Assembly: GCA_020059585.1 (NCBI GenBank)
Contig: JAGVBU010000002.1
Location: forward strand, 27,566-91,565
Length of the DNA: 64,000 nucleotides
DNA from: Minisyncoccota bacterium
GTDB lineage: Bacteria; Patescibacteriota; Minisyncoccia; UBA6257; GWB1-50-10
Reading direction: 5' to 3'
Part shown: piece by piece, positions 1-64,000 of the stretch
How positions within the stretch are numbered: position 1 is the stretch's first letter
Layout of the letters: each line of letters starts with the position of its first letter
Notes under the pieces: model-generated
Databases searched by the model: none
Told to the model about the DNA's origin: nothing
Seen by the model: only the letters and a program-made list of their open reading frames with translations
Made by a program: the position numbers and the translations under genes

Positions 1-10
1 AAACGGTATT

Positions 11-607
11 ATGGCAAAGCGGATATTCGATATCATTCTTTCAGGAATCGGGCTCGTGGTCTTCTCCCCCGTCATTCTCACTATCGCGATTATTATTAAG
101 CGCACGTCTCCGGGACCCGTCTTTTATCGCGGAGAACGGACGGGACTTCACGGAAAATCGTTCCGCATATTCAAATTCAGAAGCATGGTTGTGGATGCGG
201 AAAAAACCGGCGTCCTCTCAACAACAAAAGAAGACGCGCGCGTCACCCCCATCGGGCGATTCGTACGAAAGACGAAACTCGATGAGATTCCGCAACTTAT
301 CAATGTCTTTATCGGCGATATGAGTTTGGTGGGTCCGCGCCCCGAGGTGAAAAAATTCACCGACATGTATACCGAGGATGAAAAGGTGCTTCTTTCAATC
401 CGCCCCGGCATCACCGATTACGCGTCGATCTGGAATTCTGATGAGGCAACGCTTCTCGCGGGAAGTGCCGATCCCGACAAAGATTATCTTGAGAAGATAC
501 GTCCCGAAAAAATCCGCTTACAGCTCAAATATTTTAAAGAACAATCGCTTATCACCGATATGAAAATCTTATTCCTTACTGTGAAAAAACTTGTTTTCAG
601 AACATAA
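11..607 (+). CDS. Small bacterial sugar transferase (PglC/WbaP C-terminal-type polyprenyl-phosphate hexose-1-phosphate transferase).
   Basis: 198 aa with one N-terminal TM helix. Motifs typical of the bacterial sugar-transferase family: RTSPGPVFY, FRIFKFRSM, DEIPQL, VGPRP. Confidence 0.85.
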   Translation: MAKRIFDIILSGIGLVVFSPVILTIAIIIKRTSPGPVFYRGERTGLHGKSFRIFKFRSMVVDAEKTGVLSTTKEDARVTPIGRFVRKTKLDEIPQLINVFIGDMSLVGPRPEVKKFTDMYTEDEKVLLSIRPGITDYASIWNSDEATLLAGSADPDKDYLEKIRPEKIRLQLKYFKEQSLITDMKILFLTVKKLVFRT

Positions 608-1616
608 TATTTTCACGTATAATACATCTGTGAAACACATCTATTCAAAAAAGACCATACAGAGACTCTATGAGACGATGCTCCGCATCCGCCACGTAGA
701 GGAAAGTTTTGTCGAACCCATCCTTTCCGGCACTATCCGCTGTCCCGTTCACCTCTATGTAGGCGAGGAGGGCGTTGCCGCGGGAACGCTCGCGCACACG
801 AATAAAGACGACATCATCTTCGGTACGCACCGCTCGCACGGACACTATCTCGCAAAAGGCGGTGATATGAGGGCGATGGTCGCGGAAATCTACGGCAAGG
901 AAACCGGATGCGCGAAAGGGCGCGGAGGATCCATGCACGTTGTTGACGCGAAAAAAGGAATGCTCGGCGCGGCACCCATTGTCGCGGGGACAGTTTCACT
1001 CGCGGTCGGCGCGGCACTCTCATTTAAAATAAAGAAACAAAAAAATGTCGCGATTGCGTTTTTCGGAGACGGCGCCGTCGGCGAGGGCGTGCTTCACGAG
1101 GCGCTGAACTTTGCGGCACTCAACAAACTCCCTGTTCTTTTCGTCTGCGAGAATAATTATTATTCCACCCATATGCCCCTCCGCGACACGCGCCCCTATG
1201 ACAACATCTTCGAACTCGGCGCGCCGCACAAAATCGCGTATGCCCGCGCGAGCGGAAATGATGTACTCAAAGTGTATGATGTCGCGGGCGATATGATACA
1301 AAAATGCCGTGTGGGACAGGGCCCCGCGTTCATCGAATTTCTCACCTACCGCTATCGCGGACACGTCGGTCCAAACGATAACATTCAGGGGACGCAGACC
1401 GATATCCGCCCAAAGGCAGAGGTTGCGAAATGGAAGAGAAATGATCCCATCAGAAATCTCGAATCATATATCGCACGGAATAAAATTCTTTCCCGAGGGG
1501 AGCAAGATAAAATTTTAAAACGCGTGGGAAAAGAAATACAAAATGCCCATGCTTTTTCCCAAAAAAGTCGTTTCCCCGATCCAAAAACATTATCCGACTA
1601 TGTCTTCAAAAAATAG
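591..1616 (+). CDS. TPP-dependent 2-oxoacid dehydrogenase E1 component, alpha subunit (pyruvate/acetoin dehydrogenase E1-alpha family).
   Basis: N-terminal RLYETMLRIRHVEE. TPP-binding region GDGAVGEGVLHEALNFAAL...LPVLFVCENNYY. YRYRGH motif. Confidence 0.85.
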   Translation: MFSEHNIFTYNTSVKHIYSKKTIQRLYETMLRIRHVEESFVEPILSGTIRCPVHLYVGEEGVAAGTLAHTNKDDIIFGTHRSHGHYLAKGGDMRAMVAEIYGKETGCAKGRGGSMHVVDAKKGMLGAAPIVAGTVSLAVGAALSFKIKKQKNVAIAFFGDGAVGEGVLHEALNFAALNKLPVLFVCENNYYSTHMPLRDTRPYDNIFELGAPHKIAYARASGNDVLKVYDVAGDMIQKCRVGQGPAFIEFLTYRYRGHVGPNDNIQGTQTDIRPKAEVAKWKRNDPIRNLESYIARNKILSRGEQDKILKRVGKEIQNAHAFSQKSRFPDPKTLSDYVFKK

Positions 1617-2604
1617 ACCCTTAGAATACAGTTTGGCGCTCAATGAGGCGATCCATCAAATGATGGCGGAAGATCCCTCCGTGTTCCTCATCGGACAGGG
1701 AGTGAAAAGCCCGTGGTATGTGGGAAACACCGCGACGGGCCTTCTCGACCGCTTCGGCGAAGCGCGCGTCATCGACACTCCCGTCTCGGAAAACGCGGTG
1801 ACTGGAGCGGCGGTCGGCGCCGCAATCGCGGGAATGAAGCCAATTGTGGAACATCCGCGAATGGATTTTATGATGTACGCGCTTGATCCCATCTTAAACG
1901 AGGCGGCAAATTGGTTGTATATGTCGGGCGGGGCGGTGAATGTCCCTCTCGTCATTTGGGGAATCATCAACCGCGGAGGAGAACAGGCGGCGCAGCATTC
2001 TCAGGCGCTCCACGCGCTCTTCGCGCACATCCCCGGACTCAAAGTTGTGATGCCCTCAACCGCGTATGACGCGAAGGGGCTTATGATCGCGGCGATCAAA
2101 GACAAAAACCCCGTGCTTTATATCGATGACCGGTGGCTCTATCGCGTGAAAGGAAATGTTCCGAAGAAAATTTATTCGGTGCCTATCGGGAAGGGCGCGG
2201 TGAGAAAAAAAGGAAAGGATATCACGGTTGTGGGAATTTCCTACGGCGCGCATCAGGCGACACTCGCGTACGATGAACTCCTGAAGAAGGGTATTTCCGC
2301 GGAGATCATTGATCCCCGTACCGTGAAACCCCTCGACATCCCTCTTATTCTTGAATCGGTTAAGAAAACAAAACGGCTCGCCGTCATTGATACCGGATGG
2401 AAAACGGGAGGAATCGCGGGAGAAATCATCGCGTCAATCACGGAGAAGGGATTTCAATATTTGAAACAGGCACCGCTCCGTATCACCCTCCCCGACATTC
2501 CCGCACCGATGGCGAGGACGCTCGAGGAGGAATATTACCGTCCGCTATCAGTCCAATCAATCGTCGCGACAATTGAAACAATGGTTCGAAAAAATAAAAA
2601 ATAA
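1600..2604 (+). CDS. TPP-dependent dehydrogenase E1 component, beta subunit (transketolase-like).
   Basis: ATG at 1600 (MSSKNRPLEY...) overlaps the alpha-subunit stop by 17 nt. E1-beta signatures: IGQGV, DTPVSENAVTGAAVGAA, PLVIWG, and a C-terminal transketolase domain. Confidence 0.85.
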   Translation: MSSKNRPLEYSLALNEAIHQMMAEDPSVFLIGQGVKSPWYVGNTATGLLDRFGEARVIDTPVSENAVTGAAVGAAIAGMKPIVEHPRMDFMMYALDPILNEAANWLYMSGGAVNVPLVIWGIINRGGEQAAQHSQALHALFAHIPGLKVVMPSTAYDAKGLMIAAIKDKNPVLYIDDRWLYRVKGNVPKKIYSVPIGKGAVRKKGKDITVVGISYGAHQATLAYDELLKKGISAEIIDPRTVKPLDIPLILESVKKTKRLAVIDTGWKTGGIAGEIIASITEKGFQYLKQAPLRITLPDIPAPMARTLEEEYYRPLSVQSIVATIETMVRKNKK

Positions 2605-2608
2605 ATAT

Positions 2609-3730
2609 ATGTATAAAGTTCGATTCGTAAATCCGCAAAAACAGTTCGCGGACCACAAGGAAGAATATATGGGGGCAGTCGAGCAGGTCTTTTCGCAGGG
2701 AAATCTCATTATGCGACAGGATCTTAAGGATTTTGAGGAGTCGATTGCAAAATTTGTCGGCGTGAAGCACGCAATCGGCGTGAATTCGGGAACGTCAGCA
2801 ATCTATCTCTCTCTTAAAGCGGCGGGAATCGGCCCCGGCGACGAGGTCATCACGGTCGCGCACACATTTATCGCAAGCATTTCATGCGTCTATCTTGTAG
2901 GCGCCACTCCAGTCCTTGTCGACGTTGGAGAAGATTTCAACATCAATCCCGACCTTATTGAGGCGGCGATCACGCCCAAAACAAAGGCAATCGAGGTGGT
3001 GCACCTCAACGGGCGCATTTGCGACATGGACCGCGTGCAGGATATCGCGAAAAAGCACAACCTCATCATTATTGAGGACGCGGCGCAGGCAATGGGAGCA
3101 ACCTACACAACGAGAGACGGCTCCGTGAAGAAGGCGGGGTCATTCGGGCTTACGGGATGTTTTAGTTTGTATCCCTTCAAGGCGCTCGGCGCGTTCGGAA
3201 ATTCGGGAATTATCACGACAGACGACGATGCCATCGCAAAAAAGCTTATGCTCCTCCGTTACAACGGGGAGGACAGGGAAACGCGCTTTTTCTCCTATCA
3301 CAGCCATAATATGCTTATGGACAACGTGCAGGCGGCACTTTTGAACGTGAAAATGAAATACTTTCCTAAATGGATAGAGCGCCGACGGGAGATTGCGAAT
3401 CTCTATTATGAGGGATTGAAAGACGTGCCTCAGGTGAAACTCCCCCACTTCGACGACAATCGATATTACGATATTTATACGAACTACGCGGTGCGCGCGG
3501 AACGTCGTGATGAATTGAAAAAATATTTTGACGACAATGAGCTTGTCGAGACCATCATTTCGTGGCCAATTCCGATGTACAAGCAGACCGCAATGCTCCC
3601 GAACGACTATTTTCTTCTGGAAACGGAAAAAATCTGCACGGAAATCATCTCGCTCCCGATGTATCCCGAACTCACGAACGAGGACGCGCAAAACGTCATT
3701 GACGCGATAAAAACGTTCTATACAAAATAG
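2609..3730 (+). CDS. DegT/DnrJ/EryC1/StrS-family PLP-dependent sugar aminotransferase (PglE-like).
   Basis: Family-typical blocks: GVNSGTSAIYLSLKAAGIGPGDEVITVAHTFIAS, IIEDAAQAMGA, SFGLTGCFSLYPFKALGAFGNSG. The start could instead be 2573 or 2669. Confidence 0.85.
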   Translation: MYKVRFVNPQKQFADHKEEYMGAVEQVFSQGNLIMRQDLKDFEESIAKFVGVKHAIGVNSGTSAIYLSLKAAGIGPGDEVITVAHTFIASISCVYLVGATPVLVDVGEDFNINPDLIEAAITPKTKAIEVVHLNGRICDMDRVQDIAKKHNLIIIEDAAQAMGATYTTRDGSVKKAGSFGLTGCFSLYPFKALGAFGNSGIITTDDDAIAKKLMLLRYNGEDRETRFFSYHSHNMLMDNVQAALLNVKMKYFPKWIERRREIANLYYEGLKDVPQVKLPHFDDNRYYDIYTNYAVRAERRDELKKYFDDNELVETIISWPIPMYKQTAMLPNDYFLLETEKICTEIISLPMYPELTNEDAQNVIDAIKTFYTK

Positions 3731-3794
3731 GAACTAAAATCTATCCCCCCCACCATTCCATGGAATGGCGGGGGTTTTTGTAAATTCAAAAAAA

Positions 3795-5663
3795 ATGCGA
3801 TATTCTTGGTTTATGCAGACATTCTTGGGTTTTTTGCGGGAGAAAAAAATAATTATATTCGGCATCGCGGATGCCCTTCTTATAGTCATTGGGCTCTTCC
3901 TTTCCTTTCTCGCCCGATTCGACGGTTCTTTTCCTTCAGAATATATCCCATGGTTCCCTTATTACGCGCTCATCCTCGTCGTTTTGAATATCGCATTTCT
4001 CTGGCGCGCGCGTCTCTATGCCTTCACATGGGGATTTGTGGGATTCTCAGAATTCGTAAAGCTCATAAAAGCGACCACCTACGCGCACGCGCTTTTCGCG
4101 ATCTTTGTCTTTATCTACTGGGATAGGCTCGTCTTTCTTTCGGGATTCCCGCGGTCGGTCATCGTCATCAGTTATCTTTTCGATATTATTTTTCTCGGCA
4201 CGCTCCGAATCTCGAAGCGTTTTATTCTTGAATTCATAAGTTCCCGCGCGGCGATGAAACGCGGAGCAGCCACCATCATTGTGGGAGCGGGAACCGAAGG
4301 AGAGCAGATTCTTCGGTTTATGAAGCGCGACGCCTCGTTTAAAATAGTGGGCATTGTCGACAACGACGCGCGGAAGAAGAAATCGCAGATACACGGCGTC
4401 ACCGTACTCGGCGCGATACGAGATATCCCCGCGATTACGGAAAAGTTTTCCGTGACGCGCGCGATTATCGCTATTCCCGCGGGAGACACAGATCTTATTC
4501 GTGACGCGGTGACCCACTCACGCGACGCGGGCATCACCGACATAAAGATCATTCCCACCGCGCATGAACTGCTCACGGGAAAGGTGACGATTGCCGATAT
4601 CCGTGACGTGCGCATTGAGGATCTTTTGGGACGCGCCCCCGCGAAGATAGATACGCATGAAATATCGGACTTTATACGGGGAAAAACGGTGCTCGTGACC
4701 GGCGCCGCGGGCTCTATCGGATCCGAGATCGTGCGGCAGTGCATTGCGTTCGAGCCGAAGAAACTCTATCTTCTTGATTTCAACGAGAGCGGTCTTTTTG
4801 ATCTTGAACAGGAACTCGCGATCGCGGCTCCGCAATCGAAAAAATTCACTCAATCCGTCATCGCGAACATCACGCATAAGGAGAAGATAGACAAGATATT
4901 TCTCGATATGAGACCAAACGTTGTTTTTCACGCGGCGGCATATAAGCATGTGCCTCTTATGGAGGATCATCCGGAGGAAGCGATTCTCACAAACGTCATC
5001 GGGACCATGAATCTTGGGAATGCATCAATCGCGGCGGGAACGGAGAAGTTCGTCATCATTTCTACGGACAAGGCGATACGCCCTCTATCCGTTATGGGAA
5101 AATCAAAACGCGCAGCCGAACTCGTGGGAAAGGCGCTGAATGAGAAAAACGGAACGAAGTTTGTCGCGGTGAGGTTTGGAAACGTCATTGGATCCCGCGG
5201 AAGCGTCATTCCCCTCTTTCAGGAACAGATACGGAAACGATCCCCTATCACCGTCACGCATCCCGATATGACTCGCTATTTTATGACGATTCCCGAAGCG
5301 GCGCTTCTTGTGATGGAGGCTGGCGCGGTGGGAAACGGAGGCGAGGTGTTTATGCTTGATATGGGACAACCCGTGAAAATACTCGATGTCGCGCGAACGC
5401 TTATACGCCTTGCGGGACTCACGCCTGATGTCGATATCCCGATTGTCTTCACCGGCGTTCGTCCGGGAGAGAAGATTGAGGAGATTGTCTTTAGCGAGGA
5501 GGAAAAGCGCGTTGGCACGACGCAGTGGGACAAAATATTCGTCACCAAAAACGAATCAACGTTCGACGCGGAGCGCGTATTAACGCTCACTGAGGCGCTG
5601 CGACACATTATAGAAAAAAACCACGAGGAAACGCGGAAGGATCTTGATGAATTTATTGCGTAG
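3795..5663 (+). CDS. Membrane-anchored polysaccharide biosynthesis protein CapD/PglF/WbpM-type NDP-sugar 4,6-dehydratase.
   Basis: Four N-terminal TM helices. Rossmann motif TGAAGSIGSEI. SDR-type YKHVP. Strong overall similarity to the CapD family. Start is uncertain (3765, 3795 or 3813); the upstream hairpin terminator overlaps 3765. Confidence 0.85.
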   Translation: MRYSWFMQTFLGFLREKKIIIFGIADALLIVIGLFLSFLARFDGSFPSEYIPWFPYYALILVVLNIAFLWRARLYAFTWGFVGFSEFVKLIKATTYAHALFAIFVFIYWDRLVFLSGFPRSVIVISYLFDIIFLGTLRISKRFILEFISSRAAMKRGAATIIVGAGTEGEQILRFMKRDASFKIVGIVDNDARKKKSQIHGVTVLGAIRDIPAITEKFSVTRAIIAIPAGDTDLIRDAVTHSRDAGITDIKIIPTAHELLTGKVTIADIRDVRIEDLLGRAPAKIDTHEISDFIRGKTVLVTGAAGSIGSEIVRQCIAFEPKKLYLLDFNESGLFDLEQELAIAAPQSKKFTQSVIANITHKEKIDKIFLDMRPNVVFHAAAYKHVPLMEDHPEEAILTNVIGTMNLGNASIAAGTEKFVIISTDKAIRPLSVMGKSKRAAELVGKALNEKNGTKFVAVRFGNVIGSRGSVIPLFQEQIRKRSPITVTHPDMTRYFMTIPEAALLVMEAGAVGNGGEVFMLDMGQPVKILDVARTLIRLAGLTPDVDIPIVFTGVRPGEKIEEIVFSEEEKRVGTTQWDKIFVTKNESTFDAERVLTLTEALRHIIEKNHEETRKDLDEFIA

Positions 5664-5708
5664 AGTTCAGAAGCTAGTAGCTAGGGGTTAGAAACCAGGA
5701 GCTAGTAT

Positions 5709-6344
5709 CTAGAAGCGTTTTCGTATGAACGAAACGAGAAGCCACACTGCAACAATGCCGGCGATACCCACGCCCGTATAGAGTCCCACATTGCCTATCG
5801 TTCCCACATAGTCGGCGTATGCCGCGCCGATATACCATCCGAAAAGCGCCATAGAAAGCGCGCGGAAGAAGCCCCCTATGAGCGTGATCACAAGATATCG
5901 CTTGAATTCATAATGAATGAGTCCGCACCCGATCGATATCGCCATATTAGGGAAAAACGGAATCGCGCGGAGCATAAAGATGACAAATTCATCGGTGCCG
6001 CGCGTTGAAAGCTTTTCCCTGAAGCGTTCCACCGACTGCCATGAAACGCCTATGTAGCGCCCCCATTTCTTTATTGCAAGTTCTCCTCCGTGAAAGGCGA
6101 TGAGGTATCCAAAAAGCGATCCAATGGAGAGCCCGAACGCGCCCGGAATCGCGATTGTGAATATCGCGTCAATCGCAACCACACCAAAAGAAGAGGATGC
6201 GGGGAGCATAAAAAAACCGGCGGCGAGGAAGGGCAGGGAGGATGGAATGGGAATCGCAATTTCTTCGATTATCGAGAGAAAAAAGATGCCGATTGCTCCA
6301 TATTGCTCCACGAATGGTGTTATTGTATGTAATATTTCAGACAC
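5709..6344 (-). CDS. DedA/SNARE-associated (VTT-domain) family membrane protein.
   Basis: 211 aa, multi-pass. DedA-type blocks: GIFFLSIIEEIAIPIPSS, FHGGELAIKKWGRY. Confidence 0.7.
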   Translation of the reverse strand: MSEILHTITPFVEQYGAIGIFFLSIIEEIAIPIPSSLPFLAAGFFMLPASSSFGVVAIDAIFTIAIPGAFGLSIGSLFGYLIAFHGGELAIKKWGRYIGVSWQSVERFREKLSTRGTDEFVIFMLRAIPFFPNMAISIGCGLIHYEFKRYLVITLIGGFFRALSMALFGWYIGAAYADYVGTIGNVGLYTGVGIAGIVAVWLLVSFIRKRF

Positions 6345-6367
6345 GGATTTATACGGATAGAACTGAT

Positions 6368-6751
6368 TTATGCGGACTGTGTAGTATATATAAACCTTTT
6401 GATTTCAAGCTTCTTTTGGGAAAAATTTATAAGAAATCCAAGAGTGTATTTTGATCCTTTTAGATATCCGAAGAACTGTTTTTTATCTTCCCTCGTGATG
6501 TATGGCTTCGATTTAAGCTCAATTAAGATAGAATCGTCTACTACTAAGTCGGGAATATACACGCCAATTTTTTCTTCTTTGTAAAAAATATTTATTCTTT
6601 CTTGTGTTGAAACTTTTAAGTTTCTTAATTCTAATTCTTTCTTGAGTGCATTTTCAATCGTCTTTTCCCGAATGCCTCCGCCTATTTTATTAAATACCTC
6701 AAAACACGCGCCCCTTATTTCATATGACTCTTTTTCGAATAGAAGTGTCAT
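6368..6751 (-). CDS. GxxExxY protein (PD-(D/E)XK nuclease-fold family).
   Basis: 127 aa. Contains SYEIRGACFEV, then DLVVDDSILIELK and the family-typical KSKPYITREDKKQ...YL. Confidence 0.75.
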   Translation of the reverse strand: MTLLFEKESYEIRGACFEVFNKIGGGIREKTIENALKKELELRNLKVSTQERINIFYKEEKIGVYIPDLVVDDSILIELKSKPYITREDKKQFFGYLKGSKYTLGFLINFSQKKLEIKRFIYTTQSA

Positions 6752-6814
6752 GAAGTTATTATATATCTAATAGAATCTGTATTAATCAGTATAATCCGTA
6801 AATATCCGCGAAAC

Positions 6815-6845
6815 AAAAAACCCCCGAAGGGGTTTTTTGTTTTGA
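6815..6845 (-). terminator. Rho-independent terminator downstream of the 1152-aa surface-protein gene.
   Basis: aaaaaacccccgaaggggttttttgtttt: a GC stem with T runs on both strands. Confidence 0.7.
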
Positions 6846-6858
6846 CCCAACCTTACTA

Positions 6859-9800
6859 TTAGTAAGAGAGAGTCGCGCCGTCAACCGGGTATGAATCTGA
6901 AGCAGAGTTGCTTCCGAATTCCGTACCTGTGGTTGCCTGCGTGTAGCGATACACTACGCCACCGGTGTTCCAGTAGTATTCTGGTCCGGTTGAGCCATCG
7001 GTCGAAAGGTATCCTTTCGTGCCGTCAACCTTGAGCGAAAGTGTCGTGTTCGTGGTTCCCGCATTCGAGACCGCAGACTCGATGTTCGAGGTGTCGGCCT
7101 TCACGGTGTAAGTCTTTGAAGAGTTTGCACCGATTTCCTGCGTTACCCACGCGCCTGACGTTGACGCAAAGGTGACAGTCGCCGTTGAGGATGCCGTCAC
7201 ACCGTATCCGTAGATCGTCGTCGCCGCTGACGTTGCAACCAACTGGTCTGCTTCGTCATAGAGGCGGAAGTTCGTTACGGAGCTCGATGAACTCGGGCTA
7301 AGGCTCAAGCTCGCTACGACCGCGAAGGACTCAAGCGTAAGCGTGCGTCCTCCTGCCGGAGCGGAGTTTGCGATTGTGAATTTACCCACTACGTCCGTTG
7401 ACTGTCCGATCTTTCCGGTCGCGTTTGAAAGCGCGTTCGTAATGGTCGGCGCCGCGTCATGGAAGAGGAAGTAGTTCGAGGTTGAGCTCGAAGTTACCGT
7501 GATGCTTCCCTCAGCCAACTGGCCTTGTGAAGAATATACTTCCATATCGTCCGTTGATGAGCTGTTCACCATGACCGCCACTACCGACGTCGGTTCGAGA
7601 ATTCCCGATCCGCTTACGTCAGCCTTGAGGGTCAAGACCTTCTGCTGGCTCTGCGGCAAGGTGACATACTTTGACGAGTCGAGTGCAAAGAGCACTTTTC
7701 CGGTCACCGAGTTCACGCTTGCTGACTGGAGCAACGTTGATCCGTCATAGAGATACACCATCGCAAAGTTCGGCGCGGTTGACGTTGCCGTCTTCCATGT
7801 CGAGCTCGCTGACAAGAGCTGAAGCGTGATTTTTCTCAATTCGAGATCCTCGTTCGATGCTTCAAGACGAATCTTGTTCAATTCAACACCGGTCTGTCCC
7901 GCGAGCACTATCTTTGAGGTCGGCTTCGAAGAGTCGGCCGCAATCGTGAGGCTCGGAGCCTTTACGGTGATTGATTGAAGCGCAAGTGCCGCTGACGGCG
8001 TGGATTCAAGTGACTTCGATGAAGACACTCCGTATCCACTCACGCCCGCTGACGCAACGCTCGCATAGAACGAATCGTTTTCGGTCGCTGAGGAGAGCAC
8101 ATCCGCGTAGAGCGAGAGTACTTTCGACTGCGACTTCGCGATCGTCAGGTTTAACGTGAAGCTGTTCGAGCTCGCCGAAGGCGTGCCGATGGTCGATCCG
8201 AGCTGAGTCGCACCGTCCATAAGCTTCATGTTCTGGATGTATGAGCTTGACGCAACATCAAAGCTGATGGTGTTCACTCTCACATCATCCGCTGACGAGG
8301 CCTGAAGAACGAATTCTCCAATCTTGACGTTCGTCGCGCTCTTTGCACGGTTCGTATTCGCGAACGCGGCATTCTTCGTGACGGTCAAGGTTACATCGCC
8401 AACCGTGATCTGATTTCCCGAATAGACACTGTCCGCGAGATAGGTGAAGTCATTCGTCGAGTAACGCTTCGTGTAGAAACGACCAACCTTTGCGGTATAG
8501 TCGTCCGTTGACGCCGCGCTTGACGAGATGGTTCCCGTTACCTCGATGGTCTTCGTCGCACCCGCTTCAACATTGATGTATGAAGAGAGGTTGTGAAGAT
8601 ACGTGTCCAACGTTGATGTCGTCACTGATGACGTTGCCTGAAGTCCGGTCGTGTCTGCTGAGATTGACAAGTAGGTTTCCCCAGTCGTCGCATCTTTTAC
8701 GTTCACGGTTCCGGTGAGTGCCTTTGCTCCGCTCGTGGTGTCATAGCTGATCTGAAGACCAATTTTGCGGATCTCAAGCTTCTCTCCTGCTGACTTCAAG
8801 TCGAATTTCGCAAGCACCACATTCTGTGAAGAGGGCGCTACGCTTCCGCTCGGGCTTCCTGCCGCCTTTGAGATGGTAAGAAGTCCTGACTTTACCTTGA
8901 AGTAGCCATTCGTGTTCTGCGTGTCCGACTGCGTGAGTTCGTTTCCAGACGAATCTTTCGGCTGGATCGCGCCTCCCGTCGTGACACCCTTCACGACCAC
9001 ATCGTAGTCGTTCTGGATTGACAAACGCGTGTAGTATCCGGATCCATCAACCACGTCCGCCTTGACCGTGAGGGTCTTTGAGAGTCCCTTGTCGATCGTG
9101 TACGGGGTGGTGAGAACGAAGGTCACATAGCGATCCACCGATTTCTCAGTGGTTGCCAACACGTTTCCTTCCGGCGAATACAATTTCCAATTCTTGAAGT
9201 CGGTGTCCCGAATCGTTCCCTCCGCATAGAGAGTGATCTTTTCGAGTCTGATCGCTTCCTTGGAATTGTTCTGGTTCAACTGGACCTTGAATATTTCGCG
9301 GTCAGTCTGGCCAACTTCGATGTTTCCGTCACCAGTCGTCACAGAAAGACCTGAGACGGCCTGGTCATCGATGCGCACATCTCCGAGCGATGCGCTTCCG
9401 TCAACAAGCGTGAACGTGGTGCCTGATACGGGGAAATTTCCCTGTACCGGAACGCTGTTCGACACCGTGACATCCGACGCCGACGCAACGGAGAAGTTCA
9501 CTGTTCCGCTCGTCACCGCCGAGTCAATGTTGATTGCAACATAGACATTCTTTGACTGTCCGGCACCAAGAACGATCGGTGATCCACTAAACGAGATCAA
9601 CGCCTTTCCGTCCGCCGTCAAAGCCGTGATGATGTTCCCATAGCGGGTTCCCGCATCATCCCAGAGGCTCACGCCAGTGATCTTGGTGTTCGCGACATAG
9701 CCGCCACGGGTTACCGTGACGCCCGTCACTGTTGCACCATCCTTCCCTGCCGTAAGTTTGAGCGTCAACACTTTGTTGTAAAGTGATCCGCTCGGGAGAC

Positions 9801-10317
9801 TTGCCGCCGACTGAAGCGCCGCCTCAACTTTGAGGAACGATTCCGTCGGGACAACTACTACACCACCCCCCGTTGAAGTTCCGCCTCCCATGGAAGCGAT
9901 TTTCGCTCGGGTGATGGGTCCAAAGTAACCGGACGCCGGAGAAACTCCGTTTGCCGCCTGCCACTTTGCAAGTGCAGCCTTCGTCGCAGGTCCGAAATAT
10001 GATGACTCATTTCCCGGTGATCCCGCGCCCGACGCGCTGACCTGAGCGCCATTTGCATTCAAGAACTGCTGGAGGGCCTTCACTTCCGCACCTGTTGACC
10101 CAAGAGTGAGGTTCTGGGTAAACGCGTACGAAGTACTCACACTGCCGGTTCCTCCCTGCTGTGCCTGAAGCTGCGCTACTAATGCCGTTAATTGGGCAAT
10201 CTGCGCTAACAAAGCATTGATATCAACGCTCTGCGCTTGTGTGTTCGGAACAGCCATCGTCACAGCAACAACTGCTGCGAGTCCAACTGTTACGATTTTT
10301 TTCATTAATCTACTCAT
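6859..10317 (-). CDS. Large (1152 aa) secreted cell-surface protein. Signal peptide, coiled-coil linker, peptidoglycan-binding domain (PG_binding_1-like), then a long Ser/Thr-rich beta-rich region.
   Basis: N-terminal MSRLMKKIVTVGLAAVVAVTMAVPNTQAQS. Peptidoglycan-binding repeat block LTLGSTGAEVKALQQFL...YFGPATKAALAKWQAANGV...GYFGPITRAKI. A strong hairpin terminator at 6815-6845 follows the stop. Confidence 0.8.
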   Translation of the reverse strand: MSRLMKKIVTVGLAAVVAVTMAVPNTQAQSVDINALLAQIAQLTALVAQLQAQQGGTGSVSTSYAFTQNLTLGSTGAEVKALQQFLNANGAQVSASGAGSPGNESSYFGPATKAALAKWQAANGVSPASGYFGPITRAKIASMGGGTSTGGGVVVVPTESFLKVEAALQSAASLPSGSLYNKVLTLKLTAGKDGATVTGVTVTRGGYVANTKITGVSLWDDAGTRYGNIITALTADGKALISFSGSPIVLGAGQSKNVYVAINIDSAVTSGTVNFSVASASDVTVSNSVPVQGNFPVSGTTFTLVDGSASLGDVRIDDQAVSGLSVTTGDGNIEVGQTDREIFKVQLNQNNSKEAIRLEKITLYAEGTIRDTDFKNWKLYSPEGNVLATTEKSVDRYVTFVLTTPYTIDKGLSKTLTVKADVVDGSGYYTRLSIQNDYDVVVKGVTTGGAIQPKDSSGNELTQSDTQNTNGYFKVKSGLLTISKAAGSPSGSVAPSSQNVVLAKFDLKSAGEKLEIRKIGLQISYDTTSGAKALTGTVNVKDATTGETYLSISADTTGLQATSSVTTSTLDTYLHNLSSYINVEAGATKTIEVTGTISSSAASTDDYTAKVGRFYTKRYSTNDFTYLADSVYSGNQITVGDVTLTVTKNAAFANTNRAKSATNVKIGEFVLQASSADDVRVNTISFDVASSSYIQNMKLMDGATQLGSTIGTPSASSNSFTLNLTIAKSQSKVLSLYADVLSSATENDSFYASVASAGVSGYGVSSSKSLESTPSAALALQSITVKAPSLTIAADSSKPTSKIVLAGQTGVELNKIRLEASNEDLELRKITLQLLSASSTWKTATSTAPNFAMVYLYDGSTLLQSASVNSVTGKVLFALDSSKYVTLPQSQQKVLTLKADVSGSGILEPTSVVAVMVNSSSTDDMEVYSSQGQLAEGSITVTSSSTSNYFLFHDAAPTITNALSNATGKIGQSTDVVGKFTIANSAPAGGRTLTLESFAVVASLSLSPSSSSSVTNFRLYDEADQLVATSAATTIYGYGVTASSTATVTFASTSGAWVTQEIGANSSKTYTVKADTSNIESAVSNAGTTNTTLSLKVDGTKGYLSTDGSTGPEYYWNTGGVVYRYTQATTGTEFGSNSASDSYPVDGATLSY

Positions 10318-10895
10318 TTTTATTCGATTCTTTATCGTTTTTTTAATTTTTTCGACAGATTTTATCGATTCATCCCCTCACACATGAAGCGTATTAATAC
10401 CCTTCACGGAGATGATAAACCGTCGACCTTTTCTCTGCGCGAGGCAGAATGATTCCGGACACTACATGCCCTCTTTTCGACCCCCGCCGAATTTTTATCG
10501 TACGAGGAAAAAGAACATAAAGTGGTTGATATTGATTGGAAATAACAAAAAACTCGCTTATGGAGCGAGCGCGAGCAATATACCCAAAACACCCTGACGA
10601 AAGCGAAGCCCTTTGGGCCTGGCCTTTTCCGGTATACGAGTAGATTGCCTCACGTTTGGCCTCACTCCAAACCTTCGGCGAAGATAATGCAAAGGTCCAC
10701 ACAAACCCATGCCTCACCTTCTTCATGGAGTATTATACCATACTCCAACTTTTTTACAATGTGCTCGAAAAACCGATTCTTATCTCAAACCGACCTTTCG
10801 GGCCTCATATATATAACGAAATAAAGGGTTTCCTGTTACGGCACATTACGACATATCACAACGGATACATTACAACGCGTGAAACGCATTTCCCC

Positions 10896-10939
10896 AATTA
10901 TTACATTTTCCCCGCGATCGCGGGGAAAATGTAATAATT
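10896..10939. repeat. 44-nt perfect palindrome, aattattacattttcccc-gcgatcgc-ggggaaaatgtaataatt, ending 1 nt before the stop codon of the 10941-11699 gene.
   Basis: Read directly: both arms are exact reverse complements around the GCGATCGC centre. Confidence 0.8.
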
Positions 10940-10940
10940 C

Positions 10941-11699
10941 TTAAATAGTCCACTGAGACAGCGAAAAAACGAGGAGGGTCCCCAGCAAAAAGATCGAGAT
11001 TTCCCTTAAAAACATCTTTTTTGAGGATATTCCCAAGATGTGCATTATTACAAGGTTTTTCAGCGTAAGCGCGAAAAGGGAGGCAAAAATCGCCATGTGG
11101 ATAACTCCTATCGGAAGAAAGCTTCCTATAATGAAGAGTTCCACAAAAAAGAGGCCAAATACGACCGAAAAAGAGGTGGTTCTGCGCGGAAAGTGCACCT
11201 TTGTAAATCTCAAAAACTCGCCCATAAGGAGCGCGGAGGCGGCAAAAAGAGGCGCGTACCAGAACCACGACGTAGTGAGCGCAAGACCCCCGAATACAAG
11301 CGCGCTTATGAAAATGACCGCGGTGTGAAGCACCCCGTATATCCCCTTTCTATCCTCAAAAAGAAAGTTTCCCGTGCCGACCACGAGAAAAAAAACGGCA
11401 AGAAACGAGCTTATGATTGCTGTCCATACGATGCCCGGAGACACAAACGAAAGAAAGCGGTCTGTATAGGATATTCCCACCATATACGCGAAAATGACCG
11501 TCCAAAAAGACCATCGCACCGCTCTGCGGTCCGGCATTTTCGAATAAATAAAAAGGCAGGCGCATAGCGCGCATAGAGCCAAAAGCGCAGGCGCGACACC
11601 TGCGGCATATATTCCTATTAAACCCGACACAACGATCGCGCTAACGTACGATCTCAATGCGATCGGGTTTCCGAAGTATGATCTTAATCTTTGCACCAT
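10941..11699 (-). CDS. Hypothetical multi-pass integral membrane protein.
   Basis: 252 aa with about 8 hydrophobic segments and no recognisable catalytic motif. Confidence 0.5.
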
Positions 11700-14307
11700 C
11701 GTGTATTCCTTCTCTGATTATAACGTCCGCGAGCGCATCCACAATACGCTTCTGAATAAGGCGCTTCAGAGGACGCGCGCCGTATTCCCTGTCGAATCCG
11801 TGATCTCCAAGATATTTTTTCACGTCTTCCGAAATTGTGATGCGCATTCCCCGCGATTCAACGCGCCGCACCACGTCCTTAAGCTGAATGTCCACGATAT
11901 TCCGTATATCCTGTCGCGTCAACGCGTTGAAGATGATGATTTCGTCGAGACGATTCAAAAATTCCGGCTTGAAAGTATCTCTCAGCGCCCCCATCACTTT
12001 TCCGTGGAAGGTGTCTTCCGTTCTTTTCATTTCGTTCACCTCATCCGACGTTTCGAATCCTATTGAGGACATCTGGCTAAAGTATCCGCTTCCCACGTTC
12101 GACGTGAGAATGATGACGGTATTCTTAAAATTGACGGTCTTTCCCCTTCCATCCGTGAGGCGTCCGTTGTCGAGGATCTGGAGGAGAATATTAAATACCT
12201 CGGGATGCGCCTTCTCTATTTCATCAAAAAGAATGAGGCTGTAGGGCCGATGACGCACAATCTCCGTGAGCTGTCCTCCATCCTCGTGTCCCACATATCC
12301 CGGAGGAGAACCGATAAGACGCGCCGTCGCGTGGCGTTCCATATATTCAGACATATCAATGCGCACAAGCGCTTTTTCATCATTAAACATAAATTCCGCG
12401 ACCGCTTTTGCGAGTTCGGTTTTTCCGACACCCGTCGGGCCGAGAAATATAAATGAACCCGCGGGACGGTTCTCGTCCGCGAGCCCCGCGCGCGAACGAC
12501 GGAGAGCACGGGCAATCGATTCGATTGCCGCGCGCTGTCCCACCACGCGCTCCTCGAGCGCCTCCTCGAGACGCATCAGTTTTCCCGCCTCTGATTCGAG
12601 CATCTTCATTACGGGAATTCCCGTCCATCGCGACACCACTCCCGCGATATCTTCCTCATCAACCACCTCTTTCACAAATCTTTTTTCAGGAGATTTTTTT
12701 CCATTTTTTCCCGTACCCGATTTTTTCGAAGTTTTTCCTCCCTTTTCTATATTTTTATACTCTTTCTCCGCAAGCGGCAGTTCTCCATACATAATCTTCG
12801 CGACGCGCTCGAAATTTCCCTCGCGTTCGGCGACCTCCGCCTCGTGTCGAAGGGTCTCAATACGCGTGCGGAGCGTGTGAAGCTCCTCTACGCCCTTCTT
12901 TTCCCCATCCCACTGCGTTGAGAGCGTCTTATTTCTCTCCTTCAGCTGTTTCAGTTCCTTTTCTATTTCTTTTACGCGGGCGGGCTTCTTTTTCCCTCCT
13001 CCCTGCTTCAGCGCCGATCGCTCAATCTCAAGACGGGAAATCTCTTTCCGTATTTCTTCAAGCTCGCGAGGCATACTGTCCGATTCAAGGCGGATTGCCG
13101 CGGCCGCCTCATCGATAAGATCCACCGCTTTATCAGGAAGAAATCTGTCCGTGATATATCGCGCGCCGAGATTCACTGCCGCGATAATCGCGTCATCGGA
13201 AATCTTCAGTCCATGATGTGATTCATATTTTTCCTTGAGTCCCCTGAGAATCGCGATTGAATCCTCAATCGTCGGCTCTTCCACGAGCACGGGCTGGAAA
13301 CGGCGTTCGAGCGCCGCGTCTTTTTCTATGTGTTTTTGATATTCCTTGAGTGTCGTCGCCCCAATCGCGTGAAGCTCTCCACGCGCGAGCGCGGGTTTCA
13401 GCATATTGGAGGCATCAATCGCTCCTTCGGCCGCGCCGGCTCCCACAATCATATGTATCTCATCGATAAAAAGAATAAATTTTCCTTCCGCGCGTCCGAT
13501 CTCCTTCAAAAACGCCTTCAGGCGATCCTCAAACTCTCCGCGAAATTTCGTTCCCGCGACAAGCGAGCCGAGGTCGAGAGAAAGCACCTCCTTTCCCTTG
13601 AGCGATTCGGGAACGTCTCCCGCGACAATCTTCTGCGCAAGCCCCTCGACAACCGCCGTTTTCCCCACGCCCGGCTCTCCAATAAGCACGGGATTGTTTT
13701 TTGTCCGGCGGGAGAGTATCTGCATAACGCGACGCAACTCCTCTTCCCTTCCTATCACCGGATCAAGCTGTCCCGCAAGCGCCTTCTTCGTGAGATTTAT
13801 GGCGTATTTTTCAAGCACCCTGAATTTTGTTTCCGGCGTCTCGTCTGTTACTTTCACGGACCCGCGAAGCGCCTCAAAACTTTTTCGGAGCGTCTCTTTC
13901 GTCGCGCCCGCTTGTATGAGCATCTCCTGCGCGCGCGAAGGAATTTCGGAAAGTCCTATGAGAATATGTTCGCATGATACAAAATCATCTCCCCCTTCGT
14001 GCGCGACGCGTCCCGCGCGATCAAGAATGCGCATCAGCTCCTGCGAGAGATAAAACTGTCCCAGCGATCCCTGCGCCATCTGGATCTTCGGAAGAATTTC
14101 CACTTCGCGGATCGTCGCCTGAAGAAATTGCGGAACCGCGACACCGCTTTCCTCAAGCATCGCCTGCGAAAGAGTCTGCTCATCACTTGCGATCGCGTGA
14201 AGCACATGTACCGCTTTCAGCTCACCCTGATTGAACCGCGCGGCAAGCTCTTGCGCGTTTTGAAGCGCTTCCTGCGCTTTTATAGTAAATTTTTGAAAGT
14301 TAGGCAT
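11641..14307 (-). CDS. clpB: ATP-dependent chaperone ClpB (AAA+ disaggregase).
   Basis: 888 aa. N-domain, two AAA modules ([15 protein letters not shown] and [13 protein letters not shown]), a long coiled-coil middle domain, and the IDMSEY and GARPLKR motifs. Confidence 0.95.
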
Positions 14308-14462
14308 AGTAATTACTCTGTAATAAACAACTCACAATAACCACTGTTCATAAAACTGCGTTGTACGATATTTTCACGAAGGCTAAGACTTGGGCGTCGC
14401 CCCGGAGACAGCCTGAGTAAAAATATCAGACAACATTACATTGTGCTATCAGTATAGCAAAA

Positions 14463-14497
14463 TGTAAAAAATTGGCAAACTCAATGTCTGAGTGCTA
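14463..14497 (-). terminator. Hairpin plus U-run terminator for htrA.
   Basis: Minus strand reads gcactcagacattgagtttgc (an imperfect stem) followed by caattttttacatttt. Confidence 0.5.
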
Positions 14498-14508
14498 ATA
14501 TACGCGCG

Positions 14509-15807
14509 CTATTCTTCAGGACGTTCCGCGAGCGTCGCGTAAAGCGTGAGCGTTTCATCTCCCCTCCGAACGGAGAGTGAGATCTTTTCACCCACGCGAT
14601 ATTTCTGGAGCACCGTTCCCAGAACCTTACCTTCCTCAAGAGACTCTCCATTCACCGCAATGATAATATCTTCCGCCCGGAGTCCCGCGTTTTCCGCGGG
14701 AGATCCCGGAATTACCGCGGGACCCTCCTCCGTGCCGCGAATAAGCGCTCCATATGAAACCGGAAGCTTCTGTGATTCCTTAAGCGTTTCAGTGATCGCG
14801 ATATATCGAACTCCGAGATAGGTCGATTTTATCGTACCTGTTTCCTTTACCGAATTGATCGCTCGGCGCGCCTGATTTACCGGAATCGCAAATCCGATGT
14901 TCTGCGCCCCCGACACAATCGCCGTATTAATTCCAATAACCTCTCCCTTGAGATTTAGGAGGGGTCCTCCCGAATTTCCCTGATTGATTGCCGCGTCTGT
15001 TTGTATCACTCCCTCTATCTTCTCCGAAAATCCCTGCGTGTTTCCCGCGGTAATACTCCGCGAAAGTCCGGAAATGACGCCCACAGACACCGTATTTCTG
15101 AATTCGCCAAGCGCGTTTCCTATCGCGATCGCGGTCTGCCCGAGTTTTATAGAATCCGAGTCTCCTATTGTCGCGACGGGGAGATTCGACGCGGAAATCC
15201 TCAGCACCGCGAGATCGTTTACCGGATCCTGCGCGAGAACTTTTGCGTCGTATTTTTTCCCATCGTTTGTGAACACGGTGTATTCCGCGTTTTTATCCAT
15301 CACCACGTGTTTGTTCGTGACGATAAGCCCATCAGGAGACACGATAAATCCCGAACCGCCTCCCACTTCCTGTTTTTTTGTTCCCGTCTGACACTCGCTA
15401 TAAAATCCGAACCCTCCACCGAAAAAATCCCTGAACTCCGGCGGAAGATCGCTCCAAGGATTTGAGGGACAGCGTTCAATGACAGGCACATCCTTCGATA
15501 TAATGATCGACACTACGCTCTTTGACGCGGCATCAACCGCGCGCACCACCGCCTCCTCATATTCATAGACGGGCTTGTAAAGCGGTATTGGTGACGTTTC
15601 GGATTCTTCTGACATCTTCGAAACGGGAGGGTTCTTTTCCGCGGACTCGTCCGCGGGGGTTCCGGAAAAACCTTCCTTAATAAAATTCCACGCATCGCTG
15701 AAAAGACCTGCCTCTGACACGCGCGGAGATATTCCTATTCCAGCAAAGAAGATAACAACCGCGCACGCGGCCGTAGCCGCGATTTTGATTTTTTTATCTT
15801 TATTCAT
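14509..15807 (-). CDS. htrA: HtrA/DegP-family periplasmic serine protease with a C-terminal PDZ domain.
   Basis: N-terminal TM anchor. Catalytic blocks VTNKHVV, DLAVLRI, GNSGGPLLN. PDZ-like C-terminus. Confidence 0.9.
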   Translation of the reverse strand: MNKDKKIKIAATAACAVVIFFAGIGISPRVSEAGLFSDAWNFIKEGFSGTPADESAEKNPPVSKMSEESETSPIPLYKPVYEYEEAVVRAVDAASKSVVSIIISKDVPVIERCPSNPWSDLPPEFRDFFGGGFGFYSECQTGTKKQEVGGGSGFIVSPDGLIVTNKHVVMDKNAEYTVFTNDGKKYDAKVLAQDPVNDLAVLRISASNLPVATIGDSDSIKLGQTAIAIGNALGEFRNTVSVGVISGLSRSITAGNTQGFSEKIEGVIQTDAAINQGNSGGPLLNLKGEVIGINTAIVSGAQNIGFAIPVNQARRAINSVKETGTIKSTYLGVRYIAITETLKESQKLPVSYGALIRGTEEGPAVIPGSPAENAGLRAEDIIIAVNGESLEEGKVLGTVLQKYRVGEKISLSVRRGDETLTLYATLAERPEE

Positions 15808-15901
15808 AATGTTCTAAAAAAATATGCGACCCTTTCGTATGTATCATACAACAGAGCCGCACTTTTTTTCTATGTTCCTATTGTTACTACGCGACGCGCG
15901 A

Positions 15902-16692
15902 TTATTTTATTTCATATCGGAGATTCACCGTCACCGTCACCTCCTCTGATCCCGCTTCTATCGCCGGAGCAGCTACCATATCCGCGCCTCCCATTCCGTA
16001 TCCGAGCGTTTCATTCATTACCTTCGCGTTGCGATACTGAGGCGAAGGATAATATCCTCCTTCATCGATCGAAATGAGCTTTCCAACGGAGAATCCTCCC
16101 GCCTCCGCAATCTGCGCCGCCTTTTCTTTGGCTTTTTCTATCGCCTGACTCCTTGCGTCCGCAAGCACTTTTGTCGGATCATCGATTGTAAAATCGAGCT
16201 GGGAAACCGAATTTGCGCCCTCATCCACCACGCCGGAGATCATATCGCCCGCCTTATCAAAATCGCGCACCTTCACCAAGACCGACTGGCGCACGGTGTA
16301 TCCCACAATCTGCGGAGGAGGACACACGGTGCCTCCATAGACGCCACAGTTCGAATACTGATAGCGCGGCTCTACGCTGTATTGCTGGGTCTGAATATCC
16401 TTATCAGCAACACCATTCTCTTTCACGAACGCAATCGCCTTATTCACTTTTTCGACATTCTGTTCCTGCAAATCACCAAGATTTTTTCCTCCTTCGGTGA
16501 TTACGCTGAATGTGAATGTGGCTACATCAGGCACCGTGATGACTTTTCCGTCACCCGACACCGAAAACGTGCGCATTGACGCCGGATCAACTTGCTTCGC
16601 AAACGATCCCGCATACATCCACGCCGACGCTGACACGACTACAAGAGCGAATATGGTCGCCCACCCCACATAATTTTTTATTTTTTGTTCCA
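15902..16692 (-). CDS. SIMPL-domain protein (DUF541; periplasmic oxidative-stress/immunogenic protein family).
   Basis: Start taken at MEQKIKNY (16692); the longer ORF would overlap the cysteine desulfurase gene. TM anchor. SIMPL blocks: VTFSVITEG, IQTQQYSVEPRY, LRYEIK. Confidence 0.8.
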
Positions 16693-16761
16693 TAGTAGTC
16701 CAATAATAGCGTATCTGCTTTTCTTTTTCAAATTCTCGCATTTTCTTATACGATTTCTCTT

Positions 16762-18003
16762 TTACGATGAGTATCGTCCCAATATTTCCCTCAAAATTCT
16801 TCCCAACGCGCGAACATCCGCAAAAGTAGTGCCACGCCCGAAACTTATACGAACGCTTTCTTTCGCTCGCGCGTCTCCGTGCATCGCCGCCACGGTGCGT
16901 GAAGGGCGCGGCGCGCGCGCGTGGCACGCGGATCCCCCCGATACGGCAATTCCCTCCTGATCCAATTGAATAAGAAGGAGTTCACTTGGAATCCCCGGAA
17001 GCCATACATTCATTATGTGAGGACTCCCCTCGTCTTTTCTTCCTCCGTTTAATTCCGCGCGGGGATACGCGTCTCTTATGAGATCGAATGTCTTTTTTTT
17101 GAGCACGCACATTTTTTCCGCGTTTTTTTCTCTCATCGCCACGGCGGATGTCGCCGCTTCCGAAAATCCCACGATCCCCGGCACGTTCTGCGTGCCGCTT
17201 CGCATCCCAAATTCCTGACCTCCTCCCGTGATTATCGGAATGATATCTTTTTGTCGTTCGCTATCGGTTATTCCCTCTTTATTCCTTATATACAACACGC
17301 CCACCCCCTTCGGTCCGTATATTTTATGCGCCGAAAGTGTAAGAAAATCGACGCCGAGCGCGTTCACGTCGCAATCAAAATATTGAAACGCCTGAACGGC
17401 ATCACAATGGAAAAGAGGATATTTTGTTCCATAATTTTGAGTTTGCTTGTTATTTGGTTTTTGTAGTTTTGAATTCCTGAAACCTTTGATTAATTCGGAA
17501 ATTTTCACAATGGGTTGTACCGATCCGGTTTCATTATTTACATACATCACCGACACAAGAATCGTCCGATCGTCGAGCACCTTCTCTATTTTTTTTATAT
17601 CCACCGTCCCATGCTCATCCACTGGAATGATGACGCATTCGACTGCTCCGCTCTTTTCGAGCGCGCGCGCGGTCTCATACACGGATTCGTGTTCGATCGC
17701 GGAAATAATTATTTTAGGAAGCGCGTCACGGCGCGTTCCGTCCGCGTTTTCGCGGACCGCACCTACTATACCGCGAAGCACCGCGTTATTCGCCTCGGTC
17801 GCGGATCCCGTAAATATCACCTCGCGGGATTCGGCCCCCAAAAGTCCGGCCACAGCCGTGCGTGCGGCATCAAGCGTCCTCTGCGCCTCCTGTCCGAATG
17901 CATGAAGCGAGTTGGGATTTCCGAAAGACGTCGCATTCATCACCCTTCTCACCCGCGCATCAAGCGGGGAGGTCGCCGCGTAATCGAGATATATCTTCCG
18001 CAT
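16762..18003 (-). CDS. Cysteine desulfurase (NifS/IscS, class V aminotransferase).
   Basis: YLDYAATSPLD. PLP-lysine region LSAHKIYGPKGVGVLY. Active-site loop SGGSACHA. Confidence 0.9.
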   Translation of the reverse strand: MRKIYLDYAATSPLDARVRRVMNATSFGNPNSLHAFGQEAQRTLDAARTAVAGLLGAESREVIFTGSATEANNAVLRGIVGAVRENADGTRRDALPKIIISAIEHESVYETARALEKSGAVECVIIPVDEHGTVDIKKIEKVLDDRTILVSVMYVNNETGSVQPIVKISELIKGFRNSKLQKPNNKQTQNYGTKYPLFHCDAVQAFQYFDCDVNALGVDFLTLSAHKIYGPKGVGVLYIRNKEGITDSERQKDIIPIITGGGQEFGMRSGTQNVPGIVGFSEAATSAVAMREKNAEKMCVLKKKTFDLIRDAYPRAELNGGRKDEGSPHIMNVWLPGIPSELLLIQLDQEGIAVSGGSACHARAPRPSRTVAAMHGDARAKESVRISFGRGTTFADVRALGRILREILGRYSS

Positions 18004-18095
18004 AATTTCAGTATACGGATAATGGCATATTTTGGGGATATTGACAATTTATCTTTATATATGTTATAATTAACACAGATTATAGGAGGTGTACC

Positions 18096-18563
18096 TTGAA
18101 AAACCAAACAACTGATCAGTATCCAATTCTCGCGGTGTATTGTTTCGTCCCCGTACTCGACGATGACGGAAAAACAAAAATTCTTCTCGTTCACGACGTG
18201 GACAAAACAACCCCCCCGCTTCTTTATAAATTCCCCGGCGGACGCGTTGAGAAAGGTGAAAATCATCTCGAATGCGCACAACGGGAGGTTCACGAAGAGT
18301 GCGGAGGATCGCGAATTCCATTTGAAGCGCTTTCGGAGATAAAAAAAGTGAATGTCGAAGCGCGCGGAAACCGCATTTCTCACTCGGTGCTTTTTCTGAA
18401 AAGCAAGACTTTATTCAGAAAAGACGAACTGAAACAAGGATCCGAAGTGGTATTGAAACTCGTTGACCGCAAAACCGCGGAGATGATGCTCGCGTACGGC
18501 GAACTTGTAAAAAACCACGGCGACGTCCTGAAAGAATTTGTGCTTTCGGAGATGGAATACTGA
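18096..18563 (+). CDS. NUDIX hydrolase.
   Basis: Nudix box GGRVEKGENHLECAQREVHEECGG. Confidence 0.8.
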   Translation: MKNQTTDQYPILAVYCFVPVLDDDGKTKILLVHDVDKTTPPLLYKFPGGRVEKGENHLECAQREVHEECGGSRIPFEALSEIKKVNVEARGNRISHSVLFLKSKTLFRKDELKQGSEVVLKLVDRKTAEMMLAYGELVKNHGDVLKEFVLSEMEY

Positions 18564-18575
18564 AAAAACTTATAT

Positions 18576-18612
18576 ATGCCCCTGCGTGTCGGGGGCATTA
18601 TTTTTGTCTTTT
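18576..18612 (+). terminator. Bidirectional hairpin terminator between the convergent NUDIX and adenosyltransferase genes.
   Basis: atgcccctgcgtgtcgggggcat followed by a T-run; the reverse complement is also followed by T's. Confidence 0.65.
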
Positions 18613-19176
18613 TTATTTATACGAGGGATGCGTTTCTGAAATCCCCCGCGTATGGTTTGCATAGCGCGCGAGGGCAAAAAGAATGCTTGAAATCCTGTTA
18701 AGAAACATCATTATCTCCGCAGATACGGCGCACTGTTTCCGCATTATGACCGCATCTCGCTCCACTCTGCGGGATACGGCGCGCGCGATATCGATGCGCG
18801 CGGAAAGCTCACATCCTCCGGAAATAATAAATTGCGTTATGGGAGGAATATACGCATCGATTTCCCTTATCACCTCCTCAAGATACGCGACGTGTTCCGA
18901 TGATATCTTTTTGGAAGAAGGATAGTCGAAAAGAGCTCCCGCGATTTCCGCCTGCATTATAAAAAGTATTTCCTGCATCCGCCGGAGCACGGTGTGACAT
19001 GAAATCTTCTCATCAGAAATGCCGGCCTCGGCAGCGACACCGCACCATCCAAGTATGGAGTTTAATTCATCAAGTGATCCGAGAAATCCCAAAACGGGAT
19101 GATCTTTTTCAACTTTCTTTTTTCCTACGACACTCTCTCCTCCGTCTCCGTTTCCCGTAAAAAAAACCGTATTCAT
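18613..19176 (-). CDS. PduO-type ATP:cob(I)alamin adenosyltransferase (MMAB family).
   Basis: N-terminal FTGNGDGGES...GKKKVEKDHPVLGFLGSLDELNSILG matches the PduO-type N-terminal signature. 187 aa. Confidence 0.65.
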   Translation of the reverse strand: MNTVFFTGNGDGGESVVGKKKVEKDHPVLGFLGSLDELNSILGWCGVAAEAGISDEKISCHTVLRRMQEILFIMQAEIAGALFDYPSSKKISSEHVAYLEEVIREIDAYIPPITQFIISGGCELSARIDIARAVSRRVERDAVIMRKQCAVSAEIMMFLNRISSILFALARYANHTRGISETHPSYK

Positions 19177-19212
19177 ATCATAATTATTGTATCACTGTGC
19201 ACTCCCCGCATA

Positions 19213-19247
19213 AAAACCCCACCTTTCCATGGAAAGGTGGGGTTTTA
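19213..19247 (-). terminator. Rho-independent terminator after the 19260-19568 gene.
   Basis: aaaaaccccacctttccatggaaaggtggggtttt: a perfect GC stem flanked by A/T runs. Confidence 0.75.
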
Positions 19248-19259
19248 CAGGATGAAATC

Positions 19260-19568
19260 CTATAAGTTGTTCAAATCTTGGTCGATCTGTTCAAACTCTT
19301 TTTCGAGATCTCCCGTATCAATGCTCTCCAATTCCTGTTGGATGACAGGGGTTGTGTCCTCGAGCGTCCCTTCGGGAACCTCAGGAGACACATTGGTCGG
19401 CACTTCCGCGTTCTCAAGATCCGTCATCGCGGGCTCCTCGCCACCTCCCATCTGCCACCATGCAATCGCAAGCACAAGAATAATCACCACCGCAATGATA
19501 ATCAACGTTGTCTTTGATTTCTTTTGTGGCATATCGACGGGAACCTGTCCGTTATTCATTTGGTCCAT
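19260..19568 (-). CDS. Hypothetical small acidic protein with a single TM anchor.
   Basis: 102 aa. TM segment TTLIIIAVVIILVLAIAWW, then a Glu/Asp-rich tail. Confidence 0.45.
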   Translation of the reverse strand: MDQMNNGQVPVDMPQKKSKTTLIIIAVVIILVLAIAWWQMGGGEEPAMTDLENAEVPTNVSPEVPEGTLEDTTPVIQQELESIDTGDLEKEFEQIDQDLNNL

Positions 19569-19580
19569 ATGACTCGTGTG

Positions 19581-20750
19581 TTATTGGTTTTGTTCCGACT
19601 GTATGTTTTGTGACGTCGGTACCGATGACGTCTCGAATTCATATCCATTGACGTTAGGGATCTGCGCAAGCGTGGTTGCCGCAGTGTGTACCGCCGTGCG
19701 CGCCGCCTCCATTACGGTCCGTACCGCCTGAAGATCGTTCTTCAACGCGTCGCGTGCGATTCCAACATCTGACTTCAACGCATCTTCCGTAGTAACGGTA
19801 AACGTATATACCTTGGGCATCTGCGCTTCAATGGCGCGCCGCGCGGTATCGATCGCGTTCTTCGCCCCGTCGATTGCGCTGCGCACCGTGCTCACGTCGC
19901 GTCCTCCCGCTTCCGCCTTATCTGCCCTTGTCGCAATATTCACGAGAATGCTCTCGAGCTTCTCGAGTGTTTTCGAGAAGGTGCCCAACATCCGCACATT
20001 CAATTCATTCATGTTCTCATTCACTCTCGAAAGAATCTCCTGTTTTTTCTCATCTCGCACCTTTTGCAATTGCGTTTCAAATTGCGCGCGTTTTTCCTGA
20101 AACTTTTCCGCAATCAACGTCTTCTGTTCTTCGAGACGTGCGGTGAACTGTTCGCGCTCCATGGCGATCTTTTTCAGAAATTCATCACGGTGATTTTGAA
20201 CCGCAGCAAATGCGTCTTCGCGCAATGCCTCGACTTTCATTTTCGATTCCTCATGAATTTTCTTTGCTTCTTCGAGTGCTGCCGTGCGCGCTTTCAAAAA
20301 GAATTCCGCGCCCTCTTTCTTTGCTTCATTCATCTCCTTCACTTCATTTCTCACTTCTTCGCGTACGCGAAGCATATCTTCCTTGCCCTCGTTCCGAATT
20401 TCATTTCGAACCTCAACCGCATTTCGCTGAATCATCCCTTTCGCGTCGAGATACTCGTTTTTCAGCATATCCGCGCCCTCGCGATATTCCTTGCGCATTT
20501 CGAGAAATTCATTCTGCGCCGCTGAATTCCCTTTTATGTCGTCTCTCGGTCCTGCCGCGGGTGCCGGAACGAATCCCGGTCGTGCGACCGGTGCGGGCAT
20601 CGGCCTCACAATATCTATCGGAGGAACCTGCCCCACGTTTGTTCCCGTCGCGGGAAGCGGAGTGTCCACCACAGGCGCATCCTGCGCAAACGCCCCCGGA
20701 ACCGCAACCATACAAACTGCAATAAAAATATATATAAATGTTTTGTGCAT
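19581..20750 (-). CDS. Secreted coiled-coil protein (hypothetical).
   Basis: Start at MHKTF (20750) with signal peptide FIYIFIAVCMVAVPGAFAQD. Pro-rich linker, then extended heptad-like repeats (VRNEIRNEGKEDMLRVREEVRNEVKEM...). Confidence 0.6.
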   Translation of the reverse strand: MHKTFIYIFIAVCMVAVPGAFAQDAPVVDTPLPATGTNVGQVPPIDIVRPMPAPVARPGFVPAPAAGPRDDIKGNSAAQNEFLEMRKEYREGADMLKNEYLDAKGMIQRNAVEVRNEIRNEGKEDMLRVREEVRNEVKEMNEAKKEGAEFFLKARTAALEEAKKIHEESKMKVEALREDAFAAVQNHRDEFLKKIAMEREQFTARLEEQKTLIAEKFQEKRAQFETQLQKVRDEKKQEILSRVNENMNELNVRMLGTFSKTLEKLESILVNIATRADKAEAGGRDVSTVRSAIDGAKNAIDTARRAIEAQMPKVYTFTVTTEDALKSDVGIARDALKNDLQAVRTVMEAARTAVHTAATTLAQIPNVNGYEFETSSVPTSQNIQSEQNQ

Positions 20751-20953
20751 ACGTGTTTTTTTCTTCGCTACACGACCTTTCCCAACATACGCGCTGGGTA
20801 TGTATTTATTATACACCATATTCTTCCCGCCGTGATAAAAAATGAACCTCGATTTCTCGAGGTAAAAATATAGAGGCGCGCGGCATCATATGCCGTCTCT
20901 CCGCTGGCCCAGCCAAAGTACCAGCCGATTACACGGTGTGCCGCGCAACCAAA

Positions 20954-21280
20954 TCAATATACGTGGTATGTGCCGAAATATTGTCGCGCTTTGAGCGCGG
21001 TAACAATGGATTGCACGCGTTCCTCAGTAAGTGCCGAGGATTCTTCCGAAGGAAATTCCATTTCTATGACAGCATTCAGAATCCTCCCTATTTCATCTGC
21101 GGCCGCATCCACACTTTCGAATTGCGCGTCTTCTTTGCGAACGAGATATCTGAAATTTTTTCCCGGACCGCGAGATATCATAAAACCAAAGGTCTTTTTC
21201 TTGAGATCCTCCAAGATTCCGAAACTCAGATCATCGGGATTTGAAAATATTTCCAGTGCTACATCTTGAGCAATATCCAT
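20954..21280 (-). CDS. Hypothetical protein.
   Basis: ORF only. Likely start is MDIAQDV. No recognisable motif. Confidence 0.4.
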   Translation of the reverse strand: MDIAQDVALEIFSNPDDLSFGILEDLKKKTFGFMISRGPGKNFRYLVRKEDAQFESVDAAADEIGRILNAVIEMEFPSEESSALTEERVQSIVTALKARQYFGTYHVY

Positions 21281-21344
21281 CTTCCAGCCTCCGTAAATAA
21301 TGCTAGTTAGGATACTACGCATAAAATACCGCCGTGTCAAAAAA

Positions 21345-21375
21345 AAATCCCCGCGTTCAAGCCGCGGGGAATAAT
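21345..21375 (-). terminator. Rho-independent terminator after the 21388-21732 gene.
   Basis: aaaaaaaaatccccgcgttcaagccgcggggaataat. Confidence 0.65.
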
Positions 21376-21387
21376 ATAAAGAATGCC

Positions 21388-21732
21388 TTACATTTTTTTC
21401 ACGTATTTACGGACTGCCCACACTTTTTTTCCGTTATAAGAGAATGTGATCCCGTCCTCGGGTGATTCGTATTTCAGAAGCTTCTTTGGCGTCCTTCCGT
21501 CGAATACGGGAGATTTTATCACGCACTTTTTCAGGATTCTTGGTCCTCCAGTGAACACGATGTCCATTGTGGAGCCGGGAAGAACGCTGAAGGGAATCTC
21601 AGGAAACTTGTCCGTATCAAAATATTCTTTCTCTTCCTGCGGAAGTTTTCCTTCCGAGACGAGTACGGTCACTACATTATGCTCTTTCTGTTCAACGCCG
21701 ATGAAACTATAGAAAAACTTGTTCGATTTCAT
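21388..21732 (-). CDS. Hypothetical protein.
   Basis: ORF only, 114 aa. Confidence 0.45.
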   Translation of the reverse strand: MKSNKFFYSFIGVEQKEHNVVTVLVSEGKLPQEEKEYFDTDKFPEIPFSVLPGSTMDIVFTGGPRILKKCVIKSPVFDGRTPKKLLKYESPEDGITFSYNGKKVWAVRKYVKKM

Positions 21733-21851
21733 TTCACCCCTCCGTTTTCAATATGCGTCTGATAAATATAATATCATACCGGATGTGATAAGAAAGCTTT
21801 TTAAGACAAACAGATTCTCTTTTTATATAAAAATCCGAACGTAAGTTCGGA

Positions 21852-22580
21852 TTAATTTTCTGTTGCCTCACTCGAAACTTCTCCCACCTCGATAATTTTT
21901 ACTTCTTTTCGATCAATAACGATAAATGTGCTCGGAATATCGGTCCAGCATCCCGTATTGTAATACATCACGGAACCGAACTCCTTCCGCATCGCCTGAT
22001 GGGTATGTCCACAAAATACGGCATGAATCCCATTTTTTCTCGCATATTCAGCGGCAAGTTTTGATACTTTCTCGGAAAGTCTGAGCCACGATTTACTCAT
22101 GCGCTTTATAAGACGGCTCAATCGCTGTTTCCGGTCAAGTTTTTGAATCACAAGATAAATCCAACTCGCAATATCTCCTAGTACCTTGTTTTTCACAAGA
22201 AAACTGTCGAACTGATGGCCGTGTATCGCGAGATACCGCACTCCCTCGTGTTCCCATATGTATTCTTCAAATACATTGATACCAAGAAGATGTGACGTCA
22301 CTTCCGCAAGAAGCGTATCGTGATTTCCCACGATCCAGACAATCTCAATGCCCCGTTTCTCCGACGAAAGTTTCCGGATATAAGAGAGAAACGCCCAGTG
22401 CTGTTTCCGAAGTCGGTGAAAGTTCATATCGTCAAACACGTCCCCAAGAAGAATAAGTCTTTTGAAGCGATACCCCTCAAGCGTCCGTACGAGCGCTTTT
22501 GCGCGACTCACTTCCGAACCAAGATGAATATCCGAAACAATGACTGTATCGACATACCGAATATCCAATTTTTCTTCCAC
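21852..22580 (-). CDS. Calcineurin-like metallophosphoesterase (LpxH/YfcE-like architecture).
   Basis: Metal-ligand motifs in canonical order: SDIHLG, LGDVFDD, GNHD, GHQFD, GHTHQ. Confidence 0.8.
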   Translation of the reverse strand: MEEKLDIRYVDTVIVSDIHLGSEVSRAKALVRTLEGYRFKRLILLGDVFDDMNFHRLRKQHWAFLSYIRKLSSEKRGIEIVWIVGNHDTLLAEVTSHLLGINVFEEYIWEHEGVRYLAIHGHQFDSFLVKNKVLGDIASWIYLVIQKLDRKQRLSRLIKRMSKSWLRLSEKVSKLAAEYARKNGIHAVFCGHTHQAMRKEFGSVMYYNTGCWTDIPSTFIVIDRKEVKIIEVGEVSSEATEN

Positions 22581-22707
22581 GTATACTCTCCAGTTATTTT
22601 TATATTCTGACTTGAACGTACCACTTCGGTCGTGTATGCGTCAAATATTTGTAAAAAAATGCCGCTCGAAGAATTCGAACGGTATTAATAAATTTTGAAG
22701 GGAGAAA

Positions 22708-23040
22708 TTAAATCCCCTTCTGCAGCGGAACGGACTGATAAAATCCCGCCTCGTTTTTTTTATCAACGGTAACCGAAGAAAAAGTCCCGCCGAATGTGTC
22801 GACAAGAACATCCCAGGAAAATTTCTCGATGAGATATGAATCTTCCGGCTCTTTTTCCATGAGGCCCTTCGCTTTCTCCTCGTCCGAGAAAATCAATAAT
22901 GCCCCGCTACCCGTAAGAACTCCTTCGTGTTCCTTACTCTTGATAATCCAGCATGGATCCGGATGAGGAAAAGAAACAGTTATTTTCTTACCCACCATAA
23001 CTCCGGGAGCGATTTCCTTGAATTTGCTTTTCATAAGCAT
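22708..23040 (-). CDS. Hypothetical protein.
   Basis: ORF only, 110 aa. Confidence 0.45.
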   Translation of the reverse strand: MLMKSKFKEIAPGVMVGKKITVSFPHPDPCWIIKSKEHEGVLTGSGALLIFSDEEKAKGLMEKEPEDSYLIEKFSWDVLVDTFGGTFSSVTVDKKNEAGFYQSVPLQKGI

Positions 23041-23117
23041 CTCCTTTTTTGTGAATATGTAATTCAGATACTGCGGTTAAAATACAATGAAAATTGATTT
23101 GTGTCAAAATACGAAAG

Positions 23118-23147
23118 AAATAAAAAAACCCCGCGAGCGGGGTTCTA
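23118..23147 (-). terminator. Rho-independent terminator after the isochorismatase-family gene.
   Basis: Minus strand: ccccgctcgcgggg followed by tttttttatttc. Confidence 0.7.
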
Positions 23148-23152
23148 CAAAA

Positions 23153-23656
23153 TTAGCAATGATTCTGGAAAGATAGTTTCTTTGCGCTCATATTTACGTG
23201 ATGACGATACCAACTCTCCGCTTTGCTTCTACATTCAGAGCAGCAGTATCCTCCGATAAGCGCGCTGTTTGTAATCACCTCATATCCCTCTCGTACCGTA
23301 CTCTTCGCGGTTTTCAATACACACGCGCACGCATTCACTCCCATAACGATAACTTTCTTTCTTTCTATCTTTTTTAGAATTCCGCTTATGGGCGTGCTCT
23401 CGAATGCATCATCGGTCGTCTTTCTTATTTTCTGGTGATTGGGAATTTTTTGTATCTCATCATTTAAATCCGCGATCGTATTTCCTTCTCCGGAATATTC
23501 GAAAATAATAACGGGAATGTCAAAATTTTTGCATTCTTTGAGAATAGAAATCTGTCCGGGAATCAATGATCTTTTTTCCTCATTTAGGAATCCGTACTGC
23601 ATATCGATGAGAAAAACGACGCATTCGTCGGCCATCAACTTCAATTCCGTCTCCAC
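23153..23656 (-). CDS. Isochorismatase-family cysteine hydrolase (nicotinamidase/YcaC-like).
   Basis: 167 aa. Motif order D..K..C. The block KKVIVMGVNACACVLKTA matches the family catalytic-Cys region. Confidence 0.8.
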   Translation of the reverse strand: METELKLMADECVVFLIDMQYGFLNEEKRSLIPGQISILKECKNFDIPVIIFEYSGEGNTIADLNDEIQKIPNHQKIRKTTDDAFESTPISGILKKIERKKVIVMGVNACACVLKTAKSTVREGYEVITNSALIGGYCCSECRSKAESWYRHHVNMSAKKLSFQNHC

Positions 23657-23822
23657 TATCTACCTCCCTAATAAATTTTTTAAATGCGTATTGAATTGCT
23701 GTTATAATAATATAACATTTTATGCATTCTGTCAATATATTGTATGCCCGATGGGGATCGCCAAACGCATTGCTTCAGGGCACCCGAAACAAAAAAACGC
23801 CTGCAGCGTTTTTCGTTTTAAC

Positions 23823-23895
23823 GGGTGCCTAACGGGAATTGAACCCGTGTCATCCGCTCCACAGGCGGATGCTCTACCATTGAGCTATAGGCACC
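23823..23895 (-). tRNA. tRNA-His (anticodon GUG).
   Basis: Hand-folded cloverleaf. Anticodon loop CTGTGGA. Encoded extra 5' G(-1) pairing with discriminator C73, the tRNA-His identity element. T-arm ACGGG-TTCAATT-CCCGT. No encoded CCA. Confidence 0.85.
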
Positions 23896-23898
23896 ATA

Positions 23899-24384
23899 TT
23901 ACAAATCCTCTCCAAAATGATGGACGAGGATATGGCAATTATGGCATAGCCATACAAGATTCTCAACCTTATTATTTTTTCGATTATTATCTTTATGATG
24001 AACGGCTAAAATCCTCTTATCAGACACTTTACACAGCACGCATACCATTGGAATATTGTGCCTCTTTATTACATTTCTATAGGCATATTCTCCCGTCTTC
24101 CAGTTTGAATGTTTCTTTCCAACAAATTCCCCATTCCTCCACCTCGTTTGACATGATTTACTGCAAAAATATTTTTTACTTTTCGAATGTTGTAGCGCTC
24201 GTTGAGTTTTATATATTTCTTTCTTACAAACAGAACACTTCACAAAATTTCCATTTTTCTGTGCTTCGTGCTGGCATTTTCTAGAACAATATTTCCCAAA
24301 ACCTCTTTTCAACCAAAACGGTTTTGCATAAAATTCTTTTTTACAAATTCTACATAAAACGTCCGGCATATGTTCATAATACAA
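23899..24384 (-). CDS. HNH endonuclease with N-terminal zinc ribbons (homing-endonuclease-like).
   Basis: Three CxxC..C pairs, then the HNH core HHKDNNRKNNKVENLVWLCHNCH. The gene is AT-rich. Its stop codon lies 3 nt upstream of tRNA-His. Confidence 0.8.
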   Translation of the reverse strand: MYYEHMPDVLCRICKKEFYAKPFWLKRGFGKYCSRKCQHEAQKNGNFVKCSVCKKEIYKTQRALQHSKSKKYFCSKSCQTRWRNGEFVGKKHSNWKTGEYAYRNVIKRHNIPMVCVLCKVSDKRILAVHHKDNNRKNNKVENLVWLCHNCHILVHHFGEDL

Positions 24385-24500
24385 AAAAATACCCCATAGT
24401 AAAATGGGTTGTCTGTGGATGAAATGCTTTATACGATTAAACCTTTTCCAATTTTCAAATAAAATCGAGAATTCGAAACATACAAAGAATACCCCGATTG

Positions 24501-24911
24501 CTATTCTTCTTCAATATCAGAGGATTTTCCTTCCCTTCTGGATTTCTTCTTCTGATAACGGAGATGGTTGTGTCTCACTTCCCGCTCCTTCACGCTGTTC
24601 CGCTTTCTTGTCGGAATGCGTGGCGGATCTTTATGGAGCGCTTCCTTGATAAGCTCATTCAATTTTTCAATCACACGCTCCTTATTCCGCTCTTGAAACC
24701 GCTCCTCCTCGCTCTCCACAAGAAGCTCGTCATCCTGATCAATGCGGTTCGAAAGTTTTTCCCGTATTCTTTTCTTCTCTTCTTCCGAAAACGGCAACGC
24801 CTCTATTTTCACCTGCGCCTGCACTTTCGTCGCTCGTTTATTGACCCTCTGACCTCCCGGACCGCTTGATCGCGCCGTTTTAAAGCGAATATATTTCTCA
24901 TCAATCGCCAT
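24501..24911 (-). CDS. arfB: Alternative ribosome-rescue factor ArfB (peptidyl-tRNA hydrolase, class-I release-factor GGQ domain).
   Basis: 136 aa. GGQ motif SSGPGGQRVNK, then a basic C-terminal tail. Confidence 0.85.
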   Translation of the reverse strand: MAIDEKYIRFKTARSSGPGGQRVNKRATKVQAQVKIEALPFSEEEKKRIREKLSNRIDQDDELLVESEEERFQERNKERVIEKLNELIKEALHKDPPRIPTRKRNSVKEREVRHNHLRYQKKKSRREGKSSDIEEE

Positions 24912-24952
24912 ATTTCTTGTTTCTCACGAAAATTATACGGTATAATGAAGCA

Positions 24953-25612
24953 ATGGACAATTTGCTGGAGCATGTGGGAAATTGGATCCTCCAAAACCCC
25001 TCATGGACCGACCTGATCCTCGCCGCGGGTATCATTATTCAAGGAGAACTCACCATTCTCCTTTCTGTCTACCTCGCCATAAATGACAATATCGGATGGG
25101 ATCAGTTTGTTATTGTGACTCTTGGCACGCTCGTCATCGGCGAGACATTCGTCTACATTGTGGGAAGAACACTTCGCAATACGAGATTCGGGTGGAAACT
25201 CTATAAGAAAAACAAATCAAACAGAAAAATACAGGCATATACGCACTATCTCAAGAAAAACACGGGGAAACTTCTGATACTCGCCAAATTCCTCCCCGCC
25301 ACGAATCTCATCATTCTTATCCTTATCGGTTGGTCCCGAACGAAATTTATGACATTTTTCAAGACGTATCTCCCCGCGGTGCTTCTCTGGTTTTCTAGCA
25401 TGACGGTCGTCGCGTATTTTCTCATGTCGGGTCTTCATTACCTCCGATCGACAAAGGTATTCCGGCAGGTGGAAATAGGCATTGTCGTGATATTCGTGCT
25501 TATATTCCTTGGAGAACATATTCTGCGACGGGCTATAGGGAAACGAACACCACTTACGGAACGAGACGATGAGGAAGAGGAAGAATGTGAAAATAAAAAC
25601 CCCTCCGCATAG
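24953..25612 (+). CDS. DedA-family-like membrane protein.
   Basis: Multi-pass. KFLPATN-type motif. The start is uncertain (24917 or 24953). Confidence 0.5.
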   Translation: MDNLLEHVGNWILQNPSWTDLILAAGIIIQGELTILLSVYLAINDNIGWDQFVIVTLGTLVIGETFVYIVGRTLRNTRFGWKLYKKNKSNRKIQAYTHYLKKNTGKLLILAKFLPATNLIILILIGWSRTKFMTFFKTYLPAVLLWFSSMTVVAYFLMSGLHYLRSTKVFRQVEIGIVVIFVLIFLGEHILRRAIGKRTPLTERDDEEEEECENKNPSA

Positions 25613-25617
25613 GGGGG

Positions 25618-26409
25618 TTATTTTTTTGAAATCTCCTTCGCGTATTTCAAAACATTTTTCGCATACGTTCTGCTGTTATTATATTTCATAAGCGACGCTA
25701 TCGGATCTTTTTGATTCCATCCCGTAGTGTGAAGATAATGCGCGATGCTCCATACCGTATCAGTGAAATTCCGAAGAATATCTGCATTCCCGTCTCCATC
25801 GCCATCGATTGCAAAAGAGAATGAGGAAGGCATGAACTGAGGAAGTCCCACCGCACCCGCCCATGAGGTCGGAATAGAAAACGGATCGAGCATTCGGGCT
25901 TCGCACACTATACATATTTTCTTGAATTCACTCGCAAGATATCGTTTTCTCTTTTCGCTTTTCGCAACGGAAAAGAGGGTGAAATACGTATTCGGAGCCT
26001 TATGTGTTCCGAGAAAAAGACCAAGATCGGATTCGACTCGAAATACCGCAACGATAACATCCGCGGGAATCCCAAATTTCTTTGACGCGTCTTGTACGGG
26101 AATATAAGATTTGAGAAAACTCCTTCCGCGTGCCACAGACTCTTCCGTAAAAAGAAAACTATAATCCGGCTTTGTCCTGCGCTTCAGAATTCCAAGAATC
26201 GAGGAGTCGATTCCAAATCGCGGATCATTTGTGATGGAATGCACGGCAGAATCCGACACTCCCGCGCGGGAGAGAAATTTCCCGAACGAAACCTTCTTGT
26301 CGTTCGCCTGTCCGCATATACACACGGAAAAGAACATAAGAAAAATCAATACGACCGCGTATCGCATACTCGGCTCCTTTGTGGTTAATTTTCTGTTTTC
26401 AGCGTACAC
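25618..26409 (-). CDS. Lytic murein transglycosylase (MltB-like).
   Basis: Signal/TM N-terminus. MltB-like blocks: FRVESDLGLF, AGAVGLPQFMPSSF, DGDGDGNADI. Confidence 0.75.
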   Translation of the reverse strand: MYAENRKLTTKEPSMRYAVVLIFLMFFSVCICGQANDKKVSFGKFLSRAGVSDSAVHSITNDPRFGIDSSILGILKRRTKPDYSFLFTEESVARGRSFLKSYIPVQDASKKFGIPADVIVAVFRVESDLGLFLGTHKAPNTYFTLFSVAKSEKRKRYLASEFKKICIVCEARMLDPFSIPTSWAGAVGLPQFMPSSFSFAIDGDGDGNADILRNFTDTVWSIAHYLHTTGWNQKDPIASLMKYNNSRTYAKNVLKYAKEISKK

Positions 26410-26434
26410 CGAAAAACACTCCCCTGTAAAATCC

Positions 26435-26767
26435 TCAACTCTTCATCGCGTTTATCTTCGCCGCCATAATAAAATCATTTTCCGAGAGTCCTCCAATCGC
26501 ATGGGTTGAGAGCTCTATAATCACGTTTTTGTACGAGACAAGATGAATATCGGGGTGGTGTCCCTCTTCTTCCGCAATTTTCCCCACGGCGTTTACAAAC
26601 GAGAGTGCCGCGGCAAAATCAGAATTTTCAAATGTATGTATTATCTTCTTTCCGTCATCACTCATCTCCCACCCAAGCACTCCCGCGAGATATTTCTGCG
26701 ATTCCTCTTTCGTCATGGGCTTTGCTCCCCCCTCACATGGCACGCATTTTTTATTTAATAGATCCAT
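26435..26767 (-). CDS. Pterin-4a-carbinolamine dehydratase (PCD/DCoH).
   Basis: Start at MDLLNKK. Active-site block EEGHHPDI. About 110 aa. Confidence 0.85.
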   Translation of the reverse strand: MDLLNKKCVPCEGGAKPMTKEESQKYLAGVLGWEMSDDGKKIIHTFENSDFAAALSFVNAVGKIAEEEGHHPDIHLVSYKNVIIELSTHAIGGLSENDFIMAAKINAMKS

Positions 26768-26856
26768 GGGGTAAGTATACGGTAGTAAGTAGTAAGTAGT
26801 AAGGGTTCGATTCACCCTCGTCCCGATTTTCATCGGGACTCCTCTGCGGAAATAAG

Positions 26857-26888
26857 AATCCCGCCAGTCTATAGACTGGCGGGATGAT
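26857..26888 (-). terminator. Hairpin terminator copy downstream of a degenerate tRNA-Phe 3' fragment. It is the same 24-nt stem-loop as the tRNA-Arg terminator at 28587-28610.
   Basis: cccgccagtctatagactggcggg is a perfect palindrome, followed on the minus strand by a U-rich tract. Confidence 0.6.
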
Positions 26889-27066
26889 GGTGCCGCGGGG
26901 GTGAGATCGCCCTCGACTCAAAAGAGTGCCGTCGCACTCTTTTGGTCTGGGCACCGGCTCGCGGTGCATTCTGCTGAATGCACATCGCTCCGCCGTTCGA
27001 TTCACCACGCAACGCACGCAGGTGCGTTGCTCCCGCATAAAAACCCCTGAAGGGGTTTTTATTTTG
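26889..27066 (-). repeat. Palindrome-rich element of about 175 bp. It begins with a 15-nt copy of the tRNA-Phe 3' end and is related to the repeats downstream of tRNA-Arg.
   Basis: gtgccgcgggggtga is present at 26890 and at 27066. Shares the ctgggcaccgSctcgcgKtgcat motif and the gcattctgctgaatgca palindrome with the 28069-28618 units. Confidence 0.65.
27039..27065 (-). terminator. Rho-independent terminator immediately downstream of tRNA-Phe.
   Basis: aaaaacccctgaaggggtttttatttt. Confidence 0.7.
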
Positions 27067-27138
27067 TGCCGCGGGGGTGAATCGAACACCCGACACGACG
27101 CTCTTCAGGCGACTGCTCTACCACTGAGCTACCGCGGC
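27067..27138 (-). tRNA. tRNA-Phe (anticodon GAA).
   Basis: Hand-folded cloverleaf. Acceptor GCCGCGG/CCGCGGC. D-arm GCTC-AGTGGTA-GAGC. Anticodon loop CTGAAGA, with one U·U mismatch in the anticodon stem. T-arm GGGTG-TTCGATT-CACCC. Discriminator A. No encoded CCA. Confidence 0.8.
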
Positions 27139-27291
27139 GAATGGTGAGGAAAAGAATATATGTAATATATTGTTTTCGAACCGTGATGCCGAGGAATATT
27201 GCGTAAAACGCGCACCCCGCGACATCTCTGTCATAACGAAGAATATCACACGAAAAATACTTTTTCAATTTGGGTCGACACATTTATTTGC

Positions 27292-28068
27292 ATGGAATAC
27301 AATAATACCAACACAAAAAATATACCTATGCTCATCAACATTCTCACCGCAAGCATCATTGGAAGTGTCCTCGCTCTCGCGGGAGGGCTTCTTCTCCTCT
27401 GGAAAGAAAAATATATCCGAAACGCATCGCTTCTTCTTGTAAGTTTTGCCGCGGGAAGCCTTCTCGGCGCGGCGTTTTTTGATCTGCTTCCTGAAGCAAT
27501 TCACGAAGGAGGCGATCCCGCGGGAATATTCTCATTCGTACTCGGGGGAATTCTCGTGCTTTTTCTCTTTGAAAAACTCCTTAAATGGTATCATTGTCAC
27601 AATAAAGGCGTCTGCGAATACCACACCTTTTCAAGCGCGGTGCTTTTCGGTGATACCGTACACAATTTCATCGATGGAATCATCATCGCCCTCAGTTTCG
27701 GGCTTGGTGTGGAAATAGGCATCGCAACCACTATCGCGGTATTTCTCCATGAAATTCCTCAGGAGATAGGAGACTTTGGAGTGCTCCTCCACGCGGGATG
27801 GGAAAAGAAAAAAATCATTCTCGTGAATCTCGGCACCGCACTCGCCACCATCCTTGGAGGAATCCTCGGATATATCGCGCTTCCCTACGTATCTTCATTT
27901 CTTCCTCACCTCATAGGATTCGCCGCGGGAACATTTATCTATATCGCCGTGTCCGATCTTATGCCGGAACTCCGCCACGAGTCGAAACCGAAAGAGTTCG
28001 CTCATTTTTTCACCATTCTTCTCGGAATTCTCACTATTGTCGCCATCGGATCTTTCTTTGATCATTAA
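27292..28068 (+). CDS. zupT: ZIP-family zinc transporter (ZupT-like).
   Basis: 8 TM segments. ZIP signature HNFIDG...HEIPQEIGDF. His-rich loop WYHCHNKGVCEYH. The start could instead be 27328. Confidence 0.85.
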   Translation: MEYNNTNTKNIPMLINILTASIIGSVLALAGGLLLLWKEKYIRNASLLLVSFAAGSLLGAAFFDLLPEAIHEGGDPAGIFSFVLGGILVLFLFEKLLKWYHCHNKGVCEYHTFSSAVLFGDTVHNFIDGIIIALSFGLGVEIGIATTIAVFLHEIPQEIGDFGVLLHAGWEKKKIILVNLGTALATILGGILGYIALPYVSSFLPHLIGFAAGTFIYIAVSDLMPELRHESKPKEFAHFFTILLGILTIVAIGSFFDH

Positions 28069-28618
28069 GGCCCTTGCGCGCAAAACAATTTTTTGCCCTC
28101 GCCTCTCAGTCGCGCCGACGCGCTCTTTCGGGCTGGGCACCGCCTCGCGTGCATGTCTTCTGACACGCACTGGCTCCGGCGTACAAAATAGAACGCGAGA
28201 CAAATAATTGTCTCGCTTATGCGGCTTACGCCGCATTCTATTTTGTACCCCCGGCAGGAAAAAGGAATCGCCTACAAGTTCCTCCTCGTCGTCACTCGTC
28301 GGACTCGCAGGCCGCCGCTCGCCATGCATTCTGCTGAATGCATATGGCTGCGCGCTTCGATTCCTGCCCGCAAAACAATTGTTTTGCTTGGGGATACGAT
28401 AAAACACACAAAATTGTGTGTTTTATTTTCGTACCCCCGGCAGGAATCGGCTCCGACTAAAATTTTCACCGTCGTGAAAATTTTGTCTAGCCGCCGCCTC
28501 GCTCCCACGCCTACTGGCGTGGGTCCCGCTCCGGCGTTCGATTCCGCACGCAAGCAAATACTTTTGCTTGCTCGGGGGAAACAAATCCCGCCAGTCTATA
28601 GACTGGCGGGATGATTTG
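28069..28618. repeat. Tandem array of three roughly 186-bp palindrome-rich units. The second and third units each begin (in tRNA sense) with a 15-19 nt copy of the tRNA-Arg 3' end.
   Basis: gtacccccggcagga occurs at 28245, 28431 and 28618, with a period of 186-187 bp. Each unit holds 3-4 perfect hairpins. Confidence 0.75.
28578..28612 (-). terminator. Rho-independent terminator of tRNA-Arg.
   Basis: Minus strand, directly after the tRNA 3' end: cccgccagtc-tata-gactggcggg followed by atttgttt. Confidence 0.7.
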
Positions 28619-28690
28619 TACCCCCGGCAGGAATCGAACCCGCATCAAGGCCTTAGAAGAGCCCTGCACTATCCATTGTGCTACGGGGGC
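28619..28690 (-). tRNA. tRNA-Arg (anticodon UCU).
   Basis: Hand-folded cloverleaf. Acceptor GCCCCCG/CGGGGGU (G1·U72). D-arm GCAC-AATGGATA-GTGC. Anticodon stem GGGCT/GGCCT (two G·U pairs) with loop CTTCTAA. T-arm GCGGG-TTCGATT-CCTGC. Confidence 0.75.
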
Positions 28691-28733
28691 GTATTTCCAC
28701 GCTAAAGAAACTCGCGTGGAAAGTCAAAAAACA

Positions 28734-29897
28734 TTATCTCAAATCCGCGTGAAACTGAGAGGCGGTTTCTTTATAGAGTTTGTCTTGAAGAACATCAACC
28801 TCATCAGACACGAGCGTGCGATCATTCGATCGATACACTACGCGAAACGTATAACTCACCTTTTCCGGACCGAATTTCTTCTCATCCTCATACGTATCGA
28901 GAAGCTGCACCTCCTCAACAAGATCCCCGCCGATATCACGGATAAGATCATAATACTGGTTCACGAAAAATCCCTTCTTCACCACAAATGAAATATCTCT
29001 CGTGATGGGAGGATATTTACTTACCTCCTTGAATTTATTTCCCAGCACAAGCTGTTTTATAACTCTCGGATCTTCCGAACGGAGAAGGCGGATATCGGGA
29101 AGCTCCATACTTATAATCGCAAGGCGCTCCGCGCCAAATCCGAACGCCCATCCGGTATATTGTTTCGGATCAACGCCGAGTTTTTCCAACACCGATTGTC
29201 TCACCATCCCTCCGCCCAAAACCTCAAGCCATTGTCCGTTTACCTCAACCTCCATCTCAACACTCGGATCTGTGTAGGGAAACGCATCCTCATTGAAACG
29301 GAATTTTATATTTTCTCCGAAAATCGATTTCGCGATCTTCCCAAGAATATTCTTCAATTCCTCGAATGGCACCTCCCTATCGCTTGTGGGATGCAAATAC
29401 CATCCGTCGATCTGATGAAACACATTCAGGTGAAAGCGATCTATTTCGTCCTTCCTGTACACCTTTCCATACGCAAGCGACCCAAGGGGAAGATTTTTTC
29501 GTATCCGTTCCTGCATCTCCTCGGACTTCACGTAGTAATACCACATTATGGTAGTATGCGTTCTCAGAATATGTTCCCCATCCACAAAATACGTATCGGA
29601 CGCGCTTCGCGCGGGATGATTCGGGGGAAAATTAAAAAGATCAAAACTCTGGTCGGCGCGGACGATTTCCGGAACCTGGATATGGTCAAAATTCTTAAAA
29701 TCAGGGATTGCAAATATTCGCGATGCCAGTTCGTGTATCGGATGACCTTTCGTGCGCGTTAAATCGGCAAGCGCGAGAAATTTCGTGAGACGCTTGCTGT
29801 CCGCGTCGTCCTTTTCCGCGCACTTCTTCCGCAAACGCGCTTCATCCGGAGAGGAAACGGATAACCGAAGCCCCGGAAGATTTTTATAGAATTCCAT
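28734..29897 (-). CDS. pheS: Phenylalanine--tRNA ligase alpha subunit.
   Basis: Class II aaRS motifs (FRVVYRSNDRTLV; GWAFGFGAERLAIIS) and the PheS signature HPARSASDTYF. Confidence 0.9.
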   Translation of the reverse strand: MEFYKNLPGLRLSVSSPDEARLRKKCAEKDDADSKRLTKFLALADLTRTKGHPIHELASRIFAIPDFKNFDHIQVPEIVRADQSFDLFNFPPNHPARSASDTYFVDGEHILRTHTTIMWYYYVKSEEMQERIRKNLPLGSLAYGKVYRKDEIDRFHLNVFHQIDGWYLHPTSDREVPFEELKNILGKIAKSIFGENIKFRFNEDAFPYTDPSVEMEVEVNGQWLEVLGGGMVRQSVLEKLGVDPKQYTGWAFGFGAERLAIISMELPDIRLLRSEDPRVIKQLVLGNKFKEVSKYPPITRDISFVVKKGFFVNQYYDLIRDIGGDLVEEVQLLDTYEDEKKFGPEKVSYTFRVVYRSNDRTLVSDEVDVLQDKLYKETASQFHADLR

Positions 29898-30060
29898 ATT
29901 AAAACAAAAACCCTTCTTTCTGAGGGGTTCAACGAGACAAACTATGACGAAAAACCCCCGATTGATCAGGTAAAGAAAAATCTAAAGAATTTTTTTGCGA
30001 CTTTTTTCATTACCCAATTAGTGTACTCTATCGCATTAAAACTTCAAGAAGCGTTTTACC

Positions 30061-30090
30061 TTGCACGAAACCGCTCTTTTCTGGTAGTAT
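30061..30090 (+). promoter_or_regulatory. Sigma70-like promoter for the tRNA-Met gene.
   Basis: TTGCAC-N18-TAGTAT, ending 5 nt upstream of the mature tRNA 5' end. Confidence 0.5.
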
Positions 30091-30095
30091 GGTTC

Positions 30096-30169
30096 CGCGG
30101 GGTAGAGCAGTCCGGTAGCTCGCAAGGCTCATAACCTTGAGGTCGTTGGTTCGAATCCAACCCCCGCAA
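30096..30169 (+). tRNA. tRNA-Met (anticodon CAU); initiator-like C1·A72 acceptor mismatch.
   Basis: Acceptor CGCGGGG/CCCCGCA. D-arm GAGC-AGTCCGGTA-GCTC. Anticodon stem CAAGG/CCTTG with loop CTCATAA. T-arm GTTGG-TTCGAAT-CCAAC. A hairpin terminator follows at 30176-30210. Confidence 0.8.
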
Positions 30170-30256
30170 CAATAATCACACGCCTCTCAAGAAATTGAGA
30201 GGCGTGTGTTGTATAATTGACGCAAAACAGCGATTCGCATACCATAGAAAATATAT

Positions 30257-30330
30257 GCCAGGGTAGCTCAATCGGTTAGAGCACAGCACTCATAAAGCTG
30301 AGGTTGCGAGTTCGATTCTCGCCCCTGGTA
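30257..30330 (+). tRNA. Second CAU-anticodon tRNA (elongator Met or lysidine-modified tRNA-Ile2).
   Basis: Acceptor GCCAGGG/CCCTGGT (G·U). D-arm GCTC-AATCGGTTA-GAGC. Anticodon loop CTCATAA. T-arm GCGAG-TTCGATT-CTCGC. Confidence 0.75.
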
Positions 30331-30378
30331 CAAAAAGAACCTCTGTTTTGGTATAATATAGCCACAGGGCTGTTTTTT

Positions 30379-31059
30379 ATGGCAAAAACAAAAGAAAAAA
30401 ATGTAGCCACTTCCCTAAGAAGAAAAGGGATGAGTATAAAGGATATTTCGAAGACTCTTCATGTTTCAAGGAGTTCGGTGAGTGTGTGGTGTTCCAACAT
30501 ATTACTCACAAAGAAGCAAGAGGAATCTTTAAGAGAAAAGATGATATCAGCAGGACACAAGGGAAGATTATTGGGGGCAGAAAAGCAAAAAAAGAAGAGG
30601 GAAGAAATTATACAAAAATATAAAGAAGAGGGGTTAAAAAATATACAAGATATAGATTCTAGAGATCTTTTAATGATTGGGATAGGACTCTATCTTGGTG
30701 AGGGAAATAAAACGGGAAATAAGTTTCAATTCACTAATTCAAATCCTGATATAATTTGTATCATGCTTTTATGGCTTACGAAAATATTTAAAATAAAGAA
30801 AAGCCACATTGTGCTCAACGTCCTTATTAATGGAATCCACGTAAAGAGAGAGCTACGCGTTCGTCGTTTTTGGTCACAAATCACGAATATACCAGAAAAA
30901 CAATTCAATAAAACAATTTTTATAAAATCCAAGAACAAAAAAATGTATGAAAATTTTTCAAATCATTTCGGCACTCTCGTGATCAGGGTGAGAAAAAGTT
31001 CTCTCCTCCAATATAAGATTTTAGGACTTTGTCATGCATCAATAAAAAATACGATATGA
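30379..31059 (+). CDS. AT-rich ORF with an N-terminal helix-turn-helix and a LAGLIDADG-like motif; a possible homing-endonuclease-type selfish gene.
   Basis: HTH-like MSIKDISKTLHVSRSSVSVW. The motif LLMIGIGLYLGEGNKTG resembles the LAGLIDADG (L-x-G-L-Y-L-G-D-G) class. Strongly AT- and Lys-rich relative to its flanks. Confidence 0.5.
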   Translation: MAKTKEKNVATSLRRKGMSIKDISKTLHVSRSSVSVWCSNILLTKKQEESLREKMISAGHKGRLLGAEKQKKKREEIIQKYKEEGLKNIQDIDSRDLLMIGIGLYLGEGNKTGNKFQFTNSNPDIICIMLLWLTKIFKIKKSHIVLNVLINGIHVKRELRVRRFWSQITNIPEKQFNKTIFIKSKNKKMYENFSNHFGTLVIRVRKSSLLQYKILGLCHASIKNTI

Positions 31060-31110
31060 AATCGTATTGCAAAACAGAATAAGCGTTGATACACTAAATT
31101 CGCTATGTTT

Positions 31111-31184
31111 GCGGGCGTAGCTCAGCTGGTTAGAGCGATTGCCTGTCACGCAATAGGTCGCCGGTTCGAGTCCGGTCGCCCGCG
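31111..31184 (+). tRNA. tRNA-Asp (anticodon GUC).
   Basis: Acceptor GCGGGCG/CGCCCGC. D-arm GCTC-AGCTGGTTA-GAGC. Anticodon stem ATTGC/GCAAT with loop CTGTCAC. T-arm GCCGG-TTCGAGT-CCGGT. Discriminator G. Confidence 0.85.
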
Positions 31185-31188
31185 CAAG

Positions 31189-31219
31189 AAAAACATCCAT
31201 AATACGGATGTTTTTTGTT
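31189..31219 (+). terminator. Rho-independent terminator of tRNA-Asp.
   Basis: aaaaacatccataatacggatgttttttgtt. Confidence 0.7.
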
Positions 31220-31312
31220 ACCGGACTTGAACGGGAAAGGGCGGTGGGAAAACGGGAGTTTTCCCAAGGCGGATAACATAAACCGATGGGTTTGTGAGAG
31301 TTTTGAAAAAAC

Positions 31313-31372
31313 GACGTTCGATTCCGTCGCCCGCGCAAAAAAAAACATCCATTATGTGGATGTTTTTTGTTA
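31313..31372 (+). repeat. Direct duplicate of the last 23 nt of tRNA-Asp (T-loop plus acceptor 3' strand), followed by a second copy of its terminator.
   Basis: cgttcgattccgtcgcccgcgca, then aaaaacatccattatgtggatgttttttgttacc. Compare 31162-31222. Confidence 0.7.
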
Positions 31373-31562
31373 CCGTATTTGAACGAGGAGTGAATTCTTG
31401 TTTGAAAAAAGCAGAAAATCGAGTAAAGTCATAGATATGAATCCCGTTAGAAACCGCGATCGCGGGGACATATAAGCACTCTATTAAACGAACGTATATG
31501 TCAGTCGAAACAAAAACAAATCACATAATGGATCGTTTGATTGCGGTCTGTTTCTAAATGGG

Positions 31563-32261
31563 ATGAAAGCAGTCATTCTTGCTGCGGGAGAAGGAGTACG
31601 AATGCGTCCGCTCACGCTTACGCGTCCAAAACCGCTCGTGCTTCTCGACGAAAAACCTCTTCTTCATTATCTCGTTTCCTCTTTTCCGAAAGAGATTTCC
31701 GAGCTTATCATCGTTACCGGATATCTTGGAAACCAAATACGCGATTATTGCGGTGATTCCTTCCTCGGGAGACGGGTCACTTATGTTGAACAAAGAGAAA
31801 AAACAGGAACATTCGACGCGTTGAAACTCTGCGAACCTTATCTCAATGACAAAGAGCCGTTCGCCGTGTTTTATGCAGACGATCTTATTGACCGTGACAC
31901 GATAACACGCCTTATTGCATATCCCCTTTCTCTTGTGGTCGCCGAGGTTCCCGATCCTTGGCGCTTCGGGGTCGCGACGCTCCGCGATGATGGAAAACTC
32001 AAAAGTATAGAGGAAAAGCCTGAAAATCCCAATTCAAATCTCATCGTGACGTGCGCATATGTACTCTCAAAAGAAATACTCACTTATTCCCCCGTTCGGC
32101 ATCCGAACGGAGAATACTATCTTTCGTCCGTGATAAGTGAATTTGCAAAAGATCACGATATCGACGTAGTACATTCTTCGTTTTGGTTCCCCGTGGGAAC
32201 ACCCGGAGACCTTGCGCGGGCAGAAGAAATAATAAAAGAGCGTCCGGAACTCCTTTCATGA
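31563..32261 (+). CDS. Sugar-1-phosphate nucleotidyltransferase (NTP_transferase family).
   Basis: N-terminal MKAVILAAGEGVRMRPLTLTRPKPL, matching the G-x-G-t-R-l-x-P-l-T pyrophosphorylase signature. 232 aa. Confidence 0.8.
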   Translation: MKAVILAAGEGVRMRPLTLTRPKPLVLLDEKPLLHYLVSSFPKEISELIIVTGYLGNQIRDYCGDSFLGRRVTYVEQREKTGTFDALKLCEPYLNDKEPFAVFYADDLIDRDTITRLIAYPLSLVVAEVPDPWRFGVATLRDDGKLKSIEEKPENPNSNLIVTCAYVLSKEILTYSPVRHPNGEYYLSSVISEFAKDHDIDVVHSSFWFPVGTPGDLARAEEIIKERPELLS

Positions 32262-34690
32262 AAATTCCGAAATTTTTCTCTTCAGAAATATTCTTATTCG
32301 GCATAGTGCTCGCCGTTATGTTTTTTCATTTTCACGGAATTTTCCAAATCACCGATCTTCCCGGATGGGATACCGATTCTCATTTTGTAGCTCTGTCAAA
32401 AATGGCGAATGAGTTCCTCCCCAGCGGAACCATACAGGGATATATGCCGGAATGGTTCGGAGGTATCCCCCTCTTCCAATTCTATGCACCGCTCTACTTC
32501 ATTCTTGTTGCGGGACTTTGGATATTTTCCGGAAAGATTATTCCGCTTATTTTTCTTTTTCGTATTTCATTATTCGTTTCAGTCTTTCTTATAAGTATCT
32601 CCCTCTGGTTTTTCACAAAGACCGCGTTTGGAAAAAACGCGGGGAAATGGAGTATTTTGCTCAGTCTTTTTGCAATCTTTTATCCCTTAAGCGGGGGACA
32701 GAACGGAATCGGGGTCGGAGGCGTCATCTCCTCAGGACTTATCACGGGATCTATAGGATTCAGCCTTCTCCTTGTGCAGTTCGCGCTTCTTCTTAAAATA
32801 TCGAGAGATCCTTCATCAAAAAAATATTTTGCGCTTCATACGGCTATAGTCGCCGTCATCGCGCTCACCCATACGCTCAGCTTCATAGGAAGTATTATCG
32901 GGATTGTTTTCTTTCTTCTTTATTTTCACAAAAATAATACCTTCCTTCTTTTATGTGGAGCAAGCGCCGTAATCGGCGTGGGGATTGCCTCATTTTGGAC
33001 GATCCCCTTTTTCTCACACATTGATCTTTCATCATCGTCCGTCGTTCTCATGCAGGGAGATCCTCTCATCACGATGTTTCCCTTTAATCCGAAACTCCTC
33101 TTCAGCATTGAAACGATTCCTTACTTCAATTTTTGGGCACTCGGACTTTTTTTCACAACCATATATGGACTTTATATTCTCCTTTTCAAAAAAAATGAAA
33201 GAATTATTCCCTTCCTTTTTCTTTTCTTTTTTATTTTCATAGTGAGAAACCTCATTTCTACGGTCTTTCCCTCAATGACCGTTCATTTCTATAGATTTTC
33301 TCCCGTGCTTTTTCTTCTCGTTCTTTCCTTATCCTCTTTTGCTTTGGATTTTTTCCAAAAAACATATATAAAAAATAAAAAACACCTCGGCATCTTTCTC
33401 TTATTGTGCGTGAGTCTTGTTACGCATGGACAGATGACATTCCCGCGTGAAGCGAATAATCTCGATCCATTAAATACTGATCCTTACTATTCGAAGATAC
33501 TCATTAATTGGAGTTTTAACGACACTCCCTACTACCTTGAGGGTAAGGAGATGCTTTCCCGACTAGCGAAAAAAACTGATATGAACAAGCTCCTTGTTGT
33601 TGTACCAGCAGAAACACTTTCTGGATATTTTGGATCTCCCCATTATTTTGATTCCATGCTTGTGTTAAAAAACAAACAAAACAGCATTTCGGGACTTTAC
33701 GCTGAGTCATCCCCACTCACCCCCTTCATCATGCCTACAATCCGGGCGTTGGGAGAAAATAAGGTGCTCGCATGGGGAGAAAGCCAGCTTTCTCTTCTCT
33801 CCGACTTCATAAATCAGCCATACACGATACACCTTAAACGGATATTTGATGTGGGGGTTAATTATATTGTTTCTTCGGATCTTTCGATAACATCAAAACT
33901 CCTTATGAGCCAGATGGTCACCCTTGAGGAACATACCGAGCATTTCTTTGTATTCAAGGCGCGCGAATATTCACCAAATCTTTTTACTCCCTATACGCTT
34001 CCGTTTGCTTACATACAGGGGAAGGAGGGTATCGAGTTCAGAGAGATTGCGAAAGCGGTATATGCGGGAAAAACAACATATAATCTTCCCATACTTAATC
34101 TAAAGGATATATCTCTCGACATATTTTCCCACGAAACAGACAAAACATTATTTTCTGGACTTATATTCAGTGAAAAAAATATAAAAGACGAAACACTCGT
34201 ATCCCTTGAGAAAATTTCCATACCCGTGATCATTGTTTCGAATGACATAGACGACGATGATATTACCGCTCATCCCTCGCTCCGATTCATTACCAATTTC
34301 GAATCGATCGAAGAAAACTTTTCCCATATCCGCAATAACCCTATATATGGATGGCACGCGCTCCAACAGAATCTCGAAACACTTTCTATAAAAAATAGCA
34401 CAAGTACTCCGGCACTTGCCTCATTTTCATCAAAAAAAATAACCATTGAGACAAACGGACCATTATCTATATTGAATATCGGCTATTCTCCGTATTGGAA
34501 AATAAAAAACTGCGACACGTGCCGCATATTCGAAGTGTCTCCGGCGCGTATCGCAATACAAGGGAGCGGAATTATAGAACTCGCGTACGATACGTCCGAT
34601 ACCGCGACACGCACCGGAAATTATCTTTCTATTCTTTCGCTTATCGCGCTTTTCGGAATTGGAATTTTTTGGAAAAAAATAAAGAAATAA
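32258..34690 (+). CDS. Large (810 aa) polytopic membrane protein with a large extracytoplasmic C-terminal domain. Possibly a GT-C-type (ArnT/PMT/YfhO-like) glycosyltransferase.
   Basis: About 13 TM helices in the first ~450 aa, then a ~350-aa soluble domain. Its ATG overlaps the upstream nucleotidyltransferase stop (ATGA). The function call rests on architecture only. Confidence 0.5.
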   Translation: MKIPKFFSSEIFLFGIVLAVMFFHFHGIFQITDLPGWDTDSHFVALSKMANEFLPSGTIQGYMPEWFGGIPLFQFYAPLYFILVAGLWIFSGKIIPLIFLFRISLFVSVFLISISLWFFTKTAFGKNAGKWSILLSLFAIFYPLSGGQNGIGVGGVISSGLITGSIGFSLLLVQFALLLKISRDPSSKKYFALHTAIVAVIALTHTLSFIGSIIGIVFFLLYFHKNNTFLLLCGASAVIGVGIASFWTIPFFSHIDLSSSSVVLMQGDPLITMFPFNPKLLFSIETIPYFNFWALGLFFTTIYGLYILLFKKNERIIPFLFLFFFIFIVRNLISTVFPSMTVHFYRFSPVLFLLVLSLSSFALDFFQKTYIKNKKHLGIFLLLCVSLVTHGQMTFPREANNLDPLNTDPYYSKILINWSFNDTPYYLEGKEMLSRLAKKTDMNKLLVVVPAETLSGYFGSPHYFDSMLVLKNKQNSISGLYAESSPLTPFIMPTIRALGENKVLAWGESQLSLLSDFINQPYTIHLKRIFDVGVNYIVSSDLSITSKLLMSQMVTLEEHTEHFFVFKAREYSPNLFTPYTLPFAYIQGKEGIEFREIAKAVYAGKTTYNLPILNLKDISLDIFSHETDKTLFSGLIFSEKNIKDETLVSLEKISIPVIIVSNDIDDDDITAHPSLRFITNFESIEENFSHIRNNPIYGWHALQQNLETLSIKNSTSTPALASFSSKKITIETNGPLSILNIGYSPYWKIKNCDTCRIFEVSPARIAIQGSGIIELAYDTSDTATRTGNYLSILSLIALFGIGIFWKKIKK

Positions 34691-34694
34691 AGTT

Positions 34695-36152
34695 TTATTT
34701 TTTCCCCTCCGTTTCACGTTCGTACCACATTCCGAGATTCATAATATCTTTTTCGTGGAAGGGCTTCCCGATTATTTGAAACCCCACCGGAAGTTCTCCG
34801 CCGAGGGGATATTTTTTCACCGGAAGCGATACCGCGGGAAGACCCGCAAAATTAGCGGGAATAGTGAATATATCAGAGAGATACATCGCGATAGGATCCG
34901 AAATCTTCTCTCCCACCTTGAACGCTTTTGTGGGAACAACCGGAGCAAGAATCGCATCAACACCTCCTCCGTTCTCACTAAAGGCATTCTCAAAATCGTC
35001 CGCGATGAGTTTTCTAACTTTTTGTGCCTTAAGATAATACGCGTCATAGTATCCCGAAGAAAGCACGAATGTTCCGAGGAGCACTCTCCGTTTTACCTCG
35101 TCGCCGAATCCCCTCCCCCTTGTTTCCTTATAAATGTCCCAAAGCGTGTTTTTCTCCGAATTTCTTCCGTATCGCACCCCATCGAAACGCGCGAGATTTG
35201 AACTCGCTTCCGCGGTCATAATGACATAATAAACGGATACGGCGTATTTCGTATGAGGAAGGGATATCTCTTTAATGGAAAAGCCCTTCTTCCGAAATAC
35301 GTCTATCGCCCCCTCAACCTCACGTGCCACATCCTTATCCATTTTTTCCTCAAAATATTCTTTCGGAATTCCGAGCGTGCGGGTTTTCACGCGGTCCTCG
35401 TCATATAAAGACGCGGGGGCATATTCTCCTCTTTTGCTCGTTGCGTCGTGCGCATCGTGCCCTTTTATCGCGTCAAAGATAATGGCTGCGTCTTCCACCG
35501 TCTTTCCGAATGGTCCAATCTGATCAAGACTCGATGCAAGAGCAATAAGACCAAATCGCGACACCGAACCATAGGTTGGCTTCAATCCCACCACACCGCA
35601 GAATGAGGCGGGTTCGCGGATTGATCCTCCCGTATCCGATCCAAGAGATCCAAGCGCAAAATTCCCCGCAACAGCAGCCGCGGATCCGCCCGATGAGCCA
35701 CCGGGGACGCGCGTCGGGTCGTGCGGATTTTTCGTGGAAAAAAACGCGGAGTTCTCGTTTGAGGAGCCCATCGCGAATTCATCAAGATTCGTTTTCCCGA
35801 GGATAATCCCATGAGCTTCTTTTATCTTCTTTACGACCGTCGCGTCATAGCTCCCCACATATGAATCGAGTATTTTCGATCCGGCGGTCGTCCGCACTCC
35901 CTCAATGAGAATATTGTCTTTTATAGCAAGTGGAACTCCCGCAAGCGGATGGATATCCGCGCCCTTATTCACATATTCATCGACACGCCGCGCCTCCTCG
36001 CGCGCGGACGCGTCACACAAGGTAATAAAGGGGCGTGTCACCTCATCTTCGCGCGCGTTCTTTATATATACATCGACAACTTCTTCCGCGGAAAATTTTT
36101 TATTCTTCAGAGATTTGCCGAATTCTTTTATCGTGAGTGTACGTATATCCAT
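34695..36152 (-). CDS. gatA: Glutamyl-tRNA(Gln) amidotransferase subunit A.
   Basis: Amidase signature GGSSGGSAAAVA. Ser-cisSer-Lys triad context. Start at MDIRTL (36152). Confidence 0.9.
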   Translation of the reverse strand: MDIRTLTIKEFGKSLKNKKFSAEEVVDVYIKNAREDEVTRPFITLCDASAREEARRVDEYVNKGADIHPLAGVPLAIKDNILIEGVRTTAGSKILDSYVGSYDATVVKKIKEAHGIILGKTNLDEFAMGSSNENSAFFSTKNPHDPTRVPGGSSGGSAAAVAGNFALGSLGSDTGGSIREPASFCGVVGLKPTYGSVSRFGLIALASSLDQIGPFGKTVEDAAIIFDAIKGHDAHDATSKRGEYAPASLYDEDRVKTRTLGIPKEYFEEKMDKDVAREVEGAIDVFRKKGFSIKEISLPHTKYAVSVYYVIMTAEASSNLARFDGVRYGRNSEKNTLWDIYKETRGRGFGDEVKRRVLLGTFVLSSGYYDAYYLKAQKVRKLIADDFENAFSENGGGVDAILAPVVPTKAFKVGEKISDPIAMYLSDIFTIPANFAGLPAVSLPVKKYPLGGELPVGFQIIGKPFHEKDIMNLGMWYERETEGKK

Positions 36153-36156
36153 AATA

Positions 36157-36459
36157 TTATTCTCCGTTCCCGAATACGGGCGGCATACACAAAAGGTCAC
36201 CGTGAGATTCAGGAAACTGCCCCACGGTATGCGCGTCCGAAAACTCTTTCTTTTCAGAATCATCGCGAAACACGTTTGTATTAAACGAACCCCCCGCCGC
36301 GGGCGTGACGGTTTCCGTACGAACTTCTTTGAGTTCTTCGAAATAATCTATCACCTTTTCGAGATCGCGAAGCATTTTTTCTTCCTGTCCCTCAGGAAAA
36401 TGCACCTTCGCAAGTTCTTTGAGATGTGCGAGTTTTTCTCGCGTTATAATATCTTCCAT
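36157..36459 (-). CDS. gatC: Glutamyl-tRNA(Gln) amidotransferase subunit C.
   Basis: About 100 aa, directly upstream of gatA, starting MEDIITREKLAHLKELAKV. Confidence 0.8.
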   Translation of the reverse strand: MEDIITREKLAHLKELAKVHFPEGQEEKMLRDLEKVIDYFEELKEVRTETVTPAAGGSFNTNVFRDDSEKKEFSDAHTVGQFPESHGDLLCMPPVFGNGE

Positions 36460-36491
36460 AAATTCTACCTTATCACTTTCACCCCGAGCAT

Positions 36492-38546
36492 TCAATTTTT
36501 TCCTATCATACGCAAAAAATCAATTTCCGAAATGACGGGCACTCCTAATTTTTCCGCCTTTTCTTTTTTTGATCCGGGGTTTTTCCCGGCAATAACATAA
36601 TCGGTCTTTTTTGAAACACTTTCCGAAACTTCTCCTCCGTATGCGCGAATTTTTTCCTTTATTTCATTCCGCTCAAATTGATCAAGCGTTCCCGTGACCA
36701 CAAACGTCTTTCCCGCAAGAATGATATTCTCCTTCTTTTCCGACGCAAGAGAAACGCCCGCGTCATCAAATGCCAAGAGAATTTTCTTATGATCATCCTT
36801 ATGGAACCATTCGAAGAGGCTTTTTCCTACTTTCGGCCCCACATCATCAAGTTTCTGAAAATCTTCAAGGGTAAATTTTGAAAACACGTTCCATATATCA
36901 CTTGGCTTTGAGGGGGACTTTTTCCGCGCGAGAACAGCTCTCGAAAGCATGCGTGCTGTTTCCTCTCCCACGTGAAAAATTCCGAGCGAAAAGATAAAAC
37001 GATCAATGCGAATCCTTTTTTTCTCTTCAATCTCGCGAATTATATTTTCTGCCGATTTTTCTCCGAAGCGCTCCAAAATCGCGATATCTCCCTTTTTGAT
37101 GGAAAAAATATCTGCGGCATCCGAGATCAGACCCTCATCGAGAAATCGATCTATGATCTTTGTTCCAAGTCCCCGAATATCAAACGCACCACGAGATACA
37201 AGATGGTAGAGCGCCTCTTTGTGACGCGCGCCACATTTTGGATTACTGCATCGGGAAAGAGCACCATCGCGGATAATTTCCGATCCGTCGACCGGACACC
37301 GTTTCGGCATTATAAATCGCTTCTCCTTTCCTGTCCTTAATTCGGGAAGCACGCGGGTCACTTTTGGAATAACATCGCCGGCTCTGCGTATCACTACCGT
37401 ATCTCCCACCCTTAATTCGAGCCGCGCAATCTCATCTTCGTTATGGAGGGTTGCGTGGGATACGACTACGCCCCCTATAGCGGTCGGTTCCAATTCAGCA
37501 ACGGGAGTAAGCACACCCGTTCTTCCTACTTGTACTTTTATGGCACGAACGATAGTGGTCGCCTCACGCGGAGAAAATTTGTACGCAACTGCCGCCCGCG
37601 GCGCTTTTCCCACCACTCCCGCGTCGTCGAAAAGATCGCATTCATTTACAATAACGACTATCCCATCTATTTCATACGCGAGACGCTCCCTGTTTTTCTC
37701 CCACGCGTCACGGAACGCGTATACCTCGCCAAGCGTATCCAATTTTCTGTTTTTCGGATTGATCGTAAAGCCCCACGATGAAAGCGCGTGATGTTTCTCT
37801 TCGTGCGTATCGAATGTGATCTCGGGGGCAACGGCAATATCATACTGGAAAGAGCGTAGTTTCCGCGACGCGGTAATCGCGGGATCAAGTTGACGCACGG
37901 ATCCCGCGGCAAGATTTCTTGTATTCGCATAGGGTTTTTCACCATTTTTTTCCTGTACTTTATTTATCCGCTCTAATTCGTCTTTTGTGATGAATATCTC
38001 TCCGCGAACCACAAGGTGGTCAGGAATTTTCCATCGCCCTCTCCGGCGGATCTTTTGCGGGATGTCCGAAATCGTCATGAGATTCTGCGTTACGTCCTCT
38101 CCCACCCGTCCGTCTCCGCGCGTTGACCCTCTCACCAAAATCCCCCTCTCATACGTGAGTTCAATCGCAAGACCATCTATCTTCAATTCGCAATAAAACG
38201 AATGCTTCCGAGATATTCCTCCCGCGGAGGAAAAATGCTTTTCAATGCGATCTTCCCACTCCTCCATTTCCTTTTCTGAAAACGCGTCATTCAAGGAGAG
38301 CATGGGCGTTTCATGGGCTACTTTTTCAAACTTTTCGAGAGGACTCCCTCCCACTTTTTTTGTGGGGGAATCTTCAAGAGAAAATTCGGGATATTTACGC
38401 TCAAGCGCCTCAAGTTCGTTTTTGAGGGTGTCGAACGTTTCGTCGGATATTTCAGGGGCATCAAACGTGTGATATCGCGTGCGGTGATATTCGATAAGCG
38501 TTCTTAGTTTTTCTATCCTTCTTCGTATCTCTTCCTTATGTTCCAT
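36492..38546 (-). CDS. ligA: NAD-dependent DNA ligase.
   Basis: Adenylation motif KIDGLA. OB fold. Zn finger CPVDGSEI...C..C. HhH region and a C-terminal BRCT domain. Confidence 0.9.
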   Translation of the reverse strand: MEHKEEIRRRIEKLRTLIEYHRTRYHTFDAPEISDETFDTLKNELEALERKYPEFSLEDSPTKKVGGSPLEKFEKVAHETPMLSLNDAFSEKEMEEWEDRIEKHFSSAGGISRKHSFYCELKIDGLAIELTYERGILVRGSTRGDGRVGEDVTQNLMTISDIPQKIRRRGRWKIPDHLVVRGEIFITKDELERINKVQEKNGEKPYANTRNLAAGSVRQLDPAITASRKLRSFQYDIAVAPEITFDTHEEKHHALSSWGFTINPKNRKLDTLGEVYAFRDAWEKNRERLAYEIDGIVVIVNECDLFDDAGVVGKAPRAAVAYKFSPREATTIVRAIKVQVGRTGVLTPVAELEPTAIGGVVVSHATLHNEDEIARLELRVGDTVVIRRAGDVIPKVTRVLPELRTGKEKRFIMPKRCPVDGSEIIRDGALSRCSNPKCGARHKEALYHLVSRGAFDIRGLGTKIIDRFLDEGLISDAADIFSIKKGDIAILERFGEKSAENIIREIEEKKRIRIDRFIFSLGIFHVGEETARMLSRAVLARKKSPSKPSDIWNVFSKFTLEDFQKLDDVGPKVGKSLFEWFHKDDHKKILLAFDDAGVSLASEKKENIILAGKTFVVTGTLDQFERNEIKEKIRAYGGEVSESVSKKTDYVIAGKNPGSKKEKAEKLGVPVISEIDFLRMIGKN

Positions 38547-38547
38547 A

Positions 38548-39027
38548 TTAATAACGCACCTGATAGAACGTCTCAAGAAGCCGCTCCGTCCGGTCGGCAG
38601 TACCGAACGAACGCACTCGCAATCCATACACAAGGTCATTCTCGGTGCAATCGACTGACGAGATTCTGTCGGCGCCTACGCACCACAATTTTGCTTTATA
38701 TGAGGCTGAATTTCCCACGGAGCCGTTTAGCGTCAATACTCCATCCTCGAAAATACCGCAATTTCCGGAAGGCGCTCCCGATATCCTGAATACGTTCTCA
38801 TTAAGATAATAGCATCCAAGCGCCTCTTCGAGACCCGCATCAGTCGCGAAAACCGCCATCCCCGAGGTGATCGCGTCATTCGATTGCCGCAATTCCATAT
38901 GCATAAGAAACCCCGCGATTACGGTTGCGGAAAGCACAATGAAGCCGGTGATGATGGTAATAAGTATCATCGCCTGACCATCTCGCGCGTGAAATGTGAT
39001 ATTTTTTCTCGTCATATTTCTTTGCAT
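38548..39027 (-). CDS. Pilus-associated protein with an N-terminal TM helix (PilX-like minor pilin candidate).
   Basis: Hydrophobic segment AMILITIITGFIVLSATVIAGF without the +5 Glu. Position is distal in the pilin gene string. Confidence 0.45.
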   Translation of the reverse strand: MQRNMTRKNITFHARDGQAMILITIITGFIVLSATVIAGFLMHMELRQSNDAITSGMAVFATDAGLEEALGCYYLNENVFRISGAPSGNCGIFEDGVLTLNGSVGNSASYKAKLWCVGADRISSVDCTENDLVYGLRVRSFGTADRTERLLETFYQVRY

Positions 39028-39626
39028 CGATGAGGATCGGCACCGCTTGCGTTCTGTATCTCCCTCGGCAAAATTCGCGAACTCACCGTGGTGCTTATGA
39101 ACGATGATGGCGCCCCCAGAGGATTCTCAAGATTGAGGTTTTTTGATTTTATCTCAAGGCTAATAACAAATCTTGGCGGATAGCATACCGGATTCTGAGA
39201 ATCTCCCGAATAAAACGAATAAAAGCAAAGATTCTTCACCTCAACATTCGAGGCGGTTAAAGGACCGCTTCCTCCTCCTGACGAGGATCTCGTGATCGCG
39301 CCGCCGCTTAACGCATACGTGATCACTACCGGATTTCCTGACATATCTATCTCCTGTCCGCTTGTAAATGTGATTGACTGCGCGCAATCCGAAAGAGACG
39401 CAGCCTGCCCCTCTCCGAAATATCCTGTGCGCAATTCGCGCGCCATCTGCTCAAGTACAAGTCCCGCATTGTTATTCATCGAAATGCGCTCGCTGAGGAA
39501 CCTTTGATTTTTTGTCGCGCCGAAAAATACTCCTATCGCGCCCACAAAAAATACAACAAACACGGTCATCGCGACAAGAAGCTCAACTACCGTGAAACCC
39601 TCGTTATGTGCTTTGTGGTGTTTCAT
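39012..39626 (-). CDS. Type IV prepilin-like minor pilin/pseudopilin.
   Basis: Class III signal peptide G|FTVVELLVAMTVFVV. Confidence 0.65.
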   Translation of the reverse strand: MKHHKAHNEGFTVVELLVAMTVFVVFFVGAIGVFFGATKNQRFLSERISMNNNAGLVLEQMARELRTGYFGEGQAASLSDCAQSITFTSGQEIDMSGNPVVITYALSGGAITRSSSGGGSGPLTASNVEVKNLCFYSFYSGDSQNPVCYPPRFVISLEIKSKNLNLENPLGAPSSFISTTVSSRILPREIQNASGADPHRCKEI

Positions 39627-40180
39627 TATTGCGGATTATACTGGGGAGTTGAACGCTCTCTCCAGTTTTGAAATACATCGGAAAGATGCACTGTATATTT
39701 TCTTCCATCCGCCGTCCATTCCACGAAGGAATCGACAGTGATCACATCGCCGCTCGCGCCCACCTTCACCGTGCGATAGTAGGGAGTTGTGAGCGATCCA
39801 TCATATGAATATCTCCCCGTCGTTTTATTGAGGCGAAGAGGCGTGGTGGAAGTAGAGGCAAGCGAGGAAGGAAGCGTGTCAAGCTTCGTGTCGTATTCAA
39901 TCTCGAACCACCCCGAAAGTCCCTCATTCCACGTCGCTGAATCCGTCCGATATGTTCTTTCCACGTTTGTATCGATTATATTTTTAATCACCTCTATTCC
40001 TTCCGCCGCAAGATAAGTCGCCACAACGCGATTCTCAACATCCTTATTCATATGCGTCGATCGCGTCACAAGATTGAATATCCCCACAAGCCCCACAACA
40101 ACAAGGCTGATCGCGATCATTGATTCGATCATCATGCTTCCCTTCCTCTGACTGTTTTTTTTGAATTGATGATTCAGCAT
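39626..40180 (-). CDS. Type IV prepilin-like minor pilin.
   Basis: KG|SMMIESMIAISLVVV prepilin cleavage/methylation motif. Confidence 0.6.
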   Translation of the reverse strand: MLNHQFKKNSQRKGSMMIESMIAISLVVVGLVGIFNLVTRSTHMNKDVENRVVATYLAAEGIEVIKNIIDTNVERTYRTDSATWNEGLSGWFEIEYDTKLDTLPSSLASTSTTPLRLNKTTGRYSYDGSLTTPYYRTVKVGASGDVITVDSFVEWTADGRKYTVHLSDVFQNWRERSTPQYNPQ

Positions 40181-40188
40181 ATCGAATA

Positions 40189-40707
40189 TTATTTTATTGA
40201 AATAGAGCCTCCCGCGCTCACTTCGATTATTTTTTCATATGGGAGCCCCGCGATTTTCATTCGTATCTCGCCTGAATTTTCCGTTTCAAGATACGGCGCG
40301 ACAAACGCAACCCATCCCTGATTTGGAATCATCGAGAATGACACACCCGAATCAAGCTGATACGAATTCACTGTTTCGCGCGCGCCGGCATTTCCTACGG
40401 GACACGTGAAATCTTCAACGTCCTTCGTGACGCGAAATATCGAATACGCGCCGCCCATCGTGAAAGAGACTCCGTACGCGCACACCCGCACGTCAATATT
40501 CACATCGTCCTTCTTGAGACGCTGGAGCGTGAGGGACTTCGCTTCCTCCAACACGCCCATCACCTTCATCTCCTCCGTATAAAGCAGGAGATTCTTCCCG
40601 CTCGTACGGTTAAACCCTATAAAAAGCGATGAGAGAATCAGCATAATCGCGGTTACCACGATTATTTCAACAATAGAAAATCCTTCTTTTTTCTTCCTAT
40701 TCTCCAT
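40189..40707 (-). CDS. Type IV prepilin-like minor pilin.
   Basis: EG|FSIVEIIVVTAIMLIL. Confidence 0.65.
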   Translation of the reverse strand: MENRKKKEGFSIVEIIVVTAIMLILSSLFIGFNRTSGKNLLLYTEEMKVMGVLEEAKSLTLQRLKKDDVNIDVRVCAYGVSFTMGGAYSIFRVTKDVEDFTCPVGNAGARETVNSYQLDSGVSFSMIPNQGWVAFVAPYLETENSGEIRMKIAGLPYEKIIEVSAGGSISIK

Positions 40708-40755
40708 ATGTATATACCCTAATGATACCACGCGGAGATGGTCTTTTCGAGGAAA

Positions 40756-41664
40756 TTAGAAGGAAAAAAGCGCTGAAAAATACCACTCTATGATCGCGTG
40801 GCCGAAGAACACCGCCGCCACGAATCCAAGCACGAGAAACGGCGCGAATGGAACCCTGTCTTTCATTTTTTTTATCCTCAGAAAAAAGGCCGTTGCCGCC
40901 CATATGCCCCCAAAAAGAAAGGAAAAAAATATCGCAACGCCAACATCAGGCCATCCAAGAAGGATCCCCGAGGAAAACGCGAGTTTCACATCCCCCATTC
41001 CCATTCCTCTCCCTTTGCTCGCGGCAAAAAGCGCCGAGAAAAATGTTCCCGCGATGAGTGACCCCGCGATCCTCCCTCCCACAATTCCCACGAAAGGAGA
41101 GAATATAAGAGTGTAGTTTTTAACAAACGATTCACGAAACGGGATGAGCGTATCTCCATAAAACACGAGAATCGCCGCGATTGCCGCTCCGGACAGCGCG
41201 AAAAAAATATGGAACTCATCGGGAATTATATAGTGCTTTATATCAATAAGAAGCATTACGAGCCACGCGAGAAAAACCGCCGTCCAAAGACTAAGAAGCG
41301 CGTACTGCCACCACGGAGCCGAAAAAGAGAAAAGAGACTCTACTGATATTCCGTAGAATCGCGCGAGAAAGATTGGCACCCCCGCGACGATAAACCCGCT
41401 TATGATTTCGACAAGCGGATATTGAAAAGAGATTTTTTCCTTGCATCTCGCGCACTTCCCCCTCAAAAAAAGAAAACTGAAAATAGGAACGAGAGACGAC
41501 GCGGAAATTGTCTTTCCGCACTTCATGCAATGAGATCTCCCTGTAAAGTGGGGAGTGAAAAAAAGCGGCCGCGCGGGATCATAACGCGCAACGAACACAT
41601 TATTCAGAAAACTCCCCAGCGCCGCGCCAAGAAGGAAAAGCGCGCACGCGAAAAATATTATCAT
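40756..41664 (-). CDS. pilD: Prepilin peptidase (A24 family, PilD).
   Basis: N-terminal Zn-binding CMKCG...CARC. Polytopic, with conserved Asp-containing loops. Confidence 0.85.
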   Translation of the reverse strand: MIIFFACALFLLGAALGSFLNNVFVARYDPARPLFFTPHFTGRSHCMKCGKTISASSLVPIFSFLFLRGKCARCKEKISFQYPLVEIISGFIVAGVPIFLARFYGISVESLFSFSAPWWQYALLSLWTAVFLAWLVMLLIDIKHYIIPDEFHIFFALSGAAIAAILVFYGDTLIPFRESFVKNYTLIFSPFVGIVGGRIAGSLIAGTFFSALFAASKGRGMGMGDVKLAFSSGILLGWPDVGVAIFFSFLFGGIWAATAFFLRIKKMKDRVPFAPFLVLGFVAAVFFGHAIIEWYFSALFSF

Positions 41665-41729
41665 TGTCTATTCATTATAAAAAAAGAGAGGCGCAATTGC
41701 ACCTCCCCTTCCAGTAACACGCTCTATGA

Positions 41730-42143
41730 TTACGGACACAACGCCCCGCTCGGCGCGGTTGTCGTTATCTTTGCGGTACCCGTGCTGTCAACGCAGTAAT
41801 ACTGCGTTGCGCCTGTTCCTGTTTTCGTGAGAAGTGGCGAAGACACCCTATAGTCCGTTCCGGAAACGCTTACAGCAAGCACCCCTCCTTGGCTCGTCAC
41901 TTCTGTCACAAGTCTTACCACAGACGTCTGACCCGTAGTGAAATCAGCATACGGCGTCGCGCTTGCGGGATTATAAAGCGTTTCCGCGATTGCGCGGGCC
42001 TGCTGTATCGCGCTTGTGATTCTTGCGTCTTTTGCCTTATCTCTTGAAGGACCGAGCGCAACCAACACCGCCGCGGAAAGAATACCTATAATAGCGACTA
42101 CCACCAACATTTCAATCAATGTAAAACCCTTATTTGATTTCAT
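41730..42143 (-). CDS. pilA: Type IVa major pilin.
   Basis: MKSNKG|FTLIEMLVVVAIIGIL. 137 aa. C-terminal Cys pair (CVDS...CP) for the D-region disulfide. Confidence 0.8.
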   Translation of the reverse strand: MKSNKGFTLIEMLVVVAIIGILSAAVLVALGPSRDKAKDARITSAIQQARAIAETLYNPASATPYADFTTGQTSVVRLVTEVTSQGGVLAVSVSGTDYRVSSPLLTKTGTGATQYYCVDSTGTAKITTTAPSGALCP

Positions 42144-42209
42144 ATTTACGAAAATTCTTATGCCTCGACCTTGAAAATTGATATGTCTCATTATATCACA
42201 TCTTTTTCC

Positions 42210-43415
42210 TCAAAACGATTGCGTCAAACTGTAGAGCGGAAGGAGAATCGCGGCAAAGAGAAGCGCGATCATTCCCCCGATAATCACCATAAGAAGAGGC
42301 TGGATGAGCGTCACAAGATTATTCACCATATCCTCAACCTCTCTCGTATAAAAATCATTTACCTTTTTCAGAAGTTCCTCGAGTCGCCCCGTTGATTCTC
42401 CTATTGAGACAAGTTGCGACACAAGAGGGGGGAATTCCTCAATTTCCTCAAGAATTTTCGAAAGAAGCTTTCCTTTGCGTATCTGCTCGGACGCTCCCTG
42501 CAAAAGGTCCTCGTATATTTTATTTCCTACCGTTCTCGAGGAAATTTCTATCGCCTGCGGGATAGTGAGTCCGCCACGGATGAGCACGCGCGTTGATTCC
42601 GCGAAACGCGCGATATACATCTTTCTCAAAAGTTTTCCCACTACCGGCGTATGGAGACTCACCTCATCAAGCACGAGACGCCCTTCCTTCGTCTGTAAAT
42701 AATCGATAAGGATAAAAATGAATATCGCGAATAGAAGCATCATCGCCCACCACCACTCCCCTATGAATATTCCCGACTTTAATATAAGCGTCGTATAGAA
42801 AGGAACCGCGACATTTGCCTCTTCAAACACCGGCATAATCTGCGGAAACACAAATGTCACCATGATAAGAATCACGACGAAAAAGAGTATGACAACGAAG
42901 ACAGGATACGCGAGCGCATTCTGAACTTTCGATTTCAAAAGAGCCTGCTTCTCGAGATAGTCCGCGAGGAAGTCCATCACCTCCGAAAGACGCCCGGTGA
43001 CCTCCGCGGAGCGCACCATATTGATGTAAAAATCGGAAAAAATTCCCGGATGTTTTTCAAATGCCTGCGACAAGGAGAATCCGGCGTCAACGTCGTTCGA
43101 TATCTCATAGATCGCTTCCTTGAGAATCGGGTTTGTTGTCTGTTTGAAAAGATTTATAAGACTGTCTGAAATGGAAACCTGTGACGCGAGAAGTGTCGCG
43201 AATTGCCGCGTGAAAATCATCACGTCGTTCACCTTCACCCGCTTCAAAAATCCAAGGATGCGCTCGTACCACACGTCGTTCTTTTCCTCCTCGATACTCA
43301 GCACAAAAAGCCCGTGTCCAAAAAGTATATTGAGCGCGGTTTCTCTGTTTGACGCCTCCACGTCTCCCACCTGCAACTCGCCCTCCTTTGTTCTCGCTTT
43401 GTATTGAAACTTCAT
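42210..43415 (-). CDS. pilC: Type IV pilus inner-membrane platform protein (GspF/PilC family).
   Basis: 401 aa. Two repeated GspF domains. Family-typical topology and sequence. Confidence 0.9.
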   Translation of the reverse strand: MKFQYKARTKEGELQVGDVEASNRETALNILFGHGLFVLSIEEEKNDVWYERILGFLKRVKVNDVMIFTRQFATLLASQVSISDSLINLFKQTTNPILKEAIYEISNDVDAGFSLSQAFEKHPGIFSDFYINMVRSAEVTGRLSEVMDFLADYLEKQALLKSKVQNALAYPVFVVILFFVVILIMVTFVFPQIMPVFEEANVAVPFYTTLILKSGIFIGEWWWAMMLLFAIFIFILIDYLQTKEGRLVLDEVSLHTPVVGKLLRKMYIARFAESTRVLIRGGLTIPQAIEISSRTVGNKIYEDLLQGASEQIRKGKLLSKILEEIEEFPPLVSQLVSIGESTGRLEELLKKVNDFYTREVEDMVNNLVTLIQPLLMVIIGGMIALLFAAILLPLYSLTQSF

Positions 43416-43426
43416 TTTTTTATATA

Positions 43427-44497
43427 CTATGAACGCTCAAGCAATATTCTCAATTCCGAAGGATTCAGCGAATAGGCCTCTGCCTGCTCCACAGAAATTT
43501 CTTTTCGCTTTATCAGGTTTACAAGCGATCGGTTCAGAGACATCATTCCGTCCTGAACGCTTGTTTCTATCACAAGATCAATCTGATATATCTTCTTCTC
43601 GCGAATAAGATTTCTGATCGCGGGATTTACAAGCATGATTTCCGCCGCGGGCACGCGTCCCCCTCCAACACGTGGAACAAGACGCTGGGATACCGTCGCG
43701 ACAAGCGTTGACGCGAGCTGCGAAATCACCTGTCCCTGCTGATTTGGGGGAAAGCTGTCGATAATGCGATCTATTGTCTGGGACGCCGAGTTAGTATGAA
43801 GCGTGGAAAATACGAGATGTCCGGTTTCCGCCGCGGTCATCGCGGTCGCGATTGTTTCCGGATCGCGCATTTCCCCAACCATAAGCACATCAGGATCCTG
43901 ACGGAGAATCGCACGGAGCGCATCCTGAAACGAATGCGTATCGTCCCCGACTTCACGCTGTGAAATTATCGAACGATCCTGCGAAAAAATATATTCAATG
44001 GGATCTTCCACGGTGACAATATGATCGTTTCTCGTGTGGTTTACCTCATCGAGCATCGCCGCAAGCGTCGTGGACTTTCCATGTCCCGCGGGACCCACAA
44101 TAAGAATAAATCCTTGATTCATCCGCGCGAAATCATGCAATATCGGCGGAAGACTCAATTCCTCTATCGTGCGTATCTGAGCGGGAATAAGACGGAGCGC
44201 CGCGGCAACAAATCCCCTCTGAAAATAGACGTTTACGCGAAACCTCGCCTTATCTTCGAAATTGTATGAAAAGTCTATCTGCCTGCGGTCGAGAAGCTCT
44301 TTCATCTGCTCCTCTGTGAGCATCGCGGAAATAAGTCCCTCCGCATCCTCTTTTGTGATGATAGATTCTTTCGCAAGCGGAATGAGCACGCTATCAATGC
44401 GTATCGTGGGGCGCCGTCCCACAGCGATATGAATATCCGACGCGTTTTGCTTCGCGGTCACAAGAAGAAGTTCGTTGAGTTTTTGCTTATAATCCAT
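43427..44497 (-). CDS. pilT: Type IV pilus retraction ATPase PilT.
   Basis: 356 aa. Walker A GPAGHGKSTT. Asp box. Walker B LVGEMRD. His box. No N-terminal extension, which fits PilT rather than PilB. Confidence 0.85.
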   Translation of the reverse strand: MDYKQKLNELLLVTAKQNASDIHIAVGRRPTIRIDSVLIPLAKESIITKEDAEGLISAMLTEEQMKELLDRRQIDFSYNFEDKARFRVNVYFQRGFVAAALRLIPAQIRTIEELSLPPILHDFARMNQGFILIVGPAGHGKSTTLAAMLDEVNHTRNDHIVTVEDPIEYIFSQDRSIISQREVGDDTHSFQDALRAILRQDPDVLMVGEMRDPETIATAMTAAETGHLVFSTLHTNSASQTIDRIIDSFPPNQQGQVISQLASTLVATVSQRLVPRVGGGRVPAAEIMLVNPAIRNLIREKKIYQIDLVIETSVQDGMMSLNRSLVNLIKRKEISVEQAEAYSLNPSELRILLERS

Positions 44498-44538
44498 TCT
44501 TTTATCTTATCATACTTTTTCTCCGTATTCCTTGAGGA

Positions 44539-46287
44539 TTATTCCTCCTCCTCGGTCTCACGGAGCACTTCTTCTATAAGCACCTTCCCCTCGAGTGCCT
44601 TCATAACGCCATCCTGCCGAAGCGTGATCATTTCCTGCCTCCGCGCCTCTTCCCACAAATCAGCCTCCGTGAAGCTCTTGTTTATTATTTTTCCCACCTC
44701 TCTCGTCATCTGAAATACCTCAAGAAGTGCTACCCTTCCTTTTATTCCCTTTCCTTTACACATAGGACATGATGCGTCACCCCCCGCGCGGTACGTATGA
44801 TATGGACCATTTCCGAATTTCGAAACAATTTCCTTGCGGACTTTTTCAGGAAGCTCTTTTATCGCTTTTTCAATTGACTCCTTTATCTCTCCTTCCGCAA
44901 TCTCCTCTTTTCTGCATTTTTGACACACCTTTCCGACAAGTCGCTGCGCAAGCATGATATTCAACGCCGAGGAAAGAAGAAACGGGGGTACGCCGAGGTC
45001 AATAAAACGCGGAATAACGCCGATTGAATTGTTCGTGTGGATTGTGGAAAGCATCACATGACCGGTAAGTGCCGCGTTCACCGCAAGAGACGCGGTTTCC
45101 GTGTCGCGGATTTCACCAACCATTACCACATCGGGATCCTGGCGGAGAATCTGACGGAGTCCTGACGCGAACGTATATCCTATTTCCGGCTTTACCTGAG
45201 ACTGGTTGATCCCCGTCATAAAATATTCAACAGGATCTTCGAGACTCACTATGTTCACCGCGTCCGAATTCAATTTCTGCATCATCGCGTACAGCGTGGT
45301 GCTCTTTCCAGATCCGGTGGGTCCCGATATGAGAATCATGCCGAAAGGCGCGTTCAACGCGTTTTCAATAATCTCATAGTCCTGATTGTTGAGTCCCACG
45401 TCCTTAAGATCCTTGAGTCCTCCGATTGCGTCGAGCACGCGGATCGCCACCTTTTCTCCCGAAGGAGTGGGAAATGTCGCGATACGAAAATCTATCTCGC
45501 GTCCGGAAATGAGCGTTCGGAAGCGTCCATCTTGAGGCATGCGCGTTTCATCGAGCCGTAATTTCGCCAACACCTTCACACGGGAAATGACGGGCTGAGA
45601 TAATACGCCAGGAAGCGACGCGACTTCATGTAATTCTCCATCGATGCGGAAACGGACACGCAAATAGTTCCTTTGCGGTTCTATATGAATATCGGATGCG
45701 GCGCTCTCCACCGCGTGCCGCAGAGTTGAGGCAACTATCTTTATAATCGGCGCGTCATCAGGAGTGCGCGCACCCTCTTCAAGCGCGACCACTCTGTCCG
45801 ATTCGCTCTGCTTGAGATTCATCTCTTTTATCGCTGATTCTATCTCGTCTTTATATGGAAGGTAACGTCGCCACACTTCCGCGAGATCCGACGGAGTGAC
45901 GAGATATACGCCGAGACTTACCCGTTCGCGCTTCGCGATAAAACGCAATGCTTCTTGCGCGCGGAGATCGTCAGGGTGCAACATACCCACGACAAACATA
46001 TCTCCCGTTTTCTCTATGGGGATCACGCGATAATTCTGGGATGTGTCTTTCGGAATCAGCTTAAAAAGCTCCTCGGGAATAAGCGCGGGATTTATTTTTT
46101 TATATGGCGCTCCAAGGAGCGCGCTTTTTACCTTCGCGATCGCGCTTTCATCCACATGCGCGCGATCATACAAAAGCTCCTCCGCGGAAGTATTCGAAAG
46201 TTCCGCTTCGTGCAAAATCTTTTCCGCGAGCGCGGAATCGATTATGTTCTTTTTTACCAACTCGTCAAATAATTGCTCGTTCTTCAT
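44539..46287 (-). CDS. pilB: Type IV pilus assembly ATPase PilB (GspE family).
   Basis: 582 aa. N-terminal GSPII domain. Walker A GPTGSGKSTT. Tetracysteine Zn motif CQKC...CPMC. Confidence 0.9.
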   Translation of the reverse strand: MKNEQLFDELVKKNIIDSALAEKILHEAELSNTSAEELLYDRAHVDESAIAKVKSALLGAPYKKINPALIPEELFKLIPKDTSQNYRVIPIEKTGDMFVVGMLHPDDLRAQEALRFIAKRERVSLGVYLVTPSDLAEVWRRYLPYKDEIESAIKEMNLKQSESDRVVALEEGARTPDDAPIIKIVASTLRHAVESAASDIHIEPQRNYLRVRFRIDGELHEVASLPGVLSQPVISRVKVLAKLRLDETRMPQDGRFRTLISGREIDFRIATFPTPSGEKVAIRVLDAIGGLKDLKDVGLNNQDYEIIENALNAPFGMILISGPTGSGKSTTLYAMMQKLNSDAVNIVSLEDPVEYFMTGINQSQVKPEIGYTFASGLRQILRQDPDVVMVGEIRDTETASLAVNAALTGHVMLSTIHTNNSIGVIPRFIDLGVPPFLLSSALNIMLAQRLVGKVCQKCRKEEIAEGEIKESIEKAIKELPEKVRKEIVSKFGNGPYHTYRAGGDASCPMCKGKGIKGRVALLEVFQMTREVGKIINKSFTEADLWEEARRQEMITLRQDGVMKALEGKVLIEEVLRETEEEE

Positions 46288-46340
46288 AGATAACGTTGTT
46301 CGAATCGGAGACCCTTTCTCTCGAATATCCGCGTTCCCAC

Positions 46341-46637
46341 TTATTGCAGAGGCTGAAACGGGTTGTCGCGTCCGGGAATCTGTACCTTCGAAATATTCGA
46401 GGCATATTGCCGGAGCGATTTGAATACAGGAGAATCTATCACGCTCGCCGGATCAAACGTAAGTTCAGATATGCGATCTATTTCCTGAAGTTGGCGCGGG
46501 GCAACTACTTCTATGAGTTCTGGTTTTTTGAAAAAAAGCACATAACTTCCAAAACCCACAATACCTAAAATAATAAACACAATGACCATTGCGAACCAAT
46601 TCACGGGTTTTTTTTCTTCTTCAATAATAATCGCCAT
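46341..46637 (-). CDS. Small single-TM protein inside the pilus operon.
   Basis: 98 aa with one TM segment. Function unknown. Confidence 0.45.
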   Translation of the reverse strand: MAIIIEEEKKPVNWFAMVIVFIILGIVGFGSYVLFFKKPELIEVVAPRQLQEIDRISELTFDPASVIDSPVFKSLRQYASNISKVQIPGRDNPFQPLQ

Positions 46638-46642
46638 AATAG

Positions 46643-47230
46643 TTATTCTTGGAAATACATTTCGACGTTCACGACAAGCGTATAGATATTCGATATAGGC
46701 GCGCCTCCCTGCAGGGCCGGAGATTGGAGCGGCGCAATCGTCGCGTCGCCAACATTTGCCACTCTGATATTTGTTTCGAGACCCTCAAGAAACGCCTTCA
46801 GATTTTGATATTCTCCTCTCACTCCTATCGTCACCGCGAGCGACCCAAGGCGTTTTACGATGAGCTGATCTGAGGACGCGGAAACAAACGGCTGCATTTC
46901 CGTCGAAAAATCAGTGAGATCTACCTGATTGCTTTTTGCAATCGCGTACACCTGATGGAGCGCGTCCGTCACCGACGCGCCGCGAGGAATCGCAAGCGAT
47001 ACCTTATCGCTGAAACTTCCCGAGTTCTGAAGCTGATCAATAATGCTCTTTACCTCAGTCACCGCCTGCGTCTTGCTTGAAAAGAGAACTTCCTTTGAAA
47101 CGATCTCTCCCCGCCTGATTCCTATCGTTTCCATCGTGGGTTTTATAAAATTCCCATATACCACAAGCGCCCCCACAAGAAAGAGTCCTGAAAACGCGAT
47201 ACTTAATATTCTTTTTGTTGATGCTTTCAT
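46643..47230 (-). CDS. PilO-like bitopic pilus alignment protein.
   Basis: N-terminal TM segment plus a periplasmic domain. Positioned after pilM and a PilN-like gene. Confidence 0.5.
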   Translation of the reverse strand: MKASTKRILSIAFSGLFLVGALVVYGNFIKPTMETIGIRRGEIVSKEVLFSSKTQAVTEVKSIIDQLQNSGSFSDKVSLAIPRGASVTDALHQVYAIAKSNQVDLTDFSTEMQPFVSASSDQLIVKRLGSLAVTIGVRGEYQNLKAFLEGLETNIRVANVGDATIAPLQSPALQGGAPISNIYTLVVNVEMYFQE

Positions 47231-47248
47231 TGTATAGAATATACCGCC

Positions 47249-47800
47249 TTATAATTTTTTCAGCGCGTCGGCGCTCATATGAAGTATGATGGAAAATCCG
47301 ACCTCCTGATTTGAGAATTGAACATTTTCCACGATCGCCTTTTCATCGAATTCAGGAGCCGCGTCAAACACCGCAAGCTGTTCTATAAAATCATCCATCG
47401 ATTTAGCTCCCCCCGAAAGCTCAATAACGCGGTCGACTCCCATAATCTTTGCGCCCGAATAATACACCGTGGGGAGCGTATATTTATCGAGAAAATCGAA
47501 TGATTTGACGATAAACTGGTGCTTTTCAAGCACTGTTCGAAGATTAACAAGCTGGGAATAAAATGAGATGAGATTTTGTTGATCTTCCTGACTTATCTGA
47601 CTCGCGAGTTCCTGTATCTTCTGATCGAGCGTTTCGGAGCGAGAATCAAGATACGACTCATACCCGAACCGGAATCCAAAATATATAAAAAGAGAGAGGC
47701 CGAACACTATTCCCGAAAAAAGAAGTATCCTCCACGGAAGACCCGCAGTATCAATCCCGCGAAATACATCTCCTCCGTTTTGTTGTGTGGGTGATGCCAT
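47249..47800 (-). CDS. PilN-like bitopic pilus alignment protein.
   Basis: N-terminal TM segment, coiled-coil, then a periplasmic domain. Immediately downstream of pilM. Confidence 0.5.
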   Translation of the reverse strand: MASPTQQNGGDVFRGIDTAGLPWRILLFSGIVFGLSLFIYFGFRFGYESYLDSRSETLDQKIQELASQISQEDQQNLISFYSQLVNLRTVLEKHQFIVKSFDFLDKYTLPTVYYSGAKIMGVDRVIELSGGAKSMDDFIEQLAVFDAAPEFDEKAIVENVQFSNQEVGFSIILHMSADALKKL

Positions 47801-47806
47801 AATAAT

Positions 47807-48907
47807 TTATGAAAAATATCTCCGCGCGAGCCCAAGCGCAAGAGCAAATTCGTTCTCAAGCGATTTCACTGCCGGCTCAAGCCTTTCCGGATATCGCATT
47901 CCCATAAACGCGGAATGATGTGATGCTGTGAGCCCCGTCTGTGCCGCGAAATGCTTTTCGATTCCCGTAAGATTCGCTCCTCCGCCGACGAGCATGAATT
48001 TTTCTATCTTCTTTCCGTACCGCCGCTCATATACATCCTTCGCATGCCTCGTTTCCTGTATTATAACATCTAAAAACGGAAGAAGTAATGTTGATAACTC
48101 CGAATCGGCGCCGAGAGAGGAAAGCCCTCTGCGACACTTTAACTCCTCCGCCCGTATCATGCTTATATCAAGGCTCCGCGCAAGCGCCTGCGTGAGATAA
48201 ATACCGCTATAATCCGTCTGTTCTATCTGCCGGATTGTTCCTTTTTCCACCACCGCAATGTCCGTTGACTGCGCACCTATGTCCACAAGAAGCGTAGGCG
48301 CTTCGGAAAAAAACTTTCCAAGCGCGCGAAGAAGCGCAAATTGTTCTATTTCCATTCCCACGATTTTCAATCCAGCGTCTTTGTATATTTTCTTATATCG
48401 CGCGATTACATCATTTGGAATTCCCACAAGAAATACTCTCTGAAATTTCTGCCCCTGTCCCCCGTCATATTGTTCCATAGGGAACCACTCCACGGAGACC
48501 TCCTTTATCGGCATCGGAATATACTGTTGCGCTTGGAATATGATGCTCCGCGCCATTTCGTCGGGAGAAAGAAGGGGCATATCAAGCACCGTGGTAAAAC
48601 TTGTGAACGCGGGGATCGAACACACCACGAGATTTGTTTTCGGCCTCATTTCTTTCATTAATACGCGAAGAATTTCCGAGGTTTCTTTTTCTGAAATTTT
48701 CAGCGAACTCGTCTGTATCGCTTGATTGGGAAAATAGAGATATTTTTTCGTTCCCAGTATCCCGTAATTCGCGAGTGAAAATACCTCGCCGTCGCGCGTA
48801 ATCTCGACCGCCTTTATGGACACGGTGCCTATGTCAACGCCGAGTACGGTACCTCCTTTGAAAAAATTCCCCACATCTCGGAAAAACTCAAGAAAATTCA
48901 GCTTCAT
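47807..48907 (-). CDS. pilM: Type IV pilus assembly protein PilM (actin-like ATPase fold).
   Basis: VLGVDIGTVSIKAVEI phosphate-1 motif, later DIGAQSTD. Confidence 0.8.
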   Translation of the reverse strand: MKLNFLEFFRDVGNFFKGGTVLGVDIGTVSIKAVEITRDGEVFSLANYGILGTKKYLYFPNQAIQTSSLKISEKETSEILRVLMKEMRPKTNLVVCSIPAFTSFTTVLDMPLLSPDEMARSIIFQAQQYIPMPIKEVSVEWFPMEQYDGGQGQKFQRVFLVGIPNDVIARYKKIYKDAGLKIVGMEIEQFALLRALGKFFSEAPTLLVDIGAQSTDIAVVEKGTIRQIEQTDYSGIYLTQALARSLDISMIRAEELKCRRGLSSLGADSELSTLLLPFLDVIIQETRHAKDVYERRYGKKIEKFMLVGGGANLTGIEKHFAAQTGLTASHHSAFMGMRYPERLEPAVKSLENEFALALGLARRYFS

Positions 48908-48964
48908 TTCCTTTCATTATACCCTACTGACGCAAAAAATTCACCGCTCGTATACAATAAGTGT

Positions 48965-49678
48965 ATGCATCGGTTCCTCTCATATCTCATTGATATGATT
49001 ATCCCCCCTCAATGCGCGATATGCCACGCGCCTGTCTCTACGAACTTTTTTCCCGCGTGCGATGCGTGTATTTCATCTTTCGTAGCGCACGACTTCTTGT
49101 TCTGTCCTCAATGCGGAAATAGGATTATCACTCTATCGTCTCCCTGCCATAAAAATGCCGGCTATATCCTTGGCGCGGCTACCTTGTTTTCGTTTCCCGC
49201 GGCACAGACCCTTATTCACGCGCTCAAATATAAACATGAAGAGTACGCGTCCGCGGTAATAGGAAAGATCCTTGCGGAATATTTTCTCCGTACATGCCCC
49301 GAATTCATATCCGATTCGTGCATTATTGTTCCTGTTCCCACGTCAAAAACACATCTGAGAAAACGCGGATACAATCAGGCGGAACGTATCGCGCGCGCGT
49401 TCGCGCGCAACGCGGGACTCCACCAATCTGCCGTGCGCGATCACCTCATTAAAAAAATTCGAACCACGCGATCGCAGACCGAATGCGCTACCGTGCGCGA
49501 GCGCGCGGAAAATATCAAGGATAGTTTTGCGATAAATCCGAACGAAGAAATCCGCGGAAAAGATATCATTATTATTGACGATGTGCATACCACCGGCGCC
49601 ACAATGCGGGAATTGGCGCGCATTCTGAATACGCACAGCGCGAGGAAAATCCTCGCGCTTGTATTTGCAAAAACCTAA
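48965..49678 (+). CDS. comF: ComF-family competence protein (phosphoribosyltransferase domain).
   Basis: N-terminal Cys cluster CAIC...CDAC...CPQCG. PRTase motif IIIIDDVHTTGAT. Confidence 0.8.
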   Translation: MHRFLSYLIDMIIPPQCAICHAPVSTNFFPACDACISSFVAHDFLFCPQCGNRIITLSSPCHKNAGYILGAATLFSFPAAQTLIHALKYKHEEYASAVIGKILAEYFLRTCPEFISDSCIIVPVPTSKTHLRKRGYNQAERIARAFARNAGLHQSAVRDHLIKKIRTTRSQTECATVRERAENIKDSFAINPNEEIRGKDIIIIDDVHTTGATMRELARILNTHSARKILALVFAKT

Positions 49679-49693
49679 TTTTCTCGGAAAACT

Positions 49694-52600
49694 CTATCGT
49701 TCCTGATATATCTGTCCTCCTCGTCCCACGTCGCGGCAATCTGAGTTCACCTTACATTGCTGTTCGGATTCTTCTATCTCGGGAACATTTCCTATGATAC
49801 GCGAAGAACGATATCCCGGAATCTCGTAATCGCAATAACTGTTTCTTGTACACACAGGATGATTTTCAAGGGGCGCGCCGCTTATATCACGGAGCGTTTT
49901 TGTCGCGCCGACAAGATCCCAATCGGTTTTGTCTAATTCACTGTATACAAGACGCACGCGATACACATATACGGTATCTGGTTCAAGATTTATATTATCT
50001 TTGAAAGAAGGAATGGATACCGTGCTGCTTGTCATCGAGAAATATCCGTCGAGATTACTCGGCTGGCTCTGCACTCCGTGCGCCACCTCGGTCTGTTCCG
50101 CGATTATTTCCTCCGCTCTCTTCTCCGCGTATTCCACAACTTTCTCAACGCGTCCCGTGAGTTCGGCTATTTGCGCTTTCATAAATGAATAGAATCCGCT
50201 GATACTCTCCGTGATATTCGCGAACATTCCCCGACGGTCATTTTCTTCAACATTCCCCTCCGCCGCACCGACGCGAAGCGCGCGATAGAGCGTTCCCGAA
50301 ACATCCGCAAGAAACGTTCCCACCTTTTCTCGCGCGTTCCGGACAATTAAAGGAATCTGCTTCACGTCATATACCGCGCTTCCATCACCATCTCCGCCGG
50401 TAAACGAGGCGGTGATACTCTTATTCGCATTCATAACGAAAGCGCACGTTGATGTTCCCGTACACGCGCCGGACCATCCTGTAAACGAGGATCCTCCCCG
50501 TGGCGCGGCAGCGAAGGAAGCGTTTGTGCCCTCCATAATCCACGCGGAACATACCTCTCCGGAAAGATGCTGGTCCGAGCAATTAATTCCACCCGTTCCC
50601 GTCACCGTCCCCAATCCGGAAATGCTCACCGTGACCTGAAACTCCACCGGTTCGAAGTTCGCCTGCGCGGGATCTGCATTTCCCGTGAACGCGCACACGG
50701 GCAAATCGTTTCCTCCGTTACAGGAAACTCCTGACCAATTCAAGAAAGAATAATGGAAATTTTCCGCGGCATTCAAAGTGACGAGTGTCCCGTGGGGAAA
50801 TTCCGCGGTGCATGTTCCCGGACATGATATCGCGCCCGTGCTATCGGATACCGATCCTCCTTCAGAGGGATTTCTTGCCGCCCTCACCACAAAATACGTA
50901 TATCCGCTTCCATTTAATTTCGAAGAATATACCATCTGCCCGTTGTAGGGACCCCCATCATCTATCGTTCGGTACGATTTTACCTCGTATGTATACTGCA
51001 CTCCCGGAGAAAGTGCATCGAGACTCGTTCCGAAACCGGTATCCGTGTAGGTTACCGTTCCTCCCGTCCCCTCGCTTCTCGGCACGCTCGTTGTCGCGAC
51101 GCCATCGGGTCCTCCCGTGCGCTTGATCTCAAAACCATGTTCCCGCGCGGAATTATCAGTCCACGAAATTCTTATTTGAGATCGCGAAAGGGGCGTCACT
51201 ACGATATTCGTGGGCGCGATGGGACGCGTGGTCGTGCTCACAAGCGTTGATTCATCAATGCGCGAATAGGTGTATTTACTGCACGCGATCGGCGGTTTTT
51301 CTGTTCCCCCTCGTTCGAGTTCACTTATCGCGACATATGCCTTTGAAAGATCCACCGTTGAACAGGAGCGGATGCGATAGAAATATGTCGTCGCTTCCAC
51401 TACGGAAGAATCGTTAAACGCAAAATATTTATTCGTATTCGGAGGAAGAGGCGTGATGTCGTTGTGTCCGTATACGTCTATTGTCGTTGATGAGGTGTCA
51501 GACGAGGTAAATTGCGCGCTCGTACTCGTCGTCCGTTCCAATTCGTGATAATAGGGAGTTGATGTGGTGTTATTTTTCCATTCGAGACGTATTACGCTCG
51601 CTGAGGTTGATGTCGCGCTGAACTGCGTGCTTGTCGCGGGCGTCACCTTTATTCGCTGAACTTCAAATGTGTATGGAGATGTGGATGTCGCGTTATCTTT
51701 CCAGTTTACGTAGATAAGATTTGGGGAAACAGCAAACGCTTTCGTTCGCGAAGGAACATCAGAAATATACTTTCCCGCGAATGTACGGCACGGGCCGTAT
51801 ATCCCCGTCGTAGTTGCGAAACCGTTTCCATATGTTGTTTTCAACTGATAGTAATAATCCGTACTTGTCGAAAGCGATGTCTGAAGATAGTCGCCACTTC
51901 CCGTTCCCGTCGTATCTCCAAGCACTCCCGTAAGCGGGCTCGCAGGAACGGGATTGTTCTGCGGCACCGCCGCGAAATAAAGCGTTCTCGTGTGGGGCGC
52001 GTACGAGGGATAGAGCTGAGGTGTCCAATTTCCGTATCGCTCTCTCCATGCAATTCCCATGCTCGTCGCCTCATTCGAGGTGCATTGCAGAATGTCGTAT
52101 GGCGCGCCTACATTCACGCGCGCTGACGCGCGGGCAACGGAACTCGATGCAAAAATGAAATACGATCCCGATGTTCTGTCTGCAGAATAGGTCGCGGGGG
52201 TGCCGACAACGCTTGTCACGTCGGGCGCGATCGTTCCCCACGCCGCGGAACCGCCGCGGACCGCATTATCGCCCAATTCATTCGTGCCCACATACCACGT
52301 CGCGGGGGCGGTTGCGGTAAAATCTACTTTTTCAAAAATCGCGGTGTTTATCGATCCCGAGGGAGCGATGAGTATTCCTCCAGGGGTAAGCGTCCCCGTC
52401 GTAAACGCGAACCATCCCGTTCCCGAAATTCCTCCCCACATAAGTCCTGAGAGATCTTTGTTCACCACGCTTCCGTCACCCGCGCAGTCGACACCCGTCA
52501 TAACCTCCATCGTGCCGAATATTCCATTATCGACGGGCGCAACCGACGTGCTTCCCCCGAAGCAGACGCCGTACCCGTTTCCGCGCAGACTCACCCAGCC

Positions 52601-54253
52601 GTATTCTCCATCCGCGTCGGTGAATTTCGCCCATCCGGAAATCTTCCCTGTCGCCTTATCAAGGCGCGCCTCGCATGCTCCATATCCAGCAGGACATCCC
52701 GAAAGCCCCGATTGCGTGAACGAAAGCCATCCGTATTTATACTTCCCATCAACTCCCGTAGTCGCGCCCCACGCCCTTCCCCAAAGAAGTCCCGAGGGAT
52801 CGCTCACTACCCTGATTCCATCACCCGAAGACGGATTGAAACTCACCCATCCAGTTCCCCCAATATTTCCCGTTGCGGAATCCCTGTGCGCTCCCCACGC
52901 GTATCCGGAAAATTCAAACTCCGCGGTCACGTAACGAAGGTCGACAGACGCCTCGGATGAATAGCTTGAATATGAATATGGCGCGGTTCCTCCGGCGCGC
53001 ACGCGCACCCTGTACTCATAGAGTTTATTCGGAGCGAGAGAAAGCGTATATTCCATCGCGGGAGGATTTCCCGACACAAGATAGGTTGGGGTGCTTGGAA
53101 ACGCGGCACCGTCAATCGCTTCGAAAATTTCTATCGCGCGAGGATTCACGGAGGTATTGTCCTGCCACGAAAGCTTCACAGAAATATTTCCCTGTCCGGT
53201 AATCATCGGATCGAACGAATATGAAGCCGAAAAGGGATTCGGCGCGTTCAATCCGACAGACACCATTGATTTAGCATAATAGGAGATTCCAGTGATTCCA
53301 TTCTGCGTCCGCACCGATCGCACTCTCCAATAGAGCGTCTGGTTTTGTGAAATAATTTCGCTGTATGACGTTCCGTTCACCACGCGGGTGGTGGGAGACG
53401 AGAACGACTGATCTGTCGCGTATTGCAATTCATAACTTCCCGCTTCCGCGGCGGCGTTCCATGAAAAGTCTATCCTCCACGAGGTTCCTTCGGGTGTCGC
53501 TCCCGACTGCAAATTTCCCGGCGTTGCCGGAACGATAATCACTCCCGAGAAAGGAGAGAATTTTGCAATATTTCCATCACTCGACTTCGTAATATCCCCT
53601 ATAAAACATCCCATGTCCGTTTGGAACGATTTCAGCGAAAAATAATGAGGAGTCGAGGTGCTGAAAAAATCCTCATAATAATTCCACACATCCCCCGCAA
53701 GCAGGCTCACGCCATTCGAGTTGGTGGGCGTTCCCGTATCCGAATAATAAACGCGATATCCTCCGTTCCTGAGCGTCAACTGATTCCAATTGATAGTAAG
53801 TTTCGTCCCGTCGCTGTTCCAGCTGTTCCCTCCGATATTCGGCGTGGGAGGCGTCATGACCGCGGGAGTCGTTGCTGATTTTTCCTGATTGCTCCACGGA
53901 GAGTCGGGGCCGATGAGACGCCGCGATTTGACGCGATACGTATAAAGCGTTTCGGGACGCACCACGCTCGAATCCTCGTGCGTGTACGTGACTGAGGAAC
54001 AGTTGGAACTGCACCCGAATCCAAGTCCCCAATCTCCGGAATACGAACCTCCATTTATCTTCCAGCTGATAATGAACTCATCAACGGGTCCTTGCGGTTG
54101 TGTCCACTGAAGTTCGGTCTGACACGCGGACGGCGCGTCGACTCTGTTGAGATTCGGCGCTTGTGGCGTTTGCGCGTGCAGAAAGCGCACCGTAACAAAC
54201 CCGAGACCAAGCGCGAAAAGGAGCGCGAACAAACCTGTAAGAATCTTTCTCAT
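49694..54253 (-). CDS. Giant (1519 aa) secreted protein with multiple fibronectin-type-III-like repeats.
   Basis: Signal peptide MRKILTGLFALLFALGLGFVTVRFLHAQ. Repeated W..P...Y.Y.V FN3-like segments (e.g. ETLYTYRVKS, YEYRVRV, YTYEVKS). Confidence 0.8.
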   Translation of the reverse strand: MRKILTGLFALLFALGLGFVTVRFLHAQTPQAPNLNRVDAPSACQTELQWTQPQGPVDEFIISWKINGGSYSGDWGLGFGCSSNCSSVTYTHEDSSVVRPETLYTYRVKSRRLIGPDSPWSNQEKSATTPAVMTPPTPNIGGNSWNSDGTKLTINWNQLTLRNGGYRVYYSDTGTPTNSNGVSLLAGDVWNYYEDFFSTSTPHYFSLKSFQTDMGCFIGDITKSSDGNIAKFSPFSGVIIVPATPGNLQSGATPEGTSWRIDFSWNAAAEAGSYELQYATDQSFSSPTTRVVNGTSYSEIISQNQTLYWRVRSVRTQNGITGISYYAKSMVSVGLNAPNPFSASYSFDPMITGQGNISVKLSWQDNTSVNPRAIEIFEAIDGAAFPSTPTYLVSGNPPAMEYTLSLAPNKLYEYRVRVRAGGTAPYSYSSYSSEASVDLRYVTAEFEFSGYAWGAHRDSATGNIGGTGWVSFNPSSGDGIRVVSDPSGLLWGRAWGATTGVDGKYKYGWLSFTQSGLSGCPAGYGACEARLDKATGKISGWAKFTDADGEYGWVSLRGNGYGVCFGGSTSVAPVDNGIFGTMEVMTGVDCAGDGSVVNKDLSGLMWGGISGTGWFAFTTGTLTPGGILIAPSGSINTAIFEKVDFTATAPATWYVGTNELGDNAVRGGSAAWGTIAPDVTSVVGTPATYSADRTSGSYFIFASSSVARASARVNVGAPYDILQCTSNEATSMGIAWRERYGNWTPQLYPSYAPHTRTLYFAAVPQNNPVPASPLTGVLGDTTGTGSGDYLQTSLSTSTDYYYQLKTTYGNGFATTTGIYGPCRTFAGKYISDVPSRTKAFAVSPNLIYVNWKDNATSTSPYTFEVQRIKVTPATSTQFSATSTSASVIRLEWKNNTTSTPYYHELERTTSTSAQFTSSDTSSTTIDVYGHNDITPLPPNTNKYFAFNDSSVVEATTYFYRIRSCSTVDLSKAYVAISELERGGTEKPPIACSKYTYSRIDESTLVSTTTRPIAPTNIVVTPLSRSQIRISWTDNSAREHGFEIKRTGGPDGVATTSVPRSEGTGGTVTYTDTGFGTSLDALSPGVQYTYEVKSYRTIDDGGPYNGQMVYSSKLNGSGYTYFVVRAARNPSEGGSVSDSTGAISCPGTCTAEFPHGTLVTLNAAENFHYSFLNWSGVSCNGGNDLPVCAFTGNADPAQANFEPVEFQVTVSISGLGTVTGTGGINCSDQHLSGEVCSAWIMEGTNASFAAAPRGGSSFTGWSGACTGTSTCAFVMNANKSITASFTGGDGDGSAVYDVKQIPLIVRNAREKVGTFLADVSGTLYRALRVGAAEGNVEENDRRGMFANITESISGFYSFMKAQIAELTGRVEKVVEYAEKRAEEIIAEQTEVAHGVQSQPSNLDGYFSMTSSTVSIPSFKDNINLEPDTVYVYRVRLVYSELDKTDWDLVGATKTLRDISGAPLENHPVCTRNSYCDYEIPGYRSSRIIGNVPEIEESEQQCKVNSDCRDVGRGGQIYQER

Positions 54254-54370
54254 TGAGTTTATTATAGCAAACTAAGAGACAAGATAAACAAAAAACTCCA
54301 CGAGAAAAATTTTTTACTCGGGAGTATGTCTTGTGGTGAGCTTTAAAGACGCTATGCGTTTTCAGAGGAG

Positions 54371-55702
54371 TTAAAACTGGACGGGAATGTACTTAATCGA
54401 AATCGAATCGATAAACTGTTTCTGTCCCGGCCATGGAGGAATAAATATTTTAATATTGCTTATACCGACAGTCACATCATTGTTCCTGCTGAAAAATGTA
54501 TACCAATCACCCGACATAAAACCTCCCGCCCCTCCACCAAGGTCAGAAGACATTTCAGTACTATCTAGAATCTTAAACGATGTCGCTTCATTAGGACCGC
54601 CCCCCGTGTTTACTGTAAATGAGGTGACGATTCCCTTCACCCCAAGATCATGTATTCCTATGCCAAGATTTGAGCGCGATACTGTTTTTGATTCACCATA
54701 TTCAAGATCGGCGACTTTCACCTTTGCCGACGTAATGGTCCCCCCTACCGATATATTCCCTACGCTAAGTGTAGCGGTATCCGTCGGACTCCCGACGTTC
54801 CGCGTCTCGTACACGTAGTTCATTGATCTGTACGTAGGAAATCCCGTGTGCTGCAACAACTCTTCGTGGTAATACCTGCACTCCGCGTTTGTACCGAATA
54901 CATAGAGTTCACCAGAAAGACCGTTCCAAGAGGGACAGTCCGCAAATTCATCGATTCCAGTCATTCCAGCGGTCGGTGCCGATCCGTCCTTGAGCCCGCC
55001 GCCGTAGAACGCACCCGTTCCCTGAGGACATTGCTTATAAAACCTGTTCGTGTCGCATGCAAGAACTTCTCCAATCACATCGGCCTGAGCGGTTCGCACC
55101 AACGCAAATGTATTTTTATGATTTGCCCCAATAGTTCCCGTGTTCCAAAATCCGGTCTGAGTCCCCTGAGTCACATTTGTGATTTTCACATTTCCACCTC
55201 CATATGTGAGAGTTCCGGACTGCATACTCCAATATGAATCTCCCCCTCCGCTTCCCGTCCCCACGTCCTTCCATGCCGTTCCATCATTGAACTGGACTTT
55301 TTTTCCTCCTACGTTATAACGAAGCAGTCCCTCTGTCTCTGAAGATGCGCCCGTTGAACCAACTGGCAAAGAAAGACCCGCGCCATATATTTTAACAATA
55401 TCTTTACTTGAACCGACACCAAATATAATCCGTGAGGTATTATCGACGTTTCCGATCCATGAGTTATTTCCAACTAAAACCGTGTCTCTATATTCAGACG
55501 GAAAACTAATCCTTCCTTCTTTCGATTGATTGGAACTCCCCGTATCAATCGGGATCCCTGTATTCGCATTCGGGAATGAATCGGTCGGAGGCGCCCACTG
55601 GTACTGCTGCGCTCCCACTACCTGAATGAGAGCTCCCAGAATCATGAGTCCGAAGACGGATCCGGCGACGAAGATGAGTTTGTTTTTGAGCTCTTGCTTC
55701 AT
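54371..55702 (-). CDS. Secreted or membrane-anchored hypothetical protein (443 aa).
   Basis: N-terminal hydrophobic segment. Gly/Thr/Ser-rich. No catalytic motif. Confidence 0.6.
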   Translation of the reverse strand: MKQELKNKLIFVAGSVFGLMILGALIQVVGAQQYQWAPPTDSFPNANTGIPIDTGSSNQSKEGRISFPSEYRDTVLVGNNSWIGNVDNTSRIIFGVGSSKDIVKIYGAGLSLPVGSTGASSETEGLLRYNVGGKKVQFNDGTAWKDVGTGSGGGDSYWSMQSGTLTYGGGNVKITNVTQGTQTGFWNTGTIGANHKNTFALVRTAQADVIGEVLACDTNRFYKQCPQGTGAFYGGGLKDGSAPTAGMTGIDEFADCPSWNGLSGELYVFGTNAECRYYHEELLQHTGFPTYRSMNYVYETRNVGSPTDTATLSVGNISVGGTITSAKVKVADLEYGESKTVSRSNLGIGIHDLGVKGIVTSFTVNTGGGPNEATSFKILDSTEMSSDLGGGAGGFMSGDWYTFFSRNNDVTVGISNIKIFIPPWPGQKQFIDSISIKYIPVQF

Positions 55703-55762
55703 ATGAATATTATAGCAGAATACGCATATAAAAAGTCCCGAATTTCTTCGGGACTTTTGAAT

Positions 55763-56659
55763 TTATTTCTGCAGGATCATTTTCTTCGTCTCGGTGTACT
55801 GTCCTGCGGTGAGACGATAAAGATAAATTCCACTCGAGAGACCTGACGCGTCAAATGTGACGGTGTAGGTTCCCGGATACTTTTCTTCGTTTACAAGTGT
55901 TGCAACCTCTCTTCCGAGCATGTCGTATACAGTAATCTGTACATACGCACTACTCAATACTGTATACCTGATACTCGTTGTGGGGTTGAACGGATTGGGA
56001 TAGTTCTGGAAGAGGGAGAACGATTCAGGGAGATTAAACTCATCCTCAATACCGACAATCGTGGTATCTTCGAAAGAATCGATGAGGAAATAGGTTCCAA
56101 ATTCATCGTTCTTGATACCACGAAGAAAATCAAAACCAATTTCCATAAGTCTTATCGGTGTTCCTAATTGATATCGAGGAAAAATCCGCACACGCATGCG
56201 ATCTACCGAATCAGGAAGAGTTCCCTGAAAATAACCCCCTGTTTCCACAATTGTAGGAGCACCTCCCCCCTGAATTCCTGCTGTCGATAAAGAAACAAAA
56301 CCATCGCTGTTTCCCATTGAGAATATATAAGATCCAAACGTATTTGTTCCGTTCGGGATTATAGTCACCTGACCGAAATACCATATAAGTCCCTTTGGCG
56401 TTTCTATCTTCGGAATCATCTTTTCAAACTCGACATATGAGGGTTTTCCGGAATCATACACCTTCAAGCGAAACACCTGATAGTTGTCGCCGTTTGTATC
56501 CTGCGGAACTCCACCCGACGTGATGATTCTCGACGACGCCTCCCATACATTGAGGGTGTCAGCAACATACCATCCGTTTACCGTCCCGTTCTGGATCTGC
56601 CCAAAACTCAAACTTGTGACGAAGAGAAATGCTACGAATGTTAAGAATGCTCTTTTCAT
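55763..56659 (-). CDS. Secreted protein ending in a canonical type IX secretion system C-terminal sorting domain (Por_Secre_tail).
   Basis: Signal peptide MKRAFLTFVAFLFVTSLSFGQ. The last ~80 aa read NYPNPFNPTTSIRYTV...ITVYDMLGREVATLVNEEKYPGTYTVTFDASGLSSGIYLYRL...TKKMILQK, a near-consensus T9SS CTD. Confidence 0.75.
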   Translation of the reverse strand: MKRAFLTFVAFLFVTSLSFGQIQNGTVNGWYVADTLNVWEASSRIITSGGVPQDTNGDNYQVFRLKVYDSGKPSYVEFEKMIPKIETPKGLIWYFGQVTIIPNGTNTFGSYIFSMGNSDGFVSLSTAGIQGGGAPTIVETGGYFQGTLPDSVDRMRVRIFPRYQLGTPIRLMEIGFDFLRGIKNDEFGTYFLIDSFEDTTIVGIEDEFNLPESFSLFQNYPNPFNPTTSIRYTVLSSAYVQITVYDMLGREVATLVNEEKYPGTYTVTFDASGLSSGIYLYRLTAGQYTETKKMILQK

Positions 56660-56778
56660 GGCATTCCTCCTTTCATTTATTTATTGATTGTAATTAGTTC
56701 CTTATGCTGCTTTTATTATAGCACACAATGACAAAAAACGCAAGATTATGCGTTTTTTGTCAAGTGCTGCCGCCCTTT

Positions 56779-57645
56779 TCACGCGCGGGAGACCATTCTC
56801 TTTATCGCCACGCATATCCCCGACTCCGTTCCTCGCATATAGTAACAAGCTTTCTTTTTCGTGAAATATTTTATGTCGCGTATTCGTCTCCGCGCGATTT
56901 CCGGCGTGTCTGCCGACATTATAGGAACTGCTCCTGAAAATATTCTGCGCGACACACCCCGTATTTTTCTTGAAGACTCCTCGTAAAGATGCCACTCGAA
57001 TTTTTCTTCATCCCAGCGCTCAATGAATGTCTTTTTTGCCGATTCTTCAACGAACGGGTGTACGAAAAAAGAGATTGGAACCTTTCGTTTTTTTGAAAAC
57101 GCCGCGGGCATTCCGGATATTCCTCTTTTTTTATAAAACTGTTTTTCAAGATACGCGCTTCGCACTCCTCCCGTCGCGATTCCTTTTTTAAAATCAACGA
57201 GAGTTTTTTCATCGGAATATATTTCGCCTTCCCGAATCTCGCCGCATCGGAGCGCGAGACGCGTTTTTCCCATTCCCGTCGCGCCTCCGAAAAAGATAAC
57301 TGCTTTTCCGTCGATTACCGCGGACGAGGAGTGGATGCAATATATACCGCGTTCTTCGCGTGCTCTTTCGAGTATGAATTCAATAATCGAAATGATATCT
57401 TTTTCGTCGTAGGATGGCGCGCGATATTCAGAATACGGAAATCCGCCGGAAAAAGACGCCGCGCCTTTTTTCAGGAGAAGCGTCGCTATGACGGGAATAT
57501 TTTTATCCTCTGAGACACTCGGATCCGGAATATATTCCGCGAGAAATTTCGACGCACGTATTTTTTGCGCCCATGCCGCACTCCATGAGCGGACACGAAC
57601 AGCAACACCCCCCGATTTAACGACGAATGATTTCTTTTCTTTCAT
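56779..57645 (-). CDS. P-loop protein resembling the HPr kinase/phosphorylase C-terminal domain.
   Basis: AVIFFGGATGMGKTRLALRCGEI. Start uncertain; the chosen start overlaps the upstream GT4 gene by 29 nt. Confidence 0.45.
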   Translation of the reverse strand: MKEKKSFVVKSGGVAVRVRSWSAAWAQKIRASKFLAEYIPDPSVSEDKNIPVIATLLLKKGAASFSGGFPYSEYRAPSYDEKDIISIIEFILERAREERGIYCIHSSSAVIDGKAVIFFGGATGMGKTRLALRCGEIREGEIYSDEKTLVDFKKGIATGGVRSAYLEKQFYKKRGISGMPAAFSKKRKVPISFFVHPFVEESAKKTFIERWDEEKFEWHLYEESSRKIRGVSRRIFSGAVPIMSADTPEIARRRIRDIKYFTKKKACYYMRGTESGICVAIKRMVSRA

Positions 57646-58750
57646 ATATTTTTTCGAGCGCGGCGATTTTCTTTTCCCATGCCCATTTTTCCCGCGCGTT
57701 TTTTTCGGCGTTCTTTCCAAGACGTTCCGCCTCATCCTTGTTTTTTAAGAGACGGAGAATCGATTTCGAAATTTCCCGCGCGTTTTCCGGAGAAACCATA
57801 AGGCCATTTTTTTTATGTTTTAGAAATTCCTTCATGCTTCCCGACGTCGTTGTGATTGTAGGCACTCCGTATGTCGCCGCCTCAAGCATCGTGGTAAGTA
57901 CTCCCTCTTTTCCCACTGACGGGGCAACAAGCATTGAGGATCCCCCGAAAAGAGAATCCTTCGTTTTCTCGGACACCCTTCCGAAAAATCGTATATGTTT
58001 TGAAACCCCAAGTTTCCCCGCGAGATTTTCAAGTTCTTTCTTTTGCGGACCATCGCCCGCGATTGCCACTCTCACCTCGGGATAGATTTTTTTTACCTCG
58101 CGGATCGCACGAATGAGATAGGAGACCCCTTTTACGGGAATGAGCCTCCCGATATATAACACATCAAACTTTTCCGCGGGAAGCGTTGATGATGTGTCGG
58201 CAATCGAAGGATCAATCCCGTTTTCCACCACGCGCATTTTTGTTCCCGGAACCATGCGCTCCCATTCTTCTCGAATCTTTTTCGAAACCGCAATAATCTC
58301 GTCAGCTCCGGAAAAAAGCGCGCGGTGCATCGGTTCTGCTTCTCTGGGATATCCATGCAAATGAAGTGCGCTTCTCTGTTTGAGGGGAACGCCAATCATA
58401 TCGTACGCGTTATGAACGGCGACAATATCAAATGCATTTTTTGAAAAGTAAGATAACGCGCGCTGTCCTACATACACGCTTTCCATAATCCAACGGTTCC
58501 ATTCGATTCCGGGTTGCTCCTTATATATCACCGCGTATTCTTTCGGAAGATCAATATACGACACGCGAACTTTTTTGTTTTTTCGGATAAACTCCTTGAA
58601 AAAGTCGGACTGTATTATGTAGGGAGCGCGAACCGTGACTATCGTGACCGTATGTCCGCGCATAGAAAAAAGGCGCGCATGTTCCAGCGGAATAACCTCA
58701 CCTCCGCCAAGATAATAACTCACGCGGGGCTGATATATTGCGATGTTCAT
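57617..58750 (-). CDS. GT4-family (GT-B) glycosyltransferase.
   Basis: C-terminal E-x7-E region GGSSMLVAPSVGKEGVLTTMLEAATYGVPTI and the group-1 architecture. Confidence 0.85.
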   Translation of the reverse strand: MNIAIYQPRVSYYLGGGEVIPLEHARLFSMRGHTVTIVTVRAPYIIQSDFFKEFIRKNKKVRVSYIDLPKEYAVIYKEQPGIEWNRWIMESVYVGQRALSYFSKNAFDIVAVHNAYDMIGVPLKQRSALHLHGYPREAEPMHRALFSGADEIIAVSKKIREEWERMVPGTKMRVVENGIDPSIADTSSTLPAEKFDVLYIGRLIPVKGVSYLIRAIREVKKIYPEVRVAIAGDGPQKKELENLAGKLGVSKHIRFFGRVSEKTKDSLFGGSSMLVAPSVGKEGVLTTMLEAATYGVPTITTTSGSMKEFLKHKKNGLMVSPENAREISKSILRLLKNKDEAERLGKNAEKNAREKWAWEKKIAALEKIYERKEIIRR

Positions 58751-59235
58751 CGAATCAGTTTCTTCAATGATTCCGTCTGCGCGGCGGCAACCGGAGACGA
58801 TATCCACGGGATGTATTCAGAGAGAGAGTCGATAGAAACAAATTTCCGTTCGGATGTCTCGAACTCTCCGTTAAATTCGTCGATTTTCGAAGGGCGGCAG
58901 AAAAACCTGAGTTGCGCGTATTCCTTCCCCTCAACCGAATCATTGTCTGGATCGGATGCATGTACATACCCGACAAGAATAGAATCCTTTATCTCAACCG
59001 ACGCCTCTTCCGCAAGTTCCCTTCGGAGCGTTTCTTCGGGTGTCTCTCCTAATTCAGGATGTCCGCCGGGGAATCCCCATCCGCGATCATTTTTAATGAT
59101 GAGAATCCCGTTATTTTCATCAACGCAAAGTCCCGTCACTTGGGATATTTTTATTGACTCGGGAATTTCACTTGTTTCCACCCATTCGAGATCGATATTT
59201 CTCCCGTCAAACGAAATAGTTTCTTTTATATTCAT
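58747..59235 (-). CDS. NUDIX hydrolase.
   Basis: Nudix box GGHPELGETPEETLRRELAEEASV. Start and stop both sit in ATGA overlaps with the flanking genes. Confidence 0.8.
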   Translation of the reverse strand: MNIKETISFDGRNIDLEWVETSEIPESIKISQVTGLCVDENNGILIIKNDRGWGFPGGHPELGETPEETLRRELAEEASVEIKDSILVGYVHASDPDNDSVEGKEYAQLRFFCRPSKIDEFNGEFETSERKFVSIDSLSEYIPWISSPVAAAQTESLKKLIR

Positions 59236-59849
59236 ATGTGAGTATTATCTTCCGGTTTGTTTTCCTCGTCAAAAATTTCCCACAATTCAGAGGGAAGTGT
59301 TCCCCTTGCCTTCAGTTCGTCAAACTTTCTTCCGAGGATGAGCTTTAGGCTTTCAAGCGCCTCTTCCGCATTGTCCGCGGTGTGCATCACGTTCTTTTGG
59401 GTAAGAAGTACGGATACCTCGTCTTGATTCGGATGCTCTCCTTTTTCCCAGAGCGATATATCGTCTTCGGATATTCGGGGGTGTTTTTGAAACTTTTCCC
59501 TGATAATCCCGTCCTTCTCTCCGTCTTTTTTCAAACGAGAAAGGACTTTTTGCGCCTCCATCTCCTTACCGCCCACAAGAAGTGCAATCGCATCGTGCGT
59601 GGTTAAATACTTTTTCATCGCATCAAAAAAGTGCTCCTTTTTCGATTCTTTGTATATATGATCCACCGCATCTCCGCTCAAACGCACCATCGCCCTGTAT
59701 ATGACCTCAAGTCCATGTGTTTCCAATATTTTTTCTATCTCAGGAAGGTCCTCTATAAAATCCGGCTTAATGAATGCAAACGCAATTTCGTTTTTCGGCA
59801 TAGATTCCCTCACCTCGGCTGATGGATCTGGTTTTTTTTCGAAATTCAT
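59232..59849 (-). CDS. Nucleoside-diphosphate-kinase-like protein with an internal insertion.
   Basis: NDK fold markers FAFIKPD, HFFDAMKKYLTTHDAIALLVGG, NVMHTADNAEEA (His-active-site region), plus a ~40-aa insert. Confidence 0.5.
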   Translation of the reverse strand: MNFEKKPDPSAEVRESMPKNEIAFAFIKPDFIEDLPEIEKILETHGLEVIYRAMVRLSGDAVDHIYKESKKEHFFDAMKKYLTTHDAIALLVGGKEMEAQKVLSRLKKDGEKDGIIREKFQKHPRISEDDISLWEKGEHPNQDEVSVLLTQKNVMHTADNAEEALESLKLILGRKFDELKARGTLPSELWEIFDEENKPEDNTHI

Positions 59850-60613
59850 ATATGTGTAAACTCGTTTATGAGAAAAATAATTCCTCTTGCGCCCCGATAC
59901 GGAGCGTGAAGCGCGCATTTCTTTGCATACTGCTCCGTTGCGTTTTTGACGGACGCGAACGCGATTGCGCTTTTTCCGATTGCTACCACGTCTTCGCAGT
60001 CACTCACCATGAGTACATCATATGAGCTGAGATGTCTTTTCGCAACATATTCGAGCGTCGATATCCTGTTTTGCGTCGCGTTTCCCGCAATGAGCTTCCC
60101 TTTTCCGCAGCGTTTCACGTACGCGCTCGCTCCTTCGTGTTTCAAAAAATCGCTGATTTTCCGTCTCACCCGCGCAATATCATAATCGCTCTCTTGCGAG
60201 TGTCTCCTTATGTAGATGCTTGAGGTAAATTTCCTGTGCGGCGTGACAATAATCGTTGGATCTTTCGCGGCACGGATGATTCTCTTGTCTTTCGCGATTT
60301 TCAAAACGTATGATCCTATCCCTCCGTTACGCAAAAGGAAACGTATCACCATCTCATTGATCGGAAGCACGTCAGGCATCGTGATTTTCCGAGTTCCTAT
60401 CGCGGCGCGATATTCGGCTCCATCTTCCGCGATAATGGGACCGTTCAAATTAAGTTCCTTGTGAATTTTTTCCGCTTCGGAAAACGGCCTGCTCGTGTTG
60501 ATCCCGAACACCACTCCTTTTTTCATTGCGCCTGCCACATGTTTTCTGATCGTATCAAGCGATCGGAGGGGGAGCGTCCCATCTATATCGAAAAATATCG
60601 ATTTTTTATTCAT
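59846..60613 (-). CDS. HAD-IIB-type phosphatase (sugar-phosphate or glycosyl-3-phosphoglycerate phosphatase-like).
   Basis: Motif I FFDIDGTLP. C-terminal motif SDCEDVVAIGKSAIAFA. Start taken at MNKKSIFF. Confidence 0.7.
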   Translation of the reverse strand: MNKKSIFFDIDGTLPLRSLDTIRKHVAGAMKKGVVFGINTSRPFSEAEKIHKELNLNGPIIAEDGAEYRAAIGTRKITMPDVLPINEMVIRFLLRNGGIGSYVLKIAKDKRIIRAAKDPTIIVTPHRKFTSSIYIRRHSQESDYDIARVRRKISDFLKHEGASAYVKRCGKGKLIAGNATQNRISTLEYVAKRHLSSYDVLMVSDCEDVVAIGKSAIAFASVKNATEQYAKKCALHAPYRGARGIIFLINEFTHI

Positions 60614-61623
60614 GAATGTTTCCTTTTTGTTGATATGGTCGCCTTCCATTGATCGCTCGGACGAAACCACGGAAGTCGCGCGCACAAAAGTTCCACTTTC
60701 ACAACCCACGAAAGAGTGGCACGCATTACAAGAAACAGAAGCCATAGCATTTTTTCTTTTCCGGGAGCGGCACGCCATTTTTTCCAATCGGTTTTCCTTT
60801 TTTTATGGAGATTCAGATATCGATATTCGGGGAACCACTGCCTGATCTTTTCAACCTCAATCCCCGTCCTTCTGTGCACGTTCCACCAGTCAAAAAGAGA
60901 GCCCACTGGAAACGAGAAGCATTCCGCGTCATCAACCTGACATATTGCGTTGGATCCATACGTGTGGAGAATGTAGTTTGACATAAACACATCATCCGCG
61001 TAGAGAAGCGTCGTGCCTTTTGTATATTTAAGAAGATGCGCGCCTGTTGCGTTTTTTCTCGCGCGTGCCGCAATCTCTTCATATTTCGGTATGTACCAGT
61101 CCCGCGTCGCAAAGAGCCTTCCGTGAAAATATTTTCTCTGGTGAAGCATTCTCTGCTCATCGTATAAATGACCCATCCTTCCGAATATAGAGATGCGATT
61201 TCCTCGCGTTATAGGCACCGTTCTCGCGTATGCGACAACCGTGTTCTTGTCGCGGGCGAACGCGGATAAAATGTTTTTTATGGAGTGCGCCCCTATTATA
61301 TTGTCTCCGTCGGGGAAAATGTGTATTTCCGCGGGATAAAGTTCCACTATTTTTCTTTGCGCGTTCACTAACCCTTCCTCGCTCTGTATGATTTCCACGC
61401 GGATATCGCTAAATTTCTTTTGAAAATCTCTTACTAATTTTTCGGTATTATCGGAACATCCGTTGATACACACCACAAGCGGCGTATCTTTCACGATATC
61501 CGCCTCGTACATTGCGGCACGTATCGAAGAGAGACACTCGGAAATTGATTTTTCCTCGTTTCTTACCGGAAGCCCTATTGTGATTGTGGGTTTTTCCCGC
61601 ATGACGGTTCTTGTACTAGTCAA
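60610..61623 (-). CDS. GT2-family (GT-A) glycosyltransferase.
   Basis: TITIGLPVRNEEKSISECLSSI...CINGCSDNT and a DxD-type region FPDGDNI. Confidence 0.8.
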   Translation of the reverse strand: MTSTRTVMREKPTITIGLPVRNEEKSISECLSSIRAAMYEADIVKDTPLVVCINGCSDNTEKLVRDFQKKFSDIRVEIIQSEEGLVNAQRKIVELYPAEIHIFPDGDNIIGAHSIKNILSAFARDKNTVVAYARTVPITRGNRISIFGRMGHLYDEQRMLHQRKYFHGRLFATRDWYIPKYEEIAARARKNATGAHLLKYTKGTTLLYADDVFMSNYILHTYGSNAICQVDDAECFSFPVGSLFDWWNVHRRTGIEVEKIRQWFPEYRYLNLHKKRKTDWKKWRAAPGKEKMLWLLFLVMRATLSWVVKVELLCARLPWFRPSDQWKATISTKRKHS

Positions 61624-61699
61624 AAAAGGTATGTGTTTACAATATAATAATTATATAAAAAAGTCAATATCCTTTACTCACTCGCGAATTGTGGTAGGG

Positions 61700-63217
61700 C
61701 TACATTTTTTCCGAGGGTTTCACGGGAGTGAACGAGACGTCTGAAAGAATATAGCGTGATATTCCCAATGTGTGAAACTGCTGAAGCGCCGTCTTCTCGA
61801 ACCACGGGAAGCATCGATCGTAGAAAAGAATCTCAAACGGAGCGCGACACCCCACTCCCCGACAATCGCCGGAAACTTCCATGCGGGCGATTTTGTTTTC
61901 CGCAAGAAGAGGCGCCGACCATGACGTTTTGTCATCCATGGAAATGATTGTGCCTCGTACCCTCATTCCCGAATCAGGAAAAAGGGGGCACATATCAGAA
62001 ATCGATCGTACGGAAGGAAAAGCATAGGAGAGATTTCTTTTTTTCACAAACGAGAAGTGTGTTTCATCCTCTTCCGCAACGGATTCATAAATTCCGACTC
62101 CAGAAAAATCATATATTTTTTTATCATCTCCTCCCTTCTCTGAAACGAATCGAACCACGTCTCCTTTTTCTATATGTTTCAGAAAATATCGCGGATTCTT
62201 CTGTGTATAAGAACAGGAAAAGGAATTATACATGACAGAGAGAAGGATAGTAACACAAAAAAAGAACCACGCCGCGCGTTTCATGCGCGCCGCGTACCAT
62301 GCACCGAAAAGCGCCGCGATAAACACAAACGATTGGAAAAACGGGATCGTCACCGTATCCACCGTGTAGGAAAATCCGTATATCGCCATGAGTATTCCTC
62401 CCCCGACGAAAAAATACGCGGCAATAGCGATGCCCGCGTTTTTTGCGTGACGCCAAAACGAATGAGCCGGCGATGAGAGAAGAAGCGTCGCCATGACAGG
62501 CAAAAACAATATTGTTTCGTGGGAAAACGCGCCCCCATCCGGTATGTTCTTTAAAACGCTGAATGAGGCGATGAGGAGAAGTATGAAATACATCCAATGT
62601 TCACGCTCATGATGCTCGCGGTATTCCCTCGTTTTTTGCACCACGGATACGAGTACAAGAAACACCGACACAGCAAAAAGAAGAGGAAAGATGAACGCAA
62701 TTTCCGGAGGCATTATATCCGCATATGCCTCGCCTCCCTCATACGCGGTACCGAACACATCGCGCAACAATCCGTTATATAAGGATATCCCTACTTTAGG
62801 AATATGATTATGATAGAACGCGCTCGCCGAAAGATCGGAACGATCTGACACAAATAGAGTATCGCGGAACGGAATATCTCCCTGCGCGTAGAACGCTGCG
62901 GAATAAAGCGTGCCGAAGATAAACGCGACGGACACGAATACTACCGCGGCCCTCGCGAATACGCGCGCGCGCGAAACAATTTGTTTTTTCCATCTTTCTA
63001 AGAGAAGTAACGCAATCCCCGCAAAAAATCCATAAGAAAAGAAGAGGAGGACGCGAATTGATGAGGATCCGTATGAGAAAAAATTGATGAAAAATTTAAA
63101 TACAATATGGAGAAGAAACGGAAAAGCAATTGCCGCTCCAAAGAGTGTGGCGCAAATCAGAGAAAAAAACGCATACCCACGCTTTTCCGTAAATGCTTTC
63201 ATTAAAAAAGCTACCAT
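61700..63217 (-). CDS. Hypothetical polytopic membrane protein (about 505 aa).
   Basis: About 9 TM helices plus a C-terminal soluble domain. No recognisable motif. Confidence 0.55.
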   Translation of the reverse strand: MVAFLMKAFTEKRGYAFFSLICATLFGAAIAFPFLLHIVFKFFINFFSYGSSSIRVLLFFSYGFFAGIALLLLERWKKQIVSRARVFARAAVVFVSVAFIFGTLYSAAFYAQGDIPFRDTLFVSDRSDLSASAFYHNHIPKVGISLYNGLLRDVFGTAYEGGEAYADIMPPEIAFIFPLLFAVSVFLVLVSVVQKTREYREHHEREHWMYFILLLIASFSVLKNIPDGGAFSHETILFLPVMATLLLSSPAHSFWRHAKNAGIAIAAYFFVGGGILMAIYGFSYTVDTVTIPFFQSFVFIAALFGAWYAARMKRAAWFFFCVTILLSVMYNSFSCSYTQKNPRYFLKHIEKGDVVRFVSEKGGDDKKIYDFSGVGIYESVAEEDETHFSFVKKRNLSYAFPSVRSISDMCPLFPDSGMRVRGTIISMDDKTSWSAPLLAENKIARMEVSGDCRGVGCRAPFEILFYDRCFPWFEKTALQQFHTLGISRYILSDVSFTPVKPSEKM

Positions 63218-63717
63218 GGATTTTTTTTCATTTTGAGCGTGTAGCCCAAAAAAGAAATAAGGGGATGAAACGTGAGTGCAAGCGCGATTCCGAAGATAGC
63301 GTGGCGCAATGGCATATCCGCAAAAAGAAAAAGAAGGATCGCGGCGCACGCCGTTGCATCAATCCTGTCGAGAAGGGGGAATTTATACCCCGAAGGAAGA
63401 CCAAGACGCCTTTTTACAAAACTTCCCAAAAGCGTGTGCCCCAAAAATGCCCCTCCAGCACCAAAAATGGATACCGAAAAATCTCCAACCACGAGATATC
63501 CCGCGGCTATTCCGATGATAAGCCCCACACACGCAACGCCCACGTTCCGGTTGTCTCCTAGGAGTCTTCTTCCATCAAAAAAATTTTTAGAAAAATCTAT
63601 AGGAACATCGGGAACGCGCAACGCGGATGCGAGCGCCCCCACGATCACAAAAAGCATGTTCGTAATCCACGCGGGAAAAAAGAAAAAAAATGTCTCGAAT
63701 ACGAATGCTTCCACCAT
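63211..63717 (-). CDS. CdsA/CarS-like CTP-transferase family membrane protein (DUF46-type).
   Basis: GSFVKRRLGLPSGYKFPLLDRIDA resembles the S/K-RR-x-G...DR-x-D cytidylyltransferase signature. Confidence 0.45.
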   Translation of the reverse strand: MVEAFVFETFFFFFPAWITNMLFVIVGALASALRVPDVPIDFSKNFFDGRRLLGDNRNVGVACVGLIIGIAAGYLVVGDFSVSIFGAGGAFLGHTLLGSFVKRRLGLPSGYKFPLLDRIDATACAAILLFLFADMPLRHAIFGIALALTFHPLISFLGYTLKMKKNPW

Positions 63718-63756
63718 AATCGTCTATTTATTATATATGATTCCGAGAGAAATAGA

Positions 63757-63790
63757 TCGAAAAACGCCCGACATAATCGGGCGCTTTCTT
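63757..63790 (-). terminator. Hairpin terminator for the partial minus-strand gene at the window edge.
   Basis: Minus strand: gcgcccgattatgtcgggcg followed by tttttcg. Confidence 0.55.
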
Positions 63791-63813
63791 CAATTGAGAA
63801 TTGAAATCAAAAA

Positions 63814-64000
63814 TTATAGCTTTGAGCACTGAATCACCGCGTTAAGGTCAGAATCTCCATCTCTCCCAAACCTGAAACCAGACATAAAGTATCCATTAGG
63901 ACATACTACCCAACTTTCCACATAATCATCCATGCCTAGTTTCTTTGTTCCTGTCATTGCTACACTCTGAGATCTACTCCATTTCGGGTCATCAAGCGTG
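63814..64000 (-). CDS. C-terminal fragment of an unknown protein. The ORF runs off the window edge.
   Basis: The open frame reads ...LGMDDYVESWVVCPNGYFMSGFRFGRDGDSDLNAVIQCSKL* and is followed by a terminator. Confidence 0.3.
   Translation of the reverse strand, partial: TLDDPKWSRSQSVAMTGTKKLGMDDYVESWVVCPNGYFMSGFRFGRDGDSDLNAVIQCSKL

Follow-up and report, generated by a model that had tools for sequence, protein, structure and literature searches.

The genes of the locus

The window, meaning the whole 64-kb stretch of DNA analyzed here, is best read as opening within the 3′ portion of an operon for a cell-surface glycan. Its host belongs to the Patescibacteria (CPR): the named relatives of the ClpB encoded in the window are Patescibacteria, with 67-71% identity. 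As the earlier note had described, five co-directional genes lie on the + strand, and all have strong family matches. They encode a PglC-like small monotopic phosphoglycosyltransferase (11-607; 198 aa; PF02397 Bac_transf, E 1e-61), an E1 alpha-like ThDP-binding subunit (630-1616; 328 aa; PF00676, E 7e-63), an E1 beta-like subunit (1600-2604; 334 aa; PF02779 and PF02780), a DegT/DnrJ/EryC1-family PLP aminotransferase (2609-3730; 373 aa; PF01041, E 8e-101) and a membrane-anchored PglF/CapD-like UDP-HexNAc 4,6-dehydratase (3765-5663; 632 aa; PF02719, E 2e-108, with CoA_binding_3). The alpha ORF is open from TTG 591, and translation probably begins at GTG 630, for a product of 328 aa that matches the gene calls of relatives. 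The reported 17-nt alpha/beta overlap is exact, with the beta ATG at 1600 and the alpha TAG at 1614-1616; four bases lie between the beta stop and the probable DegT start at ATG 2609. The PglF-like ORF runs from 3765, and gene calls in relatives begin at Met 3813.

The PglC-like protein has C. jejuni PglC (8g1n, 90 bits) and WbaP among its closest PDB matches, and its translation shows the DE dyad (KLDEIP) and a PRP motif; it is predicted to put the finished UDP-sugar onto undecaprenyl phosphate. For the PglF-like dehydratase the best PDB match is C. jejuni PglF/WlaL (5bju, 284 bits), and its translation carries an STDK catalytic motif and four hydrophobic N-terminal segments. By its sequence, this enzyme would be the source of a 4-keto acceptor. 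Convergent with the operon is a DedA/VTT-family membrane protein gene (5709-6344, - strand; PF09335), syntenic in the related loci L001, L002, L003 and L083. It may encode a polyprenyl-phosphate transporter (the match to UptA models is weak, 34 bits against a cutoff of 250), and its link to the cassette is weak.

The aminotransferase carries the PLP lysine motif SLYPFKALG. Its PDB neighbors are 7b0d (286 bits), QdtB (240), WlaRG (235), DesV (233) and WbpE (212), followed by perosamine synthase, a C4 enzyme (193), PseC (114) and PglE (104); the nearest solved relatives act on nucleotide-sugar ring C3 or C4 ketones, not on exocyclic ketones. The earlier description of a PglE-like aminotransferase thus holds for the DegT family and fails for close homology to PglE, and the "bacillosamine-type" label on the pathway is not borne out, the protein being nearer to QdtB, DesV and WbpE than to PglE or PseC.

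The cluster was also said to lack an acyltransferase. This was borne out: positions 11-5663 encode no acyltransferase, whether of the hexapeptide type or any other, and in L001, a relative at 98% identity, the 9 kb upstream that carry Pfam annotation are likewise free of them. Routes ending at a free 4-amino sugar (AATGal-type) require no acetyltransferase, which makes the position of the E1 pair "where the acetyltransferase is expected" a weak argument; the absent acetyltransferase by itself proves nothing.

An E1 pair with neither E2 nor E3 nearby

The best curated matches of the pair are PDH E1 alpha and beta models. E1 alpha scores 299 against an NCBIfam PDH E1 alpha cutoff of 393.85, and E1 beta scores 320.1 against NF006667, less than 1 bit short of the cutoff of 321. 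In E1 alpha the ThDP/Mg motif GDG...NN and the counterpart of H263 in human E1a are conserved, the catalytic His245 being retained; E1 beta shows no variation at its catalytic Glu64 and His133, which correspond to E59 and H128 of the G. stearothermophilus protein. The loops beside both catalytic histidines carry clade-specific changes, new Arg/His residues included. Clade-specific residues of E1 alpha are P39 and G247-P248, the latter directly after His245; H85, R87, R125 and R178 of E1 beta are specific to the E2-less clade. The site of beta K289, which aligns with G. stearothermophilus E285, is D/E in 35/37 E2-linked proteins and K/R in 62/86 E2-less ones. The pair has thus kept its catalytic machinery in altered surroundings. 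Homologues of E1 alpha at about 60% identity and about 327 aa number in the thousands.

We compared 166 related loci, graded by the identity of their E1 alpha to that of the window, and searched for E2 by tblastn with two Pfam-verified E2 proteins as queries. E2 adjoins E1 alpha/beta in 37 distant loci. None was found in the 64-kb window, in the 21 loci (L001-L018, L083-L085) whose E1 alpha shares 53% identity or more with that of the window or, with the same queries, in L087-L166. Neither E2 nor E3 is present in any of the 116 loci of E2-less clusters, and the E3 redox-disulfide motif is confined to E2-linked loci. The earlier note had proposed looking upstream for these partners: in the syntenic L001 (98%), L002 and L083, which extend upstream of the cassette, there are glycosyltransferases, methyltransferases and aminotransferases and no E2/E3, so that this check is negative there as in the whole window.

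The cassette is conserved across phyla

Where E1 alpha is at least 52% identical and enough flank is available, PglC lies directly upstream of E1 alpha in 22/22 loci and E2 is found in 0/21; DegT is present in 19/21 loci of this identity, and a PglF homologue in 17 of the 21 with at least 6 kb of downstream flank. At 30-42% identity, E2 is found in 29/46. The order PglC-E1a-E1b-DegT/AKR-PglF, in which AKR stands for an aldo-keto reductase, is conserved in Bacteroidales, Syntrophales, Nitrospirales, Acidobacteriota, Gammaproteobacteria, Uhrbacteria and others, and an operon with an E1 pair devoid of E2/E3 recurs across many bacterial phyla. UPGMA on corrected distances, which is not a supported phylogeny, sets the E2-less sugar-context clusters apart from the E2-linked ones. 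E1ab-DegT pairs also occur without PglC or PglF, as in an Azospirillum plasmid locus with cytidylyltransferase and HAD genes.

Every PglC-linked locus with full flanks (n = 28) encodes a ketone-processing partner: 23 have DegT only, four an AKR only, one both and none neither. The two are negatively associated (Fisher p = 2.4e-4, a value that overstates the support because the loci are not phylogenetically independent). The order is PglC-AKR-E1a-E1b-PglF in L085, L122, L139 and L163, and in L085, the sole Pfam-annotated AKR-only locus, no other candidate sugar-modifying enzyme lies near the cassette. Of the DegT-bearing loci in this set, 15/24 also encode a class I amino-acid aminotransferase, as against 0/4 AKR-only loci. 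Its closest counterparts are the aromatic and aspartate aminotransferases of Pyrococcus, and by synteny with L001-L003 it should sit just upstream of the window edge.

A predicted route to a branched sugar

By analogy with the alpha-KADH2 enzymes, the most likely role of the E1 pair is to attach a carbon branch to a keto-sugar, a role that the earlier note had raised and that the absence of E2/E3 and the conserved neighborhood strongly favor. These E1-like heterodimers take two carbons from pyruvate and attach them as a branch to C3 or C4 of NDP-keto-sugars, KbDH-alpha/beta couples pyruvate with ketones in vitro, and the branch ketone is afterwards reduced (by the AKR Pau7) or transaminated, as in kibdelomycin (PMC12247030, PMC4753412, PMC4802897, PMC9306805, PMC10055692). 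Members are AviB1/AviB2 (avilamycin), Pau11/Pau12 = Plm8/Plm9 (paulomycin), AlmDI/DII (aldgamycin) and KbDH-alpha/beta (kibdelomycin) (PMC12247030, PMC4753412, PMC4802897).

We infer the chemistry of each step from gene families and from these precedents, and consider the route as a whole to be, on balance, probable. The PglF-like enzyme, as a family member, would convert UDP-HexNAc to UDP-4-keto-6-deoxy-HexNAc. E1 alpha/beta alone would then act as a ThDP carboligase, decarboxylating a 2-oxo acid, most likely pyruvate, and adding the acyl-anion equivalent to the C4 carbonyl, as proposed from AviB1/B2, Pau11/12 (Plm8/9), AlmDI/DII and KbDH-alpha/beta; the product would be a tertiary alcohol with an acetyl branch. 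DegT is predicted to aminate the ketone of this new branch, giving a 1-aminoethyl group like that on amycolose, the kibdelomycin sugar, the competing role being amination at C4 of the PglF product. In sister operons an AKR in place of DegT would give a 1-hydroxyethyl branch, as with Pau7 in paulomycin. The PglC-like transferase would finally load the sugar-1-phosphate onto the lipid carrier, undecaprenyl phosphate, as the first sugar of the glycan. Speculatively, the class I aminotransferase could recycle the amino donor or provide the 2-oxo acid, and its presence hints that the donor may not be pyruvate. If the E1 pair does add a branch, the first sugar in the surface glycans of these bacteria is probably one that has yet to be described.

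Alternative roles for the E1 pair

A more classical assignment would have DegT, or the AKR of sister operons, act on C4 of UDP-4-keto-6-deoxy-HexNAc to give a 4-amino (AATGal/Bac2Ac4N-like) or 4-hydroxy sugar, with E1ab supplying something else, such as an acyl or hydroxyalkyl substituent on N or O of that sugar. C4 amination or reduction is classical chemistry, the PglF-like and PglC-like genes fit their families well, the DegT family characteristically aminates ring ketones (perosamine synthase included), a free 4-amine would need no acetyltransferase, and the DegT-or-AKR pattern fits equally well if it is the C4 ketone of the PglF product that must be disposed of. We nevertheless hold this assignment to be unlikely. 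It leaves E1ab without a chemically plausible role: acyl donors for an amide or ester cannot be produced by an E1 that lacks a lipoyl-E2 or another oxidant, the cassette has no conserved acyl carrier or transferase, and E1 N-acylation without an oxidant is chemically unlikely, which also disfavors the N-acylated sugar offered as an option in the earlier note. DegT is a poor match to PglE and PseC, and the known 4-ketoreductases of PglF-type 4-keto-sugar pathways are SDRs, which counts against an AKR acting at C4. Finally, in AKR-only loci such as L085, E1ab must use the 4-keto sugar for all enzymes to have a role, and there is a direct precedent for an AKR that reduces the branch ketone alongside an E1 pair (PMC4753412).

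The pairing of the class I aminotransferase with DegT (absent from AKR-only loci) and the E1ab-DegT pairs of the Azospirillum type would also suit a pathway in which these enzymes make a non-sugar amine (amino acid to 2-oxo acid to aldehyde to amine) that decorates the glycan, PglF and PglC making an ordinary sugar. E1-type enzymes do not usually release free aldehyde, however, AKR-type operons without both aminotransferases still keep E1ab, PglF and PglC, a transferase for such a substituent is not conserved, and the constant adjacency of PglC to E1 alpha argues for the PglC-transferred sugar as the target of E1ab; we regard such a pathway as quite improbable. Hardly credible is an E1 that serves an ordinary dehydrogenase for pyruvate, acetoin or branched-chain 2-oxo acids and merely lies beside sugar genes. 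The PDH models as best matches, with beta so close to its cutoff, and the full set of catalytic residues agree with it, but the alpha subunit is well under PDH cutoffs, the E285-equivalent position differs between E2-linked and E2-less E1 beta, E2 follows E1ab in most distant loci, and the lack of E2/E3 in the window, in syntenic relatives and in the E2-less clusters, together with the same sugar-gene neighborhood in unrelated phyla, effectively refute the adjacent catabolic dehydrogenase that the earlier note had kept as its alternative.

Relation to known systems

Like the window pair, alpha-KADH2 enzymes are two-subunit, PDH-E1-like and encoded without E2 or E3, with an NDP-sugar 4,6-dehydratase adjoining and then a ketone-tailoring enzyme (AKR or transaminase). 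This three-part logic is matched, in gene content, by the window operon and its sister operons. The alpha-KADH2 enzymes use dTDP-deoxyhexoses, feed antibiotic-decorating glycosyltransferases and belong to actinomycetes, whereas the scaffold here would be a UDP-HexNAc-derived sugar from a membrane-anchored PglF-type enzyme, bound for a PglC-type lipid-carrier transferase and a surface glycan, in Patescibacteria and many Gram-negative or anaerobic phyla.

YerE/ErwE of yersiniose and erwiniose share with our proposal a ThDP acyl-anion addition to the C4 ketone of a nucleotide 4-keto-6-deoxy sugar, subsequent ketoreduction and a surface polysaccharide as destination (PMC9306805, PMC4753412). YerE is a single-chain flavoprotein of the ALS/decarboxylase type whose substrates are CDP-3,6-dideoxy-4-keto sugars, unlike the E1 alpha/beta heterodimer of the window, and the yersiniose-type chemistry invoked earlier is therefore a poorer precedent than the heterodimeric alpha-KADH2 (PMC12247030, PMC4753412, PMC4802897).

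The Campylobacter Pgl system (UDP-diNAcBac) likewise combines a PglF-like dehydratase, a small PglC-type transferase and a DegT-family aminotransferase in one operon; here PglD is absent, the aminotransferase is no more than a distant relative of PglE (104 bits), and the E1 pair is inserted and conserved. The window pair has the same fold as PdhAB/AcoAB, with the same ThDP motif and catalytic Glu and His residues, and its alpha subunit is about 35-42% identical to E2-linked E1 alpha proteins. It differs from them in its lack of E2/E3, its sugar-gene neighbors, its remodeled catalytic-His loops and a charge reversal at a conserved acidic position of E1 beta.

The sugar operon and its products

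Five co-directional genes had been read between 11 and 5663 in the earlier note, and all five hold, with unambiguous family matches. The part of the operon in the window, on the forward strand, opens with a 198-aa PglC-like small phosphoglycosyltransferase (11-607; PF02397, E 1e-61) and continues with the ThDP-binding alpha and beta subunits of a pyruvate dehydrogenase E1-like enzyme (together E1ab), a DegT aminotransferase (2609-3730; PF01041, E 8e-101) and a 632-aa PglF/CapD-like dehydratase (3765-5663; PF02719, E 2e-108). The E1 alpha ORF runs from 591 to 1616 (PF00676, E 7e-63); its probable start is the GTG at 630, and the resulting protein of 328 aa agrees in length with the gene calls of relatives. 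E1 beta (1600-2604; PF02779 and PF02780) overlaps E1 alpha by exactly the 17 nt first read, and four bases separate it from the DegT gene. A promoter and terminator scan, with consensus-level matches only, gave no convincing terminator within the operon. A promoter-like TTCAGA-16-TATAAT element, likewise only a consensus match, lies in the end of the PglC gene (596-623, forward strand) and stops 7 nt ahead of the E1 alpha GTG.

In the PglC-like protein, PF02397 covers the full length and the match to PglC (8g1n) reaches 90 bits, which points to the small monotopic type. The closest solved structure to the dehydratase is Campylobacter jejuni PglF (5bju, 284 bits), and the protein carries an STDK motif, N-terminal hydrophobic segments and a CoA_binding_3 linker. 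The DegT protein retains its PLP lysine (SLYPFKALG) and is thus a transaminase rather than a dehydratase; a PMP-dependent dehydratase was rejected on this ground. Among solved structures it scores highest against 7b0d (286 bits), QdtB (240), WlaRG (235), DesV (233) and WbpE (212), with PseC at 114 bits and PglE at 104 bits, so that the DegT family assignment stands while the name "PglE homologue", used for this protein at first reading, is too strong. The absence of an acyltransferase from 11-5663 was borne out: we found no PglD-type N-acetyltransferase there, nor across the 9 kb that precede the operon in L001, a 98%-identical relative.

No E2 or E3 genes beside the E1 pair

The window begins at the PglC gene, and the upstream context was taken from close relatives; the exact PglC sequence of the window is not on record, and close homologues (P0001, P0003 and P0004) were used for this purpose. 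The same five-gene block occurs in four related loci, L001 (E1 alpha 98% identical), L002 (83%), L003 (88%) and L083 (69%), followed in each by a convergent DedA gene and a large PG-binding surface protein. Upstream lie glycosyltransferases, methyltransferases and a class I/II aminotransferase. The earlier note had proposed looking upstream for the lipoyl acyltransferase (E2) and E3 partners of a 2-oxo acid dehydrogenase complex; neither is present there in any of the four loci, which favours a sugar-modifying role. The 64-kb window, the part of this genome that the analysis covered, likewise holds no E2 match and no E3 redox motif.

We extended the comparison to 166 loci with related genes, drawn from collections of genomes and metagenomes, searching them for homologues of the window proteins and with two Pfam-verified E2 proteins; the denominators below are the loci whose flanks suffice for the feature in question. 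When E1 alpha identity to the window is at least 52%, PglC lies upstream in 22/22 loci, DegT is present in 19/21, PglF in 17/21 and E2 in 0/21. At 30-42% identity, E2 is present in 29 of 46 loci, and the counts for PglC, DegT and PglF are not informative. Hosts include Bacteroidales, Syntrophales, Nitrospirales, Acidobacteriota, Gammaproteobacteria, Melioribacteraceae and Uhrbacteria. We grouped 159 E1 alpha sequences by UPGMA on Kimura-corrected distances, which yields clusters but does not have the standing of a supported phylogeny; three E2-less clusters in sugar contexts (116 sequences) separate from E2-linked clusters (43 sequences). No locus of the E2-less clusters gave an E2 match or an E3 motif; the E2 search did recover E2 in 37 distant loci, a positive control, and the E3 redox motif is confined to E2-linked loci. 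Given this conserved, E2-less sugar-gene context, a catabolic E1 that is adjacent by chance is essentially excluded.

The E2-less clusters also extend to other glycan contexts, including E1ab followed by DegT (Azospirillum, Xanthobacteraceae), an SDR dehydratase-like gene followed by E1ab and two DegT genes, and neighbourhoods with radical-SAM genes and GT2 glycosyltransferases. SDR dehydratase-like genes lie immediately 5' of E1ab in cluster-3 loci. A search of a plasmid collection with E1 alpha gave no match above 47% identity; it returned one annotated Azospirillum locus with the order oxidoreductase-E1a-E1b-DegT. Radical-SAM/SPASM and GT2 genes, and not PglC or PglF, neighbour the pair in L143 (1534-2601 and 5416-6519), L027 (6916-7980) and L021 (6910-7977), which suggests another, different use of the E1 alpha/beta pair.

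Catalytic and clade-specific residues of E1ab

The two subunits are separate proteins by Pfam, E1 alpha carrying E1_dh and E1 beta carrying Transket_pyr and Transketolase_C; TPP_enzyme_C matches E1 alpha weakly (27 bits). The ThDP/Mg motif (GDG...NN) is intact, and the catalytic residues are conserved: His245 of E1 alpha (human H263), and Glu64 and His133 of E1 beta (E59 and H128 of Geobacillus stearothermophilus). As the E1 of a dehydrogenase complex (PDH, acetoin or BCKDH), the pair falls short both in E2/E3 partners, absent from the 64 kb covered, and in its scores against curated models, E1 alpha reaching 299.1 against the NCBIfam equivalog threshold of 393.85 (TIGR03182) and E1 beta 320.1 against 321 (NF006667) and 308.5 against 454 (NF008854).

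The E2-less clusters share a signature of their own. In E1 alpha, Pro39 replaces Phe, and Gly247-Pro248 stand right behind the catalytic His; in E1 beta, His85, Arg87, Arg125 and Arg178 are each 88-100% conserved, and Arg125 precedes the catalytic His by 8 residues, Gln129 by 4. Position 289 of E1 beta is mostly Lys or Arg in the E2-less clusters and Asp or Glu in 35/37 E2-linked proteins. It aligns with E285 of G. stearothermophilus, which we take to be a contact residue for the E2 binding domain. From these residues we infer a remodelled second-substrate site, which may now accept an anionic nucleotide sugar, and a loss of E2 docking.

DegT and aldo-keto reductase as alternating partners

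The PglC-linked cluster shows two recurrent architectures: PglC-E1a-E1b-DegT-(class I aminotransferase)-PglF, and PglC-AKR-E1a-E1b-PglF, in which an aldo-keto reductase (AKR) is present and no aminotransferase (L085, L122, L132, L139 and L163). Both partners are found together in L084 and L111. In the 28 PglC-linked loci whose flanks suffice, DegT occurs alone in 23, AKR alone in four and the two together in one, and no locus lacks both (Fisher p = 2.4e-4, for loci that are not independent). DegT or AKR is thus present in 28/28, a pattern that is silent on whether a branch ketone or C4 is the target.

The class I aminotransferase is nearest to aromatic and aspartate aminotransferases of the archaeon Pyrococcus and is present only alongside DegT (L001 7059-8327; L008 3121-4359; L009 11152-12312). 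By synteny with L001-L003, such a gene should lie just past the 5' edge of the window, and it may serve in 2-oxo acid supply or amino-donor recycling. A small ORF between E1b and this gene in L008 and L017 was considered as an acyl carrier protein and proved to be HicB-like instead.

Comparison with known sugar-branching enzymes

The arrangement is reminiscent of the alpha-KADH2 heterodimers of actinomycetes, PDH-E1-like pairs that place a pyruvate-derived two-carbon acetyl branch onto C3 or C4 of an NDP-keto-sugar (PMC12247030 section 2.2, PMC4753412, PMC4802897, PMC10055692). Examples are AviB1/B2, Pau11/12 (= Plm8/9), the aldgamycin enzymes and KbDH-alpha/beta, pyruvate-ketone coupling having been shown in vitro for KbDH; the branch ketone is reduced by the aldo-keto reductase Pau7 in the paulomycin pathway and transaminated in that of kibdelomycin, giving amycolose with its 1-aminoalkyl branch (PMC12247030, PMC4753412, PMC4802897, PMC10055692). 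Like these enzymes, E1ab of the window consists of two subunits in which the ThDP/Mg motif and the catalytic Glu and His are preserved, has no lipoyl-E2 or E3 gene to go with it in the 64 kb covered, and shares its operon with a nucleotide-sugar 4,6-dehydratase (PglF-like). By gene content, a dehydratase, E1ab and then a candidate reductase or transaminase of the branch ketone would follow the same logic. Unlike the antibiotic pathways, the operon uses PglF and PglC in an undecaprenyl-phosphate-linked, UDP-HexNAc framework. It shares the membrane-anchored, retaining PglF-type 4,6-dehydratase and the small PglC-type transferase with the Pgl pathway to UDP-diNAcBac, but no gene for a PglD-type N-acetyltransferase lies in 11-5663.

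The heterodimeric carboligases of the alpha-KADH2 type described to date come from ~120 secondary-metabolite clusters (PMC12247030), and for LPS sugars the single-chain YerE/ErwE type alone is described (PMC9306805, PMC4753412). The latter are ALS/decarboxylase-type ThDP (flavo)enzymes, unlike the E1 alpha plus E1 beta seen here. In the searchable literature, excluding the 2024 survey of the ~120 clusters, we found neither this cassette nor any E1 pair described from the gene clusters for O-antigens, capsules or Pgl-type glycans.

Proposed pathway and alternatives

From the gene families and their conserved context we infer the following chemistry. PglF would make UDP-4-keto-6-deoxy-HexNAc; E1ab would decarboxylate pyruvate or another 2-oxo acid and add the acyl anion at C4; DegT would aminate the new side-chain ketone, which AKR would reduce in the sister operons; and PglC would move the sugar phosphate onto the lipid carrier. 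On balance we lean towards C4 acylation by E1ab, ahead of DegT or AKR, as the most likely mechanism. More tentatively, the cassette PglC-E1a-E1b-(DegT or AKR)-PglF could specify an undescribed family of C4-branched 6-deoxy-HexNAc sugars, serving as lipid-linked priming sugars of surface glycans in Patescibacteria and many other largely uncultured phyla. On that reading the product of the window operon would be UDP-2-acetamido-2,6-dideoxy-4-C-(1-aminoethyl)-hexose, and that of AKR-type operons the 1-hydroxyethyl analogue.

The main rival has DegT or AKR work on C4 itself, by the classical route. The regiochemistry of DegT is not readable from its sequence, and the alternation of the two enzymes fits either target; the classical route, however, leaves E1ab with no chemically workable role in the absence of an oxidant or carrier, and we regard it as unlikely. 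Use of E1ab as an acetyl source for N-acetylation was rejected for want of an oxidant, E2 or carrier, and a transketolase-like cleavage of the 4-keto sugar because it would destroy the ring. A route in which a small amine becomes the substituent appears improbable, as it leaves the AKR-only operons unexplained.

If C4 acylation by E1ab is correct, the surface glycans of bacteria of the candidate phyla radiation (CPR), Syntrophales, Nitrospirales, Bacteroidales and others would carry C-branched HexNAc-derived sugars at their reducing end; to our knowledge, no glycan structures are available for most of these organisms. PDH-E1-type carboligases, until now tied to actinomycete antibiotics, would then be widespread in cell-envelope glycan synthesis, extending heterodimeric alpha-KADH2 enzymes to primary envelope biosynthesis and to UDP-sugar substrates. 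The E1 homologues number thousands and would offer a rich natural set of ThDP biocatalysts that accept ketones. The same reading would correct a systematic mis-annotation, these genes being routinely called pyruvate or acetoin dehydrogenase E1, a label that can mislead metabolic reconstruction of CPR genomes.

Host assignment and neighbouring genes

Rfam and tRNA scans found no rRNA in the window, and taxonomy was therefore taken from the relatives of its ClpB, of which all those named are Patescibacteria (67-71% identity). Six tRNA genes (His, Phe, Arg, two Met and Asp) lie within ~7 kb at 23823-31185.

Convergent with the operon is a DedA/VTT-family membrane protein (5709-6344, reverse strand), syntenic in close relatives, whose match to models of the undecaprenyl-phosphate transporter UptA is weak, at 34 bits where the cutoff is 250. 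Further on, a secreted protein of 1152 aa (6859-10317, reverse strand) carries a hydrophobic segment at its N terminus and a PG_binding_1 domain, past which ~1000 residues are rich in Ser, Thr and Val and give no Pfam match. It may be the surface protein that is glycosylated, as it is kept beside the sugar operon in L001, L002, L003 and L083 too.

In L009 (4395-6008) and L012 (3424-5016), a 537-aa fusion of a WbpB-like GFO/IDH/MocA oxidoreductase and a WbpD-like hexapeptide acetyltransferase sits upstream of the cassette; the two functions are separate genes in L002. Small GxxExxY/PDDEXK_3, 23S_rRNA_IVP and HicB-like genes are scattered in or beside the cassettes (window 6368-6751, reverse strand; L084 10039-10398; L001 376-636; L008 2614-2889; L017 9994-10269). 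They look like small selfish insertions, and in L084 one stands between E1 alpha and E1 beta.

What the first reader, a model, noticed from the sequence alone, without database searches (positions are those of the whole stretch)
26857..27139. tRNA-Phe with a downstream degenerate 3'-half copy capped by the same hairpin terminator as tRNA-Arg
Downstream of tRNA-Phe (tRNA sense) lies an ~175-bp insert of the same repeat family. It carries the shared motif ctgggcaccgSctcgcgKtgcat and the gcattctgctgaatgca palindrome.

The insert ends with a second copy of the tRNA-Phe 3' end, gtgccgcgggggtga at 26890. That copy then degenerates (gatcgccctcgactc versus atcgaacacccgacac).

It is followed by the 33-nt element aatcccgccagtctatagactggcgggatgat. 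This element is identical to the rho-independent terminator sitting directly after tRNA-Arg, 1.7 kb away at 28583-28615.

So the original tRNA-Phe 3' end and its terminator appear to have been displaced ~175 bp by an element that supplies a replacement 3' end. That is the classic footprint of integration into a tRNA gene, but at miniature scale.
Basis: seen in the sequence. Interest (0 to 1): 0.65.

Follow-up and report, generated by a model that had tools for sequence, protein, structure and literature searches.

The report
Mini insertion element behind tRNA genes
The extra tRNA-Phe tail marks one copy of a roughly 150-190 bp, protein-less, tightly folded element that sits directly behind tRNA genes across the ultra-small Patescibacteria (CPR), duplicates the tRNA's 3' end, and is present or absent between near-identical strains; I found no description of it in Rfam 15 or the searched literature.

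Summary
All its sequence details were confirmed.

- **Strain polymorphism.** A near-identical strain (L227, about 97% nt) has the predicted empty site. There tRNA-Phe is followed directly by the 32-nt hairpin. The 176-bp insert is missing, with boundaries in the 15-nt direct repeat.
- **Family size.** The insert belongs to a large family. There are 4 full copies in the window and 107 matches in 120 fetched genome loci, nearly all Patescibacteria.
- **Position.** 77 of 111 copies lie 70 nt or less downstream of a co-oriented tRNA. At least 17 amino-acid specificities are represented.
- **Anatomy.** Each copy carries an inverted copy of the local tRNA's T-loop-to-3'-end segment. A conserved three-hairpin core follows. 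Each copy ends in a direct copy of that tRNA end.
- **Structure.** 34 of 35 base pairs covary. Folding favours the tRNA-sense strand.
- **Known families.** There is no Rfam match, no ORF and no viral match.

Best reading: a non-autonomous, tRNA-3'-end-specific insertion element with fast array turnover. The enzyme that moves it and any RNA-level role are unknown.

The parts
27066..27138 (-). tRNA-Phe(GAA), intact. Its 3' end (27066-27080) is the proximal copy of the direct repeat.
   Evidence: ARAGORN; Rfam tRNA 65 bits
27037..27065 (-). Spacer of unit PheA. It is a bidirectional terminator-like hairpin, ATAAAAACCCCT/AGGGGTTTTTAT.
   Evidence: Inverted repeat I16; sequence
26890..27043 (-). 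Unit PheA, full-length family member. Positions below are in + strand coordinates.
- Acceptor-complement (IR-L1): 27030-27036.
- hp3: 27009-27030.
- T-loop/T-stem complement GTTCGATTCACC (IR-L2): 26995-27006.
- hp2: 26964-26983.
- hp1: 26919-26944.
   Evidence: Covariance model 136 bits, E 3e-35. The minimum-free-energy fold (-84.5 kcal/mol, z -7.8) reproduces the consensus structure.
26890..26908 (-). Distal direct repeat. It copies the tRNA-Phe 3' end exactly for 15 nt (26890-26904), then degenerates.
   Evidence: D12; empty-site alignment
26857..26888 (-). 32-nt hairpin T1, identical to 28584-28615. In the empty-site strain it directly follows tRNA-Phe.
26803..26856 (-). PheB, a truncated older unit. 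It has IR-L1-like tcctctgcgg (26840-26849), an hp3-like hairpin (26820-26839) and GTTCGATTCACC (26805-26816). The core is missing.
   Evidence: D17, I5; also present in L227
28618..28690 (-). tRNA-Arg(TCT), intact
28584..28615 (-). Hairpin T1, serving as spacer of unit Arg3
28431..28584 (-). Unit Arg3. Its direct repeat at 28431-28449 is 19/19 identical to the tRNA-Arg 3' end.
   Evidence: Covariance model 121 bits; (D3)
28245..28430 (-). Unit Arg2 with its spacer hairpin (28399-28426). Its direct repeat (28245-28260) is split by a 5-nt insertion. Its core is 99% identical to the tRNA-Phe-proximal unit of the related species in L071.
   Evidence: Covariance model 89.6 bits
28069..28244 (-). 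Unit Arg1, a degenerate variant. It has no T-loop complement and no distal direct repeat. It ends in an hp3-like hairpin (28076-28096) that abuts the ZIP gene stop.
   Evidence: Covariance model 84.9 bits
31186..31375 (+). Sister element behind tRNA-Asp. In order: terminator hairpin; inverted T-arm copy (31220-31235); a different, shorter core; then a ~58-nt direct repeat of the tRNA-Asp 3' end plus terminator (31318-31375).
   Evidence: not matched by model R1

Best explanation
**What it is.** The tRNA-Phe 'insert' is one copy of a non-autonomous, protein-less insertion element family. Copies are about 150-190 bp. The family is specific for the 3' end of tRNA genes in Patescibacteria.

**Layout of an integrated copy, read in tRNA sense.**
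1. The tRNA.
2. A short spacer, often a hairpin.
3. An inverted copy of the local tRNA segment from the T-loop to the 3' end, interrupted by hairpin hp3.
4. A conserved core with two hairpins closed by conserved purine-rich internal loops.
5. A direct copy of the tRNA segment from (C)GATTC of the T-loop to the 3' end.

**What is shown.**
- The tRNA stays intact while a second copy of its 3' end, and whatever followed it, is pushed about 175 bp downstream.
- Units accumulate in tandem, decay, and are gained or lost between strains.

**What is inferred.** Movement is by site-specific or homology-guided recombination in the T-loop-to-3'-end segment. A trans-acting enzyme would catalyse it. The substrate is probably a single-stranded folded intermediate of the tRNA-sense strand, in which the inverted and direct tRNA-end copies pair to rebuild a duplex copy of the target. 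Integron attC and CTX-phage attP sites work in a comparable way. Where the spacer has no terminator, the element is probably co-transcribed as a tRNA trailer.
For: **Strain-level presence or absence.**
- L227 lacks exactly the 176-bp PheA unit, with boundaries in the 15-nt repeat.
- The tRNA-Arg array carries 3 cores in the window, 1 in L226 and 0 in L227, though the L227 contig ends inside the hairpin.
- The related species in L071 has 1 hybrid Arg unit. Its tRNA-Phe carries a unit 93% identical overall (99% in core columns) to window Arg2. Flanking genes are only 74-82% identical.

**Family-wide position.**
- 77 of 111 copies lie 70 nt or less downstream of a co-oriented tRNA.
- Orientation is the same in every one of the 66 of 68 nhmmer hits whose nearest tRNA is adjacent.
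- 17 amino-acid specificities are represented.

**Match to the local tRNA.**
- The direct repeat and the inverted copies match the local tRNA, not other tRNAs.
- The inverted copy follows unusual local T-loops: TTCAATT, TTCGAAT and TTCAACT.

**Features typical of selfish repeats.**
- Tandem arrays, truncated copies and orphan copies occur.
- Within one genome, copies at different tRNAs are 79-91% alike.
- Sister families have other cores but the same repeat geometry.

**Structure.**
- 90.5% of cells are paired and 34 of 35 pairs show compensatory change. The covariation score is 0.657, against 0.173 in shuffles and 0.07-0.09 with slid partners.
- Folding is strand-asymmetric. G-T outnumbers A-C 114 to 41, and the minimum free energy is -61 against -53 kcal/mol in 82 of 87 copies.

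**Coding capacity.** The units have no plausible coding capacity; the mechanical ORFs that overlap them were not pursued.
Against: - No recombinase, transposase or autonomous parent element was found.
- No excised or circular form has been observed.
- The polarity of the PheA polymorphism is unresolved. It could be an insertion or a repeat-mediated deletion.
- An element that carries the 3' end of one tRNA should not easily colonise a different tRNA. Yet related cores sit at many tRNAs, each with matching inverted and direct copies. This needs an extra step, such as copying from the target or gene conversion, which is not shown.
- The core sequence is very strongly conserved across distant CPR classes. 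That would also fit a host-beneficial RNA.
- Two of the array variants break in hp3 hairpins rather than in the direct repeat.
Confidence: 0.55

Rival explanations
1. It is a functional tRNA-trailer RNA. The unit is co-transcribed with the tRNA and folds into a tRNA-like acceptor/T minihelix, formed by the inverted copy pairing with the direct copy. Hairpin hp3 and a two-hairpin domain are inserted into this helix. The RNA is processed or bound by tRNA enzymes (RNase P, RNase Z, CCA-adding enzyme), or it switches between pairing with the tRNA's 3' quarter and with its own 3' copy. Copies spread by duplication.
For: - Orientation is always tRNA-sense.
- The tRNA-sense strand is purine-rich, folds better and shows G-T far above A-C.
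- The core sequence and internal loops are strongly conserved across CPR.
- In most copies the spacer has no terminator, and in several inspected copies a terminator-like hairpin follows the direct repeat.
- The inverted copy is complementary to the whole 3' quarter of the upstream tRNA, including CCA where it is encoded.
Against: - The acceptor-like helix is poorly kept. Mean match is 5.5 of 8, and only 19 of 69 copies reach 7 of 8.
- Many copies are truncated, orphaned or tandem.
- Near-identical strains differ in presence or absence.
- About a third of the spacers are strong terminator-like hairpins, judged by reading the spacers (the two T1 copies in the window are scored).
- There is no Rfam family.
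- No expression data exist.
Confidence: 0.25
2. It is a guide-RNA-like module. The conserved scaffold is followed by an 18-21-nt 3' 'guide' equal to the tRNA 3' end. This layout resembles TnpB omega-RNAs, Cas12 guides or IS110 bridge RNAs, and would direct a trans-encoded nuclease or recombinase to tRNA genes.
For: - The architecture is a scaffold of about 130 nt followed by a target-identical 3' segment that begins at a fixed T-loop position.
- The complement of both sides of the T-loop junction (GGAATC|GAAC) lies inside the unit.
Against: - No TnpB, IscB, Cas12 or IS110 gene was seen in any of the loci that were inspected.
- The 'guide' is base-paired to the inverted copy.
- The internal loops are invariant rather than programmable.
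- There is no match to the Rfam omega-RNA, tracrRNA or bridge-type families.
Confidence: 0.07
3. It is an intron-like element or split tRNA. The real tRNA would be made by joining the tRNA body to the distal 3' copy. The core would be a small self-splicing or homing-endonuclease-associated intron in the T-loop.
For: - GGAATCGAAC is complementary to both sides of the T-loop junction, like an internal guide sequence.
- In L016 a LAGLIDADG-fold ORF lies between tRNA-Glu and the element core.
Against: - The upstream tRNA is complete in every adjacent case.
- Many distal copies are degenerate.
- Copies without an upstream tRNA could not be completed by joining.
- Nothing matches the group I intron model, even at E up to 10.
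- The close relatives of the window's ORF retrieved from metagenomes (80 loci) sit mainly next to tRNA-Met, and their loci show no clear excess of elements.
Confidence: 0.03
4. These are ordinary scars of classical integrase-mediated prophage or island integration and loss, or chance repeats around terminators.
For: Direct repeats running from the T-loop to the tRNA 3' end are typical of integrase att sites (general knowledge, Williams 2002).
Against: - The same approximately 150-nt covarying core recurs in more than 100 loci at 17 kinds of tRNA.
- It has no match in IMG/VR viral contigs.
- The hairpin and the repeats are far beyond chance.
Confidence: 0.03

Closest known systems
Integrase-type integrative elements at tRNA genes (prophages, genomic islands, cis-mobilizable elements/CIMEs; T-loop sublocation class of Williams 2002)
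   Same: - The direct repeat runs from the T-loop to the tRNA 3' end, so the gene stays intact.
- The original 3' end and downstream flank are displaced.
- Elements accrete in tandem at one tRNA.
- Presence or absence is bounded by the repeat.
   Different: - These units are 150-190 bp rather than kilobases, and carry no integrase or any gene.
- They have a conserved structured core.
- They carry an additional inverted copy of the att segment.
- One family occupies at least 17 different tRNA species.
MITEs and other small bacterial repeats (Correia, RUP, BOX, REP/BIME, IS200/IS605-derived palindrome-associated elements)
   Same: - Small, non-coding and multi-copy.
- Strongly folded.
- Non-autonomous.
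- Polymorphic between strains.
   Different: - There are no element-specific terminal inverted repeats; the inverted repeat is target-derived.
- The duplication has a fixed start in the T-loop but a variable end (13 to about 58 nt).
- Target and orientation are strict.
- No parent insertion sequence is known.
Folded single-strand recombination sites (integron attC cassettes; CTX-phage attP(+) exploiting XerCD)
   Same: - Structure is conserved on one strand.
- Two inverted copies of the target-like site can fold into a duplex mimic of the chromosomal site.
- Arrays build up at a single locus.
   Different: - The target is a tRNA gene, not attI or dif.
- The core is conserved in sequence as well as in structure.
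- The recombinase is unknown.
- The single-stranded intermediate is purely inferred.
tRNA-like RNAs (tmRNA tRNA-like domain, viral TLS, bacterial Y RNA YrlA, mascRNA)
   Same: There is a possible acceptor/T-stem coaxial helix ending in the local tRNA's 3' strand, discriminator base and CCA.
   Different: - There is no T-loop or D-loop mimic.
- Neither ARAGORN nor the Rfam tRNA/tmRNA models detect it.
- The helix is often eroded.
- Copies are many and polymorphic.

Membership tests
Integrase-type tRNA-gene integrative element | Direct repeats (attL/attR) made of the tRNA segment from a loop to the 3' end, with the tRNA left intact | tested here: met
Integrase-type tRNA-gene integrative element | Presence/absence polymorphism bounded exactly by the repeat | tested here: met
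   Empty site in L227
Integrase-type tRNA-gene integrative element | Encodes, or lies next to, a tyrosine or serine integrase | tested here: not met
   Units have no plausible coding capacity. The only nested ORF (L016) has an HTH domain plus a LAGLIDADG fold, not an integrase. A trans-acting integrase elsewhere in the genome was not testable.
MITE | Short, non-coding, multi-copy | tested here: met
MITE | Element-specific terminal inverted repeats shared with a parent insertion sequence | tested here: not met
   The inverted repeat is a copy of the local tRNA and differs from tRNA to tRNA. No parent insertion sequence was found.
MITE | Target-site duplication of fixed length | tested here: not met
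   The start is fixed at (C)GATTC. The end varies from inside the tRNA to about 38 nt past it.
Folded single-stranded att site (attC / CTX attP type) | Structure conserved and better formed on one strand | tested here: met
Folded single-stranded att site (attC / CTX attP type) | Recombined by IntI or Xer on single-stranded DNA | not testable with these tools
   This needs biochemistry or detection of circular intermediates.
Any Rfam 15 RNA family (including tRNA, tmRNA, group I intron, ribozymes, omega/tracr-like RNAs) | Covariance-model match | tested here: not met
   Nothing relevant at E up to 10 on either strand.
tRNA intron / split tRNA | The mature tRNA needs the distal segment | tested here: not met
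   Upstream tRNAs are complete, and the joining test is negative for orphan copies.
IS200/IS605-derived element / omega-RNA | TnpA or TnpB in the element or genome neighbourhood; no target duplication | tested here: not met
   A duplication is present. No such genes were seen in the loci examined, but this was not searched systematically.
Transcribed stable RNA | Detected transcript with defined ends | not testable with these tools
   No transcriptome data are available. Only consensus promoter and terminator scans could be run.

The most novel reading that the evidence does not exclude
The element is primarily an RNA. It would be a CPR-wide, tRNA-linked structured RNA whose 5' part is antisense to the 3' quarter of its own tRNA and whose 3' end repeats that quarter. 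It would either act on tRNA maturation or quality control in these enzyme-poor cells, or itself guide or catalyse the strand exchange at the T-loop that spreads it. In the second case it would be an RNA-programmed, protein-gene-less mobile element.
Probability: 0.2. Interest if true: 0.92.

Novelty: new variant of a known kind. Interest (0 to 1): 0.78.

Why it matters
Patescibacteria make up a large share of bacterial diversity. Their genomes are minimal and little non-coding DNA is expected to survive in them. Yet about half of the tRNA genes in the sampled loci carry this element. That sample is biased, because the loci were chosen for having the element.

- **If it is mobile.** It is the smallest known element that uses the integrase trick of restoring a tRNA 3' end. 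It would mark an unidentified recombination system that recognises tRNA T-arms.
- **If it is an RNA.** It is a major unannotated RNA class linked to tRNA biogenesis.
- **Practical consequences in either case.** It explains assembly breaks and strain heterogeneity at CPR tRNA loci. It also offers a natural polymorphic marker and a candidate safe-harbour insertion mechanism for organisms that are very hard to manipulate genetically.

Tried and rejected
- **Rfam.** Searches at permissive thresholds on 11 kb and on the single unit returned only terminator-like noise.
- **Viral contigs.** A 17-mer of the core gave 19 hits in IMG/VR, but none matched the covariance model and none lay near a tRNA.
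- **Literature.** Four full-text searches found no description of the element. The Patescibacteria tRNA group I intron paper concerns position 35/36 and is unrelated.
- **Intron or split-tRNA idea.** Joining upstream sequence to the distal copy gave no tRNA for orphan copies.
- **Homing-endonuclease lead.**
  - Most of 80 relatives with a tRNA within a few hundred nt sit beside tRNA-Met(CAT).
  - Their loci hold elements at about the same density as the window.
  - No specific link to the element is therefore shown.
- **K-turn and kissing-loop readings of hp2 and hp3.** These were examined by eye and dropped for lack of consistent covariation.
- **Exact-protein look-ups.** The two other flanking genes returned nothing.

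Full report
**1. Checking the observation**

ARAGORN and Rfam place tRNA-Phe(GAA) at 27066-27138 and tRNA-Arg(TCT) at 28618-28690, both on the minus strand. 'Downstream' therefore means lower coordinates.

- The 15-mer GTGCCGCGGGGGTGA, the reverse complement of the tRNA-Phe 3' end, occurs at 27066-27080 and again at 26890-26904, 176 bp apart (D12).
- The 32-nt hairpin element is identical at 26857-26888 and 28584-28615. It has no other copy in the window, where none is expected by chance.
- The interval 26890-27065 is homologous to three tandem units between the ZIP-transporter gene and tRNA-Arg.
- A covariance model built later scores the four units at 136, 121, 90 and 85 bits. It finds nothing else in the 64 kb.

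**2. What the unit looks like**

Read in tRNA sense, each unit consists of the following parts.

1. A spacer of 0-55 nt. It is often a bidirectional terminator-like hairpin.
2. The reverse complement of the local tRNA's acceptor 3' strand plus discriminator base. CCA is included where it is encoded.
3. Hairpin hp3, flanked by AGC and GCGU.
4. The reverse complement of the T-stem 3' strand and T-loop, (N5)GGAATCGAAC.
5. GCC-GGAGC, then hairpin hp2 (loop CAGCAG or CAGUAG), then GCGAG-GGC.
6. GCCCAG-CCGAG, then hairpin hp1 (loop GCGACGGCGA), then GAGAGG-CGAGGGC.
7. A direct copy of the tRNA from (C)GATTC of the T-loop to its 3' end.

The PheA copy folds into exactly this shape, at -84.5 kcal/mol with z = -7.8.

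A truncated further unit (PheB, 26803-26856) lies beyond the 32-nt hairpin.

**3. It is a large family**

One scan of a species-representative genome collection with a degenerate core pattern returned 120 loci. Profile and covariance-model searches found 107 family members in them. Nearly all are in Patescibacteria MAGs: Paceibacteria, Kaiser-, Taylor-, Jorgensen-, Uhr-, Portnoy- and Saccharibacteria.

- In every one of the 66 of 68 nhmmer hits whose nearest tRNA is adjacent, the element lies on the 3' side of the tRNA and in the same orientation.
- 77 of 111 covariance-model hits lie 70 nt or less behind a co-oriented tRNA. Most of the rest are second units of arrays or are cut off by locus ends.
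- Seventeen amino-acid specificities are represented.
- In family-bearing loci, 84 tRNAs carry an element and 92 do not. This sample is biased, because the loci were chosen for having the element.
- Eight of the 92 have the same kind of T-loop-to-end duplication around a different core. These are sister families, and the window's tRNA-Asp (31186-31375) is one of them.

**4. The structure is real and strand-specific**

- RNAalifold on 31 copies predicts 35 pairs, 33 of them with compensatory changes.
- On 95 model-aligned copies, 90.5% of cells are paired and 34 of 35 pairs have double changes.
- The covariation score is 0.657. Column shuffles give 0.173 (0 of 500 reach the observed value) and slid partners give 0.07-0.09. 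The alignment was fitted to the model, which favours the structure.
- G-T pairs outnumber A-C pairs 114 to 41.
- The tRNA-sense strand folds better in 82 of 87 copies, at -61.1 against -53.2 kcal/mol. It is also purine-rich.

The folded species is therefore the tRNA-sense strand, either as RNA or as single-stranded DNA. These data cannot tell the two apart.

**5. The repeats are copied from the local tRNA**

- The direct repeat is exact over 12 nt or more in 32 of 58 copies. It is typically 18-21 nt, starts at CGATTC and ends at the tRNA end.
- It matches its own tRNA at 12 of 13 positions or better in 38 of 69 copies, against 0% in cross-pairings.
- The inverted T-stem part is perfect in 19 of 69 copies, against 1% in cross-pairings.
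- The inverted acceptor part reaches 7 of 8 or better in 19 of 69 copies, against 0.8% in cross-pairings.
- The inverted copy also follows unusual local T-loops: TTCAATT, TTCGAAT and TTCAACT.
- In some loci the duplication extends 6-38 nt past the tRNA end. The left boundary is therefore fixed and the right boundary variable. This is expected for an att-type identity block, not for a fixed-length target duplication.

**6. Direct evidence for turnover**

Three other public contigs encode the identical ZIP protein that lies between the two arrays.

- **L227** is about 97% identical to the window in the flanking DNA.
- It lacks exactly the PheA unit. tRNA-Phe is followed by CATC, the 32-nt hairpin and PheB. 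The break-points lie in the 15-nt repeat.
  - At tRNA-Arg it has only hp3, the acceptor complement and the hairpin, with no core. The contig ends inside the hairpin, so this arrangement is not fully covered.
- **L226** has one core at tRNA-Arg. **L228** matches the window over the stretch it covers (tRNA-Phe through Arg1). The window has three cores there.
- **L071** comes from a related species whose genes are 74-82% identical to the window's.
  - It has a single hybrid Arg unit.
  - At its tRNA-Phe it has a unit 93% identical to the window's Arg2, or 99% in core columns.
- Within other genomes, copies at different tRNAs are 79-91% alike.

Units therefore move or exchange between tRNA loci, and arrays expand and contract quickly.

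**7. Interpretation**

The best-supported reading is a non-autonomous insertion element specific for the 3' end of tRNA genes. It preserves the tRNA by leaving a complete 3' end next to the gene body and displacing a second copy.

- **Shown:** the geometry, the family, the structure, the strand bias, the target-derived repeats and the strain polymorphism.
- **Inferred:** recombination in the T-loop-to-3'-end segment by a trans-acting enzyme. A folded single strand is the likely substrate, with the inverted and direct copies rebuilding a duplex image of the target, as in attC or CTX attP.
- **Unexplained:** how the inverted copy comes to match each new tRNA. Possibilities are copying from the target, gene conversion within the palindrome, or lineages specific to one tRNA. 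Which enzyme acts is also unknown.

The main rival is a functional tRNA-trailer RNA, either a tRNA-like minihelix or an antisense switch.

- In its favour: the strict co-orientation, the purine-rich sense strand, the very conserved core, and the position of terminators after the unit in most copies.
- Against it: eroded acceptor-like helices, truncated and orphan copies, and presence or absence between strains.

The two readings are not exclusive.

The intron and split-tRNA reading was tested and not supported. The guide-RNA reading found no supporting gene.

**8. Comparison with what is known**

Nothing in Rfam 15 matches. Four literature searches found no description.

- The element shares its repeat geometry with integrase-borne islands at tRNA genes.
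- It shares its size and multiplicity with MITEs.
- It shares its one-strand fold with attC and CTX attP sites.
- It fails defining features of each. It has no integrase, no element-specific terminal repeats, no fixed duplication length and no known recombinase.

I therefore file it as a new variant of known kinds, not as a member of any of them.

**9. Side finding**

- Most of 80 metagenomic relatives with a tRNA within a few hundred nt lie beside tRNA-Met(CAT) genes.
- A paralogue is nested between tRNA-Glu and an element core in L016.
- A link to the element's mobility is possible, but these data do not support it.

Noticed in passing
window 31186-31375 (+), behind tRNA-Asp 31111-31185: A sister element with the same layout but a different, shorter core. 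In order: terminator hairpin; inverted T-arm copy ACCGGACTTGAACGG (31220-31235); then a ~58-nt direct repeat of the tRNA-Asp 3' end plus its terminator (31318-31375). After it, TATTTGAACGAGGAGTG looks like the start of a further truncated unit.
   Followed up: partly
[not shown]
   Followed up: yes
L005 (tRNA-Arg 3614-3686), L042 (tRNA-Thr 19-92), L050, L051, L091 (tRNA-Pro 4194-4265): Other short inserts of 60-200 nt behind tRNAs. They have the same T-loop-to-3'-end direct repeat but unrelated cores. This suggests a general insertion mechanism at CPR tRNA genes with several cargo families.
   Followed up: no
window 23779-23829, downstream of tRNA-His (23823-23894, -): The terminator-like palindrome behind tRNA-His extends into the tRNA. 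GGGTGCC, complementary to the tRNA 3' end, closes the hairpin, although no element is present. Among tRNAs without an element, 6.5% have such a complement, against a 1% background.
   Followed up: partly
window 26781-26803: Three tandem copies of GTAGTAA lie exactly where the truncated PheB unit ends, about 15-35 nt upstream of the likely start codon (26765-26767) of the pterin-4a-like gene on the minus strand.
   Followed up: no
L036:2890-2925 and 5150-5184; L071:4905-4940: Near-identical versions of the 32-nt hairpin (ATCCCGCC..GGCGGGAT) recur behind tRNA-Arg and tRNA-Gly and at one further site (L036:5150-5184, context not examined) in the related MAG SKS1.bin17, with compensatory changes in the stem tip. 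The hairpin itself behaves like a small REP-like repeat that is kept uniform within a lineage.
   Followed up: no
many loci, directly after tRNA 3' ends (e.g. L079, L004, L019, L083, L067): A recurrent motif, AACGAAGTGA (GAACGNNGNGA), follows tRNA ends or direct repeats. It resembles a degenerate GAATCGAACGCCGGAGC and may be a remnant or footprint of lost units.
   Followed up: no
L033:5023-5173 vs L010:1256-1406 (same MAG): An orphan copy, 93% identical to the tRNA-Glu-linked copy, carries an intact tRNA-Glu-type direct repeat. It lies behind a sequence that ARAGORN does not recognise as a tRNA. This is either a segmental duplication with a decayed tRNA or an ectopic insertion.
   Followed up: partly

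Follow-up and report, generated by a model that had tools for sequence, protein, structure and literature searches.

Repeat modules behind tRNA genes in Patescibacteria as candidate structured RNAs built around a copy and a complement of the tRNA 3' end

What is the array of hairpin-rich repeats beside the tRNA-Arg(UCU) gene of this genome, and does its conserved part belong to DNA or to RNA? In the window (the whole 64-kb stretch of DNA analysed here), GTACCCCCGGCAGGA on the plus strand matched exactly at 28245, 28431 and 28618, with spacings of 186 and 187 nt as originally predicted; about 0.02 matches with up to two mismatches were expected by chance, and no shuffle reached the observed count. 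The repeat could be extended to 22 nt at 82 to 100% identity. Since the tRNA gene is on the minus strand, the array lies downstream of it, and the units do not restart with the tRNA 3' end, as had been proposed, but end with it, as a copy of the last 15 to 19 nt of the tRNA. The source sequence of these copies is cgattcctgccgggggtac, the final 19 nt of tRNA-Arg(UCU). The DNA between the repeats, about 167 nt (intervening stretches of 150 to 190 nt), is structured and conserved. The hairpins reported earlier were all found; they are perfect palindromes, some of them perfect to the centre, and the folds of three window units were well below shuffles in energy (z scores in Table 1). Tandem Repeats Finder reported no repeat in the region because the units are only about 60% alike. 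Open reading frames across the array (e.g., 28219 to 28614 on the plus strand and 27895 to 28407 on the minus strand) were dismissed because the variation preserves base pairs, not codons.

We consider it probable that three tRNA-linked repeat modules form this array, each of them a gene, or the remnant of one, for a structured RNA some 150 nt long, on the same strand as the tRNA and behind it. The minimum free energy (MFE) fold of unit A recovered helices P1, H1, P2, P3 and P4. Units B and C look partly decayed, with an insertion in the copy of unit B and no tRNA copy in unit C. The partial third unit predicted toward zupT is a real member of the family, but it lacks the tRNA 3' copy: its 5' strand GUUCUAUUUUGUAC is complementary to the spacer plus the end of the copy in unit B, its canonical core terminates at GAGAGGCGAGGG, and it reaches into the zupT stop codon region. 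It contains an inverted repeat of 20 nt at 90% and retains its closing helix with non-tRNA sequence. The T-loop-like GTTCGATTC noted on the plus strand is present at 28536 (and at 28355 with one mismatch), but it is the reverse complement of minus-strand GGAAUCGAAC/G, which is antisense to the T-loop. Expression of the units may be low, judging from the sequence, because a terminator-like hairpin precedes each of them in the window. The palindrome between tRNA-Arg and unit A has a second, identical 28-nt copy at 26858 to 26885.

Table 1. Positions, strands and search scores of the tRNA genes, repeat units and hairpins of the window
Feature	Position	Strand	Scores	Parts and remarks
tRNA-Arg(UCU) gene (TCT anticodon in DNA)	28690..28618	-	ARAGORN; Rfam tRNA 63.7 bits	
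Terminator-like perfect palindrome	28585..28612	-		ATCCCGCCAGTCTATAGACTGGCGGGAT + TTGTTT; between tRNA-Arg and unit A
Unit A, type 1	28431..28579	-	nhmmer E = 1.7e-34; model R1 128.8 bits; fold z = -8.2	Acceptor-5'-like CCCCCG 28578-28573; hairpin H1 28571-28550; antisense GGAAUCGAAC 28545-28536; three-way-junction core; 19-nt tRNA-Arg 3' end copy 28449-28431
AU-rich perfect hairpin	28399..28426	-		ATAAAACACACAA..TTGTGTGTTTTAT; separates units A and B
Unit B, degenerate type-1 subtype	28245..28393	-	nhmmer E = 9e-28; R1 81.2 bits; fold z = -6.2	CCCC 28393-28390; H1 28387-28370; antisense GGGCAGGAAUCGAAG 28369-28355; core; exact 15-nt tRNA-Arg 3' end copy 28259-28245
Unit C, type 1, without tRNA copy	28061..28231	-	nhmmer E = 2.3e-18; R1 115.5 bits	H1 28216-28195; 5' strand GUUCUAUUUUGUAC 28194-28181
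tRNA-Phe(GAA) gene	27066..27138	-		Terminator hairpin after gene at ~27040-27061
Type-1 unit behind tRNA-Phe	26890..27035	-	nhmmer E = 5.9e-37; R1 140.4 bits; fold z = -6.6	
Truncated second unit behind tRNA-Phe	26805..26852	-		5' strand, hairpin and antisense GGGUGAAUCGAACCC only
Type-2 unit behind tRNA-Asp (31111-31185)	31213..31339	+	nhmmer E = 5e-33	Antisense ACCGGACUUGAAC 31220-31232; core unlike type 1; tRNA-Asp 3' end copy 31316-31338
Second, truncated type-2 unit behind tRNA-Asp	begins near 31372			

Searches with nhmmer and a covariance model recovered all three units at tRNA-Arg and a unit behind tRNA-Phe as one family. In the tRNA-Phe unit, the antisense GGUGAAUCGAAC and the 3' copy cgatctcacccccgcggcac fit tRNA-Phe and not tRNA-Arg, with the copy matching 20 of the 21 nt of the tRNA-Phe 3' end. 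The truncated second unit there stops about 40 nt ahead of the start codon of the pterin-4a-carbinolamine dehydratase gene (26435 to 26833). At this tRNA the family spans 26805 to 27045, so that the feature is larger than first delimited.

About 125 further copies came from 106 metagenome loci (Patescibacteria genomes and metagenomes). A tRNA gene lay upstream on the same strand in about 100 of these 125, at a distance of 2 to 86 nt in nearly all, and the orientation of unit to tRNA was fixed. The upstream tRNAs represent 19 of the 20 isotypes, each unit having matching ends. Many copies begin 2 to 15 nt past the tRNA, which implies co-transcription, and many lineages have no terminator between tRNA and unit. 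Stand-alone copies without a tRNA also exist, and promoter-like sequences lie upstream of them. An Rfam search of 26780 to 28700 at E values up to 10 gave only chance-level matches in the units (ncr1175, miRNA models and similar), and ARAGORN, which found six tRNAs in the window, found no tRNA or tmRNA within the units. The core of the unit, which has no entry in Rfam 15, is a candidate for a new RNA family.

We then looked at what the family conserves. In order, each module consists of a short strand complementary to the 3' strand of the neighbouring tRNA's acceptor stem, the hairpin H1, a strand complementary to the T-arm, a three-way junction and a copy of the tRNA 3' end. The third part complements the T-loop and the T-stem 3' strand of the local tRNA (GGAnUCGAAC), and the fifth is copied from C56 in the T-loop to the discriminator base. 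The first and third parts pair with the fifth to form a long rod, in which the tRNA's own 3' end serves as the 3' strand; the three-way-junction core takes up about 100 nt of the roughly 150-nt unit. The invariant junction bases are GAAC, CGGAGCG, GCGAG, GGUGCCCAG and AGUCGnGGG, and the helices contain G.A appositions. RNAalifold found compensatory changes in 30 of 33 pairs, and in the full 50-pair structure 45 pairs had them. Across the 50 pairs, 82.5% of the cells were paired, compared to 37 to 42% when the structure was slid, and the covariation score was 0.561, a value that none of 500 shuffles reached, compared to 0.11 to 0.15. The MFE folds of the window units show the same helices, so that both approaches gave the conserved secondary structure for which a check had been proposed.

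Folding energy is equal on both strands and cannot separate them, and we therefore decided the functional strand from the asymmetry of mispairs and from model scores. Within the helices, G.A outnumbered C.U appositions by 61 to 10, and G:U outnumbered A.C by 60 to 37. On the tRNA strand the covariance model scored 81 to 140 bits; on the opposite strand its score never exceeded 17.5 bits. In seven units, UC is changed to GA in the antisense strand, giving a tandem G.A that faces G57 and A58 of the T-loop. G:U pairs are rare (about 60 of roughly 2,300 cells), and a DNA-level process may also be shaping the palindromes. These results support the earlier suggestion of a structured small-RNA array co-transcribed with the tRNA, on the grounds of covariation, strand asymmetry and fixed orientation, with transcription itself predicted from the sequence.

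On the reading that the modules are RNA genes, they would be transcribed together with the tRNA, which in the lineage of the window would require read-through of small terminator hairpins. The rod would mimic the acceptor/T-stem stack that is recognised by tRNA end-processing enzymes (RNase P, RNase Z or an equivalent, and the CCA-adding enzyme), each module would then be excised as the tRNA is, and the conserved junction would bind a putative partner. Unequal recombination, whether of the tRNA 3' end with its copies or of homologous cores with each other, would lengthen and shorten the arrays; cores would reach other tRNA loci by ectopic recombination, with the rod re-matched afterwards.

The match of each unit to its local tRNA is part of the case for the module reading. 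Beyond position 61, the exact complement extended for a mean of 3.84 nt with the unit's own tRNA and 1.71 nt with other isotypes, and an acceptor complement of at least 6 nt was found in 37% of pairings with the own tRNA but in 4.3% of those with other tRNAs. A mimic that serves processing in general would not have to fit the tRNA next to it, and it counts against such a mimic that the antisense strand follows tRNA nucleotides 53 to 55, which are absent from the unit's own copy (all five GTCCGA tRNAs have GGAC). The strand thus seems to pair directly with the tRNA or its gene, or to be templated on one of them. By a crude measure, the antisense strand fitted the tRNA better than the unit's own copy in 56 units, equally well in 17 and worse in 6. 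Behind the tRNA-His of L001 it follows the present T-loop, CAAATC, while the copy retains CAATTC, and in L217 and L317 the complement extends to the discriminator and C74/C75.

The tracking of nucleotides 53 to 55, the better fit to the tRNA, the tRNA-His case and the reach of the complement favour a guide or switch acting on the cognate tRNA, in which the bipartite 5' strand would pair with the neighbouring tRNA, its precursor or its gene and in this way guide modification, cleavage, quality control or priming, and the 3' copy would be a decoy that keeps the guide closed. The hairpin dividing two guide halves, as in H/ACA-type guides, and the G.A motifs fit as well; that bipartite guide-hairpin-guide topology and those motifs are the only likeness to box C/D or H/ACA guides. 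We nevertheless consider the guide reading unlikely. Pairing to both T-arm and acceptor would need the mature tRNA to be unfolded, clustering of the genes near about 100 copies brought out no associated protein, unit C keeps its closing helix with sequence that is not from the tRNA, and the tracking of nucleotides 53 to 55 could also come from copying of the tRNA gene during formation or conversion of a unit. Known guide RNAs carry box C (RUGAUGA) and box D (CUGA) or, in the H/ACA class, a bipartite guide pocket with a 3' ACA box at a set distance; neither the box C/D nor the ACA motifs occur in the consensus of 70 units. In its most specific form, to which we give a similarly low probability, the unit would be a programmable self-masked guide RNA whose 5' strand, matched to the last 20 or so nt of the tRNA, opens from the decoy, pairs with the tRNA, its precursor or its gene, and brings the core, along with anything bound to the core, to the 3' half of the tRNA. 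If this were true, it might lead to modification, cleavage, repair, priming or copy-and-insert spread, and the E. coli repeats discussed below would be a degenerate example of the same principle.

Comparisons between relatives revealed turnover. The tRNA-Arg site of the close relative L003 is empty and that of L006 is filled, with the same flank following the copy (78 of 86 positions identical), so that a direct repeat of the tRNA 3' part flanks the inserted DNA. The single unit of L001 equals window unit A in its 5' part and unit C in its 3' part; the core of unit B is nearly identical to that of a unit behind tRNA-Phe in L001; and tandem units are identical to each other in L217 and L261. 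Units come and go, as is shown by presence/absence polymorphism and by sister genomes that have one subtype at different tRNAs, and this keeps some life in the proposal of miniature tRNA-targeting elements.

Such an element would be a non-autonomous mobile DNA inserting beside tRNA 3' ends by means of an enzyme encoded elsewhere (a single-strand HUH transposase or an integrase), and the folded form would be single-stranded DNA, not RNA. Filled and empty sites with a target direct repeat, a subtype shared between tRNAs and the fixed orientation to the target are as expected of it, as are the perfect palindromes and few G:U pairs. A strand beside a hairpin inside the unit complements the flanking target; in the palindromic elements derived from IS200/IS605, an internal guide likewise pairs with the flanking target. 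DNA hairpins, too, tolerate G.T and sheared G.A appositions. However, transposon ends do not resemble a core of about 100 nt with a three-way junction and invariant junction bases, a single enzyme would need to work on targets and ends whose sequences vary over 19 isotypes, and the short distances behind tRNAs and the promoter-like sequences before tRNA-less copies speak for transcription. Neighbour-gene clustering found no recurrent recombinase, transposase or integrase within 2.5 kb of about 100 copies; the neighbours were housekeeping genes only (LepA, ClpB, a CCA-adding-type enzyme in 5 loci, HU and others). Homologous recombination alone can explain gain, loss and change of copy number, and we regard a mobile DNA element as quite unlikely. 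The clustering also yielded spurious open reading frames lying over the element itself.

The units could instead be cis-acting DNA or RNA furniture of the tRNA gene, such as a compound terminator, an insulator or a replication or recombination structure, with no RNA released. Terminator-like hairpins flank every unit of the window, and the tRNA 3' half, the terminator and the antisense strand together make one long inverted repeat. Termination, however, needs neither invariant unpaired nucleotides nor a three-way junction; with the lineages that have no intervening terminator, the stand-alone copies, and close relatives whose same tRNA has no unit, this makes the cis-acting reading very improbable.

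Integration at a tRNA classically leaves its 3' end directly repeated downstream of the gene, and the repeats behind tRNA-Arg had suggested iterated duplication of an att core by site-specific integration. Each repeat might then be an att core left over as a scar after larger islands or phages that target tRNAs had integrated and been excised one after another. The array resembles attL/attR remnants in these repeats past an intact tRNA and in its filled and empty sites. It differs in that the intervening DNA leaves no room for a gene and is one conserved, covarying family rather than random remnants, with the same design and antisense strand serving many isotypes per core. The six flanking open reading frames scanned had ZIP transporter, PheRS, pterin dehydratase, HTH, SLT and nucleotidyl transferase domains and no integrase or cas domain. 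Furthermore, when viral contigs were scanned with the 14-mer GAGGCGGTGCCCAG, the 120 loci obtained all proved to be chance matches by nhmmer, and hence there was no sign of a phage attP carrying the core. The reading as integration scars is largely refuted already and scarcely credible.

The closest known elements are the 22 tRNA-linked repeats of E. coli (TLRs), which include the 178-bp tyrT repeats with RtT RNA (RF00391) and RrA, RrB and RrF behind 5S rRNA. TLRs have been known since 1978 and have no accepted function or origin (PMC8144298). Their 3' ends carry 18 to 19 nt identical to the 3' end of the upstream stable-RNA gene, three of them are transcribed via read-through past a first terminator and processed, and the 3' copy has been proposed as a processing signal (PMC8144298). 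Like TLRs, all four window units lie directly downstream of a stable-RNA gene on its strand; the 3' copies are exact over 19 nt in unit A and 15 nt in unit B, match at 20 of 21 nt behind tRNA-Phe and are missing from unit C. In both, there are 1 to 5 units per locus and several loci per genome, each fitted to its own tRNA, and the fold is closed by a 5' strand that complements the T-loop and the 3' strand of the T-stem. In RtT, GGGGAAGGAU pairs with AUCCUUCCCC, and RtT uses the GGAUGAGAA variant, as do seven Patescibacteria units. The order at rrnB (tRNA or 5S, terminator, unit, terminator) is also that of the window. The differences are that the core here is a three-way junction with invariant GGUGCCCAG and AGUCGnGGG, that an acceptor-complement strand and hairpin H1 are added, and that the family belongs to Patescibacteria and stands behind 19 tRNA isotypes. 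The tpr open reading frame annotated within the E. coli unit has no counterpart in the window units.

Searches for homology between the two were negative. RF00391, which has a gathering score of 45 bits and gave 133 to 138 bits on E. coli tyrT as a control, found nothing in 26500 to 31500 at E values up to 1 or in 26780 to 28700 at E values up to 10. Neither the type-1 HMM on tyrT nor the covariance model on tyrT and rrnB gave a match; in this reverse test, model R1 on L201 and L322, E was above 2. The E. coli and window families have the same layout without detectable homology; the original prediction that this is not a described type of element is not quite right, as the layout had a precedent.

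Other systems fit less well. The acceptor/T-stem-like helix could, by analogy with plant mitochondrial t-elements and mascRNA, recruit RNase P or RNase Z; those, however, are single tRNA-shaped modules at mRNA or lncRNA ends, not repeats that stand behind a real tRNA and match it, and the window units have no T-loop, their T-loop bases being paired. REP/BIME and IS200/IS605-derived PATEs are likewise small, hairpin-packed, intergenic and variable in copy number, but REP and PATE elements show no link to tRNA 3' ends, their own ends are constant, and they have no conserved multi-helix core. We also rejected integron attC sites (GTTRRRY cores absent), retron ncRNA (no reverse transcriptase, and ends that are tRNA specific), the tRNA-like domain of tmRNA (GGAUUCGAC is not complementary to the T-loop, and ARAGORN was negative), IS110 bridge RNA (no recombinase) and a retroviral-type primer-binding site (the copies carry genomic flank, not CCA). 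A CRISPR array, already doubted in the original prediction, was rejected as well: the 'spacers' are homologous to each other and to units at other tRNAs, and the repeat is the tRNA 3' end.

The TLR layout is now seen in a very distant clade with reduced genomes and with an unrelated, much more conserved core. Either this layout is very old or it has arisen twice, and both argue for a function or a general mechanism and not for an oddity of E. coli. With well over a hundred copies behind 19 of 20 tRNA isotypes, there is enough variation to define the conserved part as a rod, formed by the tRNA 3' end and its complement, that closes a junction with invariant bases. That the 5' strand tracks the tRNA itself is a concrete puzzle, open to experiment.

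The same layout recurs in a second family. The 64 kb hold three units at tRNA-Arg, one unit and a fragment at tRNA-Phe and, at tRNA-Asp, one unit and a fragment of this type 2. The type-2 family was also found in L002 to L004, L007, L041, L027 and L035.

The array behind tRNA-Arg(UCU) is a set of genuine tRNA-linked structured-RNA modules (units A, B and C), homologous to a unit behind tRNA-Phe (see table). The repeat in the original prediction was correct, the 15-mer GTACCCCCGGCAGGA occurring three times exactly at spacings of 186 and 187 nt (about 0.02 expected by chance), but its orientation was reversed: with the tRNA on the minus strand, the last 15 to 19 nt of the tRNA form the end of each unit, not its start. 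The T-loop-like GTTCGATTC noted on the plus strand is present, but as the complementary strand of what reads GGAAUCGAAC in unit A and GGGCAGGAAUCGAAG in unit B on the minus strand, a segment antisense to the T-loop and T-stem 3' strand of the tRNA. Unit C retains the closing helix with non-tRNA sequence; as an inverted repeat, the end of unit B's copy together with the spacer provides the complement of its 5' strand. In the Phe unit, the antisense strand (GGUGAAUCGAAC) and the 3' end (cgatctcacccccgcggcac) both fit tRNA-Phe and not tRNA-Arg. A covariance model search of the 64 kb returned exactly four type-1 units, behind tRNA-Arg and tRNA-Phe and all on the tRNA strand (81 to 140 bits), with the opposite strand at or below 17.5 bits.

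Features of the tRNA-linked units and their surroundings (window positions unless a retrieved locus, L, is named)
Feature	Position	Strand	Remark
tRNA-Arg(UCU)	28690..28618	minus	ARAGORN; Rfam 63.7 bits
Terminator-like perfect palindrome	28612-28585	minus	between tRNA-Arg and unit A
Unit A	28579-28431	minus	first module after tRNA-Arg palindrome
AU-rich hairpin	28426-28399	minus	separates units A and B
Unit B	28393-28245	minus	two small hairpins between units B and C
Unit C	28231-28061	minus	reaches stop codon of convergent ZIP-transporter gene
tRNA-Phe	27138..27066	minus	then terminator hairpin, then homologous unit
Phe unit	27035-26890	minus	homologous to tRNA-Arg units
Second, truncated unit behind tRNA-Phe		minus	3' of the Phe-locus 28-nt palindrome
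Identical 28-nt perfect palindrome ATCCCGCCAGTCTATAGACTGGCGGGAT	26858-26885; 28585-28612		tRNA-Phe and tRNA-Arg loci
Putative stub of type-1 unit	23770-23790	minus	downstream of tRNA-His (23823-23894), past terminator
ACTACTT ACTACTT ACTACC	26781-26803	minus	between truncated Phe unit and pterin-4a-carbinolamine dehydratase gene start
PheRS	28734-29897	minus	387 aa
Free-standing ORF	30304-31059	plus	251 aa; between tRNA-Met and tRNA-Asp
Group I intron	L318 6161-6432		68 bits; directly upstream of type-1 copy without ARAGORN tRNA
LOOT RNA	L238 2891-3019		73 bits
Type-1 copies without upstream tRNA	L280 ~470-700; L278 ~7780-8000; L210 ~3350-3530; L204 ~9320-9500
Third core type	L005 7459-7611; L006 1539-1704		usual layout, behind tRNA-Arg

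Two further tRNAs bear related sequence. Behind tRNA-Asp, on the plus strand, stands a unit with the same layout and a different core (type 2), and past tRNA-His there is GGGTGCC, complementary to that tRNA's 3' terminus GGCACCC, and then CTGAAGCAA, apparently what is left of a type-1 unit; the orthologous tRNA-His of the nearest relative (L001) has a complete one. From about 8 kb onward, GC skew stays negative up to the end of the 64 kb (about -0.05 to -0.18), so most of the window seems to belong to one replichore, whose G-rich strand is the minus strand. Since unit-bearing tRNAs occur on both strands, unit orientation tracks the tRNA, not replication.

When 70 diverse units were aligned, the variable helices proved to be separated by unpaired stretches that hardly vary (GAAC, CGGAGCG, GCGAG, GGUGCCCAG and AGUCGnGGG). 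RNAalifold predicted three elements: hairpin H1, which splits the 5' strand; helix P3/H2, whose GGA/GA internal loop is invariant; and helix P4/H3, whose loop is GACG. Of their 33 pairs, 30 show compensatory changes. To these we added two closing helices that form the rod, P2 between the antisense strand and the 3' copy and P1 between the acceptor complement and the acceptor 3' strand. In the resulting 50-pair structure, 82.5% of cells were paired, versus 37 to 42% in slid controls, and the covariation score was 0.561 versus 0.11 to 0.15 (reached in 0 of 500 shuffles). Minimum free energy folds of unit A, unit B and the Phe unit gave the same architecture (z of -6.2 to -8.2), so the conserved structure that the original prediction proposed looking for is there. 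Both strands fold equally well, and folding energy therefore cannot identify the functional one. However, in the RNAalifold alignment G.A appositions outnumbered C.U (61 versus 10) and G:U outnumbered A.C (60 versus 37), and tandem G.A interchanges with Watson-Crick pairs in H2, H3 and P2. Together with the one-sided model scores, these asymmetries indicate a folded single strand with the polarity of the tRNA, in the simplest case RNA, and the invariant junction suggests a specific partner.

We then considered the wider distribution. In 80 Patescibacteria loci retrieved via PheRS adjoining tRNA-Arg, a scan behind every tRNA found direct copies downstream of Arg, Phe, Asp, His, Met, Lys, Pro and Glu tRNAs, with antisense copies at short, consistent distances; upstream of the tRNAs there were no direct copies and few antisense matches, at scattered distances. 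A metagenome scan by core pattern yielded 120 loci, 106 of which held 125 type-1 copies (nhmmer). About 100 of these copies had a same-strand tRNA upstream, nearly all 2 to 86 nt away and covering 19 isotypes; in many lineages the unit begins 2 to 15 nt past the tRNA, without an intervening terminator. One copy lacking an ARAGORN tRNA follows a 5'-truncated tRNA match. Another follows a group I intron, which may lie inside a tRNA gene uncalled by ARAGORN; a LOOT RNA was seen elsewhere, on a different contig. Four copies without a tRNA have an A-tract and promoter-like hexamers upstream (in L280, TTGGAA, 18 nt, TATAAT) and a common AAAAGTTCG motif, and may be small-RNA genes in their own right that descend from tRNA-linked ones. 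The third core type has antisense TAGGAATCGAAC, a distinct core ending GGGGGAGAAGGATT and 3' copy CCTACTCGGGGTAC. In L005 a type-1 unit comes after it, showing that one array can mix families.

The units match their local tRNAs. Exact complementarity of the antisense strand past position 61 averaged 3.84 nt for the unit's own tRNA and 1.71 nt for other isotypes, and an exact complement of at least 6 nt to the tRNA's last 10 nt, 5' of H1, was found in 37% of units versus 4.3%, respectively. In L217 and L317 the acceptor complement extends across the discriminator and C74/C75. The T-loop second position is normally a near-universal pseudouridine-55 site; C replaces U there (GTCCGA, not GTTCGA) in tRNA-Arg of L007 and in tRNAs of L217, L258, L264, L252 and L317. 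With this rare T-loop, 5 of 5 tRNAs have antisense GGAC in place of GAAC although the 3' copy begins only at C56, which indicates that the 5' strand tracks the tRNA itself. Possible explanations of such tracking are that the strand pairs with the tRNA or pre-tRNA, or that it is copied from the tRNA gene when a unit forms or is converted. A role as guide or switch for the cognate tRNA, one of two main rival readings, is conceivable but improbable in our judgment. We hold it rather likely that the unit RNA would be transcribed together with the tRNA, that the rod would mimic the acceptor/T-stem stack so that tRNA-end processing excises the unit, and that unequal recombination would set array size.

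Comparison of relatives bears on array turnover. Orthologous tRNAs of close relatives carry differing unit types or none, and the proposed comparison of the tRNA-Arg locus in sister genomes revealed presence and absence: the site is empty in L003 and filled in L006, with the same flank after the copy (78 of 86 positions identical). The lone unit that L001 has behind tRNA-Arg starts as the 5' part of unit A and continues as the 3' part of unit C, the product that unequal recombination between units should give. L217 and L261 have identical tandem units. The degenerate core of unit B is nearly identical to that of the L001 unit behind tRNA-Phe while the ends differ, so cores pass from one tRNA locus to another, by movement or conversion. 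What the copies have past the discriminator is the genomic base, at times more flank, and not CCA, which speaks for duplication at the level of DNA rather than copying of mature tRNA. No recombinase, transposase, reverse transcriptase or other non-housekeeping protein came up repeatedly in the neighborhood (up to 2.5 kb) of about 100 copies; a nonautonomous mobile DNA element is slightly less probable still than a guide, and the att-core integration first put forward was not borne out. An att scar, a CRISPR array (already doubted in the original prediction) and a chance repeat were each rejected as the identity of the tRNA-Arg array. The palindrome shared by the Arg and Phe loci has variants in relatives (...TCCATGGA...) with both central partners changed and the palindrome still perfect to its center, which RNA hairpin selection alone would not predict.

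The nearest known parallel to these units is the set of 178-bp repeats in the Escherichia coli tyrT operon. There, Rfam RtT (RF00391) matches four units (133 to 138 bits), which begin GGGGAAGGAU(GAGAAG), complementary to tRNA-Tyr UUCGAAUCCUUCCCC but for a change of UC to GA, and end with 19 nt of the tRNA-Tyr 3' end, which pairs with the unit start as a closing stem; the rrnB unit also has GGAUUUGAAC. As in the window, each unit ends with a copy of the upstream tRNA 3' end, and a 5' strand complementary to the T-arm closes the fold with that copy. Such repeats are named tRNA-linked repeats (TLRs); E. coli K-12 has 22 at ten loci, one to five each, in tRNA and rRNA operons, each with 18 to 19 bp identical to the upstream gene's 3' end and with no function known (PMC8144298). 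Three located behind 5S rRNA are transcribed via read-through past a first terminator, undergo processing and bind Hfq and CsrA in vitro, and the repeat has been proposed as a processing signal (PMC8144298). In the literature searched, papers on tRNA-linked repeats included no Patescibacteria case. The defining layout places the window units in the TLR class, whereas homology to the E. coli TLRs appears to be lacking: a search of the window with RF00391 to an E of 10 was empty, as were searches of the E. coli loci with the type-1 HMM and covariance model. The layout is known and the family new, much larger and better resolved than the E. coli repeats.

The ORF behind tRNA-Met, with a weak HTH_23 match, resembles by eye a LAGLIDADG-type homing endonuclease; L002 has a similar ORF behind tRNA-Met, and L004 another endonuclease-like one. 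The tRNA loci of this region are a target for inserts of several kinds. Sequence related to the ACTACTT tandem repeat occupies the same place in L001. PheRS is one chain with a class II core and a C-terminal FDX-ACB anticodon-binding domain, recalling the monomeric mitochondrial-type enzyme as opposed to the usual bacterial alpha2-beta2 form.
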